64,000 nucleotides of DNA. Source: Gammaproteobacteria bacterium (GTDB lineage: Bacteria; Pseudomonadota; Gammaproteobacteria; SZUA-229). Positions 1 to 64,000 of the stretch are shown here, piece after piece. The position numbers and the translations under genes were made by a program. The stretch lies in the NCBI GenBank assembly GCA_026195255.1, contig JAPHSS010000022.1:16599-80598 (forward strand). Direction: 5' to 3'. The notes under the pieces were generated by a model that saw only the letters and a list, made by a program, of their open reading frames with translations, searched no databases and was not told where the DNA came from. How positions within the stretch are numbered: position 1 is the first letter of the stretch; each line of letters begins with the position of its first letter.

Positions 1-39
1 ATCGCTTAAGCTTGATTTGTAATCTTGTACATCACTCAT
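1..39 (-). CDS. cbbS: RuBisCO small subunit, 5' end only (runs off window)
   Basis: Reverse complement reads ATG AGT GAT GTA CAA GAT TAC AAA TCA AGC TTA AGC GAT = MSDVQDYKSSLSD, resembling form IA small-subunit N-termini; GGAG RBS upstream; directly downstream of cbbL. Confidence 0.88.
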   Translation of the reverse strand, partial: MSDVQDYKSSLSD

Positions 40-71
40 GTGATTTACTCCAAAATAATTAGTTGTTTATT

Positions 72-180
72 TAAAAGTGTTAGGATAGTGCGTTCTGGCA
101 AGGCGCGAAAAGGTGTGTGTATTTATTAATACATGATCCTTTTCAGCAACGCAGCCAGAGCGCGCTAGATGACGCTTTTA
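72..180. repeat. ~109-bp imperfect palindromic (REP/MITE-like) element in the cbbL-cbbS spacer
   Basis: Nested arms: taaaagtgtta/tgacgctttta, tagtgcgttctggc/gccagagcgcgcta, gaaaagg/ccttttc; right end overlaps the cbbL stop codon. Confidence 0.65.
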
Positions 181-1596
181 CTTATGAGCTACGTCAATCT
201 TGTCAACAGTATCAAATTCAAACTTGATCTCTTTCCAGGTTTCCATTGCAATCTTAAGCTCTGGGCTATGCGCCGCAGCTTTAGTAAGGATGTCCTTACC
301 TTCTTTCTCGATTTCAACACCAGAGTTACGTGCTTCAACACAAGCTTCAACCGCAACACGGTTAGCAGCTGCGCCTGCAGCGTTACCCCATGGGTGACCT
401 AATGTACCGCCACCGAACTGTAGGCAAGAATCATCACCGAAGATAGCAACTAACGCAGGCATGTGCCATACGTGGATACCACCAGAGGCTACAGGAATAA
501 CACCTGGCATTGCGCCCCAATCCTGGTCGAAGAAAATACCGCGTGAACGATCTTCTTTGATGTATGAATCACGCATAATGTCGATCCAGCCCAAAGTTGC
601 GTCACGATCGCCTTCAAGCTTACCTACAACAGTACCTGAATGCAGGTGATCACCACCAGACAGACGTAATACTTTAGTTAATACGCGGAAGTGAATACCG
701 TGGTGCGGGTTACGGTCTAATACAGCGTGCATTGCACGGTGAATGTGTAACAACATACCATTATCTTGACACCATTGTGCAAGTTGAGTATTTGCAGATA
801 AACCACCAGTCAGGTAATCATGCATAATGATAGGTGCGCCGATTTCTTTCGCATATTCAGCACGCTTCATCATTTCGTCAGAAGTAGGTGCAGTAACGTT
901 TAAGTAGTGACCTTTACGCTCACCTGTTTCAGCTTCAGCTTTAAGGATTGCTTCCATTACGAAGTCAAAACGATGTCTCCAACGCATGAATGGCTGAGAG
1001 TTAACGTTCTCATCATCTTTTGTGAAGTCAAGACCGCCGCGTAAACCTTCGTAACACGCACGACCGTAGTTCTTAGCAGAAAGACCAAGCTTAGGCTTGA
1101 TAGTACAACCTAGAAGAGGACGACCATATTTGTTTAATAAATCACGCTCTACCTGGATGCCCTGTGGTGGACCATTACAAGTCATAACGTAAGCAATTGG
1201 GAAACGGATATCTTCTAAACGAAGTGCACGTAGAGCTTTAAAGCCGAATACGTTACCAACTAAAGAAGTAAGAACGTTTACAACAGAACCTTCTTCAAAT
1301 AGATCGATTGGGTATGCAACGAAAGCGTAGAAACAAGTGTCATCACCTGGAACGTCTTCGATCGCGTAACAACGGCCTTTATAGTAATCAAGATCAGTTA
1401 AAAGGTCAGTCCATACAGTGGTCCATGTACCTGTTGAAGATTCAGCGGCAACAGCTGCAGCTACTTCTTCACGAGGAACACCGTCTTGTGGAGTAATTTT
1501 GAAACAAGCCAGAAGATCTGTTTCTTTAACAGAATATTCTGGTGTCCAATATGTTTCGCGGTATTCTTTAACACCAGCGCTATAAGTCTTTGCCAT
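178..1596 (-). CDS. cbbL: Ribulose-1,5-bisphosphate carboxylase/oxygenase large subunit, form I (IA-like)
   Basis: Motifs [46 protein letters not shown]; start moved to ATG 1596 (MAKTY) because AGGAG lies just upstream. Confidence 0.99.
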
Positions 1597-1641
1597 TGTA
1601 GGTCTCCTAAGCAATGTTGCAAGTTTGTAAATTCTTTCACA

Positions 1642-1669
1642 CCTATTCAGTAACTATTTACTGAGTAGG
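1642..1669 (-). promoter_or_regulatory. Hairpin in the probable cbbL 5' leader
   Basis: cctattcagtaa ... ttactgagtagg imperfect inverted repeat between a minus-strand TATAAT (1723-1728) and the cbbL RBS. Confidence 0.4.
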
Positions 1670-1722
1670 CTATCGATAGCAATTAAGTAAAAACATACTT
1701 ACCTGCATCTCTGTGGAACGAA

Positions 1723-1788
1723 ATTATAGGCCTTGTTATTCATAATGATATTCAAAGTTTTTGATTGTTATGATAAGCTTTTGCTTAT
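1723..1788. promoter_or_regulatory. Divergent cbbL/cbbR promoter region with putative CbbR operator
   Basis: Minus-strand TATAAT at 1723-1728 without a good -35; dyad ATAAGC-TTTT-GCTTAT at 1773-1788 (TAA-N8-TTA), resembling LysR/CbbR boxes. Confidence 0.55.
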
Positions 1789-1811
1789 AACAAATTAAGT
1801 AGAAACAGTTT

Positions 1812-2726
1812 ATGGCTTTAAATATTACATTTCGCCAATTAAAAGTATTTGAATCCGCCGGACGGCATTTAAGTTATACCCGTACCGCAGAGGAGCTGCA
1901 TCTTAGCCAGCCTGCTGTTTCTATGCAAATCAAACAGTTAGAAGAATCTGTGGGCCTGCCTTTGTTTGAACAAATAGGTAAGAAAATGTTTTTAACAAGG
2001 GCGGGCCGAGAGGTTCTGGTATATAGCCAGAGCATTGGTCACCTGTTAGAAGAGGTAGAGGTGGTATTAGATGAACTAAAAGGTGGTAGTAGCGGTACGC
2101 TTGCTATATCTGTTGCTACTACGGCTAGCCATTTTGCGACTCGATTATTGGCCGATTTTTCGCAGCGTTATGAAAATGTAACGATAAGCCTTGATATAAC
2201 TAATCGTAAAAGTTTGCAGACACAACTGACAGACAATCTACCTGACCTGGTAATAATGGGACAGCCACCTGACGGTGTAGAGGTGGAATCTGAAGCCTTT
2301 ATGGTTAACCCGTTGGTTATGATTGCACCTGCAAATCATTCATTAGTGAACGAAAAAAATATACCCCTGGAATATTTTGAAGATGAACACTTCGTTGTAC
2401 GTGAATCTGGATCAGGTACGCGAGGAGCTATTCAGCGCTCATTTGATGAGAAGAAGGTGAGTTTTCATACAGGTATTGAGATGAGCTCTAATGAAGCTAT
2501 TAAACAGGCGGTTGAAGCCGGGCTTGGGCTGGGTATAGTTTCAATACATACGTTAGAGTTAGAGCTCGAAACAAAACGACTAGCGATTTTAGATGTTACC
2601 GATTTTCCAATTCAACGACATTGGCATATTGTTCAACGTAGTGGTAAACGCTTATCGCCAGTAGCTCAGGCATTTAAACAGTTTGTTCTAGACGAGGCTA
2701 AGAAGTTTATACTATTGCCTAAGTAG
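1812..2726 (+). CDS. cbbR: LysR-family regulator of the cbb operon
   Basis: N-terminal HTH TFRQLKVF...SYTRTAEELHLSQPAVSMQIKQLE; REsGSGTR and SSNEAIKQAV motifs; divergent from cbbL. Confidence 0.95.
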   Translation: MALNITFRQLKVFESAGRHLSYTRTAEELHLSQPAVSMQIKQLEESVGLPLFEQIGKKMFLTRAGREVLVYSQSIGHLLEEVEVVLDELKGGSSGTLAISVATTASHFATRLLADFSQRYENVTISLDITNRKSLQTQLTDNLPDLVIMGQPPDGVEVESEAFMVNPLVMIAPANHSLVNEKNIPLEYFEDEHFVVRESGSGTRGAIQRSFDEKKVSFHTGIEMSSNEAIKQAVEAGLGLGIVSIHTLELELETKRLAILDVTDFPIQRHWHIVQRSGKRLSPVAQAFKQFVLDEAKKFILLPK

Positions 2727-2821
2727 TAGATCTTTAAGCCTGATATCATGTTTATTAACTGGCTATTTGCCTAACTATCAAGTTAACTTACAGTCAGAAT
2801 TTTTATGCTTTATAATGAGTT

Positions 2822-3889
2822 ATGAATAAAATAAACGAATATCAGTTAGTCGAAACGCGATTACAGGAAAAGTTAGAGAATGGCACAACACGTTGTCATT
2901 TATGCCTGTGGAGATGCAAAATAGCTCACGGTCAAAGGGGGTTCTGTCAGGCCCATGTTAATCGTAATGGTACATTATATAATCTCTCATATGGTATTCT
3001 GTCCTCTATCGATATTGATCCGATCGAAGATAAACCTGTCAAACACTATCGTCCGGGCACAAAAGTTATGTCAGTGGGTAGTTATGGTTGTAGTTTCCGT
3101 TGTGGAGGCTGTCATAACCTTGATATTTCGTGGGGCGTTGAAGCCCTGGATGGCCTGGCCAAAGGTGAATCTAAAGAAGCCTGGGTTCCTGCTCAATCTT
3201 TAGTAGATACAGCAATTAGAGCGGGTGTTCAGGGTATCGCATTTACATATTCGGAACCCGCTGTCTGGTTAGAATATGTTATTGATGTCAGTAAACTGGC
3301 CCACGAAGCTGGTTTATATACAGTGTATGTATCAAATAGTTTTATAACAGATGAGGCGCTTGAGTTAGCCGCTCCCTATATTGATGTGCTGTGCTCGGAT
3401 ATTAAGAGTATGCGAGATGAGTTTTATGCGGAAATTTGTCGACCCGCAAAAGTTGAACAGGTACTACATTCTATAAAGAAAGCGCATGAGCTGGGTATTC
3501 ATGTTGAAACCCGTACAAATATTATTCCGGGTAAAAATGATAATCCGGATGAATATTATGAAATTGCCTGCTGGGTAAGGGATAATTTAGGTGCAGATAG
3601 CCCCTGGCATATAACACGCTTCTTCCCTGCTTATAAATTGAGTCATCTACCCGCAACACCAGAAACATCTTTGCGTGATGCAGAAAAAGCCGCACAACGA
3701 GCAGGTCTTAATAATATTTATGTTTATAATGATAAAGGCTGTGATTGTGCTGAAGAAAATAAACCTATTGAGGCTTATCTCAATAGTAGTGCAGAAGAAA
3801 TACACCAGATAAAAAAATGTGCTGCAAGTTGTTGTGGTGATGAAGGTGTATTAATAAAGAAATATGAAAATGAAGTAAAGCTGGTTTAA
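2822..3889 (+). CDS. Radical SAM enzyme, AmmeMemoRadiSam (AmrS)-like, with divergent Cys-rich C-terminus
   Basis: N-terminal CHLCLWRC...GFC, IDPIEDKPVKHYRPG, CSFRCGGC cluster motif, AFTYSEP, SPWHITRFFPAYKL. Confidence 0.85.
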   Translation: MNKINEYQLVETRLQEKLENGTTRCHLCLWRCKIAHGQRGFCQAHVNRNGTLYNLSYGILSSIDIDPIEDKPVKHYRPGTKVMSVGSYGCSFRCGGCHNLDISWGVEALDGLAKGESKEAWVPAQSLVDTAIRAGVQGIAFTYSEPAVWLEYVIDVSKLAHEAGLYTVYVSNSFITDEALELAAPYIDVLCSDIKSMRDEFYAEICRPAKVEQVLHSIKKAHELGIHVETRTNIIPGKNDNPDEYYEIACWVRDNLGADSPWHITRFFPAYKLSHLPATPETSLRDAEKAAQRAGLNNIYVYNDKGCDCAEENKPIEAYLNSSAEEIHQIKKCAASCCGDEGVLIKKYENEVKLV

Positions 3890-3909
3890 TCAGCTAGAGG
3901 TGAAAAATT

Positions 3910-4194
3910 ATGCGTACAGTATATTGTGCAGTTTTAAACGCTGAAGCGGAAGCACTTGATAAGGTTCCCCACCCTGGTGAACTTGGTCAGAGAATTTATA
4001 ACAACGTGTCAAAAGAAGGCTGGAAACAGTGGCTCGAGCGTTTAACAACTATCATTAATGAAAATGGTTTAAATACAGCTGATATTAAAAGCATTGAATT
4101 AATTGAAAAACATATGCAGGGTTTCTTCTTTGATGAAGGTAATTATGGTCAGGTTCCTGCTGGTTTTAATGCGGGTGGTGGCGGAAAAAAATAA
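3910..4194 (+). CDS. Fe(II)-trafficking / oxidative damage protection protein, YggX family
   Basis: MRTVYC..L..EAEAL...PHPGELGQRIY.NVSKEGW..W; GAGG RBS; 20 bp after the radical SAM gene. Confidence 0.88.
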   Translation: MRTVYCAVLNAEAEALDKVPHPGELGQRIYNNVSKEGWKQWLERLTTIINENGLNTADIKSIELIEKHMQGFFFDEGNYGQVPAGFNAGGGGKK

Positions 4195-4205
4195 GCAGGC
4201 AACTG

Positions 4206-4898
4206 CTAATTTACATCACTCAACTGATAATACATGCTAAATGAGATAGGCTGATTTGGCAGTAATGAAGAAGGCGGTTTGGGAAACGGTTGCGCATCAT
4301 CAAGTGCCTGCCTTACCGCCCGTTGAAGCACTGCCTTGCCGCCGTTAATTTCTAACTGGTAATGCCCTCCACTTTCACTAAGTAAAAAGCTCACATCTAA
4401 CTTGCCTTCAATGGCTCGGCGTCGAGCTGCACCCGGGTAAAACTTGTAAGACTCAATATGCGCTAATAAAAGCTGCATATAGGTTTCTTTTTCTTTTTTC
4501 TTTTCTAACTCAATGTTCAGTTGATGGTTAAGTTTTTCATCAGCTAAAGGTGGTGGGGTCGCTTTTGCTGGTTCTCTATCTAATGGTTTAACAGATACTT
4601 CTTTTTTTATTTGAGAGACTGCAGCAGGTTTTTGCAGAGGTTTATTCTTGGCACTTAATGTTTTTTTAGGTGGCTCAGGTTTTGCGACAGCAGGTTTTGA
4701 TTTGTTTTTATCAAGCAGGTTTTTCCTGCTAGTGGGAGCTAAATGTTTAATTAGTTGAACGGTTACATGTTTGCTTATATTTTGCGAAGCATTAATGCTT
4801 TTATTAAAACTAAAACTGGATTCCAGGTAAGCAAATACAAATGCATGTACCAATAATGATAAAAATATACCCTTTAATATGTTTGAGTTACTGGTCAT
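4206..4898 (-). CDS. Energy transducer TonB
   Basis: N-terminal TM helix with SLLVH, Pro/Lys-rich linker, C-terminal YP.AARRR.IEG and A.PFP.PP motifs. Confidence 0.88.
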   Translation of the reverse strand: MTSNSNILKGIFLSLLVHAFVFAYLESSFSFNKSINASQNISKHVTVQLIKHLAPTSRKNLLDKNKSKPAVAKPEPPKKTLSAKNKPLQKPAAVSQIKKEVSVKPLDREPAKATPPPLADEKLNHQLNIELEKKKEKETYMQLLLAHIESYKFYPGAARRRAIEGKLDVSFLLSESGGHYQLEINGGKAVLQRAVRQALDDAQPFPKPPSSLLPNQPISFSMYYQLSDVN

Positions 4899-4916
4899 CT
4901 AATGCTCAGGATGTAT

Positions 4917-5402
4917 TTATGGTGTTACTTCAGTGTTTGTCTTTAACCATGATAAAACATGATCTGTATTAAGTATGCCAGTAACTGCACTACGACCAGC
5001 TCTGTGATTGTCGTGGAAGTAGCTGCGGGGCAGTTCGCCATACCATCGGGGGTCAATTGAGTATCTTAGTCTTTGAACTGGCTCAGTAGAAAATACCCGA
5101 TTATCTATTTTAAGTAAATCAAACTTACTTAGTAGTTTGTTGATTTCGTCAATACGTGCCGGTGAATCGGTTGATACAAGCACCATGTTTAAATCAGGGT
5201 TTTGTTTATATAACAAACCCAGAGAGCTAAGTTCTTTGATGCAGGGCGGGCAATCGAGTGACCACATTACCATTAGAAAAGCATGTTTTTTTTCTTCGAT
5301 AAGCTGGCTGTAGCTATCAGTGTTAAACAATGCAGGTTTATTAGTTGCGTTAGCTGTATAACAACTGCACAGCAAAGTCAGCAGAAGAATCAATGTTTTC
5401 AC
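4917..5402 (-). CDS. Exported thioredoxin-like (TlpA/redoxin) protein
   Basis: Signal peptide; WSLDCPPC CxxC motif; W.GELPRSY; 4-nt overlap with upstream gene. Confidence 0.8.
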   Translation of the reverse strand: MKTLILLLTLLCSCYTANATNKPALFNTDSYSQLIEEKKHAFLMVMWSLDCPPCIKELSSLGLLYKQNPDLNMVLVSTDSPARIDEINKLLSKFDLLKIDNRVFSTEPVQRLRYSIDPRWYGELPRSYFHDNHRAGRSAVTGILNTDHVLSWLKTNTEVTP

Positions 5403-6655
5403 AATAGCCCCTCCCGATTATTATTTTTATCTATTGCAATTAAACGAAAGCCTTCCTGTGTTGTTTTCCATTGAATATAAATGGATTTATTGTCGGTGAT
5501 TAAAAATGGATAGTCTGAGCCTTGCGTTGATTTGGCTACAACTTTAGCTTTGTCCCATGTTTCTCCATTATTTGTTGAATGTTGAGTCCAGACTGTCTCC
5601 TCTTTACCGTTGAACTCTTTCCATGTTAGCCAAACCTGATTGTTACTACTTAATACCCCAGGATGTGAAGCTGCCGCTTTATAATTACCAAAATTGACAG
5701 GTGTTGTTCGTGTATTATTATCGCGCATGCGCATATAAAACAACCCATGCCTTTTATCAGCATTATTGAACCATGCCATATGATAATCACCAGAATCTGA
5801 AATTGATAAATCAGGACCATGATGTGGGCAGGCATCAACTTGCCAGTTATCATAACTAACACGAACAGGGATACCTGGTTTTGAGGCAGATTCAAAACTG
5901 ACTAATGCATGATCTCGTGTATTTTTTCCATAAATATTGCGCCATAGAATGACTGGCAGGTCATTATCATCCATATCAATAATGACTCTGCAGCATTCGC
6001 AACTATGGTCAATTATCTTTTTATTAGCATGAAAACTTTTTCCTCCATTGTCTGACCAGGTGTAGTAAACAGCAGCGCCATGATAGTCCTTAGCCTCTTT
6101 TTCGGCTTTGAATCGGTCGCGTTTATCAAGCCATGCCAGATAAATATTGCCATTTTTACCAACGGATAATGCGTCAAAACGATGTCCGGTAATATCTAGA
6201 TTGTCATTAACCGTAACAGGTGTGCTAAAACTCTTTCCCATATCATTTGAAAAGCTAAATCTGACATTACCAGTGAAACGCTTTTCTAATGGTGTTGTCC
6301 AGGAAACATATATATCTCCCTTTTTGCTTAAAACAATTTTGGGGCGGTTTTCACCATGTGCAGAAATTTTCTCTGGTATTGTATTTAGCGTAACCGGTTT
6401 ACTAAACGTTTCTGCTTTGTCATCGGAGTAGTTAACATAAACATGACCGGCATAAGACCAGACAACCCATAGTCGACCCGTTGTAGAAAAAACTGAGCTG
6501 GGTGCCGACGCACAATCAAGTGCGGGTATCTGGTTAACATTTGTGCATTTAGATAAACTGCCGTCTTTGACTTTTGCACCTCCATGAGCAGCAATGCCAA
6601 CATCAGGTAAAGCAGTTAAAAATAAAAGACTGATGATTAAATTAAATATTTTCAT
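5399..6655 (-). CDS. Exported BNR/Asp-box repeat (sialidase-fold) protein with CECC and CPHHGP motifs
   Basis: Asp boxes SDDKAETF, SNDMGKSF, SDNGGKSF, STNNGETW; signal peptide from ATG 6655 (MKIFNLII), 1 nt after the receptor stop. Confidence 0.82.
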   Translation of the reverse strand: MKIFNLIISLLFLTALPDVGIAAHGGAKVKDGSLSKCTNVNQIPALDCASAPSSVFSTTGRLWVVWSYAGHVYVNYSDDKAETFSKPVTLNTIPEKISAHGENRPKIVLSKKGDIYVSWTTPLEKRFTGNVRFSFSNDMGKSFSTPVTVNDNLDITGHRFDALSVGKNGNIYLAWLDKRDRFKAEKEAKDYHGAAVYYTWSDNGGKSFHANKKIIDHSCECCRVIIDMDDNDLPVILWRNIYGKNTRDHALVSFESASKPGIPVRVSYDNWQVDACPHHGPDLSISDSGDYHMAWFNNADKRHGLFYMRMRDNNTRTTPVNFGNYKAAASHPGVLSSNNQVWLTWKEFNGKEETVWTQHSTNNGETWDKAKVVAKSTQGSDYPFLITDNKSIYIQWKTTQEGFRLIAIDKNNNREGLL

Positions 6656-6656
6656 T

Positions 6657-8753
6657 TTAGAACTTGTACTCTGCCCCGGCATATAATGTGCGCGGCATAC
6701 CAGGTGCAAAAGTTGATTCGCCTCGACTAAATGATGCCGAGGTTGCGTATGTTTTATCAGTAACGTTCATTAGCCTGATAAAAGTTTCAAATGTCCTGGT
6801 AGCAAAATAGTTCATGCGTAGATTAATAAGCTCGTGGCCTGAATATTTTTGTGTATTACTCTGGTCCATCCAGTATTCACCGAGGTGCACCCATTCTAAC
6901 TCTGCGCGTCCACCATTAAGAAGCGATGGTGAATAATTAATTCGTGTATTGGCGACTTCTTCAGGAGCGGATTGAATTTCATTACCACTGAAATCAGTGC
7001 CCCTTTCAACCCAGGTTTCGAATGTATGTTTGTTCTTTGCGTAACTAAGACTGAATTTCCAGTCTTTTGAAAATTGGCTATTTAAACCTAACTCTATACC
7101 ACGGTGCAATGTCTCACCTGCATTTACCGTTGTTCTGTCTTCTGTTACAGGGTCTTCATAGGTTACCAGATCATCTTTTTTAGTCATGTAGTATATTGAT
7201 ACTTCATAATTTAAAAGTTTTGTGGGGTTACCCCGTAAACCAATTTCAAAACTGTCTACTTTAACCGGGTCTAAATCAAGTGAGGCATCATTACTGCCCG
7301 GGCGAAATATCTGCCCTTCAGACGGGGCACGAAATGCATGCCGGTAAGATGCAAAGCCGTTTAAAGATTCATTAAAAGTATAAGCGGCACCCAGTTTAGG
7401 GCTAAAGTGTGCGAAATCAACTTTAGCATCTACTGGGTGATTATAAGTAACTGGAAATCTTGTGCTCTCTGGGTTAATAACTAAAGCACCGTCGGCCATG
7501 TTATTTGTGTAATCATATTGCAGGTTATCATAACGTAAGCCAGCATTAAATCGCCAGTTTTCCGATGGAGATGTTTCTACATGAACATAAGGTGAAACGG
7601 CCTGATAAGTGACATCATAATCGTAGATTTTTTCAGCTGTAGTAAAAGATGTATAAACATCACCTGTTTTTACGGCATCAATGCTGTGCTCTAAACGACT
7701 GCCAGGTGTATAGTCTATATCAGCGCCAAATATAAGACGTGTCCTGAGTGGTTTAAAATCTATGCGGTATTTAGCCAGTAAGCCCAGAGAATTGCTTTCA
7801 GTTTCTTTAATGCTCGGGTCATAACTAAATGACCAGTTAGGCATGTATTCCATAAAATTATTTCTAACGTAAGGTGTCAGGCTTAGTAAAGTATTGTGGC
7901 TTTCCTTTTCATACGCAGTGGAAAGACGTGTGGCTTTTACTTCTCGGTATGATATGGGTGTGTAATTTTCGGTTGGGTTATTATTATAATCATCCTCAGA
8001 TATGCGAGATGATCCGGCGGTTTGCTGATCGATATTTGAGGTGCTTAATAACGTTTTTAAACTTGCTCCGCTTTGCAGGAAATGATCCCAGCGTACTGTC
8101 GCGCTTGCCCGGTCATAATCGGTAGCATCTCTCCAGCCATCAGTCTGTGTCAGATTAATATCAGCACGAATCCCATCATCATCCCAGCTTTTCCCCGCGC
8201 TGGTTAATAATCGCTTCCAGCCAAACTCACCCGCTTCAAGTGAAAGTTTTAATTCGGGTTCAAGTGGTGGTGCTTCAGTAATTACATTAATAACACCCCC
8301 AATTGCATCACTACCGTATAAAGAGGTTCCCGGACCCTTGGTAATTTCAATACCTGATGCCTGAGGTACATTTACTTCATAGAGCGCATTGTGGTTGAAA
8401 AAACCGGTAGATCTGGTGGGTATACCATCTTCAAGATAAAGGTATAAGGGTTGTGTAGATATGGGTTGGCGAATAGAGGTCATATGCCCTTCCCCACCAG
8501 TTACATTAATATGTACACCCGGTACACGTTCCATTATTTCAGATGGATGAGCAGGTTTTGTTGCCTGAAGTTCCTGGTCATTGATCTGGCCAACGGTTTC
8601 AGATGTTTCTGCACGTAGTGTTTCTTCTCTTGTACCGGTAACAGTAATACTGGCTTCAGTAGAGCTGGCTTCCTGGTTTGCTATTATGGTTTGTGGAAAG
8701 ACAGTATAGAGTGCTGCAATTGTGACAAGGTGTACTTTTGATTTTAAAAACAT
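6657..8753 (-). CDS. TonB-dependent outer-membrane receptor
   Basis: TonB-box-like ITVTGTR, plug motif IEITKGPGTSLYGSDAIGGVINVIT, C-terminal NVTDK.Y...PRTLYAGAEYKF; start chosen at ATG 8753 (AGGA upstream), uncertain. Confidence 0.93.
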   Translation of the reverse strand: MFLKSKVHLVTIAALYTVFPQTIIANQEASSTEASITVTGTREETLRAETSETVGQINDQELQATKPAHPSEIMERVPGVHINVTGGEGHMTSIRQPISTQPLYLYLEDGIPTRSTGFFNHNALYEVNVPQASGIEITKGPGTSLYGSDAIGGVINVITEAPPLEPELKLSLEAGEFGWKRLLTSAGKSWDDDGIRADINLTQTDGWRDATDYDRASATVRWDHFLQSGASLKTLLSTSNIDQQTAGSSRISEDDYNNNPTENYTPISYREVKATRLSTAYEKESHNTLLSLTPYVRNNFMEYMPNWSFSYDPSIKETESNSLGLLAKYRIDFKPLRTRLIFGADIDYTPGSRLEHSIDAVKTGDVYTSFTTAEKIYDYDVTYQAVSPYVHVETSPSENWRFNAGLRYDNLQYDYTNNMADGALVINPESTRFPVTYNHPVDAKVDFAHFSPKLGAAYTFNESLNGFASYRHAFRAPSEGQIFRPGSNDASLDLDPVKVDSFEIGLRGNPTKLLNYEVSIYYMTKKDDLVTYEDPVTEDRTTVNAGETLHRGIELGLNSQFSKDWKFSLSYAKNKHTFETWVERGTDFSGNEIQSAPEEVANTRINYSPSLLNGGRAELEWVHLGEYWMDQSNTQKYSGHELINLRMNYFATRTFETFIRLMNVTDKTYATSASFSRGESTFAPGMPRTLYAGAEYKF

Positions 8754-8931
8754 AAAACTATTAATCCTGTGAGGCATATTTTTTTTTAGGAGGTTATTCA
8801 AATGCGCCTTACATGAGAAGTGACAAAATGACGCGCGACAATATGTCGCAGACCAGGATGTAAATGTGCTGCACGCACTGGACCAGTGCCGCTTAACGCC
8901 TAATGTGATTTTTTATATATCGATTATGTGT

Positions 8932-8967
8932 TGCTTAAATGATTGATAATTATCAATCATTTAAGCA
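8932..8967. promoter_or_regulatory. Perfect 36-bp palindrome upstream of the receptor (candidate metalloregulator operator or hairpin)
   Basis: tgcttaaatgattgataa|ttatcaatcatttaagca; core TGATAATTATCA resembles Fur-family sites. Confidence 0.6.
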
Positions 8968-9015
8968 TTAAGGCTATGGGGGGTGAGAAGAGCGACAGAT
9001 TTTATAAGCTGCAAG

Positions 9016-9205
9016 AGAATGCACTGTTCAGGCGCATCACCATCGGGGAAAGAGTATCTTTCTCGCGCTTCTCCTGTGTGATGCCACCCGAAGTTTTTAG
9101 AGTTGGTTCACTGCTCTGTCGTTTGCTGGTGAGATGGGTTAAGGGGACAGGGTGCAAAAAGCGCGACCTTTCCCCGATGGTGATGTGCATGAGCAGGGCA
9201 ATCTA
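9016..9205. repeat. ~190-nt long-hairpin element (MITE-like or structured RNA)
   Basis: Perfect 18-bp arms catcaccatcggggaaag (9035-9052) / ctttccccgatggtgatg (9168-9185), extendable to ~37 bp; inner tcgcgctt/aagcgcga; GC-richer than flanks. Confidence 0.6.
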
Positions 9206-9207
9206 TC

Positions 9208-10455
9208 TTATTGTTTATGTAATTTTATTGCGGGTGCCATAACAAAGTTAAGTTTTTCATATGCGGTTTTTAGTGCGGTGACCACCTCTTCTGAAGTTTT
9301 TGCCTGTGCAAATATATAGCCTGGGTACTGGTTGCCCTCAGGTAAGGGAATTAATTCATTGCCTTCTCGAATGATAATATCAACTTTATCTACATGAGGT
9401 GTTTTTCTTGCTGCAGCCAGGCCTTCTACTCTGCGTAATATTCCCGCCTCTTTAATAGGTATCATCATAACTCCTCGGGCGTTTTCGGGAGACCGACTTG
9501 TTACTTTTTTAGCCACGGCTAATGAAACAACTAACTCTTCTAAATTAAAATCATTGCCCGAATCAAGGCTTCTCGCACAGTCACCGCCGATTGTACGGCT
9601 GGCAACTTCAAGAATATAAGCATCACTTTCATTGACTCTTAATTCTGCATGTATGGGGCCACTGGTTAAACCATATGACTGGCAGGCCTGCTCAACTCGT
9701 TGTTTTATTTTCATCTGAGTCGACTGGTCCAATGACGACGGGGTTACATAAATGGTTTCTTCAAAAAATGGCCCGGTGAGTGGGTCAGGTTTATCGAAAA
9801 TAACCAGAGTATGCAATTTTCCATTTTCTAAATATCCTTCAAATGCGACTTCCCTGCCATCTATATATTCTTCTATTAATATGTGTGAGCACTCAAAGTC
9901 ATCACCTGATTTATTAATAATGTCCTTCACGCGATAACAGGCATCAAAAAACTCTTCTTTATTATTAACCCGTATAACACCTCTGCTTGCAGATAAATGT
10001 AAGGGTTTAATAACACGGGGCCAGGTTAAGCCAGCTATTTGAGATTCAAGTGAGTCATTAAGGTTTATAAGACAGTGATCAGGTACCGCATTTTTGTCTA
10101 ATGAGAGGTGCGCCCTTGCGAGATCTTTTCTCATTGATAATCGAGCAGCGTTTGGTGGGTTATGAGGTAATTTTAATTCTCTGGCAACTTTAGCTGCTAA
10201 CTCTACTGTACTGTCATCTGAGCCTAATACGCCTACCAGCTTTTTTAGCTTTGATTCTTTGATAATGATATTTAGCGCAGCTGAATGATCGTCAAGATCA
10301 ATATGAAGGCCGTCATACACTTCGGATATGAGTGAATACTTGCCTTCAGAGGCTATAAGAACGTTAAGCCCTAATCGTTTAGCGGCATTTATATAAGGAG
10401 CAATGCGATAGCTATCTGGTTGGGAGATTAATAGTAAGAAAGGTTTGATGGTAAT
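9208..10455 (-). CDS. ATP-grasp domain protein
   Basis: VIKPLHLSASRGVIRV, LIEEYIDG.E, GPIHAELR, ILEVASR; frame stays open 45+ codons upstream of the tracked GTG (10320) through a protein-like segment LLISQPDSYRIAPYINAAKRLG; start tentatively ATT 10455. Confidence 0.85.
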   Translation of the reverse strand: MTIKPFLLLISQPDSYRIAPYINAAKRLGLNVLIASEGKYSLISEVYDGLHIDLDDHSAALNIIIKESKLKKLVGVLGSDDSTVELAAKVARELKLPHNPPNAARLSMRKDLARAHLSLDKNAVPDHCLINLNDSLESQIAGLTWPRVIKPLHLSASRGVIRVNNKEEFFDACYRVKDIINKSGDDFECSHILIEEYIDGREVAFEGYLENGKLHTLVIFDKPDPLTGPFFEETIYVTPSSLDQSTQMKIKQRVEQACQSYGLTSGPIHAELRVNESDAYILEVASRTIGGDCARSLDSGNDFNLEELVVSLAVAKKVTSRSPENARGVMMIPIKEAGILRRVEGLAAARKTPHVDKVDIIIREGNELIPLPEGNQYPGYIFAQAKTSEEVVTALKTAYEKLNFVMAPAIKLHKQ

Positions 10456-10491
10456 GCCAGTATATTAAGGCTGTTGTATTAGTGTGAGTTT

Positions 10492-10517
10492 TAAGGGAGC
10501 TTAAATTGGCTCCCTTA
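10492..10517 (-). terminator. Hairpin downstream of the IscA-family gene
   Basis: taagggagc-ttaaattg-gctccctta; no strong U tract. Confidence 0.45.
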
Positions 10518-10547
10518 GGTCTCTTTTATGGGGCTTTTATGTCGATA

Positions 10548-10913
10548 TTAAACGGCGCCACCACAGCCACCACAGGAGCCGGAGCCACCTGTTTGTGCAA
10601 ATACGTTTTTAAATACAAAGCTCTGATTCAGACCTTCAGTTTTATAGTCTACCTCTACACCGGTTAAATAACCTAGAGCAACACTATCAACATATAAATT
10701 CAGTTTTTCAGCTTCCAGAACGAAATCAAATTTAGAAGGTTGTTCTACAAGTGTCATGCCGTATGTCATGCCGCTACAACCACCACCTGAAACAAAGATA
10801 CGAATACCAGATGCATCAGGCTCCTGATCAATTATTGCCGAAAGCTGATTCATCGCTTCCGGGGATATTTTTACTTCGTCAGTGAGAGTATTGATAAATT
10901 CAACATCAGACAT
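10548..10913 (-). CDS. A-type Fe-S carrier (IscA/HesB/ErpA family)
   Basis: GIRIFVSGGGCSGMTYGM, LYVD, VDY, F.FKN, C-terminal CGGCGG; start ATG 10913 with AGGAG RBS. Confidence 0.9.
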   Translation of the reverse strand: MSDVEFINTLTDEVKISPEAMNQLSAIIDQEPDASGIRIFVSGGGCSGMTYGMTLVEQPSKFDFVLEAEKLNLYVDSVALGYLTGVEVDYKTEGLNQSFVFKNVFAQTGGSGSCGGCGGAV

Positions 10914-11173
10914 GTTTGTCTCCTGTATTAGATCTTCAATTTTTGTGAATTTTAGCATGCATTTGAGCAGTAGATTTAAAAATCATGTCTAAACGTGCCT
11001 GTTACGATATTTAAAATATTTAATATCAAAAAAAGTCATGTTTCCGCTTCCATTTATAAGAAACAGGTATATTAGCAACTTATTATTAAAATATACGCTT
11101 AGTATTGACAGGATAAATTGAAATTTCATGCATTATTTATAATTACGCGGCAATATTCCATACTACCGTTTAT

Positions 11174-11187
11174 TTGATATATATCAA
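11174..11187. promoter_or_regulatory. FNR/ANR box (perfect consensus)
   Basis: TTGAT-ATAT-ATCAA in the divergent IscA-family/coxB intergenic region. Confidence 0.75.
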
Positions 11188-11257
11188 ATACTTTAAGCTG
11201 TTATTGTGGGTATTAGCTTATGTTATGCATAAATAATAATAAAAACATAAGCTTTCC

Positions 11258-11271
11258 TTGATTTTTATCAT
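11258..11271. promoter_or_regulatory. FNR/ANR-like box
   Basis: TTGAT-TTTT-ATCAT (1 mismatch) upstream of coxB. Confidence 0.55.
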
Positions 11272-11505
11272 TGAGCTATTTATATTCTCTTCAATTATAA
11301 AAAAATGAACTTAAATATTACACTCCAGAAAACAACTGGCACACAACCGGGTTTACATTAAATAATAATAATACTCTGATATTCGAGTTTTTAGAAAATA
11401 GCATTATAAAATTCAAGTTATCGACGATTTTAAAAATAATATATCGGTAATTTTTTTGTTTTTTAAGTTAGATAATTATAAAAACCTTTACTCCAGGGGG
11501 TAAAA

Positions 11506-12618
11506 ATGAGAGCAGTAACCCGGCCATTAGGCCTAGTCTGTCTGTTGCTAGCAAGCAGCCCGACACTCGCTGAATATCAGTTGAATTTAGAGCCAGGTGT
11601 CACCATTACCAGCCAAAATGCATATGACATTCATCAGATAGTAATGTGGATATGCGTTGTAATTGGTATCGTTGTTTACGGTGTCATGACCTACTCAATT
11701 CTTACTCATACGAAAGCCAGGGGGCATAAACCTGCGACCTTCGACGATAACCTCACCGTAGAAATACTCTGGACAGTGATCCCTGTTCTTATTCTTATCG
11801 GTATGGCTATTCCTGCTACCTCTGCTTTACTGGCGATGGAAGATGTCTCTGATTCAGATATGTCTATCAAAGTCACCGGTTATCAGTGGAAATGGCATTA
11901 CGACTATGTAGGTGAAGATGTTAGTTTCTTCAGTAATATGAATACGCCGATGGAGCAGATTAAAAATCTTGAAGCTAAGGGTGAAAATTACCTGTTAGAA
12001 GTAGATAACAAAATCGTTGTTCCTGTTGATCAAAAGATTCGTTTCCTGTTTACATCTAATGATGTTATTCACGCCTGGTGGGTGCCGGCTTTTGGTGTTA
12101 AGAAAGACGCCATTCCCGGTTATATAAATGAAAGTTGGGCACGTATTGATGAGCCAGGTATTTACCGGGGTCAATGTGCTGAATTATGTGGTGCAAACCA
12201 CGGTTTTATGCCGATTGTTGTTGAAGCTAAGTCAGAAGAAGATTATCTGGCCTGGCTAGGCGAGAAGAAAACAGCTCAGGCCGCTGCAGCTGAAAGCGGT
12301 AATAAGGTCTGGACAATGGACGAATTAATGGCTCACGGCGAGACAGCATACAACACAAGTTGTGCGGCCTGCCACCAGGTTGGTGGTGAAGGTTTACCTA
12401 ATGTGTTCCCTGGTATTAAAGGAAGTGCTATTGCAACGGGTGATGTTGCTAAACATATTGACGTTGTTGTCAATGGTGTTGCTGGCACCGGTATGCAGGC
12501 GTTTGGCGCACAGTTAAATGATGCAGATTTAGCAGCAATTATTACTTATGAGCGTAATGCCTGGGGTAATAATGCTGGTGATATGGTTCAACCGTCCGAA
12601 ATAAAAGCGGCCCGTTAA
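11506..12618 (+). CDS. coxB: Cytochrome c oxidase subunit II with C-terminal cytochrome c domain
   Basis: GYQWKWHYDY, DVIHAWW, CuA motif CAELCGANHGFM, heme c motif CAACH. Confidence 0.97.
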   Translation: MRAVTRPLGLVCLLLASSPTLAEYQLNLEPGVTITSQNAYDIHQIVMWICVVIGIVVYGVMTYSILTHTKARGHKPATFDDNLTVEILWTVIPVLILIGMAIPATSALLAMEDVSDSDMSIKVTGYQWKWHYDYVGEDVSFFSNMNTPMEQIKNLEAKGENYLLEVDNKIVVPVDQKIRFLFTSNDVIHAWWVPAFGVKKDAIPGYINESWARIDEPGIYRGQCAELCGANHGFMPIVVEAKSEEDYLAWLGEKKTAQAAAAESGNKVWTMDELMAHGETAYNTSCAACHQVGGEGLPNVFPGIKGSAIATGDVAKHIDVVVNGVAGTGMQAFGAQLNDADLAAIITYERNAWGNNAGDMVQPSEIKAAR

Positions 12619-12642
12619 TTTAGACTTAAAAAAGAGGCAAAC

Positions 12643-14232
12643 ATGAACGCTGTAGTAGAAGAACATCATGATCACGATCATAAGCCTACTGGCATAGGTC
12701 GGTGGCTGTTTAGTACAAATCATAAAGACATTGGAAGCATGTATCTGTGGTTCGCTTTTACCATGTTTTTTATTGGTGGCGCCTTAGCGTTATTAATTCG
12801 TGCTGAATTATTTCAACCCGGTATGCAAATTGTAGAACCGGAATTTTTTAACCAGCTAACAACGCTGCACGGTTTAATCATGGTTTTTGGTGTGATTATG
12901 CCAGCTTTCGTTGGTTTAGCTAACTGGCAGTTACCAATGATGATTGGTGCTCCTGATATGGCATTACCACGCATGAATAACTGGAGTTTCTGGTTATTAC
13001 CGGCTGCCTTTGGTTTGCTGCTTGCCAGTTTGGTAATGAGTATTATGGGGCTTGGCTCTGCGCCAAACTTTGGCTGGACATTCTATGCGCCACTCTCCAC
13101 TACTTATGGGCCAGATAGTACTGATTACTTCATCTTCTCGGTTCACCTGATGGGGATATCATCTGTTATGGGCGCAATTAATGTAATAGCGACCATTATG
13201 AATCTACGTGCTCCTGGCATGACATATATGAAGATGCCTATTTTTGTATGGACATGGTTCATTACTGCATACTTACTGATTGCAGTTATGCCTGTATTGG
13301 CGGGCGTTGTCACAATGATGTTAACCGATAGAAACTTCGGCACCAGCTTCTTTGATGCGGCAGGTGGTGGTGATCCGGTCATGTTCCAGCATGTATTCTG
13401 GTTCTTTGGTCATCCTGAAGTGTATATTATGATTTTACCGGCTTTTGGTATTGTCTCTTCAATTGTGCCTACCTTCTCTCGTAAACCATTATTTGGTTAT
13501 AGCTCGATGGTATATGCAACGGCTTCGATTGCATTTCTTTCGTTCATTGTATGGGCTCACCACATGTTTACAGTGGGTATGCCAGTTGCGGGTGAACTCT
13601 TCTTTATGTATTCAACCATGTTAATCGCGATACCTACGGGTGTTAAAGTTTTTAACTGGATTTCTACAATGTGGAGAGGTGCATTAACATTTGAAACACC
13701 GATGTTATTCGCAATCGCCTTTATCTTCCTGTTCACCATGGGTGGGTTTACCGGTTTGATGTTATGTATTGCGCCTGCTGATTTTCAGTATCACGACACC
13801 TACTTTGTGGTAGCTCACTTCCACTACGTATTGGTAACGGGTGCGGCCTTCTCTATTATGGCTGCGGTATATTTCTGGTTACCAAAATGGACCGGTAATA
13901 TGTATGACGAGAAACTGGGTAAACTGCATTTCTGGTTAACCTGTATCTCTGCGAACGTTTTATTCTTCCCAATGCATTTCGTCGGTCTGGCAGGTATGCC
14001 TCGTCGTATTCCAGATTATGCACTGCAATTTGCAGAGTTTAATCAGATTGCGTCTGTTGGTGCATTTGTATTTGGTTTCTCACAGTTAATCTTCTTATAC
14101 GTTGTTATTAAATGCGTTAGGGGTGGTGAGAAAGCAACAGATAAAGTTTGGGAAGGCGCGCACGGTCTGGAATTTGATCTTCCATCACCTGCTCCATTCC
14201 ACAGCTACACAACTCCACCTGTAGTTAAATAG
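12643..14232 (+). CDS. coxA: Cytochrome c oxidase subunit I (aa3, A1 type)
   Basis: STNHKDIG, WFFGHPEVYI, WAHHMF, VVAHFHYV, GMPRR. Confidence 0.99.
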   Translation: MNAVVEEHHDHDHKPTGIGRWLFSTNHKDIGSMYLWFAFTMFFIGGALALLIRAELFQPGMQIVEPEFFNQLTTLHGLIMVFGVIMPAFVGLANWQLPMMIGAPDMALPRMNNWSFWLLPAAFGLLLASLVMSIMGLGSAPNFGWTFYAPLSTTYGPDSTDYFIFSVHLMGISSVMGAINVIATIMNLRAPGMTYMKMPIFVWTWFITAYLLIAVMPVLAGVVTMMLTDRNFGTSFFDAAGGGDPVMFQHVFWFFGHPEVYIMILPAFGIVSSIVPTFSRKPLFGYSSMVYATASIAFLSFIVWAHHMFTVGMPVAGELFFMYSTMLIAIPTGVKVFNWISTMWRGALTFETPMLFAIAFIFLFTMGGFTGLMLCIAPADFQYHDTYFVVAHFHYVLVTGAAFSIMAAVYFWLPKWTGNMYDEKLGKLHFWLTCISANVLFFPMHFVGLAGMPRRIPDYALQFAEFNQIASVGAFVFGFSQLIFLYVVIKCVRGGEKATDKVWEGAHGLEFDLPSPAPFHSYTTPPVVK

Positions 14233-14247
14233 GCAGAGGCGCGGAAA

Positions 14248-14844
14248 ATGTCAGTGCAAACAGAAAAGCAGACAACAGATAATCCAAAAATTATCGGTAA
14301 GTTACTGCTGGTTGTAGTAGCGATGTTTGGTTTTGGTTTTGCACTGGTTCCGTTATATGACGTGTTTTGCGATATAACCGGTTTGAATGGAAAGACAGGT
14401 GACAAAGTTCATTTTGAAACTGCTCCGATTGTAGACGAAAGTCGTTTGGTTAAAATTACTTTTCTGGCCAGCCTGAATGAATCTATGCCGTGGGAATTTA
14501 AACCTCAGCAAAATTTTATTGAGGTTCATCCAGGAAAACCAACTACGATTAATTATATTGCTAGAAACATGTCCAGTAAGAGTATCGTAGGTAATGCTGT
14601 ACCTAGCGTTTCACCAGGTTTAGCTGCTGCCTACTTTCAAAAAACTGAATGCTTTTGCTTTACCCGGCAAGAGCTAAAAGCAGGAGAAGAAAAAATCATG
14701 CCGGTTACGTTTATTGTTGATAGTGAATTATCAGATGATATAAATGAAATCGCATTGTCCTATACTTTCTTTATCAGTAAACAAAATAACGAAGATTTGG
14801 CAGATAATACTTTAACCGCTAAGTCTATTAATACTTTCAAGTAA
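14248..14844 (+). CDS. ctaG: Cytochrome c oxidase assembly protein CtaG/Cox11
   Basis: LVPLYDVFCDITGLNGKT, KTECFCF, LSYTFF. Confidence 0.96.
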   Translation: MSVQTEKQTTDNPKIIGKLLLVVVAMFGFGFALVPLYDVFCDITGLNGKTGDKVHFETAPIVDESRLVKITFLASLNESMPWEFKPQQNFIEVHPGKPTTINYIARNMSSKSIVGNAVPSVSPGLAAAYFQKTECFCFTRQELKAGEEKIMPVTFIVDSELSDDINEIALSYTFFISKQNNEDLADNTLTAKSINTFK

Positions 14845-14859
14845 TCAGGATTAACTATT

Positions 14860-15735
14860 ATGAGTACTGCAAGTCACGGTGAATATTATATTCCAGAGCC
14901 AAGTAAATGGCCCATAGTTGGTACAGTTGCATTAACTACTTCAGTTATTGGTGCAGTAAATACAATACATGCAGGTGAAATGAGTCTACTGCTTCCAGTT
15001 GGTTTATTAATGATAGCCTATTTGTTCTTTGGCTGGTTCGGTTCGGTTATAGATGAATCTATGGCAGGTAAATATAGTGCGCAGGTAGATAAGTCATTCC
15101 GTCTTGGTATGATGTGGTTTATTTTTTCTGAAGTCATGTTCTTTGCGGCATTCTTTGGCGCATTATTCTATGCAAGAGTATTGTCTGTGCCCTGGTTAGG
15201 CGGCGCTGGAAATAACGCGGCTACCCACGAGTTTTTGTGGCCGGCTTTCGAAGCAGTCTGGCCATTATTAAGCAACCCTGATAATACAAAAATTGTTGCC
15301 CCGGCAGAAGCCATGGGTGCAATGGGTTTGCCTGCAATAAATACAGCTATATTATTAACATCTAGTGTGACTTTAACCTGGGCGCATCATGCATTGCGTG
15401 CGGGAAATCGTTTACATCTTAATTTGGGCTTAGGGATTACAGTATTACTGGGTTGTATATTTCTTGTGTTACAGGTTGAAGAATATATACACGCCTATAA
15501 TGAATTAGGTCTTACTATGTCGTCAGGCATTTATGGTAGCACCTTCTTTCTGTTAACAGGTTTCCATGGTTTCCATGTAACAATGGGTACAACTATGTTA
15601 CTGGTGATTTTAATTCGTTGCTTGAAAGGTCATTTTACGGCTGACAATCATTTTGGTTTTGAAGCGGTTGCCTGGTACTGGCATTTTGTTGATGTGGTCT
15701 GGTTAGGTCTTTATATATTTGTGTATTGGTTATAA
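14860..15735 (+). CDS. coxC: Cytochrome c oxidase subunit III
   Basis: FIFSEVMFF, TGFHGFHV, AWYWHFVDVVW. Confidence 0.97.
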   Translation: MSTASHGEYYIPEPSKWPIVGTVALTTSVIGAVNTIHAGEMSLLLPVGLLMIAYLFFGWFGSVIDESMAGKYSAQVDKSFRLGMMWFIFSEVMFFAAFFGALFYARVLSVPWLGGAGNNAATHEFLWPAFEAVWPLLSNPDNTKIVAPAEAMGAMGLPAINTAILLTSSVTLTWAHHALRAGNRLHLNLGLGITVLLGCIFLVLQVEEYIHAYNELGLTMSSGIYGSTFFLLTGFHGFHVTMGTTMLLVILIRCLKGHFTADNHFGFEAVAWYWHFVDVVWLGLYIFVYWL

Positions 15736-15739
15736 CTAT

Positions 15740-15789
15740 AAACAAGTCGTAAGTCATCAGGCTTTTAAAATTTGACTTACGACTTGTTT
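15740..15789. terminator. Inverted repeat between convergent genes (likely bidirectional terminator) built from AGTCGTA-type heptamers
   Basis: aaacaagtcgtaagtca / tgacttacgacttgttt, 17-bp perfect arms. Confidence 0.65.
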
Positions 15790-15993
15790 TTATAATCCGT
15801 GTGGCTGTATTAATCCTAACGCCTGTCCAATTAAAAGCAGAATAAAAATTCCAGCAGAGAGCCCTATTCTCCAGCTTAGAGATTTAATTAATTTATCAGA
15901 ATTCCCTTTGTTGTTCACAAGATGATATAGTGCTGTACCTAAACTAATGAAAACAAAAATTAGTAATACAATAAGAACAATTTTAAAAATCAC
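15790..15993 (-). CDS. Twin transmembrane helix small protein (DUF2909 family)
   Basis: SLG.ALY.L ... SLSWRIGLS ... G.IQPHGL; canonical antisense position in cox clusters; GAGG RBS. Confidence 0.88.
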   Translation of the reverse strand: MIFKIVLIVLLIFVFISLGTALYHLVNNKGNSDKLIKSLSWRIGLSAGIFILLLIGQALGLIQPHGL

Positions 15994-16056
15994 TTTATTA
16001 ACCTCTTATTCAAAGTATAAATTTGTAACAAAGCCAAACCAGGTGTCAACTCAGGT

Positions 16057-16779
16057 ATGCAGTTTAAACAGTATCAATTTAAAGCTACACTTATACCTAG
16101 TCTAATAACAGTTGCCCTACTTTATGTAATGATATCACTTGGTTTATGGCAACTCGACAGAGCAGAGTATAAAGCCAATATACAATCATTAATAGAGAGT
16201 AAACAGGGTACGGCCACTATTTCTTTAGATTCAATTGAGGAAGAAGAAAACTGGTTATATCAGCCGGTGTTTGTTTCAGGGAAATATGATTTACAGCATC
16301 ATATTTATCTGGATAATCAGGTTAATAATATGCTTGCAGGATATAGTGTTTTTACTCCGCTAAAAATTACTGATGATCTTGCAATTTTAGTTAATCGAGG
16401 CTGGCTACCGGTTGGTAATAGTCGTGCAAGTTTGCCTGATATTAGTGTGACTTCAGAAGCGCTGCGTATAGATGGCCTGCTCTCCCACGCGCCATCAAAA
16501 ATATTGGTCCTATCAGACAATGCAAATAGCTATTTGCAATGGCCAGCTGTATTGCAGTATGTAGATATTAACGAAATTGAAAAACACTTAGATTATAAAT
16601 TATTGCCAATGATTATTATTATGGATCAGCCTACACAAACAAAATTACAGTCTTTACCCATAAAAATTAATATGCGAAGTGAAAAACATACAGCATATGC
16701 ATTTCAATGGTTCGGGCTTTCATTAACGTTATTAATCATATACATTGTGGTTAATACAAAAAACACAAAGAAAATTTAA
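16057..16779 (+). CDS. SURF1/Shy1-family cytochrome oxidase biogenesis protein
   Basis: LGLWQLDRA, ILVNRGW, H.AYAFQWF. Confidence 0.95.
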   Translation: MQFKQYQFKATLIPSLITVALLYVMISLGLWQLDRAEYKANIQSLIESKQGTATISLDSIEEEENWLYQPVFVSGKYDLQHHIYLDNQVNNMLAGYSVFTPLKITDDLAILVNRGWLPVGNSRASLPDISVTSEALRIDGLLSHAPSKILVLSDNANSYLQWPAVLQYVDINEIEKHLDYKLLPMIIIMDQPTQTKLQSLPIKINMRSEKHTAYAFQWFGLSLTLLIIYIVVNTKNTKKI

Positions 16780-16787
16780 GGTTATAT

Positions 16788-17393
16788 ATGACTAACGAAG
16801 TTGCAGATCAGGCACACGAAAAACGCAGTAATTTAGCTTTATGGGTGCTAACAGCCTCATTTTTTATTCCAGCATTTTTAGCTTATATTTATTTTTATTA
16901 TGGCGATAGACCTGCTATTAAAAGCAATGGTGAGTTAATTATACCTGTTGTGGATATACACACTTTGGGAATGACTGGAACCGCTGGTGCTGAGTTATCT
17001 GAAGAAGAATTAACACCCCACTGGCGGATGCTTTACTTTGTGGGTTCTAGTTGCGATTCAAGCTGTCAAACCAGCTTATATAATATGCGACAGATTAACA
17101 TTGGAATTGGCAAATACCAGGACCGTGTAAATCACGGTATCGTGCATTTAGCGGAGCCTGATGAAGCGTTCGTTGAATTAATAGAAAAAGAACATAAAGC
17201 GGCTGGGCGTATTTATACAACTATAGATAAAATATCATCTATTACAGAACTGGAAGCGAATCCATCACAATTGCAATCTATATACCTGGTAGATCCTCTA
17301 GGTAATATCATGATGCATTTTCCGAAAGATCTTGAGCCAAAGCTGATAAATAAGGATATGAATAAATTATTAAAAGTTTCTCGTTTGCGTTAA
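16788..17393 (+). CDS. Cox-cluster membrane-anchored protein (SCO-like fold)
   Basis: N-terminal TM, NGELI.P, CDSSC, YLVDPLGNIMM, D..KLLK.SR; conserved position after SURF1. Confidence 0.75.
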   Translation: MTNEVADQAHEKRSNLALWVLTASFFIPAFLAYIYFYYGDRPAIKSNGELIIPVVDIHTLGMTGTAGAELSEEELTPHWRMLYFVGSSCDSSCQTSLYNMRQINIGIGKYQDRVNHGIVHLAEPDEAFVELIEKEHKAAGRIYTTIDKISSITELEANPSQLQSIYLVDPLGNIMMHFPKDLEPKLINKDMNKLLKVSRLR

Positions 17394-17431
17394 ATAATAA
17401 CTCCAGGCGTCTAGTGCAGCTTTAGATGTAA

Positions 17432-17677
17432 TTATGGTGCTGCATAATGCATAACTAGCTGTACAACGCCAACAACACTCAAAATAAATACAATAACAAA
17501 TATTATGCCGGCAGCTATAAATGTGGATGGCTTGCCATGCTCAAAATCTCTTTCTCTATTGCTTTTGGTTTGAATACCACTTGCTGCAAAAATCGTACTC
17601 TTTAATACATTTAGAAAACCTGTGCCTTTGCCTTTATCTTTGTTTATTTCGTCCACAACTGCCTCACTATTAATCAT
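17432..17677 (-). CDS. DUF2970-family small membrane protein
   Basis: AASGIQTKSNRERDF..GKP..FI..GIIF; start uncertain. Confidence 0.8.
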   Translation of the reverse strand: MINSEAVVDEINKDKGKGTGFLNVLKSTIFAASGIQTKSNRERDFEHGKPSTFIAAGIIFVIVFILSVVGVVQLVMHYAAP

Positions 17678-17976
17678 TATTTTTTAATTAATATCAATCA
17701 ACTTATCATACACTGAGGACATGTGATTTGTATATTTATTAGGGAATTTTTCGCTTATTTATTAATAATTTAAATATTTATAATATATTACTTCACTTAA
17801 CGTAAATACCTATGTTATATAAGTAGTTAAGTTTATTTAATCAGTCTTAATTAGTAATATTTTTATCTCAAATGTTAAAAAATATGGCGATAATTTACAG
17901 AATAAGTTCTATACTTATATTCATGTAGCTTATTGGTCAAATAAGTAATATTTCAAATAATACGGAGTATCAATAA

Positions 17977-18558
17977 ATGCTGTTCAAACACTTTTGTCAT
18001 GTATATAAACCTAAAGAATGTTTACGTGATGCGGATCGCGAACCTGCCCAGATTACGGACATTTTACTCCACGTTGCAGTACTATCATTAATACCAACGA
18101 TTTGTGTCTATATAGCGACAGTTCATATCGGCTGGGATCTCGGTATAGGTACTCTGTTCTTTATGACAGCCGATAAAGCGATAATCGCTGCCCTGGCTGC
18201 ATTTTTGTGTCTTAATATCGGTGTATATGGTCTGGGTTATGCTATCTGCTGGTTTGGGAAAACATTTGATTTAAACCCTAAACCCTTACACTGTACTGAA
18301 TTAGCGGTATTCTCTTCATTACCATTGTTTCTGCTTGGTTTTGTTGCTTTATACCCTGTCTTGTATATCAACGTACTAGCGGGTCTGATTGCAATAGCAG
18401 CAGCTGTTTATCTGTTGTACACAGGCATGCCTATCTTTATGCATATACCTATAGAAAAAGGTTTTGTTTACTCAACATGGGTGGTTACAATCGGTCTGGT
18501 TATGCTTGTTGTTTTTCTTGGTGCTGCAATCTTCTTTATTTCAGCAACCTCGACTTAA
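17977..18558 (+). CDS. Yip1-family (YohC-like) membrane protein
   Basis: Five hydrophobic segments, GW.LG, YLLYTGMPIFMHIP.EKG; GGAG RBS. Confidence 0.85.
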   Translation: MLFKHFCHVYKPKECLRDADREPAQITDILLHVAVLSLIPTICVYIATVHIGWDLGIGTLFFMTADKAIIAALAAFLCLNIGVYGLGYAICWFGKTFDLNPKPLHCTELAVFSSLPLFLLGFVALYPVLYINVLAGLIAIAAAVYLLYTGMPIFMHIPIEKGFVYSTWVVTIGLVMLVVFLGAAIFFISATST

Positions 18559-18584
18559 AAGCTTAAAAGTATTTTCGTTTATTT

Positions 18585-18616
18585 ACTAAAAAACCCGCAT
18601 ATGCGGGTTTTTTAGT
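18585..18616. terminator. Rho-independent terminator (bidirectional type)
   Basis: actaaaaaacccgc-atat-gcgggttttttagt perfect palindrome. Confidence 0.88.
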
Positions 18617-18731
18617 TTCTAACTAAATATACCGTTTATCCAATATATAAATTCAAAGGTGCTGTCTGTCTATACTTGTAAATGAACACGGTTTTCTAGG
18701 CTACACACTCACTACAAACAGGAGAGCCCAA

Positions 18732-19238
18732 ATGAGAAAACGACTCTATTTTTTACTCCCTGATCTGGGAGAAGCGTCTAAAACAGTTGATGAACTTTTA
18801 CTCGCAAGAATTGATGAGAAACATATTCATGTTATGGCTAAACAGGGTGTAGATTTAGGTGATCTACCTGAAGCCAGTATTTTTCAGACAAGTGATATCG
18901 TACACGGGGTTGAGACAGGTATAGTTATAGGCGGTATCACTGGTCTCGTGGCTAGCATTATAGCGATTACAGCATTACAGGTTGGTTCTGTGATGGGTCT
19001 AATTGTACTAGGCTGCACACTATTTGGCGCGGGCTTTGGTGTCTGGACGTCGGCAATGATTGGTTCAAGTACGAAAAATTCGAGGTTAAAAGAATTTGAG
19101 CTATCTATGGAAGAAGGTAAAATACTTCTAATAGCTGATGTGCCAATAGATAAAGTAGATGATATTAATCATAAAATGCAGGCACATAAAGAAACTATTA
19201 TGGGTGGCTCTGACCCCAGTATACCGGTATTTCCATAA
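18732..19238 (+). CDS. DUF1269-like membrane protein
   Basis: MRKRLYFLLPD...LLLARI..HIHV.A...LPEA; glycine-zipper TM; GKILL..DVP; AGGAG RBS. Confidence 0.75.
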   Translation: MRKRLYFLLPDLGEASKTVDELLLARIDEKHIHVMAKQGVDLGDLPEASIFQTSDIVHGVETGIVIGGITGLVASIIAITALQVGSVMGLIVLGCTLFGAGFGVWTSAMIGSSTKNSRLKEFELSMEEGKILLIADVPIDKVDDINHKMQAHKETIMGGSDPSIPVFP

Positions 19239-19250
19239 GTTCTAAATCTA

Positions 19251-19280
19251 GTAGGTTGATAATTATAATTACCAACCTAC
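19251..19280. terminator. Hairpin between convergent genes
   Basis: gtaggttgataatt ... aattaccaacctac. Confidence 0.55.
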
Positions 19281-19302
19281 TTTATATATAAATGAAATTA
19301 GT

Positions 19303-20214
19303 TTACATAAACATTCTTAGAACGATTCTTGCGTAATGATCGAGTAATAAAAAACCGAATAAAGCGCTTAAGTAAAATATTGAATAGCTAAATGTTTTCA
19401 TCGAGTGCTCATCACTTTCACCCGTTTTATATAACTTAACTGCGTGATAAAGAAAACCAAGCCCCAAAGCAACCGCACCCGCAAAATAGATTAAACCTGT
19501 CATATGAATAACAAATGGCATCATGGACACTGAGAGTAACATCAACGTATAAAGCACTATATGCATTTTCGTAAAAATTACACCATGTGTAACGGGTAAC
19601 ATGGGTAAACCTGCACGTGCATATTCGTCTTTACGTTTTATTGCCAATGCCCAAAAATGAGGCGGAGTCCAGACAAAGATAATTAAAAATAAGAGTAAAG
19701 CTTCACCATTAACCTCACCTGTCATTGCCGCCCAGCCAAGTAATGGTGGAGCCGCACCAGCTGCACCGCCTAATACAATATTCTGTGGTGTCGAACGCTT
19801 AAGAAACATTGTATAAATTACAGCGTAACCGACCAGAGATGTAAGCGTTAATAATGTGGTTAAAAGGTTTGTCCAGATTAATAAAATAACCATAGCAATT
19901 ACTGCAAGTGAAAGCGCAAACGTTAAAGCCTGTCGTGAAGTTAACGCTCCTTGTGGTAACGGACGATTGCTTGTGCGCTGCATCACTACATCAATCCGCT
20001 GATCAACCCAGTGGTTTAAAGCTGCCCCTGAAGCAGATGCGAGACCAATACCTAAACAGGCCGCTATAAATGTGTCTAGAGGTAAGGCGCCAGGCGAAGA
20101 AAGTAACATACCGACAATGGCAGTAAAGACAATTAAATAAACAACTTTTGGCTTACATAAATTGTAATAATTACGCCAGTTTAAGCTGGGAGATTTGAGT
20201 GTGGCTTCAGTCAT
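19303..20214 (-). CDS. cyoE: Protoheme IX farnesyltransferase (heme O synthase)
   Basis: LCKP.V, NH.VDQRID..M.RT.NRPLP, YT..LKR.TPQNIV.GGAAGA.PPL.GW, WTPPHFWAL. Confidence 0.96.
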   Translation of the reverse strand: MTEATLKSPSLNWRNYYNLCKPKVVYLIVFTAIVGMLLSSPGALPLDTFIAACLGIGLASASGAALNHWVDQRIDVVMQRTSNRPLPQGALTSRQALTFALSLAVIAMVILLIWTNLLTTLLTLTSLVGYAVIYTMFLKRSTPQNIVLGGAAGAAPPLLGWAAMTGEVNGEALLLFLIIFVWTPPHFWALAIKRKDEYARAGLPMLPVTHGVIFTKMHIVLYTLMLLSVSMMPFVIHMTGLIYFAGAVALGLGFLYHAVKLYKTGESDEHSMKTFSYSIFYLSALFGFLLLDHYARIVLRMFM

Positions 20215-21272
20215 GATAGAACCTTATTTGTATCATTTGGGGAGGTAATAGCCGAACCGGAGATAAGGCTATAATTAATAAGCAAAAGAGCAAGAAGTAA
20301 AGCGGCTGCAATTGCATTATGCGCAACTGCGATTGGTATAGGTAAAACAAGTATTACATTCGCGATACCTAAGGAAACCTGGGCAGTTAATAAATATAAT
20401 AAAAGTGCAGCTAGTTTACGTAATAGATCGTTATTGCTTTTAAAGATCATTAAAAGAGCTAATAAACTTAGAACGATCGTTGTTACTAAGGCACCTATGC
20501 GGTGTAAAAAATGAACAGTGACCCCTGCTTCAAAAGATAAAGAGCCACCTTCGTAATTCACAGTTGGGTCTTTAAAAAATACAAATGCTTCTTTGAAATT
20601 GGTTTCAGGAAGCCATGAACCCTGACAGGTTGGAAAGTCGGGACAATACAAAGCTACATAATTTGTGCTCGTCCAGCCACCAAGAAAAATTTGTATAGCC
20701 AGAACAAAAACAGCAAATCTGGCCAGTGGTTTTATGAAGTTATTAATGTTTGAAGTCTGTGCTTTTTTTAACCATTCACTTTGTGACCAGGGCTGACTGT
20801 GTTTGAGAAACACCCAGAATAATAAACTTAAGGTAAGTAGCCCTGTGAGCAAATGTAATGTAACGATAGTCGGTCGAACTAACTGGGTAACCGTCCACAT
20901 GCCGAGTAATCCCTGGAAAATAACCAGTAATACCAGGAATAGTGGCATTTTAAGCTGTTGATTCGGCTTGTGACGATGCCGCCAGGCTAGAAATGCCATT
21001 ATCAAAATAAGAAAACCAAGAATACTGGCAAAATAGCGATGAATCATTTCTTTCCAGGCTTTACCTGAGTGAACTTCAAGGTGTGGATATAGATTCACAG
21101 CCTGGGTGATCTCATGAGCTTCATCGGGCGCACCTATCTGGCCAAAACAGCCTGGCCAGTCAGGACAACCTAATCCAGCATCAGAGAGCCGTACATAAGC
21201 CCCTAAGACGATAACAAAGAACGCCAGGCAGCAAGCTGTAAGACTTATACGTAAAAACCACTTGTTATTCAA
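20211..21272 (-). CDS. ctaA: Heme A synthase (COX15/CtaA)
   Basis: GAYVRLSDAGLGCPDWPGC, EMIHRY, CPDFPTC, HFLHR, AVAHN. Confidence 0.95.
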   Translation of the reverse strand: MNNKWFLRISLTACCLAFFVIVLGAYVRLSDAGLGCPDWPGCFGQIGAPDEAHEITQAVNLYPHLEVHSGKAWKEMIHRYFASILGFLILIMAFLAWRHRHKPNQQLKMPLFLVLLVIFQGLLGMWTVTQLVRPTIVTLHLLTGLLTLSLLFWVFLKHSQPWSQSEWLKKAQTSNINNFIKPLARFAVFVLAIQIFLGGWTSTNYVALYCPDFPTCQGSWLPETNFKEAFVFFKDPTVNYEGGSLSFEAGVTVHFLHRIGALVTTIVLSLLALLMIFKSNNDLLRKLAALLLYLLTAQVSLGIANVILVLPIPIAVAHNAIAAALLLALLLINYSLISGSAITSPNDTNKVLS

Positions 21273-21330
21273 ACAACACCCGAAATTTTATTTAATTTTT
21301 GACTAATTCGATGCTATAGCAAGCAGAGTC

Positions 21331-21344
21331 TTGATGCAATTCAA
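21331..21344. promoter_or_regulatory. FNR/ANR-like box upstream of ctaA
   Basis: TTGAT-GCAA-TTCAA (1 mismatch). Confidence 0.5.
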
Positions 21345-21512
21345 TAATACTTTGGACAACATAAGTATATGTTTTTTATAGTTTTACTATATTATAATAT
21401 GATTATTATTGGTGATTATTAAAGAAATGTAAATTTTTGTTGTTTTATGACTTTTCACGGAAATTGTTTTTAGAAATTCATAATTAAGACTTTAAGTATT
21501 CAACATAAATAG

Positions 21513-21526
21513 TTGACCAGAATCAA
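21513..21526. promoter_or_regulatory. FNR/ANR box upstream of yhcC-ubiU-ubiV
   Basis: TTGAC-CAGA-ATCAA; TAAAAT -10 at 21550-21555 gives class II (about -41.5) geometry. Confidence 0.7.
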
Positions 21527-21543
21527 TACTGAAAGCTGGTTAT

Positions 21544-21562
21544 GCAAATTAAAATCATTCTC
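21544..21562. promoter_or_regulatory. Fur box overlapping the putative -10
   Basis: GCAAATTAAAATCATTCTC, 14/19 match to GATAATGATAATCATTATC. Confidence 0.55.
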
Positions 21563-21592
21563 AATTTATAACTAGAGCCAGAATCAAATCAA

Positions 21593-22537
21593 ATGCAGTT
21601 ATCTGATTATGTAAATACATTTGGACAGAGCTTATTAAAAAAGTATGGGGAGAGAATTCATAAAATTTCACTTAATGTGAATTTAACCTGCCCTAATCGT
21701 GATGGAACAAAAGGCATAGGTGGTTGCACGTTTTGTAATAATGTTTCCTTTAGCCCGAATGCTCGAGATCATAAATCTATAACCGATCAACTGTCTGCAG
21801 GACGTGAAGTCATACTCAAAAGAACTGGCGCAAAAAAGTACCTCGCATATTTTCAGGCTTATACTAATACTTATGGAGATGTAGCAGATTTAAAAAAATT
21901 ATATGATCTGGCGCTTTCTGAAAAAGATATTATCGGACTCTCCATAGGCACACGACCGGATTGTGTACCTGATGAAGTTCTTGATTTACTGGCGAATTAT
22001 CAAGCACAGGGTTATGAGATATGGCTTGAGCTGGGTTTACAGTCATCATTTGATGAAACACTTAAAAAAGTAAATCGTGGTCATGGGTTTAAGGAATATT
22101 ATGAGGCTATTCATAAAGCAAATAAACGCAATTTAAAAGTTTGTACTCATCTAATTATCGGGCTACCAGGTGAGAATCAGGAGCATTTTCAAATGACATT
22201 AAATCGAGTTTTATCAGAAGGTGTATCTGGCTTAAAACTACACCCTCTACATGTTGTGAAAGGCACCCAGTTAGCCAGAGAGTGGTCAAGAGGTGAATAT
22301 AAGCCTATTAATGAAAATGACTACGTACAAATTGCAGCTGATTTAATTGAAATGACGCCAGATGAAGTCATTTACCATCGTGTAACGGGTACCGCATCAA
22401 ACGATATATTACTGGCACCAAACTGGTGTTCAAAAAAATGGGATATCATCAATAGTATTACTCGGGAATTACATAAAAGAAAAAATAACAATAATTTTAA
22501 TTTTACAAATATTAAACCTTCGTTGTGTCTGTCATGA
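21593..22537 (+). CDS. yhcC: Radical SAM protein, TIGR01212/YhcC family
   Basis: CPNRDGTKG.GGCTFCN, YLAYFQAYTNTY, IGTRPDC, ELGLQS, KLHPLH.VKGT. Confidence 0.92.
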   Translation: MQLSDYVNTFGQSLLKKYGERIHKISLNVNLTCPNRDGTKGIGGCTFCNNVSFSPNARDHKSITDQLSAGREVILKRTGAKKYLAYFQAYTNTYGDVADLKKLYDLALSEKDIIGLSIGTRPDCVPDEVLDLLANYQAQGYEIWLELGLQSSFDETLKKVNRGHGFKEYYEAIHKANKRNLKVCTHLIIGLPGENQEHFQMTLNRVLSEGVSGLKLHPLHVVKGTQLAREWSRGEYKPINENDYVQIAADLIEMTPDEVIYHRVTGTASNDILLAPNWCSKKWDIINSITRELHKRKNNNNFNFTNIKPSLCLS

Positions 22538-23562
22538 GTATTTTAGATAATGGGAAAACAAAAAAAATGGAACTGGTGTGTCCTGCTGGAAATTTACCAG
22601 CTTTAAAAATTGCGGTGGATAATGGCGCTGACGCTGTTTATATGGGCCTCAAGGATGATACAAATGCGCGTCATTTTGCAGGCTTAAATTTCAATGAAAA
22701 ACGCTCGTATCAGGCGATTGAATATGCACATCAACGCGGTTGTAAAGTTTATCTGGCAATTAATACTTACCCTCAGGCTAATGGTTGGCAGAGGTGGAAG
22801 AATGCAGTTGATATGGCAGCTAAACTTGAAGTTGATGCTTTAATTGCTGCGGATATCGGGGTTTTAGATTACGCTTCTAGTAAATATTCGGAATTACGTT
22901 TGCATTTATCAGTACAGGGGTCTGCGACTAACGCTGAGTCTATTAATTTTTATTATGATAATTTTGCTGTTAAACGTGTAGTGTTGCCTCGCGTTCTATC
23001 TTTAAAACAGGTTGCACAGGTAGCTGAATCTAGCCCTGTGCCGCTAGAGGTTTTTGGTTTTGGAAGTTTGTGTGTCATGGTAGAAGGCAGGTGTTTATTA
23101 TCTTCATATGCAACGGGACAATCCCCGAACACATTCGGTGCATGTTCTCCCGCAAGTGCTGTTGAGTGGCAGGAAACAAATTCTGGATTACACACACGAC
23201 TAAATAATATATTAATTGACAGTTATAAAGAAAATGAACCTGCGGCTTACCCTACTCTCTGTAAAGGACGTTTTGAAGTATCAAGTAACACCTATTACGC
23301 AATTGAAGAACCCACCAGTTTAAACACCATAGAATTGCTACCGGAACTACAAAAAATAGGCATAGCGGCAATAAAAATTGAAGGTAGGCAACGTAGCACT
23401 GCTTATGTAAATCAGGTGTCTAAAGTCTGGCGAGAAGCCCTTGATGCCTGTCATAACGATAGTGATCATTACGTTGTCAAAAATGAATGGTTGCAAACAC
23501 TTCATGAAGTTTCTGAAGGTCGTACAACAACCTTAGGTGCATATCACAGGCCCTGGCAATAA
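22534..23562 (+). CDS. ubiU: O2-independent ubiquinone hydroxylation protein UbiU (U32 family)
   Basis: MELVCPAGNLPALK.AVDNGADAVY, LCVM.EGRC...GACSP, YPTLCKGRF, KIEGRQRS, TTLGAYHRPWQ; ATGA overlap with yhcC. Confidence 0.95.
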   Translation: MSILDNGKTKKMELVCPAGNLPALKIAVDNGADAVYMGLKDDTNARHFAGLNFNEKRSYQAIEYAHQRGCKVYLAINTYPQANGWQRWKNAVDMAAKLEVDALIAADIGVLDYASSKYSELRLHLSVQGSATNAESINFYYDNFAVKRVVLPRVLSLKQVAQVAESSPVPLEVFGFGSLCVMVEGRCLLSSYATGQSPNTFGACSPASAVEWQETNSGLHTRLNNILIDSYKENEPAAYPTLCKGRFEVSSNTYYAIEEPTSLNTIELLPELQKIGIAAIKIEGRQRSTAYVNQVSKVWREALDACHNDSDHYVVKNEWLQTLHEVSEGRTTTLGAYHRPWQ

Positions 23563-23564
23563 AT

Positions 23565-24500
23565 ATGAATACAAACATGACTAAATTATCTCTTGGCCCA
23601 ATTCAATACTACTGGGATAGACAAACAACCTTTGATTTTTATAAACAGATAGCGAACAGCAAAATTGATATTGTTTATTTAGGCGAAACAGTTTGCTCAA
23701 AACGAAAGTTAATGCGCCGTAATGACTGGCTTGAAATAGCTGAATTACTTAAAGCATCTGGTAAAGAGGTTGTCTTATCGAGCATGACCTTAATTGAGGC
23801 TAATTCAGAGTTAGCCGCTATAAAGTCATTATGTGGTAACTCTGAATACATGATTGAAGCTAATGATATGTCTGTTGTTCAGTTGTTAAAAGACAAACCG
23901 TTTGTAACAGGGCCTTCTGTAAATGTCTACAACCCGGCAAGTTTAAAAATGTTAGCTAAACATGGTTTAAAAAGATGGGTATTACCTGTTGAACTGTCTA
24001 AATCGTCACTTGCTGATATGCAATTAGAGCGACCTGCAGGTGTTGAAACAGAGGTCATAGTTTACGGCCGGTTACCCCTTGCATATTCTGCTCGATGTTT
24101 TACAGCAAGATCACATAATCTACCGAAGGATGATTGTCAGTATCGCTGTCTTGATGATCCTGACGGGCTTATGTTATCAACCCAGGAGAATGAAAAATTT
24201 CTGATTCTGAATGGTATTCAAACGCAGTCGGCTAAAACAAGTAACCTCATTCTGGATTTAGATGAGCTGTATAAATTAAATGTCGATATATTCCGTATTA
24301 GTCCAGCGTCTCAACATACAGTAAAAATTATAGATTTATTTTATAAAACATTACATGAATCTTATTCTGATAAAAAAGCAAATACAGAATTACAGAAATT
24401 AATGCCGGTCGGAGGTTCCTGTAATGGTTACTGGCATGGTGCTAATGGAATGGACTGGAAAGAATCAACTGAAGAAGTATTATCTCAGGTAACACGATGA
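23565..24500 (+). CDS. ubiV: O2-independent ubiquinone hydroxylation protein UbiV
   Basis: KLSLGP..YYW, YLGETVCSKR, LAYSARCFTAR...KDDC..RC, NGIQTQS, CNGYWHG. Confidence 0.95.
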   Translation: MNTNMTKLSLGPIQYYWDRQTTFDFYKQIANSKIDIVYLGETVCSKRKLMRRNDWLEIAELLKASGKEVVLSSMTLIEANSELAAIKSLCGNSEYMIEANDMSVVQLLKDKPFVTGPSVNVYNPASLKMLAKHGLKRWVLPVELSKSSLADMQLERPAGVETEVIVYGRLPLAYSARCFTARSHNLPKDDCQYRCLDDPDGLMLSTQENEKFLILNGIQTQSAKTSNLILDLDELYKLNVDIFRISPASQHTVKIIDLFYKTLHESYSDKKANTELQKLMPVGGSCNGYWHGANGMDWKESTEEVLSQVTR

Positions 24501-24549
24501 AGCAAATATGAGGTATTTTAATTCTCAGAAAAATATTAATAAAGTAAAT

Positions 24550-25041
24550 TTAACTAAATAAACGTTTATAAATTGGCAGGCTATTTTTTAATAAACGTTC
24601 AATTTTTTCAAAATGTCTATTTGATTCAAAATCCAGACTATCTAGAAAGTTTTTAAGCTCCAGACCAAGTTCAGTGTTACCCTGCATAACGAGTTTTCTC
24701 TGAAAGACGAGTGTGTCCGGGTCTTGCTTTCGTGCGGCTAATTGAAGGTAGTCATATACATTTGCCTGTAGCTCAATATCACAATTAGAGTTTGATTTCA
24801 CAGTGATTAGACGATTATTATTAAGGCTGATGAAATACATTATATTCACATCAGAAACTTTGATGCAGAGACGCCTGTTTTCAAGAAAATCCAGCTCACC
24901 CTCATTTATCTGCTCTTTTAACAATAAGTTAAGAAAACCTACTAATATTCGTGAGTGGATAGTTGAAGGTACAAATTTCAATGGAATAGATAAAATACCG
25001 GGAAATTTTGGTGTGTTCTCTATTTTTTGGGATAAGCTCAT
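24550..25041 (-). CDS. ubiT: SCP2-domain ubiquinone biosynthesis accessory factor UbiT
   Basis: GELDFLE, AARKQDPDTL.FQRKL.M.G.TELGLELKN.LDS; adjacent to ubiUV. Confidence 0.9.
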   Translation of the reverse strand: MSLSQKIENTPKFPGILSIPLKFVPSTIHSRILVGFLNLLLKEQINEGELDFLENRRLCIKVSDVNIMYFISLNNNRLITVKSNSNCDIELQANVYDYLQLAARKQDPDTLVFQRKLVMQGNTELGLELKNFLDSLDFESNRHFEKIERLLKNSLPIYKRLFS

Positions 25042-25077
25042 ACTCGCCTATTTTACTGAAAGTTCGTTACCCCTATT

Positions 25078-25091
25078 TTGATAAAAATCAA
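25078..25091. promoter_or_regulatory. FNR/ANR box (perfect consensus) between ubiT and the SCO gene
   Basis: TTGAT-AAAA-ATCAA; minus-strand TAAAAT at 25050-25055. Confidence 0.78.
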
Positions 25092-25155
25092 TAAAATTGA
25101 TGAACCGCGTAACACCTGATATAGTCATTTAGAATCATTAAATAAAGAAAATTAG

Positions 25156-25815
25156 ATGAAAAAGTCACATATTTTAATATTATTTATTGCTGCGGTGTTC
25201 GCAGCGACTTCAGGCATCTGGATGGCAAAGCAAACATCTGATGATTCTTCAGTTAGCATAAAACCTGAAGTTATACAGGGCGCCATATACCCTAATGCTA
25301 AAAATATTAAAGATTTTAATTTAATTAATCATCGATCTGAGAATATAACAAAAGAAAACTTTAAAAATCACTGGAGTTTGATATTTGTCGGTTATACACA
25401 CTGCCCAGATATATGCCCTACTACCATGGCAGTTATGACTCAGGTCAGTGAATTCATGCAGAAGCAGCAAATTAAACCACCAGAAATTGTCTTTTTATCT
25501 ATTGATCCTGAGCGTGACACGGCTGATATTCTCAATTCTTATGTGACTTATTTTAATAAAGATTTTATTGGTTTAACGGGTGATGTTGAAGAAATCACAC
25601 AATTAAGCGCGCAATTGAATGCTGTCTTTAGAAAGGCACCAGGATTAAGTGGTCAGATTACAGATGAAGATTATCTAATGGATCATAGTTCTGCTTTAAT
25701 GCTGATAAACCCGCATGGCAACCTGCAATCCATACTTACGGCTCCTCATACCCCGGCTAATATGATAGACAGTATTTTAAAAAGTCAGGCATATTTTCAA
25801 CAAATAAGTAATTAA
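25156..25815 (+). CDS. SCO1/SenC copper chaperone
   Basis: GYTHCPDICP, SIDPERDT, YLMDHS. Confidence 0.95.
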   Translation: MKKSHILILFIAAVFAATSGIWMAKQTSDDSSVSIKPEVIQGAIYPNAKNIKDFNLINHRSENITKENFKNHWSLIFVGYTHCPDICPTTMAVMTQVSEFMQKQQIKPPEIVFLSIDPERDTADILNSYVTYFNKDFIGLTGDVEEITQLSAQLNAVFRKAPGLSGQITDEDYLMDHSSALMLINPHGNLQSILTAPHTPANMIDSILKSQAYFQQISN

Positions 25816-25884
25816 TTAAAAAAGGCCAACTATTAGCCAGGGGTTTACTTAAAGTGTTGAAAAGTTAAAAGCAAAAGCAGGGGG

Positions 25885-25914
25885 AACCGCAAATAAACGC
25901 AAATGCACGCAAAT
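25885..25914 (+). repeat. Three tandem 10-bp repeats (NNNCGCAAAT)
   Basis: aaccgcaaat aaacgcaaat gcacgcaaat. Confidence 0.7.
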
Positions 25915-25922
25915 ATTAATTT

Positions 25923-25956
25923 AACTCGTTCCCATGCTCCTGCATGGGAACGAGTT
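25923..25956. repeat. REP-like palindrome, copy 1
   Basis: aactcgttcccatgc-tcct-gcatgggaacgagtt, 15-bp perfect stem; resembles the TCGTTCCCACGCT..GCGTGGGAA REP family. Confidence 0.8.
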
Positions 25957-26008
25957 GAAATTTAGATATGAGCTTAAAATTATTTAGCTTCATGGGAATT
26001 TCAATTCT

Positions 26009-26320
26009 GTGGTTTCGCCTTTGTGGCGACTCACTTTTTTGCCTGCAGCCCATGTTAACAGGCTTGGAAAAGTAAGCAAAAAATAGCCGCCCTTTAGTCG
26101 CTAGTTCTCATCAAAAAGCGATGAGAATACCCAAAAAATCTAATGTTATTAAAAGTTATTACTCTATGCTGTGTGACTTCTACTTTGTTCCCGGGTCGTT
26201 CAGATGCGCCGTCCAGGCTTACAGAACTTCCAGAGTAATATAAATATGGTACATCCCTGTAATTTTATCCCTCGATGGAAACATTTTTTGGCTAGCTCCA
26301 GAGGGGATAAAAGTCAAAAC
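26009..26320. repeat. Degenerate long palindromic MITE-like element
   Basis: ggtttcgcc..ggcgactcacttttt..aaaagtaagcaaaaaa..ccc start; internal hairpin ttctcatc/gatgagaa; ccaaaaaa(26121) complementary to ttttttgg(26284); no ORF. Confidence 0.5.
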
Positions 26321-26341
26321 CAATACGAACTGAATCTTGTT

Positions 26342-26369
26342 CTCGTTCCCATGCTCCTGCGTGGGAATG
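26342..26369. repeat. REP-like palindrome, copy 2
   Basis: ctcgttcccatgctcctgcgtgggaatg, near-identical to copy 1. Confidence 0.78.
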
Positions 26370-26495
26370 TTTAGGTTTCGTTGTACTAGCCTACACACCG
26401 TACGCTTTTAGGTGCAGAACTTATTCCAGCTTTTGAACTTATTTAAATAAATTTAACCTGAATAAAAATATATTATTTTATAAACAGGCCATTAT

Positions 26496-26936
26496 TTAAG
26501 TTAAAGTATAAGCGAGTATTTCAACTACCTGTTCAGGTGTTGTGCAAGTAGCTTGAGCTGCGGCATCTACTTCTTTTAATGCATGCGTCAGTTCTTCGTC
26601 ATGTAGTGTGATAATTGATTTGCCTAGCGCAGCGGCATAACCAGCATCAAATGCCGCATTCCATTGTTTATACTTGTTACCAAACCGAATTACCACAACA
26701 TCTGCGTCTTCAATATGTTTACGAATACGTATGGCATTTATTTTTGCAGCTTTATGATCTTTCCAGAATGACTCGGTCTCAGCGCCCAGAATATTGTCTC
26801 CACAATCATCACTAGCCTCATGGTTAGTAACCGGTGATTTTATTTCAATTTCGAGACCTTTTTCTTTAATGCCCTCGGATATTTTTTCACGCCAGTCACT
26901 ATGAATTTCACCAGAAAGATATATCTTAAAGCTCAT
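26496..26936 (-). CDS. YtoQ-family protein
   Basis: YLSGEIHSDWR, H..SDDCG, D.K.AKIN.IR, FG.KYKQWNAAFDAG.A.ALGK, H.LKEVDAAA. Confidence 0.92.
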   Translation of the reverse strand: MSFKIYLSGEIHSDWREKISEGIKEKGLEIEIKSPVTNHEASDDCGDNILGAETESFWKDHKAAKINAIRIRKHIEDADVVVIRFGNKYKQWNAAFDAGYAAALGKSIITLHDEELTHALKEVDAAAQATCTTPEQVVEILAYTLT

Positions 26937-26982
26937 GTATGATCTCTATAAGTTGTTACAAATGATATTGTGATTAAATAAT

Positions 26983-27005
26983 AAAAAGGGCGAATCGCCA
27001 CTTTT
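26983..27005 (-). terminator. Probable terminator after secF
   Basis: aaaaagggcgaatcgccactttt; U tract on minus strand. Confidence 0.5.
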
Positions 27006-27014
27006 AGTTACAGG

Positions 27015-27953
27015 TTATGGTAGCTCGTCAAGTTCTTCGTTTTCTTTGGCATGCTCAAGAAAATCATGTTTTTCTACGCCCATCAATACCAGGCTGTTGC
27101 TAGCCACATAAATGGATGAATAGGTACCAATAAACACACCAATGATTAAAGCAAAAGCAAAACCATGAATCACTTCGCCACCTAGTATAAACAACGCAGC
27201 AAGAACGAGTAATGTTGTTAAAGACGTTATAATCGTTCGTGATAGTGTGCTATTGATTGATATATTTAATATTTCTACAGCAGTGCCTTTACGTTGTGCT
27301 CGAAAGGTCTCACGTATTCTGTCTAAAACAACAACAGTATCATTTAATGAGTAACCTATTACAGCTAACAAAGCAGCAAGTACGGTTAAATCAAATGGCA
27401 TTTGAATAATGGAGAAGACGCCAATAGTGATAATCACATCATGAATTAATGCCATGATTGCACCCACAGCTGATTTTAGCTGAAAGCGTAATCCCACATA
27501 AATCATTATGCAGAACAAGGCAATTAACATTGCAAGCCCACCCTGCTCTCTTAATTCTTCGCCTACTTGTGGTCCAACAAATTCGATACGTCGCATTTCA
27601 ACGTTGTCTGTTGAGGTGTTCTTTAATATATTAAGAACATCATCAGAAATGCTCGCACTATTAACACCTTCGCGTGGCGCTATTCGAACCAGAACATCTT
27701 TAGATGTACCAAAGTGCTGAATTAAAGCATCGGAGTATTCACTTTTAGCCAACGCATTACGCACGGGCTCAAGTTCAATTGATTGAGAGTAACCAACCTC
27801 AATTAAGTAACCGCCTGTAAAATCTATACCCAGATTTAAACCCCGTGTATAAATACTCGCTATTGAAACCAGGATCAGAATTAATGAAATGCCAAGTGCA
27901 ATATTGCGTTTACCTAGAAAATCTATGTTTGTTTTACCTGTTAAAAAATGCAT
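27015..27953 (-). CDS. secF: Protein translocase subunit SecF
   Basis: LNLGIDFTGG, EFVGPQVG.EL, HDV, IGYSLNDT.V..DRIRE, GTYSS. Confidence 0.98.
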   Translation of the reverse strand: MHFLTGKTNIDFLGKRNIALGISLILILVSIASIYTRGLNLGIDFTGGYLIEVGYSQSIELEPVRNALAKSEYSDALIQHFGTSKDVLVRIAPREGVNSASISDDVLNILKNTSTDNVEMRRIEFVGPQVGEELREQGGLAMLIALFCIMIYVGLRFQLKSAVGAIMALIHDVIITIGVFSIIQMPFDLTVLAALLAVIGYSLNDTVVVLDRIRETFRAQRKGTAVEILNISINSTLSRTIITSLTTLLVLAALFILGGEVIHGFAFALIIGVFIGTYSSIYVASNSLVLMGVEKHDFLEHAKENEELDELP

Positions 27954-27962
27954 TCTGATTTC

Positions 27963-29825
27963 CTATATTGAAATATTTTTAAGGTTGCGACCGCCATAAA
28001 ACAGGTTGACCAAAGCGCGGGTTCCCATAATGGCGGTAAACATAGATGTTAAAATTCCGATAGATAATGTAATAGCGAAACCTTTAATTGGCCCGGTTCC
28101 CAGACTAAATAAAACAATCGCTGCAATTAGTGTTGTCACATTAGCATCGGCAATGGTACTAAATGCTTTTTCATATCCGGCATGAATACTTGCCTGAGCA
28201 GAGTTACCTAAACGTAATTCTTCACGTATACGTTCAAAGATAAGTACATTTGCATCTACTGCCATACCCACTGTTAATACAATACCCGCTATACCAGGTA
28301 AAGTTAATGTGGCCTGCATTAAAGACAGAACGGCCGTTATTAGTATTAAGTTTGCCGTTAATGCAACATTGGCGATTAAACCAAAAGCGCGATAATAAAC
28401 AACCATAAATACCAGTACCAGACTAAACCCAATCATCACAGAATTAAAACCCTGTTCGATATTGTCTTTACCCAGGCTCGGGCCAACGGTACGTTCTTCT
28501 ACAATCTCAACCGGTGCTTTTAATGCACCAGCGCGTAACAACAGTGCAAGGTCCTTAGCTTCAAATGACTCAAGACCGGTGATTTGAAACTGTTTACTAA
28601 ACTGCCCCTGTATTGTTGCAATATTGATGACTTCTTCTTTGCGTGTTCTAACTTTAACTTTTTCACCATCAACCATTTTAGTAACAACCTTGTTTTCAAT
28701 GAAAACAACGGCCATTGGTTTTTTGATGTTATTACGGGTGGTTTCACCCATTTTTTTAGCACCCTTGCCATCCAGGCGAACACTTACTGCGGGAGAACCC
28801 GATTGTGTGTCAATTGTAGACGATGCACTATTGATCTGATCACCCGTTACAATGACTCGTCGCTTAAGTAAGACCGGGTCACCATTACGTTCATGGTAAA
28901 GTTTTGCGTTAATAGGTATAGCCCCACCACTTTCAGCTTCTTGCCAGTCTAGTCGAGTACCTTCTGTTAAACGAAACTCCAGTGTGGCTGTAGCCCCAAG
29001 AATATCTTTGGCACGGGCTGTGTCCTGCACACCGGGTAGCTGAACAACAATACGGCTTTCACCCTGTTGTTGAATAACGGGCTCTGCGACACCTAGTTCA
29101 TTTACACGATTACGTAATGTTGTGACGTTTTGTTGAATAGCTGACTTACGTTCTTCACGTAATGTTTTTTCGGTGATTTTAGCCAGAACAGTTAATGTTT
29201 TTTCTTTTTCTGTGAATTCTAAATCTCGAAATTGTGACTCTAATTTATCTGCGCCCTTTTCCAGACCGTCAGTGTCACGAAACTCAATTGATATTGTGCC
29301 ATCCGATGCTTTTACACCTCTATAACGTATTTTCTCTTCCCTTAGGAAAGTTCTCATCTCAGAAGTTAGATCTGACTCCATGTTTTCAACAACAGTTTGC
29401 ATATCTACTTCAAGTAGAAAATGTACACCGCCTCGTAAATCAAGTCCGAGGTACATTGGTAATGCGCGAAATGATTGTAACCAGGGTGGAGTTGCTGGGG
29501 CCAGATTCAGGGCAACGGTGTAATCACTGTTGCGGGTAATAAATTTGAAATCTTTAATTTGAGTTGCAGCAGTTAACTGGTTTTCAACAGAATTAAATCT
29601 GATTAACAGCTTGTTGTCCTTGAGCTCACTTGATTTTGTTTGTATATCGGCTTTTTTTAATAACTCGTCAATTTTAACTCTAGTGGCTTCATCTACTGTC
29701 TTGTTTCTGAGTGACACAAGTACTGAAGGATCTTCACCATATAAGTTTGGCGTGGCGTATATCCCACCTATCACGAGTACTACTATAAGTAGCAGGTATT
29801 TCCATAATGGGTACTGATTAATCAT
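27963..29825 (-). CDS. secD: Protein translocase subunit SecD
   Basis: LGLDLRGGVHFL, RNRVNELGVAEP, VQLPG, LLRAGAL, GMAVDANVLIFERIREE. Confidence 0.98.
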   Translation of the reverse strand: MINQYPLWKYLLLIVVLVIGGIYATPNLYGEDPSVLVSLRNKTVDEATRVKIDELLKKADIQTKSSELKDNKLLIRFNSVENQLTAATQIKDFKFITRNSDYTVALNLAPATPPWLQSFRALPMYLGLDLRGGVHFLLEVDMQTVVENMESDLTSEMRTFLREEKIRYRGVKASDGTISIEFRDTDGLEKGADKLESQFRDLEFTEKEKTLTVLAKITEKTLREERKSAIQQNVTTLRNRVNELGVAEPVIQQQGESRIVVQLPGVQDTARAKDILGATATLEFRLTEGTRLDWQEAESGGAIPINAKLYHERNGDPVLLKRRVIVTGDQINSASSTIDTQSGSPAVSVRLDGKGAKKMGETTRNNIKKPMAVVFIENKVVTKMVDGEKVKVRTRKEEVINIATIQGQFSKQFQITGLESFEAKDLALLLRAGALKAPVEIVEERTVGPSLGKDNIEQGFNSVMIGFSLVLVFMVVYYRAFGLIANVALTANLILITAVLSLMQATLTLPGIAGIVLTVGMAVDANVLIFERIREELRLGNSAQASIHAGYEKAFSTIADANVTTLIAAIVLFSLGTGPIKGFAITLSIGILTSMFTAIMGTRALVNLFYGGRNLKNISI

Positions 29826-29870
29826 TCTTATTGCCCGGTGTTTTTATATTTAGCGAATTCTATATTTTTC

Positions 29871-29906
29871 AGATATTTCAATGTGTGAGAGCACATTGAA
29901 ATATCT
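29871..29906. terminator. Hairpin between yajC and secD (terminator or mRNA stabiliser)
   Basis: agatatttcaatgtg-tgagag-cacattgaaatatct, 15-bp perfect arms. Confidence 0.55.
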
Positions 29907-29918
29907 TAATATTTATAA

Positions 29919-30254
29919 TTATTTTTGCTCTTTTATAGTGCCTTTGGGCATAAGTGAACCAACAGCAGATTTTTGTACTGTGATATTGACGTTTTCACTA
30001 ATTTCTAAAATTATAAAGCTGTCATTTACTTTTGTAATTTTTCCGAGGATTCCGCCTTGAGTTAAGACTTCATCACCCTTGCTAAGCGCTGAAACCATTG
30101 CTTTCTGTTCTTTGGCTCGTTTGCTTTGAGGACGTATTAGAAAGAAATAGAAAAGCACCAACAGGCCGATCGGAAAAAGTAATGCTGTAATCGGGTCGCC
30201 CTGTGAAGCAGCAGCGCCACCTTCAGCTAATGCATCAGATATAAAAAAACTCAT
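29919..30254 (-). CDS. yajC: Preprotein translocase subunit YajC
   Basis: FYFFLIRPQ.KR.KE, L.KGDEV.T.GG..G, PKGTIK; start ATG 30254 with GGAG RBS. Confidence 0.96.
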   Translation of the reverse strand: MSFFISDALAEGGAAASQGDPITALLFPIGLLVLFYFFLIRPQSKRAKEQKAMVSALSKGDEVLTQGGILGKITKVNDSFIILEISENVNITVQKSAVGSLMPKGTIKEQK

Positions 30255-30375
30255 AAAACTCTCCACCCTTACAGGGTTAAATAAATGTAATGTTAAATTG
30301 CGCGGTATTATGCCACTTTGCGGGCTTAACGTCAGCTGGGAATTCAATGAAATCCCTATAAATCAATCTTTTAAC

Positions 30376-31512
<1,137 letters not shown>

Positions 31513-31544
31513 TTAACCTGTTAATAAATATGTTTGTTTTGTTC

Positions 31545-31651
31545 AGTCTTAAGTCAGAAGTCGTGAGTCGTAAGTCAAAGCGGGTCTCCCTGCGGGAGAT
31601 GTTTTTTCTTTTGACTTACGACTTCAGACTTCAGACTTATGACTTACGACT
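31545..31651. repeat. Inverted arrays of 7-bp tandem repeats (AGTCNNN x5 / NNNGACT x6) around a small hairpin
   Basis: agtctta agtcaga agtcgtg agtcgta agtcaaa ... tctccc-tgc-gggaga ... tttgact tacgact tcagact tcagact tatgact tacgact. Confidence 0.85.
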
Positions 31652-32674
31652 TAAAGCCGTGTTTTCAAGAAACATAGCATCACCGTAACTAAAAAAACGG
31701 TACTTCTCTTTAACGGCGTGTTGATAGGTTTCCATCATTATTTTATGACCGGAGAATGCACTTACCAGCATTAATAAAGTCGATTGGGGTAAGTGGAAAT
31801 TAGTAACCATGGCATCAACCACTTTAAATTTATAACCCGGGTATATGAAAATCTGACTGTCCGCATGAAACTCTGCCAGTTCTCCATGCATTGCAGCAGA
31901 CTCAAGGCTTCTTACAGCGGTTGTACCAATTGCAATAACACGCCCACCTTCGGCTTTAGTCTGCTTGATTAACTCAACTACAGAAGCATCTACATCTATA
32001 TACTCCGCGTGCATATGATGGTCATTTATATCATCTACTCTTACGGGTTGAAACGTACCTGCTCCGACATGTAAAGTGACAAAAGCTGATTTAAGACCTT
32101 TCTTCGCCAGTTGCTCCAGCATATTCTGGTCAAAGTGAAGACCAGCTGTTGGCGCAGCCACAGCACCTGCATGTTTTGCGTAAACGGTTTGATAACGTTC
32201 CAGATCGCTGTGTTCATCAGCTCTATCTATATACGGGGGTAATGGCATATGCCCATATTGATCAAGTAATTCTAAAACACCTGTGTCACCTTCAAAGCGC
32301 AGTTTAAATAAATCCCCCTGACGCTCAAGCATTGTGGCATTTATAAATTGCTCGAGTATTAAACGAGCACCTGCCCTGGGAGATTTGCTTGCTCTAACGT
32401 GGGCTAACAGGTGATGATTGTCTAGAACTCGCTCTACGAGTACTTCAACCTTTCCACCTGATTCTTTCTGGCCATGTAAACGAGCAGGAATCACCCTGGT
32501 ATTGTTAAAAACCAGTAGATCCTTAGGTGATAACAATTCAGTCAAATCTGTAAATAAACGATCAGAAATAGTATCTCCGTTCAAATGCAGTAAACGGCTA
32601 GCGCTACGTTCTTTAAGAGGGTATTGAGCAATAAGCTCTTCAGGTAGGTGAAAATCAAAATCGGCAGTTTTCAT
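31637..32674 (-). CDS. queA: S-adenosylmethionine:tRNA ribosyltransferase-isomerase
   Basis: [64 protein letters not shown]; start ATG 32674. Confidence 0.99.
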
Positions 32675-32729
32675 GGCGCGGGAGTTTAACATAATCCCAA
32701 AGTACTGGAAAATCGGATAAGAGAATCCC

Positions 32730-32774
32730 TCTCCCATGCCTGTGCCAGACAAATGTCAGGCACAGGCCGGGAGA
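32730..32774. terminator. Hairpin downstream of the TonB-like gene
   Basis: tctccc..gcctgtgcc-agacaaatgtca-ggcacaggc..gggaga; no clear U tract. Confidence 0.45.
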
Positions 32775-32785
32775 TTAATGATTAG

Positions 32786-33742
32786 CTAGGAAGGTAAAAA
32801 CTCTATTGGGTAAGTAACTGTAACCTGCTCTACTTTCTTAGCGCCAAATTTGAATAGTTTAATACGGCTTAATAGACGTTTTTCAAGTTTAGGGTCACCC
32901 AGTTCGCTGGAAACGATTTTAACTTTAGTGACCACACCGCTTGGTGCAATAGTAATAGCAAGTACGATTTTACCCTTCAGGCCTGGGTTCTTTCGACGAG
33001 CACGGTTATATATAGAATATAATTTACTCTTATTCTGATCGAAGACAATAGTAATATCTTCTTCTGCTCGTACACCACCAGTTCGTGATTTACTCTTGCG
33101 CTCAGCATCACGGCCTTTAGCCAGTTGCCCTGAGGTTAATAAGGATTGTTTAACCTGCGTAATATCACGTTGAGATAGTTGTGTTTTACCTACACTGGTT
33201 GTGTATTCACTAGAATTAACACCGCCACTACCTTTGCTTGCATCAGCAGTTAACAGACCTTTATTATGGCTTGCTGCTTTTGTAGCAGAAGCTGAGCTAG
33301 ATTTAACTTTACCACCTACCATTGCACTTACATCTGAGGTGTCCATTAGATCAGCAAGCTCGTTACCCAGGGCAAGCAAACCTGTGTCAGCTGCTTTTTC
33401 TCGTGCTTTTTTCTGTGTTTTAGTTAATGGTTTTAATTTTTCTTTTTTCTTAGGTAATTTCTTTACCTTAGGTTTTGGTTTGACTATTGGTTTAGGTTTT
33501 GGCTTGGGTTTAACTACCTTAGGTTTCGGTTTTTCTTTTTTCTCAAGGATAAAATTAGCGATACGCTCAGGCACTGCCACTTTAGCTTCACGATCGGGTT
33601 CTGGCACATCAATGGACGATATAACAGCAGCAAATATTAAAGCAACCACGATCGTGATAGCTGTTATCAGTTTAAATTGAGAATCACCCGTTCCCTGTGG
33701 GCGCCAGCCTAATGCCAGCTGTTCGTAATACGCAGCAGACAC
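32786..33742 (-). CDS. TonB-like protein with AgmX/PglI-type C-terminal domain
   Basis: Single TM, VPERIA, KP repeats, C-terminal I..VFDQNK..LY.IYNRA.R.NP.L.GK.V..ITI.P.G.V...V.YPIEFLPS. Confidence 0.85.
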   Translation of the reverse strand: MSAAYYEQLALGWRPQGTGDSQFKLITAITIVVALIFAAVISSIDVPEPDREAKVAVPERIANFILEKKEKPKPKVVKPKPKPKPIVKPKPKVKKLPKKKEKLKPLTKTQKKAREKAADTGLLALGNELADLMDTSDVSAMVGGKVKSSSASATKAASHNKGLLTADASKGSGGVNSSEYTTSVGKTQLSQRDITQVKQSLLTSGQLAKGRDAERKSKSRTGGVRAEEDITIVFDQNKSKLYSIYNRARRKNPGLKGKIVLAITIAPSGVVTKVKIVSSELGDPKLEKRLLSRIKLFKFGAKKVEQVTVTYPIEFLPS

Positions 33743-34257
33743 TAGCTATTTTCCTCCGATGCCGGTTTTTGCATTGCTGCAAAGGCAATCTTTGTATAAT
33801 TGGCTTCACGACAGGTAGCTAATATTTTTCTTAACAACTCGTATGGAATATTTTCATCACCCATTATCGTCACCGCTTTACCTTTAATCTTTCCATCAGG
33901 GCTTTTAACTACGCGGGATTTAGATGATTGAAATTTAAGTTCCTTTTCGAGCCCGGCTATAAGTGGTGATGCATCTTGCATAATGGCGTTGATGATCGCT
34001 ACTTCTCTGCCCTGTACAAGAATACTTCGTTGTGTAACAGCAATAATTAATGTTTCTTTTGGTGCTTTAGTTGCTGTAGAAGTAGGTAAATTAATATCTT
34101 TTTTCTTCGGCAATTGATGAACATTAGATGAACTTACTAACAGGAAAAAAACCAGAATAGTAAATATATCCATTAATGAAACAAGATTTAATGCGGGCTG
34201 TTTACGACGTGCATGGTGACGTTCCATTCTTTTTGCACGTTTTGATTTTTTCATCAT
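33742..34257 (-). CDS. ExbD/TolR-family protein (retains TM Asp)
   Basis: LNLVSLMDIFTILVFFLL, LP.S, I.GD..IPY.LL..I..TC. Confidence 0.9.
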   Translation of the reverse strand: MMKKSKRAKRMERHHARRKQPALNLVSLMDIFTILVFFLLVSSSNVHQLPKKKDINLPTSTATKAPKETLIIAVTQRSILVQGREVAIINAIMQDASPLIAGLEKELKFQSSKSRVVKSPDGKIKGKAVTIMGDENIPYELLRKILATCREANYTKIAFAAMQKPASEENS

Positions 34258-34799
34258 TGTGCAGCACCTCCAATATTCGTAGTGTTTGCTGCAGGTGCAG
34301 CAGCTCCTACTAATTCAGGTGCATCACCAATGGAGATATTTGGAAATAATTCAACCGTGGTGACTTCAAATATCTGTACTATATCTGCATATCTAACTCT
34401 ATCCATAACCTTAATAAGAGTTTTATAGTTAATTTTTGGTTCTAGAAGTAATGTAATACTCTGCTCATCGGGGAAGCGGGCTTTGATTTCAACTAATATA
34501 TCGGTGAAGGTTTTCCAGTTTGTACTTTCTTCTGTTCGTGGGAAGTATTTAATGCGTCCGAGGTTAGCATCTCTTATTTCAAAACTGTCTTTACGTATAA
34601 CAAGCTCAAGTTGCAGTTTAATTTTTTCTTCCTGTTTAGCGATTGCACTTTTGGAAGGTAAATTAAGCTCAAGTACGGTTACACGTGAAAATACTGCTGT
34701 TATTAAAAGAAATGGAATTAGAATAACCATTAAATTTAAAAATGCAGTGATGTTTAATTCAACATCGTCACGTATGTGTTTTCGCCTGAGAAGTTTCAT
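34254..34799 (-). CDS. ExbD/TolR-family protein (TM Asp replaced by Asn)
   Basis: ELNITAFLNLMVILIPFLL.TAVF, LELNLP, Y..LI..MD.VR, ELFP.IS.GDAP. Confidence 0.88.
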   Translation of the reverse strand: MKLLRRKHIRDDVELNITAFLNLMVILIPFLLITAVFSRVTVLELNLPSKSAIAKQEEKIKLQLELVIRKDSFEIRDANLGRIKYFPRTEESTNWKTFTDILVEIKARFPDEQSITLLLEPKINYKTLIKVMDRVRYADIVQIFEVTTVELFPNISIGDAPELVGAAAPAANTTNIGGAAQ

Positions 34800-34852
34800 T
34801 CGTATCTCTTATACCCGTTTATTTGCTACTGGTTTTCAGATAAACCTTAAGA

Positions 34853-35470
34853 CTAGTCTTTAGCAATCAGGTTTAAACACTTCACAGCTGCCATTTCGAT
34901 GCTATCAACCAGACGTGCCGTTTTAGTAACCAGGTATGAATGAATCAGTATCAGCGGGATAGCAGCAACTAGTCCAAAAGCAGTTGTGTTCATCGCTACC
35001 GAAATACTGGCAGATAATAAATCAGCTTTTTCAGCAGGGTCAGCAGAGGCAACAGCTGTAAAGGCATCGATCAGGCCTATGATGGTACCCAGTAGGCCAA
35101 GCAGTGTTGCAATATTGGCATATGTTGCCAGGTAATGAGTTCTCTGTTCTAGTTCAGGCATCACTTCCATCATGCCTTCTTCCATTGCGGACTCTATATT
35201 TTCTCGTGGTGCATTTGTGTTTTTACGTGCAAAGCCATAATTCAACATTGTCGATAATGGTGTTTTAACCGCTTCGGTTAATTTCATTGCACGGGCATAA
35301 TCTTCAGCTTTTAACATAGGTACAAGTTGTTCCCATACCTTTTTAGTTCTACCCTGTGTTTTAGTAATATAGAGGAATCGCTCAATTGCTATGGCGAGAC
35401 CAATTGCTAATACCACCAGGATGATATACATAAATGTACCACCGTCTTGAAAAAAGCCTACAAAACCCAT
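34853..35470 (-). CDS. MotA/TolQ/ExbB proton-channel protein
   Basis: FFQDGG.FM, IAIER, N.ATLLGLLGTIIGLI.AF, IS.AMNTTAFGL..AIP; start ATG 35470 with GGGGA RBS. Confidence 0.94.
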   Translation of the reverse strand: MGFVGFFQDGGTFMYIILVVLAIGLAIAIERFLYITKTQGRTKKVWEQLVPMLKAEDYARAMKLTEAVKTPLSTMLNYGFARKNTNAPRENIESAMEEGMMEVMPELEQRTHYLATYANIATLLGLLGTIIGLIDAFTAVASADPAEKADLLSASISVAMNTTAFGLVAAIPLILIHSYLVTKTARLVDSIEMAAVKCLNLIAKD

Positions 35471-35665
35471 GTGAATCCCCTTTGAAATCAAATTTTTGCC
35501 AATTCTATAGCCTTTTACAGGCTCGGCAAACTATTAATTAGCTATAAAGTAAATATACCCGTAATTCTGACAACAGTATGTTGAAAAATACGCGCAGATT
35601 ATATGTCTACTCTATTTATAAACAGCTAAATCAGCTGCGTATAATACAGTAATAAAGAATAAAAT

Positions 35666-35923
35666 TTAGTCATCAACATCACTATTTTTAAAGAATGCGA
35701 TGGTCTTCATAAAAACCGATGAGTCTTCTACAGGTTTTTCAGTATTGTCTGTATTAGTATCAAGCTGGTTGCCGTCAATTCTGCGGCCATTAAACTCTTC
35801 ATCAATCTTGTCAATTATTAATTTACGTTGAGATCGGTATTCATCTAAACGAATATGGTTTTGATAATAATCTTTTGAGAGCTCTCTTAATTTTGTTGAA
35901 TAACTGATATCACTCATCACCAT
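35666..35923 (-). CDS. Small hypothetical protein coupled to the kinase gene
   Basis: 85 aa; TAATG stop/start overlap with ppkA; helical N-terminus L..LS..Y....I...EYR.QRK.I.D.ID. Confidence 0.75.
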   Translation of the reverse strand: MVMSDISYSTKLRELSKDYYQNHIRLDEYRSQRKLIIDKIDEEFNGRRIDGNQLDTNTDNTEKPVEDSSVFMKTIAFFKNSDVDD

Positions 35924-38634
35924 TACCTCAATTCCCTCAATACTCTAAAACCCGTTGCTATATCAGCGGAACCATTATGAGCTAGTGTAGTTGTTACGTC
36001 GCAATCTTCCATGCTTTGTTCAAAAGAGCCGCCAACTGCAACCAGTTTACGGCCCTTATCATAGACCCATTCCTGAACATTACCTACGTAATTGACTAAT
36101 CCCCAGCTATTCTGCTTACCAATATTTGTAGAAACCAGTTTACCTCCCTTTTGTATTCCACGGGTACTTAACTTGCAGTTTCTATTAGCATCAAGTTTTT
36201 TGCGTCTTGATTTTGCTGCATATACCCACTCGTTTTTAGTAGGTAAACGATATTTCTGTCCAGATTGTTTACTTAACCATTTAATGTACGCTTTAACGAC
36301 TTTAAAAGATAATTTAGATGCGGGTAACTGACTGTCACCGCCTGTTAATGGTTTGCAGCTGCTTGATTTTTTGCAGAATGCATTAAGTTCTTTAATTGAA
36401 ACTTCATACTTACCTATTGCAAAGGTCTTAAATTTGGAGTTACCGGGTATTACTACCAGTATTGGGCCTGTACCTGAATCCTTAATTTTATCTTTGCATA
36501 TTGCACGTTTTCCACGTGCACCGAGTCCAGCTAGTGACTTGTCACAGGGATCACGTGAGTCTATTTCAATAGCAGCAAGAACCCTGTTAGATTTAAAGAT
36601 ACGTAAGCTGTGTGTTTTAGCTTCACGTGCACGCTCAGGAAATGCTTTACCGGTTTGTTTGATGCAGGCTGCTAAAGAATTAATCAGTTTATTTTTAATG
36701 CTGTTATAACGGTTTCGATCAAGTCCACGTAATTTATCTATAGCCGTTTCAAGATTCCGCATATTGAGTCTACCTTGACACTTTAATTGATTGTTTACAT
36801 TATTCAAGGCAACATCAAATAACTGAGTCTGTTTCTGTTTTGCGGATATTTTCTTAGTTGTAACTTTTTTCTTGGTTTGTTGAGCAAGCATATTAGCCTG
36901 CTCGCGCTCGGCCTGTTTTGCTATTCTATTCTTGTTCTGCTCAATAGATGCGGCTATTTCTTTTGTTTTCAGGTTTAACACGTCATGATCATCAGTATAA
37001 CGTTTTGCATTTTCGATTAAATGTTTCGCTTTTCTGTATTTATAAGCTTTTATAGCTGTAGTGATTTCATCTAAATACAACTTATATGCGACCGCTTTTT
37101 GATCAATAACCCAGGGGTCTTCACCTTTTGTTAATATCAGTAAATCTTTTATATCCTTCCAGATAGAGTCTTCCCAGGGGTCAGTAAATGTAGGGTTTTT
37201 TAATAAATTTACAAGGTCTTCTTTGTAAAAATCTATGCGTATTTTTAATTCCAGTTCATTTCGAATATCAAATTCTGAATATGGATCTACTGGCTTATCC
37301 TGAATAAATAAGAAATAACCTGTTATAGCAACCGAAAGCAGTAATGCAAAAATGGTAGCCATTCTATTAGGCGCTTTAAGTTTCGGAGATATGGCTTCGA
37401 TAAATTTATCAACCGATTCCATTCTGTCTTCGCGCTTAAATGAAATAGCTTTTTCGATTGCTCGCCACTGATACTTCTTGATATTGTTAATGCGTTTTGG
37501 TTTTAATTTTTGTCTTTCTGCTTCATCAGCCGGTACTTTATTATATGGGTGTGAGCCGGTAAATAACTCATATGCAACACAACCTAGTGCATAAATATCA
37601 TCACGTATATCTGGCTCTTCACCTTCTAACATTTCTAGACTGGCATATGCCGGCGTTAAGGCGCCTAAATTACCTGCATCAAATACCGTTTTATCTTCCG
37701 GATTATCTTCTAGATGTTCAACTTTAGAAACCGCTCTGGCAATACCAAAATCAAAAACTTTTGCCAAGCCACGTTGTGTTACAAAAACATTACCGGGTTT
37801 AAAGTCTGAGTGAATTATTTTTTCAGCATGTGCGTGTGATAATGCTAATGACATGCCTTTGATGATGGCCCAGGCATCATCAGTTGGTAGGCCTGTAGAT
37901 TTGTACTGTCTTATTAATTGATCTAGTGGTTGACCATCCATAAACTCCATGGTCATAAAAACAGTGTCGCCATCTCTGTCAAAATCGAAAACGTTCACAA
38001 TATTAGGGTGAGCAATTCGTTGTGACTTTCGTGATTCTCTCTGTAGTGAAATAAAAGCCTCTGGATGTGCTTTAAATTCTTCACTTAAAACTTTTATAGC
38101 TACATAAGGGTCTCGATCCTGCGCTTCAACTTTGAGTAGATCTTTTGCTTTATAAACTATACCCATACCGCCTGCACCTAGAACACTTTCTAGTACAAAA
38201 CGATCTTTTAAAATACCATGTTCACCTACTTTCACTTCAGACGCTAAAAATTGTCCGGTTGATAAAGTTGGGTCTGTATTGTCAGGCGTTGCATTTGAAT
38301 TTGATGCAGGCGATATTCTTGTTTTATCTTCTAGTGGAGTGACAACAGGTTTAAACTGAGTGACATCCGATGTAGCGGGTTGTTTTTTTGCAGGCGCAAC
38401 TCTGGTTTTATCATCAGCTGCCTGTGCAGGTTTTCTGGGTTGCGCGACACGTGTTTTATCATCATCCACAGTTTGATTTGTGGTTTTTTTTGTTGGAGCT
38501 ATACGTGTTTTGTCATCATCAGATACATTATTATCAGGCTTTTTAACTGGTGCAATACGTGTAGCGTCATCTGAAACCGGTTTTTTGGATGCAGGTATTT
38601 TAATTTTTGTTTTATCTGATTCGTTATCACTCAT
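35923..38634 (-). CDS. ppkA: T6SS Ser/Thr protein kinase (PpkA-like) with N-terminal D-x-T repeats, TM helix and C-terminal FGE-sulfatase/SUMF1 domain
   Basis: LGAGGMG.VY, VAIK, HSDFKPGN, DFG; TM ATIFALLLSVAITGYFLFI; FAIGKYEVS, YRLPT..EW.YAA, NSWGL....GNVQEWV, GFRV. Confidence 0.88.
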   Translation of the reverse strand: MSDNESDKTKIKIPASKKPVSDDATRIAPVKKPDNNVSDDDKTRIAPTKKTTNQTVDDDKTRVAQPRKPAQAADDKTRVAPAKKQPATSDVTQFKPVVTPLEDKTRISPASNSNATPDNTDPTLSTGQFLASEVKVGEHGILKDRFVLESVLGAGGMGIVYKAKDLLKVEAQDRDPYVAIKVLSEEFKAHPEAFISLQRESRKSQRIAHPNIVNVFDFDRDGDTVFMTMEFMDGQPLDQLIRQYKSTGLPTDDAWAIIKGMSLALSHAHAEKIIHSDFKPGNVFVTQRGLAKVFDFGIARAVSKVEHLEDNPEDKTVFDAGNLGALTPAYASLEMLEGEEPDIRDDIYALGCVAYELFTGSHPYNKVPADEAERQKLKPKRINNIKKYQWRAIEKAISFKREDRMESVDKFIEAISPKLKAPNRMATIFALLLSVAITGYFLFIQDKPVDPYSEFDIRNELELKIRIDFYKEDLVNLLKNPTFTDPWEDSIWKDIKDLLILTKGEDPWVIDQKAVAYKLYLDEITTAIKAYKYRKAKHLIENAKRYTDDHDVLNLKTKEIAASIEQNKNRIAKQAEREQANMLAQQTKKKVTTKKISAKQKQTQLFDVALNNVNNQLKCQGRLNMRNLETAIDKLRGLDRNRYNSIKNKLINSLAACIKQTGKAFPERAREAKTHSLRIFKSNRVLAAIEIDSRDPCDKSLAGLGARGKRAICKDKIKDSGTGPILVVIPGNSKFKTFAIGKYEVSIKELNAFCKKSSSCKPLTGGDSQLPASKLSFKVVKAYIKWLSKQSGQKYRLPTKNEWVYAAKSRRKKLDANRNCKLSTRGIQKGGKLVSTNIGKQNSWGLVNYVGNVQEWVYDKGRKLVAVGGSFEQSMEDCDVTTTLAHNGSADIATGFRVLRELR

Positions 38635-38645
38635 TATGAATCAAC

Positions 38646-39425
38646 TTATTCCTGCAATATAACTTGGGTTGAATAGGCGGCATCAGGTTCTCCCTTTACC
38701 AGTATGACAGAAACATTATCATTAGCACCATTATCAAGTGCTTTCTTAATTAATGCGTCTATAGCTTCCTGTAGAGGTAAGCTTGATAAAATCTGCGCGA
38801 TTTCATCTTTTGGTACCATGTTATATAAACCATCACTGCAAAGTAAAAAAGTGTCACCAAGTTGTACACTGAAGACATTAATATCTATATAAATATCGGG
38901 GCTTGCACCGATAGCGCGGGTTATAACATTTGAGTCTGGATGCACTTCCGCTTCTTCAGGAGTTAAAAACCCTTGTTGTACAAGTTCTTCAACCTGACTA
39001 TGGTCACGGGATAACTGTATAAAATTATTATTACGAAAGCGGTATAGTCGAGAGTCCCCTGCCCATAAGCAAATACCTACGTGGCCTTTAATTGCTAGTG
39101 TAACAATAGTGCTACCAAGTGTACGGCCGTCAAGCATGATATCAGCGTATTCGAGAATGCCGTGATTAACATCTATCAATCTATCTTCAACAGAATCAAT
39201 GAATTCATTAAGAGATGATTTATTGGTTACTTCAGAGAGTGATTTTACAATCATATCGCTGGCAACATTGCCTGCTTCATAACCACCCATGCCATCAGCA
39301 ACTGCCCAAAGTTGTATATCAGGCAGTGAGATAATAGAGTCTTCATTAACTTCTCTGACCATGCCTACATTGGTTTCTTCAACGGATCGCCAACGTATCG
39401 GGCGTCTGATCGTTGTATCACTCAT
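38646..39425 (-). CDS. pppA: PP2C-family phosphatase (PppA)
   Basis: G.VR..NED, AVADGMGG, WAGDSRLY, DHS, ITRA.G, LLCSDGL, DNVS; ATGA overlap with tagF. Confidence 0.9.
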   Translation of the reverse strand: MSDTTIRRPIRWRSVEETNVGMVREVNEDSIISLPDIQLWAVADGMGGYEAGNVASDMIVKSLSEVTNKSSLNEFIDSVEDRLIDVNHGILEYADIMLDGRTLGSTIVTLAIKGHVGICLWAGDSRLYRFRNNNFIQLSRDHSQVEELVQQGFLTPEEAEVHPDSNVITRAIGASPDIYIDINVFSVQLGDTFLLCSDGLYNMVPKDEIAQILSSLPLQEAIDALIKKALDNGANDNVSVILVKGEPDAAYSTQVILQE

Positions 39426-40159
39426 AAACCAGTTTCCAGATTTTGTAAATTGTAGGGAATTTTCCAGTCTCTTTGCTGCCACTGACCATCTAACATGGAT
39501 GCAATGCCACCTATAGGTGGTAATCCCTGACAACTAAATAACATCGGGCTAATTAATTGTGAACCTGATGTTTGCCATATACTATAACTTGATAAACCAG
39601 ATGTTAATGCGCCACTAAGTATATATGGTAGAGCGGCCTTCATCGAATCTGCGTCTGTACCTAAACCAAATAACATCGGGCCCATTTCACCCAGGTTAAA
39701 GGTTGGTTGGTAAGTTTCATTTATTGTAATATTTATCTCAGTGGCCATACTTATTAAACCGTCTGCATCAATACTGCCATCTAATGCAGATAAACATTGA
39801 GACTCCAGCTCATCAAACCACTGTGTTTGCTCTAACATGAATTTAACCGGATTCACATTAGCTTCAAAAGGTTTAACTAAACTTATTGGAAAATAACGGC
39901 CTACTCTATCAACACTGGGCATCATTAAACCGGCCCACATATTACTATCAATTACCCCGGGTGATAAAACAAATCGCCAGATTGGGCTGGTTAAATAAAT
40001 ATCCAGCCAGTCATCGCCCATTTGCTCCTGTGAGCCAGAAATAAAATGCTGCAACCATTCATCCCACGGAGTAATGAAAGATGTATTTAAATTTCGGAAT
40101 ATAAAATCACCATATCCGGGTAATTTACCATAAAGTCCTATTTGTAAATCAGAATTCAT
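39422..40159 (-). CDS. tagF: T6SS-associated protein TagF
   Basis: GLYGKLP..GDFI, WD.WLQ, YLTSPIWRF.L, MPSVDRVGRYFP. Confidence 0.93.
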   Translation of the reverse strand: MNSDLQIGLYGKLPGYGDFIFRNLNTSFITPWDEWLQHFISGSQEQMGDDWLDIYLTSPIWRFVLSPGVIDSNMWAGLMMPSVDRVGRYFPISLVKPFEANVNPVKFMLEQTQWFDELESQCLSALDGSIDADGLISMATEINITINETYQPTFNLGEMGPMLFGLGTDADSMKAALPYILSGALTSGLSSYSIWQTSGSQLISPMLFSCQGLPPIGGIASMLDGQWQQRDWKIPYNLQNLETGL

Positions 40160-40196
40160 ATTGAGTAAATCTCTTGAGTATTCTTTAAATAGTCCA

Positions 40197-43100
40197 TTAA
40201 ATGTTATTAGGGCACTTAAATGAGCCCAGTAAATTCTGACTAAACGGGTTATTCACGCTTTTCGCTTTAATCAGGTATTTTATCTGATGTTTAACTTTTG
40301 AAATCTTATTTTTTTCTCTATCACTGTTGTCAACTAATTCAGTGACAGAATAGGTTACAAGATAAACATTAGATTTTCTGGTTTTCTGTATCTTTGATCT
40401 ATCCTGTAACTTAAACCAGGCCCATGGGCCATCAAATGCTTTTTCATGTCTGTCTTCATCAAGGTCTTCAAACACAACACGCACACGTTTATTTTCATCT
40501 TCGCCTGACCAGTGTAAATCTTTCCAGAACTTGGGCCCGTGATTATAAGTGATGCGCTGATTGCCTACTTCGAGTAAAAAACGAGCATCAATTTTATCCA
40601 TTTTATATGGTTTTAACTGAAACGATACACTGGGTACTTCGGGGTTTTTTCTAAAGAATACATTCTTTATGGTTTGTGCACGTTGAATCTGTTTTAAAGT
40701 TGCAGAACTTAATCCTAGTGAGTGATTGTCAACTACACGATTAGACCAGCCCTTACGAGTGTTTATAAATGGTTTGACGAGTTCTGTGTAAAATTTATCC
40801 ATGGTTCCTGCAGGTTTAAAGAACTCACTAAAATCAAATAATGCAAGTTCATCACCTGACGAACGTTTAAGAGGGTAACGTCCCGCAAGTGCCTGTGAGT
40901 ACTGACTATAAACCTGGTTTTTCCACTCACTGTTCACATACTGATGAGCTGAAGAAAGTATAATCTTCCATGTTTCATCTGAAATAGATATTAACCAGCG
41001 TTTAACCGGATCAGGTGTTTTCTTTGAAAAACTTCTTAATGAAGTAATTGCATTGCCGGCACCGCTCATATAACGAGCTTTGGCAATTTCATATGCCTTT
41101 TTATTTGGATCAGGCGCTACTGATATTTCCCCAAGAAAATCTTGAAGTTGCTGAACTTTCTGAACAATAGAAGAAACAGGCGCAGGTTTTTTCCCGCTTT
41201 CTCTGAGCAGAACATTCATATCTCTAAATTGCTGATCTACTTTTGTGCCTTTAAACTTGTCAGCCATAAAACCAGTAACTGCGCCGGCTTTACCTTCTCC
41301 ATGATCATCATTCATATTTTGCATTAATTGTGATGATAACTGAGTGTTTGCTGCGCTTACCTGTAATATTGATAGTAATGGTGAGTACACTGGATCAGTA
41401 AAACTGGCTAATACTTCAGCAGCCTGTTTAACACTCTTGAATTCTGCAATTTTTAGAGCTTCAAAAACTTTTTTCCAGTGTGAAATATAATCAGCCATAT
41501 ACAGGCCTTTTACACGTTCACTGATTTCGTCTAAATCATCTTTAACAAAATCGACCCTGGCATTTTCATCATCAGATAAAACCCATCGTTCATTAACAAT
41601 ATCAGCAATAACCGGTGAATCTGTCGAAAGATCTATGTTGTCATAACCTTCTTTGGTGAACATATAAGGCATTAATAATGCGCGTTCTGTAGCAGGTGTG
41701 ATGGTGTAAGCATCACGTACAGCTTCGCCAAACATATTTAAAATATCAATTTTCTGGTTGAATTCTGGTTTAGTTCTAATACGACTGTAGATGCGTTTAT
41801 GTACAGGAACACGAAGTAAAGTGTTTCTTGTCTGGCTCACTACACGGCTATTAAGTTGCGATGGTTTTAATTCAAGCTCAAGCAAGGCCTCTAAATGTAA
41901 TTCCAGTTCTTTACGCTTAGATGCCTCACCTTGCATATTTTGCGTCCAGTCGGTAATAAACCAGTCTGAAATTAACTGTTTATCCATGTGCTCGACCTTA
42001 TTGAACATAAGGTATGTTCTAAAGCTGCTGTAAAGGTCACCTCCCTGGTGCCCCTTTTGAATTTGTTTTTCAAGATAGTCAATAATTCTAGGCAGGAATA
42101 GTTCTCTTAACTGAGCTTCATATGCCTCGTTTGCAGAGTCATCTACATTACCATCATAAAGTCCCATTCCAGATAACCAGGGATGTTCATCCTGATCATA
42201 AACAATGCTTGCTTTTGCTAATGCATTAAGAGTAGGCAAGACGACACGTAAATCTTTATTCCATAAGCTAAGGCGTTTATTTTCGGCATTAAATTCTGCG
42301 ATATAAGACTCAACCTCAGACATATACATATTATGTCGGGTGATGCTACCAGCCCATACGGTTAATAAACCAATTGTTACTAATGCGATAGATGCATATG
42401 CAGCACGTTGAGCCCATTTTATAATGATTTCAAATTTACGATTAGAGCCAACAAGTTCTGACTCTGGAAAGATAACTTCTCTAAATAGATTACCAAGAAA
42501 GTAACTTTTTCCCTGTGCGTGTTGTAGCTGAACATTTTCACGCCCAAAACCAAAGTTTGCAGACACCGATGACATCATTCTATCTATTGGTGTGCCATCC
42601 TGAGTACCACTGGTAAAATAAATGCCACGTAAATATGGCTGGAATTGAAATCTGTTTTTAACGAATGTCTGTTTTACAAAACTGTCGATAACGGTTTTAA
42701 GATTTTCAACCTGCTGTGGAAAACCCTGTATCGCAGCGCGACGCTTAACATCACGTTCTGCATGAATACGTGATAACTCTCTTGAATAAAGTCTTTCCAG
42801 TAACTTATTATATTCCGTGTCAAGATATTCAAAATCAGGGCTTTGAGAAGGCTTTGGTGCGTTGGGTAAAGATATACCCCATACCTGCTCTCTTTCTTCT
42901 TTACTTAAGTCTTCAAAGTAATCAGTAAAGCCGGAAGCAAGGTCGGCTTTAGTAAACATCAGGTATATGGGAAAACGAATTTCAAGTTTTTCCATTAACT
43001 CGTCAATACGAGTTCTAATAACTTTTGCGTGTTGAATTCGCTCTTCTTCAGTTTGTAAAAGTAAATCATGAATACTGATGGCGATAATAGCGCCATTAAT

Positions 43101-43769
43101 CGGGCGACGTCGACGATTTCTTTTTAGTAAAGATAAAAATCCTTCCCAGGCACTACTATCAACAACTTTATGACTATCCTGAGTTGTATAACGCCCGGCT
43201 GTATCAATGAGTACCGCTTCATTGGTAAACCACCAGTCACAGTTACGTGTGCCGCCTATGCCCTGTAACGCACCCTTACCAAATTGTTCAGCTAGTGGAA
43301 AATCAAGACTTGAATTCACTAGTGCTGTCGTTTTGCCTGAACCCGGAGGGCCAATAATTATGTACCAGGGTAGTTCGTAAAGTGCTTTTTTACTGCCTTT
43401 ACCGCTAAATTTTAGTTTCTTTAAAGTTGATAACGCATCAGAAAATCGCTGGTTCATTTGCTGCATTTCTTCTGATGTCTGATTAGATGAACCATCAAGT
43501 ACAAGTGATTCCTGATTGCTTTCAAGGTCGCCAACCAGCTCATCATTTTGCTTTTTATTCATCAATTGAATGCGAAGATTATTAAGCCCCCATAATATTG
43601 CTAGAATGATAATCGCAACCAGGCGGGCCACTACACTACCAAGGGGGGCCGAGTTGTCTTCTCCAAATTTTATCATTGGCCCAATAAACCAGACAATGAT
43701 AGATAATGCTAATAAACCGATAAGGGAAATGACAATTTTATTTTTAAAAAACTCTGCGATTTTTTTCAT
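40197..43769 (-). CDS. tssM: T6SS membrane complex subunit TssM (IcmF)
   Basis: LYELPWY.IIGPPGSGKTT, GTRNCDWWF, DTAGRYTTQD, RG.YFTSGTQ.G, GRYP, GPWAWF. Confidence 0.97.
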   Translation of the reverse strand: MKKIAEFFKNKIVISLIGLLALSIIVWFIGPMIKFGEDNSAPLGSVVARLVAIIILAILWGLNNLRIQLMNKKQNDELVGDLESNQESLVLDGSSNQTSEEMQQMNQRFSDALSTLKKLKFSGKGSKKALYELPWYIIIGPPGSGKTTALVNSSLDFPLAEQFGKGALQGIGGTRNCDWWFTNEAVLIDTAGRYTTQDSHKVVDSSAWEGFLSLLKRNRRRRPINGAIIAISIHDLLLQTEEERIQHAKVIRTRIDELMEKLEIRFPIYLMFTKADLASGFTDYFEDLSKEEREQVWGISLPNAPKPSQSPDFEYLDTEYNKLLERLYSRELSRIHAERDVKRRAAIQGFPQQVENLKTVIDSFVKQTFVKNRFQFQPYLRGIYFTSGTQDGTPIDRMMSSVSANFGFGRENVQLQHAQGKSYFLGNLFREVIFPESELVGSNRKFEIIIKWAQRAAYASIALVTIGLLTVWAGSITRHNMYMSEVESYIAEFNAENKRLSLWNKDLRVVLPTLNALAKASIVYDQDEHPWLSGMGLYDGNVDDSANEAYEAQLRELFLPRIIDYLEKQIQKGHQGGDLYSSFRTYLMFNKVEHMDKQLISDWFITDWTQNMQGEASKRKELELHLEALLELELKPSQLNSRVVSQTRNTLLRVPVHKRIYSRIRTKPEFNQKIDILNMFGEAVRDAYTITPATERALLMPYMFTKEGYDNIDLSTDSPVIADIVNERWVLSDDENARVDFVKDDLDEISERVKGLYMADYISHWKKVFEALKIAEFKSVKQAAEVLASFTDPVYSPLLSILQVSAANTQLSSQLMQNMNDDHGEGKAGAVTGFMADKFKGTKVDQQFRDMNVLLRESGKKPAPVSSIVQKVQQLQDFLGEISVAPDPNKKAYEIAKARYMSGAGNAITSLRSFSKKTPDPVKRWLISISDETWKIILSSAHQYVNSEWKNQVYSQYSQALAGRYPLKRSSGDELALFDFSEFFKPAGTMDKFYTELVKPFINTRKGWSNRVVDNHSLGLSSATLKQIQRAQTIKNVFFRKNPEVPSVSFQLKPYKMDKIDARFLLEVGNQRITYNHGPKFWKDLHWSGEDENKRVRVVFEDLDEDRHEKAFDGPWAWFKLQDRSKIQKTRKSNVYLVTYSVTELVDNSDREKNKISKVKHQIKYLIKAKSVNNPFSQNLLGSFKCPNNI

Positions 43770-43848
43770 AAATTTTTAACTATTTTTTATTTTATATTTA
43801 AATAAAGATTAAGTAGTTTAATGACTTGTCTTTACGGATTTTTTAAAC

Positions 43849-44808
43849 TTACTTTTTTTCGGGTGTTTTACGCGCAACAGTTCGCATATCTGCGATTTCA
43901 TCTAACTGTTTTACAACGGGTGAAGATGATTCATAAAGCCAGATTCTAAATCCGGAATAACTAAGAAATAATATTGCGCCGACAATGCTACCAATAACCC
44001 ACATAGGAATATAATCAGCTAGTGAGTTTCTGGTTTTACCTAAACCCCGCCAGCTTGGTGATAAAGAACGTTCATATTCACCCCTTTGACGACGTATTAT
44101 ATTAAACAGATCATCGCGCATTTGTTCAATCATATCGCGGCCACGATGTATGACTCTGTATTTTCCTTCAAACCCCAGACTTAAAAGAATATACATCAGC
44201 TCGAGAATATATAAATTCTCTGCAGGCTGTTCTTTCATACGATCGAGTATTAAAAAGAATTTTTCACCACCAGAGGTCTCATTGTGAAATACACTCAGTA
44301 GCGTTCTCTGTGGCCAGGCACTTTCACTGCCCCAGGGAGTATTCAATACAGCTTCATCAAGCGCAACGCACATGGCGTACCTGGCAGATAAAACCACTTC
44401 AGGTTTTATACCTGTTTGTTTGGCTGTGTTTTCGAAAGTTTTGAGTTCATTTACCATACGCTGATGTAACCCACCTACATCAGGGTGAGAAACAGACGTG
44501 CGTGTTTTTTCAAATACAGCAATTAAAGTTGATGCAGCATTAACTAACGGGTTGAGCCCGCTAGAAGTACTGAAGTATGCATTTGCAGAACCTGCTGGTG
44601 CCTGTGCCTGAACAGGTTGTTGCTGTTGATAAGCAGGCGGCGACTGCGGTGGCTGTTGTGCAGGTTGTTGCATTGGCTGCTGTGGTGGTTGAGCTGCTGG
44701 TGGTTGTTGAGCACCACCCCGCCCACCAGGCATCGGTCTGATAACGGTTCGATCGCCATCCACCGATGGTTGTCTAAATACTGTCTTGTCAGAATCATCT
44801 GATGACAT
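43849..44808 (-). CDS. tssL: T6SS TssL (DotU), no OmpA domain, Pro/Gln-rich N-terminus
   Basis: NPL..AA..L, ARY..C.ALDEAVL.TPWG, GGEKFF, LSLGFEGKY, LSP.W.G, C-terminal TM. Confidence 0.95.
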   Translation of the reverse strand: MSSDDSDKTVFRQPSVDGDRTVIRPMPGGRGGAQQPPAAQPPQQPMQQPAQQPPQSPPAYQQQQPVQAQAPAGSANAYFSTSSGLNPLVNAASTLIAVFEKTRTSVSHPDVGGLHQRMVNELKTFENTAKQTGIKPEVVLSARYAMCVALDEAVLNTPWGSESAWPQRTLLSVFHNETSGGEKFFLILDRMKEQPAENLYILELMYILLSLGFEGKYRVIHRGRDMIEQMRDDLFNIIRRQRGEYERSLSPSWRGLGKTRNSLADYIPMWVIGSIVGAILFLSYSGFRIWLYESSSPVVKQLDEIADMRTVARKTPEKK

Positions 44809-44868
44809 TATGTGCTCCGAATTTAAGTGCTATAAAAGCCATTTCTAAAAATCTATTTATCTAAGTTA

Positions 44869-46203
44869 TTATTGTCGAACTGCCCAGAACTCTATTTCCA
44901 GTCCTGGGAAATCACCACCAATATGTAACGCGAAACCACCTGAATGTTTTAATTCGTTCCAGAAGTCACTCTGTTGATCTAACTGGAAGTATGTAAAACC
45001 GGAATGAAATGGAATTTGTCGAGGTGCTACGGGTAAAGGTTTAATCGCAATACCTGGCATTGCCGCATTTACCAACTGACGAATTCGTTCAACCGGTCCA
45101 ATTTTAATCTGTGCAGGTAAATGCGCACGTAATGCATCTTCTGGCACATCTGCTCGGACTGATAATACAAACATAGCGGTACCAATAAGTGATCTGTCAG
45201 CAATTTCTGCAACACGAATACCGTACTTTTTCTCAACCAGATTAAGAGAAACCGCTGTTTGTTCGTAAACCATACTTAAACAGTTTCTAAGCTCGGTGAT
45301 AACGGGCGTAAAGGTGGCCTGTAAGTCATCGTGTAGATAAGCCGGAAAACTGGGTGTTCGTTTATTTTTACTAACAAAGGTCGAAAGTTCACCCACCATT
45401 TGTACTGACTCGGCAAATAAATCGACTGGATGTAAACCATTCATTTTTAAAAGATGATTTGACATGGGTTCAAGACGATTAATTAATTGCAGCATCATAT
45501 AATCTGCTACTTCAGCAGTACCGCCGCGATTAGTGTCAGCAAGCCTGCCTGCAATTGCTTCACCACGGTGATGTAATAATCCGATCAGTTCTGTTAGAAA
45601 ACCCGTTAACTTTGGTGATTTTTTGCAATCAAGGCAGGTTGCAATATAACTGTCATCTAATAGAACGTTTTTATCTTCTCGTGATTCAGCAATGCGAATA
45701 ATGCCGACACAGGCGTAACCGCTTAGATCATCTGTTTCTAACATTAACCTAAAGCGTAATTTACCCACGTGCATAGAAATATTGTCACCTGACTCATTCG
45801 ACACATCCCGGGTTTCCTGCTCGTAACTAAAGTAGCGAGCAAGACCCTGAGTGTTTTCCTCGGCAATGACATCAACTGCACCGGGACGCTTAACAGGTAC
45901 ACATACATATAAGATGCTGTTATGTGTGTTCTCAGGCACTTCGTAAACCGGTGGCGGCTCATCAACATCAGGGAAACTAAAAGGTGTCCCGTCAGGGAAA
46001 ACGCCCTTGCCTTTTATAACAGATACTTTTCCAAGCGTGAGTAACTGCTGATCAATTTCAAACTCGTGCATACCCCAACCATATGCACCATAAGCAGAGC
46101 ATTTCCCTTCCAGTAAACGCTCAAAATAACGTTCCTGTTGCTGAAAATGTTGAGGGTTTAAAAACATGCCTTCTGACCAGACAACTTTACTATCTAATGA
46201 CAT
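44869..46203 (-). CDS. tssK: T6SS baseplate subunit TssK
   Basis: VVWSEGMFL.PQHFQQQERY, G.FPDGT, KIGP, LP.APRQIPFH.GF.YF, FP.L..E.WAVR. Confidence 0.97.
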   Translation of the reverse strand: MSLDSKVVWSEGMFLNPQHFQQQERYFERLLEGKCSAYGAYGWGMHEFEIDQQLLTLGKVSVIKGKGVFPDGTPFSFPDVDEPPPVYEVPENTHNSILYVCVPVKRPGAVDVIAEENTQGLARYFSYEQETRDVSNESGDNISMHVGKLRFRLMLETDDLSGYACVGIIRIAESREDKNVLLDDSYIATCLDCKKSPKLTGFLTELIGLLHHRGEAIAGRLADTNRGGTAEVADYMMLQLINRLEPMSNHLLKMNGLHPVDLFAESVQMVGELSTFVSKNKRTPSFPAYLHDDLQATFTPVITELRNCLSMVYEQTAVSLNLVEKKYGIRVAEIADRSLIGTAMFVLSVRADVPEDALRAHLPAQIKIGPVERIRQLVNAAMPGIAIKPLPVAPRQIPFHSGFTYFQLDQQSDFWNELKHSGGFALHIGGDFPGLEIEFWAVRQ

Positions 46204-46274
46204 TATTATTCGCCAGTTTTATAATTATTATACTGATTTGCACAGATCAAAACTGTACAGGTTAATTGTACTGA

Positions 46275-46901
46275 TTAAAAAAGTTTCTTTAATTTATCCG
46301 TAGATTCTTTAGTTTTCTCAGCTGTGTCTTGCGCCTTGTCTGCACCATCTTTTGCTTTTTCAGCTCTGCTTTTAAAATCACTACCATCATCAAGGTCTTC
46401 TACTACTTCTTCATCGAAAATAAGCTCATTACCGGAAACACGAATGACTACTGAATTTCTGAAAACATTATTCGCTACCACAGGAATAATAAGCTGATAC
46501 CTGGCATTTTTGAATTCAAGGAATTCGCCATAGAGTGCAACATATTTAGTTTTAGGGTCTAATACGAAATGTTCAGAACGTGCTTTTCCAGGATTAAAAT
46601 GTTTTAATTTATGAACCGCAATCATATCTGCACCAAGCACTTCCTTGTCGCGCTCATACAGTTCTATAAAATCGGCTTTTTTCATCATCTTTTTTGCTTT
46701 TAGCTCATACATACGTATAAACAAAGGTGACGCTTTACCCATTTCATCGGGGTTAATATCGGCATCAACCTCAAATGTAATTTCCAGGTCAGTATCGAGA
46801 CCAAAATAACCTCCAACTGCACCATTCATAGACTGGCATGCAGTGAGCACAGATAATAAAAAAGTGATTAAAGTAATTTTTACTAATTGAAAGTGTTTCA
46901 T
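46275..46901 (-). CDS. tssJ: T6SS lipoprotein TssJ
   Basis: Lipobox LTAC; DINPD..G.ASP...R.YELK; ADF..LY. Confidence 0.92.
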   Translation of the reverse strand: MKHFQLVKITLITFLLSVLTACQSMNGAVGGYFGLDTDLEITFEVDADINPDEMGKASPLFIRMYELKAKKMMKKADFIELYERDKEVLGADMIAVHKLKHFNPGKARSEHFVLDPKTKYVALYGEFLEFKNARYQLIIPVVANNVFRNSVVIRVSGNELIFDEEVVEDLDDGSDFKSRAEKAKDGADKAQDTAEKTKESTDKLKKLF

Positions 46902-46908
46902 ATAATCC

Positions 46909-48633
46909 CTATTTCTCTATATTTTTATTTTGTGACTTTCTTGCGATCGTCAATTTTTGCAATTGCTCTTCATAAGCGGATACAAATTCATCTCCGAAAA
47001 GATACTGAAATGAATTATCTATATCACCGGCAAGTTCATTGTAATACTCAAGATAGGCATCCCAGTTTTTAGCTTTTTGACTTGCAGGAATTAAGCCGGC
47101 TTTCTTTTGTTTGGCAAATCGTTGCTCCAGTAAAATCGGATCAAATCTTTCTATAACACCCTTAAATGCGGCTCGGATACCGGCGAGTATTGCAACCTGA
47201 TGTTCTGCAATGCTATCGAAACTTTCTTTTACCGCTTCAACGGGTTTTTTATATGCATTACCCTGTTTGATAAACATGTTTTCCAGCGCATCGTCTATAT
47301 TAGCTGAAAACTTTAAAGGATTATTTTCAACGGGCTGAATGGTCGTAACATTCATGCGAAATTCATTTTTTATTGAACTACGTGAGCCCAATACCTGCAT
47401 AAGACCACTAACCATTTCCCTTACGACTTCACCTACTACCAGATTAACCTGCTGGATTTCAGCATCATCCATATTCATCTGATGTAAACCCATGGCATCT
47501 ATTAAGGTAGTATCAACGGTTACCTTGCTGGGGACACCCTGTTTATGGTCTTTCATTTGTTGCTTTAGTATTTCAAGTTCTGACTCTAGTTTTTTCTGTG
47601 CTTTATGTTGAGCTAATAATACTTCATTGGCGGGTGTATCAAATTTACCAGTAAGATTATGTTGTGAAGGTACTCCAGCTGCTGGCGTTACAGGTGCCTG
47701 TAGCGGCTGTTGAAGAGGTGCTTGAGCAGCTGGCTGAATGGGCGCAGCAGGTTTAGGTACTACTGGAGGTTCAGTTAAAGGTGTTGATGGCTGTACGGGC
47801 ATGACCGGTTGAGCGGGTTGTTGAGCCTGAGCGGGAGGTGATGACATCAGGTCATCATCCCAGTCATCTGGAATGCCGCTACCCAGTGAAGGCGTTTCTG
47901 CTGTGGCATCAGGCCAGGAAATCTGCTGGTTTAACGGATCTGATTGATCAGAATGCGTCGGGCCAGCAAATGGATCACTCGAAGGTGGTGCGCTAAATGG
48001 ATCAGCTGAAGCCCCAAAAATGTCGCCACCAGGCGCCTTGCTAAACGGGTCGTTGACAACGCCAGGAATACCACTGCCGAGACTTCCACCCTGTGCTTTA
48101 TCAAGTGCAGCCAAAGGATCGGTTTCTTCCGTATTAGAGCCAAATAAGGAGTCGCTGCTAGAGACGTGGCCGCCACCAAATGGATTAGCATCACTTTGCC
48201 CGAAACCATTGTCAGGTGCTGGTGATGAAAATATATCATCCATTGAGTTATTGTTTGCAGGGGTATTGCTAGCAAATGGATCTGCTGATCCAGCAAAAGC
48301 TGAAGATTGTGCAGCTGAGATACTAATAGCGAATGCGTAATCACCTAAAACAAAACTGTCACCTTCGTTTAAAGGTAACCTGCTTCCTTTGCCCATAGGG
48401 TTTACTGAACCGTTTAAAAAGGTGCCGTTTGTGCTTGTATCTGTGATATAAAACTGGCCATTTTCACAACTAAACTGACAATGGCTGGATGATAAAAAGC
48501 GTTCCGGGTCATCTAACACCCAGTTATTATTCTTTCCGCGACCAAGAGTTCCACCCTGCTCATCAAATGTCTTTGAAGATTCAGTGATGTTCGCAGAATC
48601 GGGGGAATGGGTAATGGTAACTGTTAATGGCAT
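46909..48633 (-). CDS. tagH: T6SS FHA-domain protein TagH/Fha
   Basis: FHA: G.LGR...N.W.L.DP...S..HC, D.STNGTF.N; DPL/DPF linker; IPDDW; K.EFR...TTI...ENNPLKFS; FG.EF..AYE.Q. Confidence 0.94.
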   Translation of the reverse strand: MPLTVTITHSPDSANITESSKTFDEQGGTLGRGKNNNWVLDDPERFLSSSHCQFSCENGQFYITDTSTNGTFLNGSVNPMGKGSRLPLNEGDSFVLGDYAFAISISAAQSSAFAGSADPFASNTPANNNSMDDIFSSPAPDNGFGQSDANPFGGGHVSSSDSLFGSNTEETDPLAALDKAQGGSLGSGIPGVVNDPFSKAPGGDIFGASADPFSAPPSSDPFAGPTHSDQSDPLNQQISWPDATAETPSLGSGIPDDWDDDLMSSPPAQAQQPAQPVMPVQPSTPLTEPPVVPKPAAPIQPAAQAPLQQPLQAPVTPAAGVPSQHNLTGKFDTPANEVLLAQHKAQKKLESELEILKQQMKDHKQGVPSKVTVDTTLIDAMGLHQMNMDDAEIQQVNLVVGEVVREMVSGLMQVLGSRSSIKNEFRMNVTTIQPVENNPLKFSANIDDALENMFIKQGNAYKKPVEAVKESFDSIAEHQVAILAGIRAAFKGVIERFDPILLEQRFAKQKKAGLIPASQKAKNWDAYLEYYNELAGDIDNSFQYLFGDEFVSAYEEQLQKLTIARKSQNKNIEK

Positions 48634-48978
48634 CTACTATATCGTCCTGACAATTTATTTAAATCTTTAATTAATGTACTGCTAGCTTAAACAATTATAA
48701 ACCATTAAAAACTATTAAGTTAATCAGTCTATTGTAGCCTTTCAAAATATGAAAACCAGACCAGATGTTAAATCTTACCCATAGATTGTTGATCTTCCAA
48801 GTAATTGAGGTTATTTCTTAAACTTTTTTTTAAGTTATGCCCATAAATCACGCTGTTAGCTTTACATAAGCAATTCAATACCTTATAACTATATAGCTTA
48901 TGTGTGTCGAAATCGATCTACATAAGTCTTTGCTAATATAATTTATGAAATAATCTTACGCATAAGGAAGAACTATAA

Positions 48979-50097
48979 ATGGCGTCAGAAGAAATAATAC
49001 AGCTGGAAAGCTTATTGCAACCGATATCAGAAGATAATCCGGTTGGCGAAGATATTCGTGAAGACTCATCCCCCACATCACCCTATTACTCTATCAAAGA
49101 TGCTCGAAATGCTGCACGCGCAGCAGAACGAAATAACATGTTTGATGGTGACAGTAGTGAGGCCGATGATCAGTGGCGAAAAATTCTCGATTTAGCTCCA
49201 GATATCTTACAAAATAATGCCAAAGACCTTGAAGTTGCCAGTTGGTATACAGAAGCCCTTGTGCGTCGTTATGGCTTTCAGGGCGTGCGTGACGGTTTCA
49301 AGTTAATCCATGGCTTAATTGACCAGTACTGGGATACCCTCTACCCGCTTCCTGATGAAGACGGCGTAGAAACCCGTGTTGCATCACTTACCGGCTTAAA
49401 TGGTGAAGGTGCTGAAGGTGTATTAATTGCGCCTATTCGTAATATTGAAATTACCCAGGGCAATGAACCAGGTCCATTTAGTTTCTGGAAATATCAACAG
49501 GCGCTTGATGTAGAAAAAATTATTGATGAAGAAGCAAAAGCGGATAAAGCATCTAAATTAGGATTTAGTAATGAAGATGTTGAGCAGGCGGTTGCCGAGT
49601 CCAGTGACGATTTCTTTGTTAACTTACGTGATGACATCACCGTATCTATCGATACCTTTAAACAAATCGGTACTATGCTTGATGAATATTGCGGAATAAA
49701 TGATGCACCCCCCATTAGTAATATTGTGAATATTCTTGGTGATTGCCTGGGTGCCGTCAATCATATTGGTAAATATAAAATGCCTTCTGACGAGGCAGCA
49801 GAAGGAAACGCTGATGAAGCAGATGATGATTCAGCTGCGTCTTCTGAGTCGGGCGGTCAGGTGCAACAGGCATCAGGTCCTGTTAGGTCGCGGGAAGATG
49901 CATTTAAAAAACTCATAGAAATTTCTGAGTTTTTCCGTAAAACAGAACCACATTCGCCAATTTCATATATACTAATGCGAGCGGTAAAATGGGGCGATAT
50001 GCCACTGGATGACCTGATGAAAGAATTAATACCAGACTCTTCTGCAAGAGACTTTTATGGTTCTTTAACAGGTGTTAAAACTGAAGACGAATATTAA
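48979..50097 (+). CDS. tssA: T6SS TssA (ImpA family)
   Basis: LL.PIS.DNP.G.D.R, KDL....W, YWD.LYP, SREDA...L....FF..TEPHSP...L.RA..WG. Confidence 0.95.
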   Translation: MASEEIIQLESLLQPISEDNPVGEDIREDSSPTSPYYSIKDARNAARAAERNNMFDGDSSEADDQWRKILDLAPDILQNNAKDLEVASWYTEALVRRYGFQGVRDGFKLIHGLIDQYWDTLYPLPDEDGVETRVASLTGLNGEGAEGVLIAPIRNIEITQGNEPGPFSFWKYQQALDVEKIIDEEAKADKASKLGFSNEDVEQAVAESSDDFFVNLRDDITVSIDTFKQIGTMLDEYCGINDAPPISNIVNILGDCLGAVNHIGKYKMPSDEAAEGNADEADDDSAASSESGGQVQQASGPVRSREDAFKKLIEISEFFRKTEPHSPISYILMRAVKWGDMPLDDLMKELIPDSSARDFYGSLTGVKTEDEY

Positions 50098-50119
50098 TAA
50101 AATTAAAGAGGACTAAATC

Positions 50120-50638
50120 ATGTCTGAAAGTATTCATGACAAACTAAAAAGAGTAAGGAAGCCCCGTGTTCACATCACCTACGATGTAGAAACTAATGGT
50201 GCAGTCCAGAATAAAGAGATTCCATTTGTAATGGGAGTAATGGGTGATTATTCAGGTGATAACACTGAAAATAAAAAAGCCCTGAAAGACCGTAAATTCT
50301 CACAGGTAGACCGTGATAACTTTAACGAAGTTATGAACAATGTTTCACCCCAGGTAAATATGAAAGTAGATAATACCCTGGAAGGTGATGGCAGCGAAAT
50401 GTCAGTAGAACTGGGTTTCAAGAGCATGGAAGACTTTGAGCCACAAAACATTGTTGAAAAAGTAGACCCTCTTAAGAAGTTAATGGAAACACGAAATAAA
50501 CTGCGTGACCTGTTAACTAAAGCCGATCGGTCAGAAGATCTGGAAAACTTATTAGAAGAGGTTTTAAGTAATGCTGACTCTCTAGCATCTTTGCAGGGTG
50601 AGCTGGGTTCAGATGATGATAAGAAAGGTGATGAATAA
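50120..50638 (+). CDS. tssB: T6SS sheath small subunit TssB
   Basis: [35 protein letters not shown]. Confidence 0.97.
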
Positions 50639-52128
50639 TGAGCGATACAGAGAAAGAATCGCAAGCCGCCGAAGCGCAAGCTGAAGAACAGGTCAGTTTT
50701 CTTGAGCAGGCAATAACTGCGACTAAACAGACTTCACGTGATGAAACTGAAGACCTTTTAAAAGCACTAACACAAGAAGCAATGGATGGAACAGTTAAAT
50801 GGGATAAAAACCTGACTGTTACTATCAATAATGCGATTGCTGCAATTGATAAAGTTATGTCAACTCAGTTATCTGCCATTATGCAAAATGAGAAATTTCA
50901 GAAACTGGAAGGCTCATGGCGCGGATTAAATCATCTGGTAATGAATTCTGAAACCAGTACAGATTTAAAAATTCGTGTAATGAATATCAGTAAAAAAGAG
51001 TTAAGTAAAGATCTTGAAAAAGCAGTTGAGTTTGACCAGAGTCAGATTTTCAAGAAAATTTATGAAAGTGAATTCGGTACTGCTGGTGGTGAGCCTTATG
51101 CTGCATTAATCGGCGACTTTGAATTTTCAGGTCACCCAGATGATTTAGATATGTTAACCAGCATGTCTAATGTAGCCGCAGCTGGCTTCTGCCCTTTCGT
51201 TTCTGCTGCCGACCCTAAGATGTTTGGCTTTGATAGTTTCACAGAATTATCAAAACCTCGTGATCTTGAAAAGATTTTTGATTCAGCTGAATACACAAAA
51301 TGGCGTAGTTTCCGCGACAGCGAAGACTCACGTTTTGTTACACTTACAATGCCTCGCGTTCTTGCTCGACTACCATACGGCGCTGCAACCAAGCCGGTTG
51401 AAGCATTTAACTTTGAAGAAGCCTCGCTTGATTCAGATGGTCGCCAGTTAGAAAGTGATCACGATGAATATTGCTGGATGAATGCCGCTTATGCAATGGG
51501 TACAACTCTTACTCAGTCTTATGCAGAATATGGCTGGTGTACAAGTATTCGTGGTGCTGAAGGTGGTGGTAAAGTTGAAGGTTTGCCAAGTCACACATTT
51601 GTGAGTGATGATGGTGATGTTGATGCTAAATGCCCAACAGAAATTGGTATAACTGACCGTCGTGAAGCTGAATTAAGTAAACTGGGCTTCCTGCCATTAT
51701 GTCATTATAAAAATACAGACTACGCAGTATTCTTTGGTGCACAAACGACTCAGAAACCTAAAAAGTTTGATGACCCATCTGCCACAGCAAACGCTGAGAT
51801 TTCAGCACGTTTACCTTACATAATGGCAACCTCACGCATTGCACACTTTTTGAAAGTGATGGCACGTGACAAGATCGGTTCATTTATGGAAGCCAGCGAT
51901 GCTGAAGAATGGTTAAATCGCTGGATTTCTGGTTATGTAAATGCAAGCCCTGGAGCAAGTGCCGAAATGAAAGCACGCTTCCCATTAGCTGAGGCCAGCA
52001 TAGAAGTAAAAGAAACACCTGGTCAACCAGGGTCATATAGTGCAGTTGCTTATATGCGTCCATGGTTACAGATGGAAGAGCTAAGTGCATCTATGCGCAT
52101 GGTAGCAAGTATTCCAAAAGCAGGTTAA
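50638..52128 (+). CDS. tssC: T6SS sheath large subunit TssC (copy 1)
   Basis: [58 protein letters not shown]. Confidence 0.97.
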
Positions 52129-52148
52129 TACTTAAAACTATGTGTTAT

Positions 52149-52186
52149 AAGAAACCGTATCTAACCAGATACGGTTTCTTTTTCTT
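52149..52186 (+). terminator. Rho-independent terminator between tssC copies
   Basis: aagaaaccgtatct-aacc-agatacggtttctt followed by tttctt. Confidence 0.85.
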
Positions 52187-52221
52187 ACAGTACTAGAAAC
52201 TTAATTCAAATCGGTATATGA

Positions 52222-53718
52222 ATGTCCAGGGAAAAGACGACAGATTCAGAAGTTAATCTAGATAGCCTATTTTCAAAATCGGCTTATATCACTAATGTTC
52301 AACAATTTTTAAATGAAATTGATTATATAAAAGCACTCGCCTACTGGTTAACAGAATTCACACCGATTGAAAGTCTTAAAGAACCTGAAGATATAATTGA
52401 TGCAATTCATCGTTCAATTTCAGATATTGATCATATGATAAATGATCAGGTCAATATGATTCTGCATCACAAACGATTTCAAAAACTGGAAGCTTCATGG
52501 AGAGGCCTCTGGTATTTAGCTGTACAGGCTGATGGCACAAAAAATATTAAAATTAAATTATTTAATGCAACCTGGTCAGAAATATCCAGAGATATATCTC
52601 GTGCATTAGAGTTCGATCAGAGTCAGTTATTTCAAAAAGTCTACAATGAAGAATATGGTACACCGGGTGGTGAGCCCTATGGTGTATTGATTGGCGATTA
52701 TGAAGTTAGTCATAAACCATCTAAAGAGCATAAACATGATGATATCGCTACACTTAATGGCATTGCACAAGTTGCCGCTGCTTCATTCTCGCCTTTTATA
52801 ACCGGCGCTTCACCTGAGTTATTCGGTTTAGATGATTTTTCCACATTAGGTAATCCGCTTAATTTACACAGTATTTTTGCACAGAAAGAATATATAAAAT
52901 GGCGTGCCTTTAGAGATAGAAAAGACTCCCAGTTTATTGGTTTAACTATGCCGCATATTTTAATGCGACTACCCTATAGAAAAACCCCTGGCAGTTATAA
53001 AGGTATGTTTTTCTATGAGCAGGTAGCCACCAACCAGCGCGAAAATTACTGTTGGGGCAATGCGGCTTATGGTTTTGCGGGTATTATGATTCGTGAATTT
53101 GCCAATGTCGGCTGGTTTGGTCATATACGTGGAGTTCCACGTAACCAGGTAGGGGGTGGTTTATTAACTAACCTGCCCTGTGACTCTTTTGAAACAGATG
53201 CTGAAGATATTGCAATTAAACCGGTTACTGATGTCATAATTACTGATGTACGTGAGCGCGAACTTAGCGACCTGGGATTTATACCTTTATGCCAATGTTA
53301 CGATACACCCTTTGCAGCATTTTATGGCAATCAGTCTGCGCATAAACCCGCAAGGCAATCAAGCCGTGAAGCTGAAGTTAATGCTCGATTGTCAGCCATG
53401 TTGCAACATGTATTATGTGGCGCACGTGTTGCACACTATATTAAAGTCATGATTCGAGATAAAGTTGGTTCGTTCACCACCGCAGATGAATGTGAAGATT
53501 TTTTACGTGACTGGTTATTTAAATATACGACTGGTCGCGAAGATTTAGAATGGGAAGAACAGGCGCGTTACCCATTACGCGAAGCAGCCGTGAGAGTTAA
53601 GGAACACCCTGAAAAACCGGGTGATTTTGTGTGTGTTATACATTTACGGCCTCACTACCAGTTAGACCATATGGTTTCAGAACTTGAACTGGTTACTGAG
53701 CTGGCCCAGTCTGCTTAA
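52222..53718 (+). CDS. tssC: T6SS sheath large subunit TssC, divergent second copy
   Basis: FQKLEASWRGL, EFDQS, EEYGTPGGEPYG, GWFGHIRG, RVAHYIKV..RDKVGS, PL....V, L.PHYQL. Confidence 0.92.
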   Translation: MSREKTTDSEVNLDSLFSKSAYITNVQQFLNEIDYIKALAYWLTEFTPIESLKEPEDIIDAIHRSISDIDHMINDQVNMILHHKRFQKLEASWRGLWYLAVQADGTKNIKIKLFNATWSEISRDISRALEFDQSQLFQKVYNEEYGTPGGEPYGVLIGDYEVSHKPSKEHKHDDIATLNGIAQVAAASFSPFITGASPELFGLDDFSTLGNPLNLHSIFAQKEYIKWRAFRDRKDSQFIGLTMPHILMRLPYRKTPGSYKGMFFYEQVATNQRENYCWGNAAYGFAGIMIREFANVGWFGHIRGVPRNQVGGGLLTNLPCDSFETDAEDIAIKPVTDVIITDVRERELSDLGFIPLCQCYDTPFAAFYGNQSAHKPARQSSREAEVNARLSAMLQHVLCGARVAHYIKVMIRDKVGSFTTADECEDFLRDWLFKYTTGREDLEWEEQARYPLREAAVRVKEHPEKPGDFVCVIHLRPHYQLDHMVSELELVTELAQSA

Positions 53719-53757
53719 TGTTGTTAACAGGAAAACGATTTAATTAGGTTATAAATT

Positions 53758-54255
53758 TTGGCAAGAGTAGATAAAAAGAAAAAACTACGGCCTTCTATAC
53801 TGGATCGTTTATTTGATAATGATCCAGATAACAATGTGGAAGTTGATCCTGACCAGCACCAGAAGTTAAAAGACCTTCGTGGTAGTGTGCGTCGTGATCT
53901 GGAAAATTTACTGAATACTCGTTATAGAATGATAGAGCCAGAAAGTGATTATAGAGAAATACAAAGCTCACTTTTGAACTATGGCCTACCTGATTTGGCG
54001 ACAGTTAATATTTCAGATAAAGAAAAACGTAAAGATTTTATACAACATATGGAAATGGTTCTCATTGAGTATGAACCCAGGTTTAAAACAGTAAAAGTCA
54101 GGTATATGGAAAATTCAGATTCACTCGATCGCACCTTAAGATTTAGAATTGATGCGACTTTATATGCGGATCCATCTCCAGAAATAGTGGTGTTTGATTC
54201 AATTTTAGAGCCCGTTACACGCACGGTTAATGTAGAGGAGACAAGTCATGGCTGA
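53758..54255 (+). CDS. tssE: T6SS baseplate subunit TssE
   Basis: PSILDRL.D, V.RDLE.LLNTR, S.LNYGLPD, YEPR. Confidence 0.95.
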   Translation: MARVDKKKKLRPSILDRLFDNDPDNNVEVDPDQHQKLKDLRGSVRRDLENLLNTRYRMIEPESDYREIQSSLLNYGLPDLATVNISDKEKRKDFIQHMEMVLIEYEPRFKTVKVRYMENSDSLDRTLRFRIDATLYADPSPEIVVFDSILEPVTRTVNVEETSHG

Positions 54256-56083
54256 TGAACTACTTCCCTACTATGAAAAAGAGTTAGCGTTTATTCGTCA
54301 AATGGGTTCAGAGTTTGCAAGTGAGCATCCAAAGATTGCAGGTCGGCTGGGTATTAATGCTGAAACAATTGAAGACCCTCATGTATCACGCTTAATTGAA
54401 GGTTTTGCTTATCTAAATGCACGTATTCAACATAAACTTGATGATGATTTTCCCGAGTTAAGTGATGCGATATTAGAAGTACTCTTTCCGCATTATCAGC
54501 GCCCTATTCCTTCAATGAGCATTATTCAGTTTGTGCCAGATGAAGAAAAACTTGAAGCGACCTTTCGTTTACCAGCAAAGACCCTGCTGGAAACAGAACA
54601 GTTTGCAGGAGAAACCTGTCGTTTTTCAGCAATATATGAAACTCAGTTACATCCTTTTAAGCTAACACAGGCTAATTTAATTGGGCGACCGTTTACAACT
54701 CCAGGTTCAGACAACCTTAAAGGCTCTGCAGGTGTATTAAAGCTGTCTCTAAAAACATTCAATGAAGATATTACTTTTTTTGAAAACAAACCAGATAGTA
54801 TTCGCTTTTATTTAAAGGGTCAGCCGCAGCATATTAACCCGCTTTATGAATTATTATTGAATAATTGTCAGGCCGTGGTTATGACTAAATCAGAATCGGA
54901 TTCAAACCCGGTTCGTTTACCTGCCAATATAATTAAACCGGTTGGCTTTGAAATAAAAGATGGTTTATTGCCCTACCCTGACACGTCTTTTATGGGTTAT
55001 CGCTTACTTACAGAATATTTTACTTTTCCTGAAAAATTTATGTTTATCGAACTTCTGGGCTTTGCCGATAAAATTCCTGATGACGCACTTGATACACTGA
55101 ATTTTTATATCTACCTTGGTGAGTCTGATGTTGAACTAGAGCATAATATATCTGCTGAAACTTTTCAGATGGGCTGTTCACCCGCAGTTAACCTGTTCGA
55201 TCACAGAACAGATCCCATAAAGCTTGATCACACTTCAACTGAGTATCAGATTATTCCTGATGCAAGAAGGCCTTCAGGATATGAAGTTTATTCTGTTGAT
55301 AAGGTAACCGCCTCTACATCTGCAGGAGACAAAGAGACCTATTTACCTCTATATGGAATAAACCATGAGAGTCATGATCAGGAAAATCATGCTTACTGGT
55401 TCACTCAGCGACGTAATGCCAAAATGGGTACATATTTAAGAGATGATGGAAGTGATGTTTTTTTAAGTCTGGTTGATTTGTATTTTAATCCAAATAATCC
55501 TGATGATCGCACATTAAGCATGCAAACAACCTGCAGCAATCGAGATCAACCTTCAAAGTTACCCTTTTCTGCAGATCAACCTAAATTACAATGCATAGAT
55601 AGTGCACCACCCTGTGAAAAAATCCGTTGTGTTACGCAACCCAGTGCTACGGTACGTCCATCAATGCGTAATAATGCAAGATGGCGTTTAATATCACATT
55701 TGAGTTTAAATCATTTATCTATTACGGGTAGAGATGATGCGACAAATGCATTAAAAGAAATTTTACGTTTATATGACTTTAAAGAATCATCTGTAAATCG
55801 AGCGCAGATAGAATCAATAGTGAGTGTGAATACCCGTGCTATAAGCGCACCACTGACAATTGATGGTAGAGCGACACTTTGTCGAGGCATGGAAATTGAA
55901 ATTGAATTAGATGATTCTCAATTAACGGGTAGTAGTAGTTATCTGTTTGCTACAGTGCTTGAGCATTTCTTTGCGCTGTATTGTTCAATTAATTCATTTA
56001 CACGTGTGTTAGTAAAATTAAAAAGTAAAGAAGGTTACCTTAAAAAATGTCCACCAAGGGCTGGCGAAAAAATACTTCTATAA
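54248..56083 (+). CDS. tssF: T6SS baseplate subunit TssF
   Basis: YYE.EL..IR..G.EFA..HP.IA.RL, DPHV.RLIEGFA, GYRLL.EYF.FPEKF.F, P.VNLF, WRLISHLSLN.LS, INSFT. Confidence 0.97.
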   Translation: MADELLPYYEKELAFIRQMGSEFASEHPKIAGRLGINAETIEDPHVSRLIEGFAYLNARIQHKLDDDFPELSDAILEVLFPHYQRPIPSMSIIQFVPDEEKLEATFRLPAKTLLETEQFAGETCRFSAIYETQLHPFKLTQANLIGRPFTTPGSDNLKGSAGVLKLSLKTFNEDITFFENKPDSIRFYLKGQPQHINPLYELLLNNCQAVVMTKSESDSNPVRLPANIIKPVGFEIKDGLLPYPDTSFMGYRLLTEYFTFPEKFMFIELLGFADKIPDDALDTLNFYIYLGESDVELEHNISAETFQMGCSPAVNLFDHRTDPIKLDHTSTEYQIIPDARRPSGYEVYSVDKVTASTSAGDKETYLPLYGINHESHDQENHAYWFTQRRNAKMGTYLRDDGSDVFLSLVDLYFNPNNPDDRTLSMQTTCSNRDQPSKLPFSADQPKLQCIDSAPPCEKIRCVTQPSATVRPSMRNNARWRLISHLSLNHLSITGRDDATNALKEILRLYDFKESSVNRAQIESIVSVNTRAISAPLTIDGRATLCRGMEIEIELDDSQLTGSSSYLFATVLEHFFALYCSINSFTRVLVKLKSKEGYLKKCPPRAGEKILL

Positions 56084-57162
56084 CTCGAAAGCTAACTGAG
56101 TCACCTTTCGAGTTTCAGTTTCTACAGGCTGTTCGTCTGTTGGAACGTTCTGCTGTGTTTGAAAAAGAAGCTGCACAATCTAATATTGGCATCAATCCAA
56201 TTGCCAGGTTCACGCCTCCTGGGAGTGAGTCAATAAGATTTAAAACCAATCAGTCTTTAGCTTTTTTCTCATCAGAAGTAGATGAAATACAAAGAGTTGA
56301 TAGGAATTCTGGTGCAGCTCAGTGGGAAATGCTTGTAAACCTGATGGGCTTAACCGGTTCTATGGGTGTGCTTCCCTATCATTACACTGAGCTTATTCTC
56401 AAAAGGCAGAAACTGAAAGATGAAACAATGGAGGTTTTCTTTGATTTATTTAATCATCGAATACTGTCTTTATTTTTTCAGGCATCGGTTAAATATAACT
56501 TACCGTTACATTATGAGCGTAATCGTTTACATCATTCAGTAAAAAACCAGTATGAGCCTCAAACAAGAGCATTGCTGTCATTAATTGGTATGGGTACAGA
56601 AGGTTTAACTAATCGCCTTTATACAAAAGATGAGTCACTGGTTTATTACAGTGGCTTATTAACTCAAAAAGTACGTACTGCAACAGGCTTGCAACAAATA
56701 TTAAAATCACACTTCAATATTCCCGTTGAAATAGATCAATTTGTTGGTCAATGGCAAGATTTAATTGATGATGTTCGCACCAGGTTACCTGATTTCAATA
56801 ATCTAACTGGCAGAAATGTCTGTTTAGGCCGTTCAGCTATGTTAGGTAAAAGAGGCTGGTTTGCTCAGGGTAAAATTCATATCATATTAGGGCCATTAAA
56901 TAAAAAGCAATTATCTACTTTTGCACCAGGCACCTTTGCATTAAAAGCACTTAATGAACTAGTTCGTATGTATGTGGGTATGGAAAATGATTACGACTTT
57001 ATAATACGTATTAAACGAAGTGACATACCTGAAAAAATTCAATTAGGTAAAAAAGAACCCGCCATAATTGGCTGGAATACCTGGTTAACTAATAAACTAG
57101 CCGAGTTTGACGATAGAAATAAAACAATTGATATTTCTGTTTCAGCAAGTCGACTGGGCTAA
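56047..57162 (+). CDS. tssG: T6SS baseplate subunit TssG
   Basis: F.F.QAVRLLE, GL.G..G.LP.HYTE, F.DLFNHR...LF, QF.G.W, I.LGPL, GWNTWL. Confidence 0.96.
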   Translation: MSTKGWRKNTSITRKLTESPFEFQFLQAVRLLERSAVFEKEAAQSNIGINPIARFTPPGSESIRFKTNQSLAFFSSEVDEIQRVDRNSGAAQWEMLVNLMGLTGSMGVLPYHYTELILKRQKLKDETMEVFFDLFNHRILSLFFQASVKYNLPLHYERNRLHHSVKNQYEPQTRALLSLIGMGTEGLTNRLYTKDESLVYYSGLLTQKVRTATGLQQILKSHFNIPVEIDQFVGQWQDLIDDVRTRLPDFNNLTGRNVCLGRSAMLGKRGWFAQGKIHIILGPLNKKQLSTFAPGTFALKALNELVRMYVGMENDYDFIIRIKRSDIPEKIQLGKKEPAIIGWNTWLTNKLAEFDDRNKTIDISVSASRLG

Positions 57163-57223
57163 ATTTTTTAAAAATTAATTATAACTTAACATATAAAAAT
57201 AAATATAAGAGAAGGAAATTGAG

Positions 57224-59911
57224 ATGATAACAATCGACTTAAAATCTTTAGTTGGTAAACTAAATGATTCATGCCGTACTGCACTAGAAGGTGCTGCAGG
57301 TATCTGTATGGCTCGCACACATTACAATATAGAGATAGAACACTGGTTGTTAAAATTACTAGAGTTACCGGATAGTGATATCACTGCACTCTTAGAAAAG
57401 TTTGAAATTAATCCGGGTAAGTTAATTGAAGATATAAATAATGAACTTGATAAAGTTAAATCAGGCAATACACGGGCACCGGCTCTATCACCAACAGTAG
57501 TTGATCTGGCAAAAAATGCCTGGATGTTAGCTTCTGTTGAATATGCACACCCACAGGCAACTTCAGCACATATCCTGGCAGCACTAATGTTAGATGAAAG
57601 TCTGCGTCGCTCTACAAATATTACATCCGGTGAATTAAAGAAGATTGCACCTGAATCTTTACGCGCGGTTTTACCGAGTATTGTAGGCAGCACATCTGAA
57701 TCTGTTTCCGCAGGCATAGGTGATACTTCATCTTCAGATGGTTCTGCACCTGCTGGGCCTACGAACACGCCATCACTTGATAAGTTTACAGTCAACCTGA
57801 CCGAAGATGCTAGAAACGGCAAGATTGATGCCGTATTAGGTCGAGATGAGGAAGTTAGACAAATTATTGATATCTTAACTCGACGTCGACAGAACAACCC
57901 TATTCTTACGGGTGAAGCCGGTGTTGGTAAAACGGCTGTAGTAGAAGGTTTTGCATTACGTATTGCATCTGGTGATGTGCCGGACATCTTAAAAGGGGTA
58001 TCAGTACGCAGTCTTGACTTAGGTTTATTGCAAGCAGGTGCCAGTGTAAAAGGTGAATTTGAAAACAGGTTAAAATCAGTAATAGCTGAAGTTAAAGCCT
58101 CACCTGATCCAATCATTATGTTTATAGATGAAGCTCACACCTTAATTGGTGCGGGTGGTAAAGAAGGACAGGGAGATGCGGCTAACTTGTTAAAACCCGC
58201 ACTTGCACGTGGTGAGTTACGCACTATCGCGGCAACAACCTGGGCTGAGTATAAAAAATATTTTGAACGTGACCCCGCCCTTACCCGTCGTTTCCAGGTT
58301 GTAAAAGTTGAAGAACCCGATGAAACAAAAGCTATTAATATGATGCGCTCAATCTCGGTTATGCTGGCAAACCATCACGGTGTACGCATTATGGACGAGG
58401 CTATAATTGATTCTGTAAAATTATCTAGCCGTTATATAACTGCTCGTCAATTACCTGATAAGTCAGTGAGTTTGTTAGATACTGCCTGTGCGAGAGTTTC
58501 CTTAAGCCAAAGCACAACACCTTCAGCGATTGAAGATACCCGCAGACAGATTACCCAGCATGAAACCAATATCATTTCACTCGAGCGTGAAAATGCTACT
58601 CTGGGTAATTGTGATGAGCGTATCGCTGAAATCACCACTGAAAAAGAACAGCTTGAAAAAGATTTAGAAACTCAAACGGCTCAATGGGAAAAAGAGCGCC
58701 TCATTGTTGATGAGATTCATGACTTACAGGCCAAAATTGAAGATGATTTTCATGCTCAGGCCTTACCAGAAGAAAAATTAAAAGAAGAAGGTGCACCTAA
58801 AAAACTGGATGTCGCAGAGCGTGAAGATATTAAAGCTGAGCTTCACGCAAAAATGGATGCATTAACAGAATTACAGGGTGAAAGCCCGTTAATTCAGGTT
58901 AATGTCGATAGTCAGGCGATTGCAGAAGTGGTGGCTAACTGGACAGGTATTCCGGTTGGTAAAATGGTATCTGATGAAATTAGTAATATTCTTGATCTTC
59001 AAAATGTACTGGCTAAACGAGTTATTGGTCAGAAGCATGGTCTTGAAGCTATTGCCCAGGCAATAAGAACTTCCCGCGCAGGTTTAACCGATCCGCGTAA
59101 ACCTATTGGTGTTTTCTTTTTAGTTGGTTCAAGTGGTGTCGGTAAAACCGAAACCGCACTGGCAGTTGCCGACCTGTTATATGGCGGTGAACAGAATATA
59201 ACGACTATCAATATGTCCGAGTTTAAAGAAGAACATAAAGTTTCTATGTTATTAGGCTCGCCTCCAGGTTATGTTGGTTATGGTGAAGGTGGCGTTTTAA
59301 CCGAAGCGGTTCGTCGTAAACCTTATAGTGTGATTCTGTTAGATGAGATGGAAAAGGCGCATCCGGGTGTGCAGGACATTTTCTACAATCTTTTAGATAA
59401 AGGCACCATTAAAGATGGTGAAGGTCGTGATATAGATTTTCGCAATACAGTAATCATAATGACGTCTAATGCAGGTGAAGAGCATATTAGAGCCATGTGT
59501 GCCGCCGGTGAAGAACTGCCTGAACCAGATGTATTATTAGATAATTTCCGTCCGCAATTATTACAGTATTTCAAACCTGCCTTCCTGGGTAGAACAACGG
59601 TTATACCTTATTATCCATTAAGTGATGAAGACTTACTTAAAATATGCAAAATCAATATGAACCGTATTGAAAAGCGTATTAAAGATCACTATGCAGCTAG
59701 TTTCTCTTATGATGAAGATCTGATGTTACACATAGTAGCCAGAAGTCAGGAAGTGGATACAGGGGCCAGAAATATAGAAAATATTTTGACTCGTACAATG
59801 TTGCCAGAAATGGCGTCTGAGTGTTTATCTAAAATTGCTGAAGGCAGTGAAATAAACAGGATACATGTAACCGTAACTGATGAAGGTAAATTTGGTTACG
59901 AAATTAGCTAA
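57224..59911 (+). CDS. tssH: T6SS AAA+ ATPase TssH/ClpV
   Basis: L..LV.KLN, RRRQNNPIL.GEAGVGKT, FIDEAH, RQLPDK.V.LLDTAC, GSSGVGKTET, GSPPGYVGYGEGG, LLDE.EKAH. Confidence 0.98.
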   Translation: MITIDLKSLVGKLNDSCRTALEGAAGICMARTHYNIEIEHWLLKLLELPDSDITALLEKFEINPGKLIEDINNELDKVKSGNTRAPALSPTVVDLAKNAWMLASVEYAHPQATSAHILAALMLDESLRRSTNITSGELKKIAPESLRAVLPSIVGSTSESVSAGIGDTSSSDGSAPAGPTNTPSLDKFTVNLTEDARNGKIDAVLGRDEEVRQIIDILTRRRQNNPILTGEAGVGKTAVVEGFALRIASGDVPDILKGVSVRSLDLGLLQAGASVKGEFENRLKSVIAEVKASPDPIIMFIDEAHTLIGAGGKEGQGDAANLLKPALARGELRTIAATTWAEYKKYFERDPALTRRFQVVKVEEPDETKAINMMRSISVMLANHHGVRIMDEAIIDSVKLSSRYITARQLPDKSVSLLDTACARVSLSQSTTPSAIEDTRRQITQHETNIISLERENATLGNCDERIAEITTEKEQLEKDLETQTAQWEKERLIVDEIHDLQAKIEDDFHAQALPEEKLKEEGAPKKLDVAEREDIKAELHAKMDALTELQGESPLIQVNVDSQAIAEVVANWTGIPVGKMVSDEISNILDLQNVLAKRVIGQKHGLEAIAQAIRTSRAGLTDPRKPIGVFFLVGSSGVGKTETALAVADLLYGGEQNITTINMSEFKEEHKVSMLLGSPPGYVGYGEGGVLTEAVRRKPYSVILLDEMEKAHPGVQDIFYNLLDKGTIKDGEGRDIDFRNTVIIMTSNAGEEHIRAMCAAGEELPEPDVLLDNFRPQLLQYFKPAFLGRTTVIPYYPLSDEDLLKICKINMNRIEKRIKDHYAASFSYDEDLMLHIVARSQEVDTGARNIENILTRTMLPEMASECLSKIAEGSEINRIHVTVTDEGKFGYEIS

Positions 59912-59921
59912 CACTTAGATG

Positions 59922-59958
59922 AGAGCCCCGGATTATGTTGAAAAAAGTGCCAGGGCTC
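59922..59958 (+). terminator. Hairpin after tssH
   Basis: agagccccgg ... ccagggctct imperfect stem. Confidence 0.4.
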
Positions 59959-60415
59959 TTGCTAAAATAGTTATGTATTCTGTGAATATATAAACTTAAA
60001 CTAAATTAGCCCCGACATCCGAGAATCTTTTATCGGTCTTTTTTGGCTTATAATATTTATATTTTATTCAATTATATCAATTAGATACGATACTTTCTTA
60101 ATTTAGTTTATTATATCTATGTATTTACGATTAATACTATTAACTCATCTCAAACAACTGTTTCTCAGGCACCATCACCTTACTGGTTTCAATCATTATT
60201 AATGTGCAGAATAAAATCAGAAAAATACACTATTTTTCTTGTTCATCAATAATGATTACCCAGACCAGGTCTTTAGCAGCATAATTTTTATAAGCTCATT
60301 TGCCATAACCAAGGCAGAAAAACCTCATTATAAACAAACCAAACATCGTACATTTACGATTTTTATATAGCTCTAAATTATCACACGTTGAGTCGAATCA
60401 GGATGATTTTAGATT

Positions 60416-60429
60416 TTGACCTGAGTCAA
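60416..60429. promoter_or_regulatory. CRP/FNR-family box upstream of ppdK
   Basis: TTGAC-CTGA-GTCAA symmetric site 74-87 bp before the start codon. Confidence 0.55.
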
Positions 60430-60502
60430 TATGACTTTCCTGATTATGACTGACAATGAGTCAGTAACTTGAATTCTCAGTATTTCTTTAAAGGAAGATT
60501 AG

Positions 60503-63289
60503 ATGGCAACTAACCCCGTAAATACTTCTTATGTTTTTTCATTTAAAGATGGAGATGGTAAAAATAAGTCTCTTTTAGGCGGTAAAGGTGCAAACCTATG
60601 TGAAATGACCCAAATAGGTATTAACGTACCACCGGGTTTTGTTATTAGTACTGATGCCTGCCTGAGTTACCTTGAAACTGAAAATAAAGATTTACCGTCA
60701 GATTTAATGGATCAGGTGAACAGCCAGATAAAATTACTTGAAAAAGAAACCGGTAAAAAATTTGGTGATGCCGACAATATGTTGCTGTTATCAGTGCGCT
60801 CCGGTTCTGCCCTGTCAATGCCTGGAATGATGGATACTATTCTTAATCTTGGGCTAAATTCAAAAACATTACCCGGCTTGATAAAACTGACTGGAAATAA
60901 ACGTTTTGCATGGGACGCTTATCGACGCTTTATACAACTATTCGGTAAAGTTGCATTAGGTATTTCAGATGAAAAATTTGATAATCCATTTGATGCTATA
61001 AAAAAACGTGAAGGCGTTACTGAAGATACGGATCTTTCTGCTGAAAACTTTCGTGAAATAAGTAATCTGTTTCTAGAGATAGTAGAAGCAGAAACAGGTA
61101 ATCCTTTTCCTGAAGATGTTTACGAACAATTGCAATTATCCATCAAGGCCGTATTTAATTCATGGCTGGGTAAACGTGCTATAGATTACCGTCGTGAATT
61201 TAAAATCACACCGCAAATGGCCAATGGTACAGCGGTTAATATTCAAACCATGGTGTTTGGAAATATGGGTGATAACTGCGCCACTGGTGTAGGTTTTACA
61301 CGTAATCCTGGTACCGGTGAAAATGTCATGTTTGGCGAGTTTCTTATAAATGCCCAGGGTGAAGATGTAGTTGCAGGCATTCGCACACCAAAACCTGTAC
61401 ATGAGTTGGCTAATGATATGCCGCAAATGTACAAGGAGTTAGTCGCCTTACGAGACAGACTGGAAAATCATTATAAAGAAGTACAGGATTATGAATACAC
61501 CATTGAAAATGGTGTTCTCTTTTGCCTGCAAACCCGTGATGGAAAAATGAATGCCACTGCCCGTGTTCGTACTTCACTGGAAATGACCAATGAAGGTTTA
61601 ATTACTCGTAAGGCAGCTCTGTTACGAATTGAGCCTGAACAACTTGAACAATTACTTCATCCGCGCCTCGACCCTGAATCTAAACAAATGCCTATCGCAC
61701 ATGGTTTGCCCGCTTCACCAGGTGCCGCTTCGGGACAAATTGTATTTGACGCAGATCGTGCTGAACTGGCACGCGATGCAGGTGAAAAAGTCATCCTGGT
61801 ACGCGAAGAAACGAAACCGGATGATATCCACGGTTTTTTTGCAGCTGAAGGTGTACTTACTAGTCGCGGCGGAAAAACTTCACATGCGGCTGTTGTCGCT
61901 CGAGGCATGGGTAAACCCTGTGTAGCGGGAGCTGAAGGTATTGACGTTGATGTCGAAAAACATATTGCCCGGGTAGGCAATACTGTACTGCATGAAGGTG
62001 ACGTTATTACCATCGATGGTGCAAACGGTAATGTATATTGTGGTGCAATCGATATGGTTCCGCCGAAGTTCTCGGACGAACTTCGTACACTGCTTAAATG
62101 GGCGGATGAAATAGCAACATTAAAAATAATGAGCAATGCCGATTCAATAGAAGCCGCTACCCAGGCAATAGATTACGGAGCTATGGGCATTGGTTTATGT
62201 CGTACTGAAAGAATGTTTAATGCACAGGATCGTCTACCACTGGTTATTGATATGATTCTGGCAAAAGATAAAACAGAACGTAAAGCAGCACTGGATATAT
62301 TAAGACCAATACAACGTGCCGATTTTAAAGATCTGTTTAAAATTATGTCGCCAAGACCCGTAACCATTCGCTTGCTTGATCCACCTATACACGAGTTCCT
62401 GCCTAATGAAAAACAACTCGAAGAAGAAATTGAACATTTAAGATGCCTGAAAGATACAGTTAGCGGTGTTAATGATTTAATGAAAACAATGCAGCTTTTA
62501 AAACGCAAGGCAGATGTTAAAGCGATGCCTAAACCATTTGGTCCGGGTGGCCGCGAACTAGTGGAATCAGCCATCTTAAAAAAACAGCAGATGTTAATAA
62601 AGGTGCGTGAATTATTTGAGGTCAATCCGATGCTGGGGCATCGTGGTGTAAGACTTGGTATTACCTATCCTGAAATATACGAAATGCAGGTTCGTGCAAT
62701 ACTTGAAGCTGCTGCAGAGTGTAATAATGAAGGTTTTTCAGTTTGTCCAGAAATCATGGTGCCGCAGGTTTGTACCGGTAAGGAGCTGTTATGGGTAAGA
62801 AATATCGTAGATGATGTACACGCCGATCTAGAAACTCAATATGATACTAAACTTAAATTTAAATTTGGTTCGATGATAGAAGTGGTGCGTGCCTGTATGC
62901 GTGCAGGCAGGTTAGCAGAAAATGCTGAGTTCTTCTCCTTTGGCACTAATGATTTGACACAGTCATGCTTCTCATTCTCACGTGAGGATGCAGAAAATAA
63001 ATTTCTGCCACTGTATGAAGAAAATAATATTCTTCAGGATAATCCATTTGAAAGGCTGGATGTTAAAGGCGTTGGACGTCTTATGGAAATTGCCGTCAAC
63101 TGGGGTCGAAAAACCAACCCTGATTTAAAAGTTGGTATATGTGGTGAACAGGGAGGGCATCCTGAATCTATCCGTTTCTGTCATCATATTAACTTAAGTT
63201 ACGTTTCCTGTTCTGCTCCCCGTATACCTATTGCACGACTGGCAGCCGCACAGGCTAAACTGACAGAAGATGAATATATGCCAGAATAG
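60503..63289 (+). CDS. ppdK: Pyruvate, phosphate dikinase
   Basis: LLGGKGANL.EM, VSVRSG-like LSVRSGS..SMPGMMDT.LN, NAQGEDVVAGIRTP, GGKTSHAAVVARG, GIGLCRTE, FSFGTNDLTQ, GICGE.GG. Confidence 0.97.
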   Translation: MATNPVNTSYVFSFKDGDGKNKSLLGGKGANLCEMTQIGINVPPGFVISTDACLSYLETENKDLPSDLMDQVNSQIKLLEKETGKKFGDADNMLLLSVRSGSALSMPGMMDTILNLGLNSKTLPGLIKLTGNKRFAWDAYRRFIQLFGKVALGISDEKFDNPFDAIKKREGVTEDTDLSAENFREISNLFLEIVEAETGNPFPEDVYEQLQLSIKAVFNSWLGKRAIDYRREFKITPQMANGTAVNIQTMVFGNMGDNCATGVGFTRNPGTGENVMFGEFLINAQGEDVVAGIRTPKPVHELANDMPQMYKELVALRDRLENHYKEVQDYEYTIENGVLFCLQTRDGKMNATARVRTSLEMTNEGLITRKAALLRIEPEQLEQLLHPRLDPESKQMPIAHGLPASPGAASGQIVFDADRAELARDAGEKVILVREETKPDDIHGFFAAEGVLTSRGGKTSHAAVVARGMGKPCVAGAEGIDVDVEKHIARVGNTVLHEGDVITIDGANGNVYCGAIDMVPPKFSDELRTLLKWADEIATLKIMSNADSIEAATQAIDYGAMGIGLCRTERMFNAQDRLPLVIDMILAKDKTERKAALDILRPIQRADFKDLFKIMSPRPVTIRLLDPPIHEFLPNEKQLEEEIEHLRCLKDTVSGVNDLMKTMQLLKRKADVKAMPKPFGPGGRELVESAILKKQQMLIKVRELFEVNPMLGHRGVRLGITYPEIYEMQVRAILEAAAECNNEGFSVCPEIMVPQVCTGKELLWVRNIVDDVHADLETQYDTKLKFKFGSMIEVVRACMRAGRLAENAEFFSFGTNDLTQSCFSFSREDAENKFLPLYEENNILQDNPFERLDVKGVGRLMEIAVNWGRKTNPDLKVGICGEQGGHPESIRFCHHINLSYVSCSAPRIPIARLAAAQAKLTEDEYMPE

Positions 63290-63462
63290 TGCACGAAATA
63301 ATTAAGAATCCGGTATTCAGTAACTCGAATAAGGAGAATAATATAATGAATATTCTTTTATAAACATATAAATAGTATAAGTTAAACTGTTTTGTTTTTA
63401 TTTATAAGGTTTTACATATAAAATTTAATCCACGATCAACAAAACAATAAAGGGTGAAAGTT

Positions 63463-63726
63463 ATGGCGACTATAAAAAAAGCAGCATCTAAGAAAAAAGC
63501 GGTTAAAAAAAAAGCAGCACCAAAAAAAGCAGCAGGTAAAAAAAAGGCAGCTGATAGAAAAATCAAAGTTACACTTGAGCAGAGACATAAAATGATATGT
63601 GAGGCTGCCTATTATATCTCACTTGAAAAGACCTATGAAACGGTTAACCCGACAGAAGACTGGTTAGAAGCAGAAGCCTTCATAAATAAAATATGTACCG
63701 TGCACAGTAAAAAGATGACTAAATAG
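63463..63726 (+). CDS. DUF2934-like protein with Lys/Ala-rich N-terminal tail
   Basis: KKAA repeats then R...I.EAAY......DW..AE..I pattern; ATG 63463 after AGGGTG. Confidence 0.72.
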   Translation: MATIKKAASKKKAVKKKAAPKKAAGKKKAADRKIKVTLEQRHKMICEAAYYISLEKTYETVNPTEDWLEAEAFINKICTVHSKKMTK

Positions 63727-64000
63727 TTTTCTGATCAGCCTGCTACCGCAGTCTATTAACTTACTGTTAAAACCTGAGTGGCTTTTTATATAGTATTATG
63801 TGTATTGATAATCACAGGAAACGGACTTCTTTCAGGAATTATAAAGGCAGTGATTTTATGAGTTAGCCTCTGATCGTTTTCAAAACATAATTAAAATTGG
63901 CTACTATTGTTAACTCACGGTTATTATCAAATTCAGTTATGCTCAGATTTTAGAGTTTTATGTAATGAAATAACCTGTTTTTATGTTTGTTGGCCATCAC

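Follow-up and report, generated by a model that had tools for sequence, protein, structure and literature searches.

Organisation of the locus

The window, i.e., the whole 64,000 nt stretch of DNA that was analysed, carries a type VI secretion system (T6SS) cluster with one arm on each strand. ORF and Pfam analysis gave the minus-strand gene order tagH-tssJKLM-tagF-pppA-ppkA-orf85, then a 195 bp gap, exbB-exbD-exbD-tonB_C and queA. The features are as follows.

48979..59911, plus strand: T6SS plus arm, with tssA, tssB, two tssC paralogues, tssE, tssF, tssG and clpV (Pfam)
60503–63289: pyruvate phosphate dikinase, next after clpV in this genome (Pfam)
38646..48633, minus strand: T6SS minus arm other than ppkA and orf85 (pppA, tagF, tssM, tssL, tssK, tssJ, tagH; Pfam), within which tssJ, tssK and tssL lie
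46909–48633, minus strand: tagH (Pfam FHA and T6SS_FHA_C)
40197–43769, minus strand: tssM (Pfam)
39422–40159, minus strand: tagF (Pfam TagF_N)
38646–39533, minus strand: pppA (Pfam PP2C)
35923–38634, minus strand: ppkA, 903 aa (Pfam Pkinase and C-terminal FGE-sulfatase)
35666–35923, minus strand: orf85, an ORF for a small acidic protein assigned to no family
35502..35529, minus strand: promoter-like site TTGCCG-16 nt-TAGAAT (motif scan and comparison with relatives)
34853–35470/35491, minus strand: exbB, ExbB/TolQ/AglR-like proton channel (Pfam MotA_ExbB, 100 bits)
34254–34799, minus strand: ExbD/TolR-like stator subunit 1, 181 aa (Pfam ExbD, 56 bits)
33742–34257, minus strand: ExbD/TolR-like stator subunit 2, 171 aa (Pfam ExbD, 68.8 bits)
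32786–33742, minus strand: TonB-like transducer, 318 aa (Pfam TonB_C, 29.2 bits)
31637–32752, minus strand: queA, after the motor, then tgt, yajC, secD and secF

The two exbD genes overlap by 4 bp, the TonB_C gene shares 1 bp with the second exbD, and the ppkA stop codon is overlapped by the ATG of orf85. The longest exbB ORF begins at a TTG (35491), and translation probably starts at the 35470 ATG, a codon that is preceded by a GGGGA ribosome site and conserved as the start in the genus. With this start, the gap between orf85 and exbB spans 35471–35665 (195 bp). No TonB-dependent receptor, tolB/pal or TPR genes were present among the window ORFs scanned (17977 to 63289). A preliminary description of this DNA had claimed the same gene order up to queA, the same gap and the same absences, and all three hold.

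Motor proteins

In the TonB-like protein an N-terminal membrane helix is followed by a Lys/Pro-rich spacer, and the TonB_C domain at the C-terminus belongs to the AgmX/PglI (GltG/GltJ) type. The protein passed NCBIfam model NF033768 (AgmX/PglI C-terminal domain) with 73.8 bits against a cut-off of 40, and missed the full-length GltG equivalog model (51 against 650). Only about 24 of its residues are cytoplasmic, and the translation carries no Pfam FHA domain. The second ExbD subunit keeps the membrane-helix Asp (LMDIF), as do 48/48 relatives. In the first subunit this residue is replaced by Asn (FLNLM), relatives having Asn in 46/51 cases and Asp in 5/51. The best NCBIfam model for the exbB product was TolQ, at 70 bits and under the cut-off of 221; the TolR equivalog was missed (30 against 127), and the ExbB and ExbD equivalogs scored far below their cut-offs (54 against 206, and 21 against 153).

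One TolQ/ExbB-like and two TolR/ExbD-like genes in a row (Pfam), together with an AgmX/PglI-type C-terminal domain on the TonB-like protein (NF033768), are features of an Agl/Glt-like core complex. GltC/D/E-like TPR genes in a single region with the motor, a further feature, were not found among the window ORFs scanned (17977–63289). The closest outgroup motors are located in classic TPR clusters of the order TPR-TPR-TPR-small ORF-exbB-exbD-exbD-tonB. Both this and the NF033768 match agree with the Agl/Glt-like identity proposed earlier, and comparison at the sequence level supports the four genes as a motor of that type.

PpkA, orf85 and the intergenic region

PpkA has a kinase domain (residues 148–392), a single membrane helix near residue 445, and a periplasmic part made up of a helical region and an FGE-like domain. 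The AlphaFold model of residues 441–903 (pLDDT 86) shows helices at 14–247 and an FGE-like fold at 273–461, and its Foldseek matches include PvdO, FGE and PorK. Eight Cys of the periplasmic domain are invariant in 45 sequences. The T6SS cluster thus encodes this Ser/Thr kinase with its single helix along with a PP2C phosphatase, TagF and an FHA protein (Pfam), the gene complement of the PpkA-PppA-Fha-TagF pathway.

The orf85 product has no match in Pfam or NCBIfam, yielded unnamed clusters only in the Atlas, and is unrelated to the ORF with a signal peptide found before exbB in TPR clusters. Of the 49 motor-bearing loci, 33 have an orf85 homologue in the interval from ppkA to exbB. The distance from orf85 to exbB in relatives (median 102 nt, n = 39, mostly 35–200) is operon-like.

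The promoter-like site TTGCCG-16 nt-TAGAAT, 32 nt upstream of the exbB ATG, came from a scan that was not above chance overall (6 sites against 10.3 expected). Read by eye, a (T/A/G)TGC(C/T)G-N16-TA(G/A/C)AAT block is kept in 10/10 printed upstream regions of the ppkA-linked clade, and the rest of the gap diverges. The suspicion that the gap holds its own promoter is consistent with this conserved site, in view of which regulation of the motor can be independent of the T6SS arm.

Conservation of the ppkA-motor linkage

If the motor were a chance neighbour of the T6SS, as the preliminary description allowed, the pairing would not be expected to recur. Loci with the PpkA periplasmic domain were collected from other species (80 loci, of which 74 had a PpkA match and 66 had at least 1500 nt downstream), and linkage was scored when exbB lay within 2 kb of ppkA on the same strand. 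The genes exbB-exbD-exbD-tonB directly follow ppkA(-orf85) in 49 of the 66 assessable loci. Linkage depends on PpkA identity, with 48/50 loci linked at 44% or above and 1/16 at 36–44%; many loci are from MAGs and the species are related, so these counts overstate independence. Isolates carrying the arrangement are Aliikangiella marina, Teredinibacter sp., Saccharophagus sp. and Psychromonas sp., and MAG carriers are labelled Cellvibrio, Marinimicrobium, Marinagarivorans, Kangiellaceae, Thiohalomonadaceae and Acidiferrobacterales.

The flanks 3′ of tonB are unrelated, no gene family recurring there in more than four loci, which shows that the conserved block ends with the motor. Even within the genus, queA directly adjoins the motor in only 5/7 genomes. 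The motor follows ppkA, and the concern that relatives might carry it beside queA without a T6SS was not realised. Linkage that is kept across distant species while the flanks change (48/50) is the pattern of a conserved T6SS accessory (tag) gene. Chance juxtaposition is thereby rejected, and the accessory role suggested at the outset is supported.

Two loci at 44% identity or above, L055 and L062 of genomes G013 and G016, are exceptions. Neither genome has lost the motor: each has it at another site, which in G016 is the clpV end of the same T6SS. In G013 and G018 the motor is off the T6SS cluster, between ubiI-like and mscS/gcvT genes. The G023 motor is preceded by a different TPR set (TPR-W); TssG was not found in the G023 genome, which is 88% complete. 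These cases show that the motor is not tied to the T6SS in every lineage.

Domain families alone (MotA_ExbB, ExbD, TonB_C) would also suit an ordinary TonB-ExbB-ExbD uptake system, for example one re-importing a metal-binding protein secreted by the T6SS. Such a role is very hard to credit: no receptor gene was seen in the window ORFs scanned (17977–63289), the ExbB and ExbD scores are well short of their cut-offs, and the TonB domain belongs to the AgmX/PglI type. As nothing recurs after tonB in relatives, metallophore re-import is the least supported of the three mechanisms first put forward.

TPR sets at the other end of the T6SS

The TPR genes that had appeared to be missing are present in this genome. 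A set with the order C469-TPR953-TPR218-gltX (TPR-C) lies on this contig (G000:C30:119930–124797), beyond clpV at a distance of about 43 kb. In G001, G011, G089, Aliikangiella, Teredinibacter and a Cellvibrionaceae chromosome the set is found after clpV, at the far end of the T6SS, and in Saccharophagus it is convergent to clpV. TPR-C orthologues of at least 51% identity were found in 10 genomes of the family, 9/10 of them with T6SS genes, and in the examined genomes no dedicated motor ever follows the set. A TPR-W set (G000:C67:8448–14020) is found in this genome as well, together with a two-component pair; it is unlinked and lacks a motor, and the motor studied here could serve it. In G078 (99% complete; T6SS and motor present) no TPR953/TPR920-like gene was found at E ≤ 1e-5, indicating that the TPR half is not always needed.

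Four loci (L078, L083, L084 and L087) have the TPR-C set in divergent orientation to ppkA-exbB-exbD-exbD-tonB, and tssM, tagF and pppA are absent from the interval; TssF is present elsewhere in these genomes. Such loci bear on whether the motor could be a mechanical helper, with the proton motive force (PMF) aiding the TssJLM complex or the firing tube through the peptidoglycan and outer membrane, moving or anchoring the apparatus, or resealing the envelope. That role would share the conservation data with a signalling one, the motor and TPR halves do bracket the T6SS structural genes, and TolQR-type and Agl-type motors work mechanically on outer-membrane partners, according to the available text of Luciano 2011 (PMC3169522). 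However, the most persistent and tightest neighbour of the motor is ppkA rather than tssJ, tssL or tssM, and the four loci keep ppkA grouped with the motor and the TPR set, apart from the structural genes. A purely mechanical role is unlikely on this evidence.

A second alternative is inherited synteny, in which the motor serves the motor-less TPR-W or TPR-C sets in an unrelated envelope process and simply rides on the T6SS island. The conserved promoter-like site of the motor, the unlinked motors of G013 and G018, the G023 arrangement and the two motor-less TPR sets of this genome would all suit it, and AglRQS is common to the Glt and Nfs systems of Myxococcus in the part of PMC3858216 that was available. 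Yet the 48/50 linkage spans several named families and persists while the right-hand flank differs in every case, which is hard to account for without selection; the TPR-C set is itself tied to the other T6SS end, and both exceptions retain the motor. This makes inherited synteny distinctly improbable.

Phylogeny of the motors

In a wide tree built from a quick search, supported by SH-aLRT values only and using TPR-linked clusters of the same family as the Glt-like comparison rows, the ppkA-linked motors other than a long-branch Cellvibrio row formed one clade among Glt-like motors (SH-aLRT 99, 34 rows). The detached motor versions of the family nest inside this clade. In a tree of the family, the motors of G078 and G089, which belong to another genus, are nested within the diversity of the present genus. 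In G078 and in a third genome of its genus (G081, outside the tree) the motor lies directly after ppkA-orf85, an arrangement that fits a transfer of T6SS and motor as one block.

Proposed function

Because the same pairing recurs in dozens of other species, the motor at the end of the T6SS is probably a working part of the T6SS control system and not a chance neighbour. Judged from comparative genomics, it very likely functions as an accessory linked to PpkA and the T6SS. That the motor module acts as an input or positioning device for PpkA is a more open proposition, with the case for it falling just short of the case against.

An ExbB/TolQ-like channel would hold a pair of unlike ExbD/TolR-like subunits, with the proton-carrying Asp in only one of them. 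The stator would drive the TonB-like protein, the C-terminal domain of which would reach across the periplasm. This motor would be one half of a Glt-like core complex and the TPR set C469-TPR953-TPR218-gltX the other, the whole module being a putative ancestral, conserved accessory of one gammaproteobacterial T6SS subtype. Its closest partner would be the PpkA kinase, with its periplasmic part ending in an FGE-like domain, and the module may represent the envelope-side device of the threonine-phosphorylation pathway. It most likely relays contact or the state of the envelope to PpkA, as TagQRST does in Pseudomonas aeruginosa, and would thereby set the time and place of T6SS assembly. The available portion of PMC13713981 gives a model for that species in which TagR, a protein with an FGE domain, binds the PpkA periplasmic domain together with TagQ after membrane damage.

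This scheme draws on what was observed: which genes and domain families are present, that the block is conserved, that the motors are monophyletic and where the TPR set lies. We infer a single complex of the proteins, its contact with PpkA and the direction of signalling. On balance, we favour a Glt/Agl-like, proton-driven envelope complex that would be an integral accessory of a T6SS subtype, coupled to PpkA and probably providing envelope or contact input. Its most specific form is more tentative: a sensor of contact or of the envelope that would generate force and activate PpkA, with the motor and a TPR scaffold at opposite cluster ends, ancestral in a widespread gammaproteobacterial T6SS subtype.

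Control might also run the other way, PpkA phosphorylating a part of the Glt-like machine and so switching on a separate surface process (transport, surface movement or polymer export) together with the T6SS. The adjacency of ppkA and motor away from the T6SS structural genes would fit, as would the cytoplasmic FHA domain of Myxococcus GltG, which ties the protein family to phospho-threonine signalling (PMC3169522, Table 1, in the text available). The TonB-like protein here, however, has no such domain on its short cytoplasmic stretch, and the large PpkA periplasmic domain, with its invariant Cys, looks like a receiver. Reverse control is improbable, a shade more so than inherited synteny.

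Our literature search found no published description of a Glt-like motor paired with a T6SS, and nothing after 2011 tying gammaproteobacterial Glt-like core complexes to a process; their function was stated as unknown in that year (PMC3169522, available text). The words ExbB, TonB, TolQ, TPR and 'proton motive' do not occur in a 2026 review of T6SS accessory factors. Two questions meet at this locus, namely the role of gammaproteobacterial Glt-like complexes and the envelope input to PpkA in T6SSs without TagQRST. The conserved genetic link makes both testable in harmless bacteria from sea and soil that can be cultured (Aliikangiella marina, Saccharophagus, Teredinibacter and Psychromonas), and a PMF motor would join the T6SS accessory modules. 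If the complex is indeed a force-generating sensor acting on PpkA, the T6SS gains a proton-powered trigger and gammaproteobacterial Glt-like core complexes receive their first function.

Comparison with known systems

With the Agl-Glt core complex of Myxococcus xanthus (aglR, aglQ, aglS, gltG, gltC, gltD, gltE) the present system has in common a TolQ-like protein, two TolR-like proteins and a TonB_C protein of the AgmX/PglI type, as well as three TPR proteins, a small secreted ORF and paralogous copies in one genome. Outside the Deltaproteobacteria, the seven core genes are described as lying in a single region and having no known function (Luciano et al. 2011, PMC3169522, available text). Here, in contrast, the halves are at two ends of a T6SS cluster with the motor after ppkA, the TonB-like protein is without an FHA domain, and one ExbD has lost its Asp.

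The TagQRST-PpkA-Fha1-PppA system of the P. aeruginosa H1-T6SS shares ppkA, pppA, tagF, the FHA protein and an FGE-like periplasmic domain at PpkA, as far as the available parts of PMC13713981 and PMC13584744 describe it. In the T6SS cluster of the window no ORF is left over for TagQ, TagR, TagS or TagT, every ORF being assigned to other families. The FGE-like domain is fused to PpkA here and is not a separate TagR, and a proton motor with TPR proteins stands in place of the sensor module.

TonB-ExbB-ExbD and Tol-Pal (TolQRA) belong to the same motor superfamily, in which an inner-membrane proton channel energises a periplasm-spanning protein. They differ from the present system, which has two unlike exbD genes, products far from the ExbB, ExbD, TolQ and TolR equivalog cut-offs, and no receptor, tolA, tolB, pal or ybgF near the motor among the window ORFs.

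The PorLM (GldLM) motor and PorK-PorN ring of T9SS and gliding offer an analogy only: the motors have no sequence relation, and phylum and output differ. PorLM is proton-driven, and in both cases the periplasmic partner on which a motor would act has an FGE-like fold. By Foldseek, the model of the periplasmic part of PpkA matched the PorK chains 9myj_B, 9mzu_A and 9ots_A; there was also a weak match to the GldJ and GldK models.

Gene Order of the T6SS and the Motor

The minus-strand arm of the T6SS reads tagH, tssJ, tssK, tssL, tssM, tagF, pppA, ppkA and orf85. After a gap it is followed on the same strand by exbB, two exbD genes and a gene for a TonB-like (TonB_C) protein, and then immediately by queA-tgt-yajC-secD-secF (ORFs and Pfam). 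The relevant features are:

35923..38634, minus strand, ppkA, Ser/Thr kinase of 903 aa
35666..35923, minus strand, orf85, small acidic ORF
35471-35665, gap between orf85 and exbB
32786..35470, minus strand, motor (exbB-exbD1-exbD2-TonB-like gene)
34254..34799, minus strand, ExbD1
33742..34257, minus strand, ExbD2

The stop codon of ppkA is overlapped by the start codon of orf85; exbD1 and exbD2 have 4 bp in common, and exbD2 shares a single base pair with the TonB-like gene. The ATG at 35470 is conserved in the genus as the exbB start and is preceded by a GGGGA site, which sets the gap at 195 bp. No TonB-dependent receptor, tolB/pal or TPR gene occurs among the ORFs scanned from 17977 to 63289. 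Gene order, gap length and the absence of these neighbours are all as the preliminary description had them.

The divergent, plus-strand arm carries tssA, tssB, two tssC paralogues, tssE, tssF, tssG and clpV (Pfam). The tssC paralogues, encoding the sheath large subunit, lie in tandem (50638-52128 and 52222-53718), are about 40% identical to each other, and are both retained in the mapped relatives, including Aliikangiella, Teredinibacter and Saccharophagus. Behind clpV comes a pyruvate phosphate dikinase gene (60503-63289). Genes for hcp, vgrG and PAAR are absent from the cluster (48979-63289). The window corresponds to G000:C30:16599-80598, G000 being the genome under study.

A Motor behind ppkA in Distant Genomes

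The periplasmic region of PpkA was aligned for seven members of the family (A2), and this alignment was searched against one genome for each bacterial and archaeal species. Of the 145 stretches confirmed, the best 80 were analysed with 10-kb flanks, and all query proteins were mapped onto them by tblastn. Among these 80, a PpkA match was present in 74 loci, 66 of which continue for at least 1500 nt downstream. A same-strand exbB lies within 2 kb in 49 of the 66, and wherever the contig continues, two exbD genes and then the TonB-like gene come after it. Chance juxtaposition of T6SS and motor, which had been kept as a real alternative, is rejected by this count.

Motor linkage by PpkA identity to the protein of the window (best 80 of 145 stretches)
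60% or more: motor in 6 of 7 loci
50-60%: motor in 19 of 20 loci
44-50%: motor in 23 of 23 loci
36-44%: motor in 1 of 16 loci; a ShlB-type outer-membrane gene in its place in 11 of 16

The two loci above 44% identity that lack the motor (L055 and L062) belong to G013 and G016, genomes of the family of G000 that both retain it elsewhere. Among the best 80 of 145, orf85 was detected in 33 of the 49 motor loci. Between its stop and the start of exbB the median spacing is 102 nt (n = 39), placing the 195 bp of the window at the long end. ORF families behind the TonB-like gene recur in at most four loci of the same sample, which makes the motor the end of the conserved block. Named carriers in the sample are Aliikangiella marina, Teredinibacter sp. 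ISS155, Saccharophagus sp. K07 and Psychromonas sp.; carrier MAGs are labelled Cellvibrio, Marinagarivorans, Marinimicrobium, Kangiellaceae, Cellvibrionaceae, Thiohalomonadaceae, Acidiferrobacterales and Wohlfahrtiimonas. Two short carrier contigs are binned as Bacteroidetes and Flavobacteriales, labels that are not trusted.

A gene for a beta-barrel of the ShlB type with POTRA, in some cases accompanied by a DUF5649 repeat protein, also recurs beside this T6SS (loci L021, L008, L032, L093 and L087, and the Microbulbifer/Endozoicomonas loci L111-L129).

Motors of the Family and Their Descent

All 97 genomes of the family of G000 were searched. TonB-like matches at E ≤ 1e-60 were found in 19 genomes, and TssG (PF06996) in 19. 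A tree of concatenated motor proteins sets a clade of 15 genomes (class W) apart from the family's remaining Glt-like motors, and places the TPR-linked motors of G026, G030, G032, G109 and G110, considered as possible orthologues of the window motor, outside it.

Position of the motor in class W genomes and in G081
Directly behind ppkA-orf85: G000, G001, G002, G003, G005, G008, G011 (one genus); G078 (another genus)
Directly behind ppkA-orf85, contig stopping in exbD2, which is in two pieces: G081 (genus of G078; outside the tree)
Convergent with clpV of the same T6SS subtype: G016, G024, G027
Flanked by ubiI-like and ahpC/mscS/gcvT genes, with the T6SS on a different contig: G013, G018
Behind a TPR set, TssG not found (genome 88% complete): G023
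Contig too short to place the motor: G089

In G081 the exbD2 match is split between two frames just before the contig end (L041, G081:C13:1-470), which may be a frameshift or an assembly error. The queA gene directly adjoins the motor in five of the seven genomes of the genus; a GGDEF gene intervenes in G011, and sulfate permeases take the place of queA in G003.

A wider motor tree (43 rows, quick search, LG+G4, SH-aLRT only) unites the ppkA-linked motors, apart from a long-branch Cellvibrio row, in one clade of 34 rows (support 99), whose sister is a TPR-linked clade from the family. Nested within the ppkA-linked clade are those motors of the family that are detached, convergent with clpV or linked to TPR-W (the TPR set of G023). 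Linkage to ppkA therefore came first, and the remaining positions arose by later rearrangement. The positions behind ppkA and convergent with clpV had been considered as two independent juxtapositions; in this tree the second derives from the first. The motors of G078 and G089, of a second genus, are nested among those of the genus of G000, a placement that fits transfer of the T6SS together with its motor.

TPR Gene Sets and the Full Layout

The TPR genes that the preliminary description called missing were searched for in G000 and located; the genome has three homologues of the large TPR protein. Their sets are:

G000:C67:3876-14020, TPR-W (L019): response regulator, histidine kinase, TPR636, TPR920, TPR197 and a small secreted ORF; no motor
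G000:C47:38400-48300, class B (L016): second Glt-like cluster, complete and including a 451-aa TonB-like protein of its own
G000:C30:119930-124797, TPR-C: C469, TPR953, TPR218 and gltX, just before the contig end; no motor

TPR-W is flanked in G000 by DUF3570 and AhpC genes. In G023 this set lies ahead of the motor, separated from it by a DUF3570 gene and a gene for a beta-barrel OMP. The class B TonB-like protein is 37% identical to that of the window across the shared part, and many of the sampled family genomes have matches of its type, at 36-39% identity and in open frames of roughly 450 aa.

TPR-C shares the contig of the window and lies about 43 kb beyond clpV. In G001 and G011, clpV is followed by three small genes of unknown function (C605, C278 and C165) and then TPR-C, and in G089 TPR-C stands immediately behind clpV; in G000 about 40 kb, including G000:C30:80599-116500, lie between clpV and C605-C278-C165-TPR-C. 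Ten of the 97 genomes carry a TPR953 orthologue of at least 51% identity. T6SS genes are present in nine of these ten and were not detected in the other, G066 (84% complete). No motor stands behind TPR-C in any locus read. G078 (99% complete) has no TPR953/TPR920-like gene at E ≤ 1e-5. In G016 (L045, contig C30), TPR-C is divergent from queA-tgt-yajC-secDF, so the queA locus borders part of the system in a second genus too, though a different part. In G011 and G008 (L036 and L050), a gene with a Tle1-like phospholipase domain and a DUF2931 gene are convergent to the end of TPR-C. In a divergent T6SS of the family, in G111 (L031), C469-like and TPR953-like genes run convergent to clpV and are flanked by a DUF5649 protein and by hcp-vgrG-DUF6931-PAAR.

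Outside the family, TPR953 orthologues (42-50% identity) are on the T6SS contig in four of the five genomes tested. The order clpV-C469-TPR953-TPR218-gltX is found in Aliikangiella marina and Teredinibacter sp., and a Cellvibrionaceae chromosome has clpV-C469-TPR953-TPR218, with gltX not detected. The C469-TPR953-TPR218-gltX set is convergent to clpV in Saccharophagus sp., and in Psychromonas the TPR set is on another contig. From the maps of the relatives, the full conserved layout spans both strands from motor to TPR-C: TonB-like gene, exbD, exbD, exbB, (orf85), ppkA, pppA, tagF, tssM, tssL, tssK, tssJ and tagH on one, and tssA, tssB, tssC, tssC, tssE, tssF, tssG, clpV, C469, TPR953, TPR218 and gltX on the other. 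Four loci (L078, L083, L084 and L087) have TPR-C divergent from ppkA-exbB-exbD-exbD-tonB, without tssM, tagF or pppA between; TssF is elsewhere in these genomes.

The Gap Upstream of exbB

A promoter-like site, (T/A/G)TGC(C/T)G-N16-TA(G/A/C)AAT, lies about 30-40 nt upstream of the exbB start. By eye, all ten upstream regions compared from the ppkA-linked clade retain it, although they diverge over the remainder of the gap; the motor thus probably has its own promoter. Also by eye, a similar site precedes the detached class W motors and is not present upstream of the TPR-linked motors of the sister clade. A scan of 32500-36200 gave 6 promoter-like sites (10.3 expected) and 2 terminator-like sites (3.0 expected), with no terminator-like site following orf85 on the minus strand; the scan alone is uninformative, and only the conservation of the one site carries weight. 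A weak hairpin behind orf85 (CAGCTGATTTAGCTG) is not conserved in relatives (by eye), and orf85 is followed by no convincing terminator. Within the promoter-like block (35500-35535 of the window, and relatives), a short direct repeat seen by eye, CTATAAAA..CTATAGAAT in several relatives, could be an operator.

The orf85 product belongs to no Pfam or NCBIfam family, and its Atlas matches are two unnamed clusters. Its identity with the small ORF before exbB in TPR clusters was ruled out (8-17% identity); that ORF has a signal peptide and a motif of its own.

Type of Motor

The TonB-like protein passes NCBIfam model NF033768 (AgmX/PglI C-terminal domain) with 73.8 bits (cut-off 40) and does not reach the full-length GltG and GltJ models of NCBIfam. 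The best models for ExbB and the ExbDs are TolQ and TolR, with scores far below the Tol and Exb equivalog cut-offs. The membrane-helix Asp of ExbD2 is present in 48 of 48 relatives, and in ExbD1 Asn replaces the proton-carrying Asp of ExbD/TolR in 46 of 51. From these residues we infer that the two ExbD subunits of the stator differ and that a single residue carries protons. The motor is neither a Ton uptake system nor Tol-Pal. It probably represents one half, the motor half, of a core complex of the Glt-like kind belonging to this T6SS subtype, with the kinase as its nearest genetic partner.

An exclusive tie to the T6SS is opposed by the promoter-like site of the motor itself, by its detachment from the T6SS in G013 and G018, by G023, which retains the motor while a T6SS was not found there, and by the motor-less TPR-W set also carried by G000.

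PpkA and Comparison with Known Systems

PpkA consists of a kinase domain, a single membrane helix and a C-terminal FGE-sulfatase domain (Pfam). In the predicted model of residues 441-903 (pLDDT 86), a helical part is joined by an FGE-like domain, whose matches include PvdO, formylglycine-generating enzymes and PorK, a ring protein of the T9SS; eight Cys are invariant across 45 PpkA sequences. In translation, the cytoplasmic residues 1-140 (38200-38634) contain about five short repeats, D-D-K-T-R-I/V-A-P followed by K-K.

The most likely role of the motor would be to supply PpkA with an envelope or contact signal. The motor may instead have a mechanical role at the membrane complex, or the kinase may control the motor. 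A complex prediction for the periplasmic part of PpkA (A3) and residues 100-318 of the TonB-like protein (A4) scored 0.00 (mark 0.32), which speaks neither for nor against contact.

No earlier description of a link between T6SS or ppkA and such a motor was found in the literature searched; most subscription journals lie outside its coverage, and one may be published. ExbB, TonB, TolQ, TPR and 'proton motive' do not occur in a 2026 review of T6SS accessory factors. According to Luciano et al. 2011 (PMC3169522), the seven core genes are in one region in all non-Deltaproteobacteria, and their function there is stated to be unknown. The T6SS cluster of the window lacks tagQRST (ORFs and Pfam). In P. 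aeruginosa, according to PMC13713981, TagR, a separate FGE-domain protein held by the lipoprotein TagQ, is modelled as binding and dimerising the periplasmic domain of PpkA after membrane damage. The FGE domain is carried there by the separate TagR; in the window it is part of PpkA itself.
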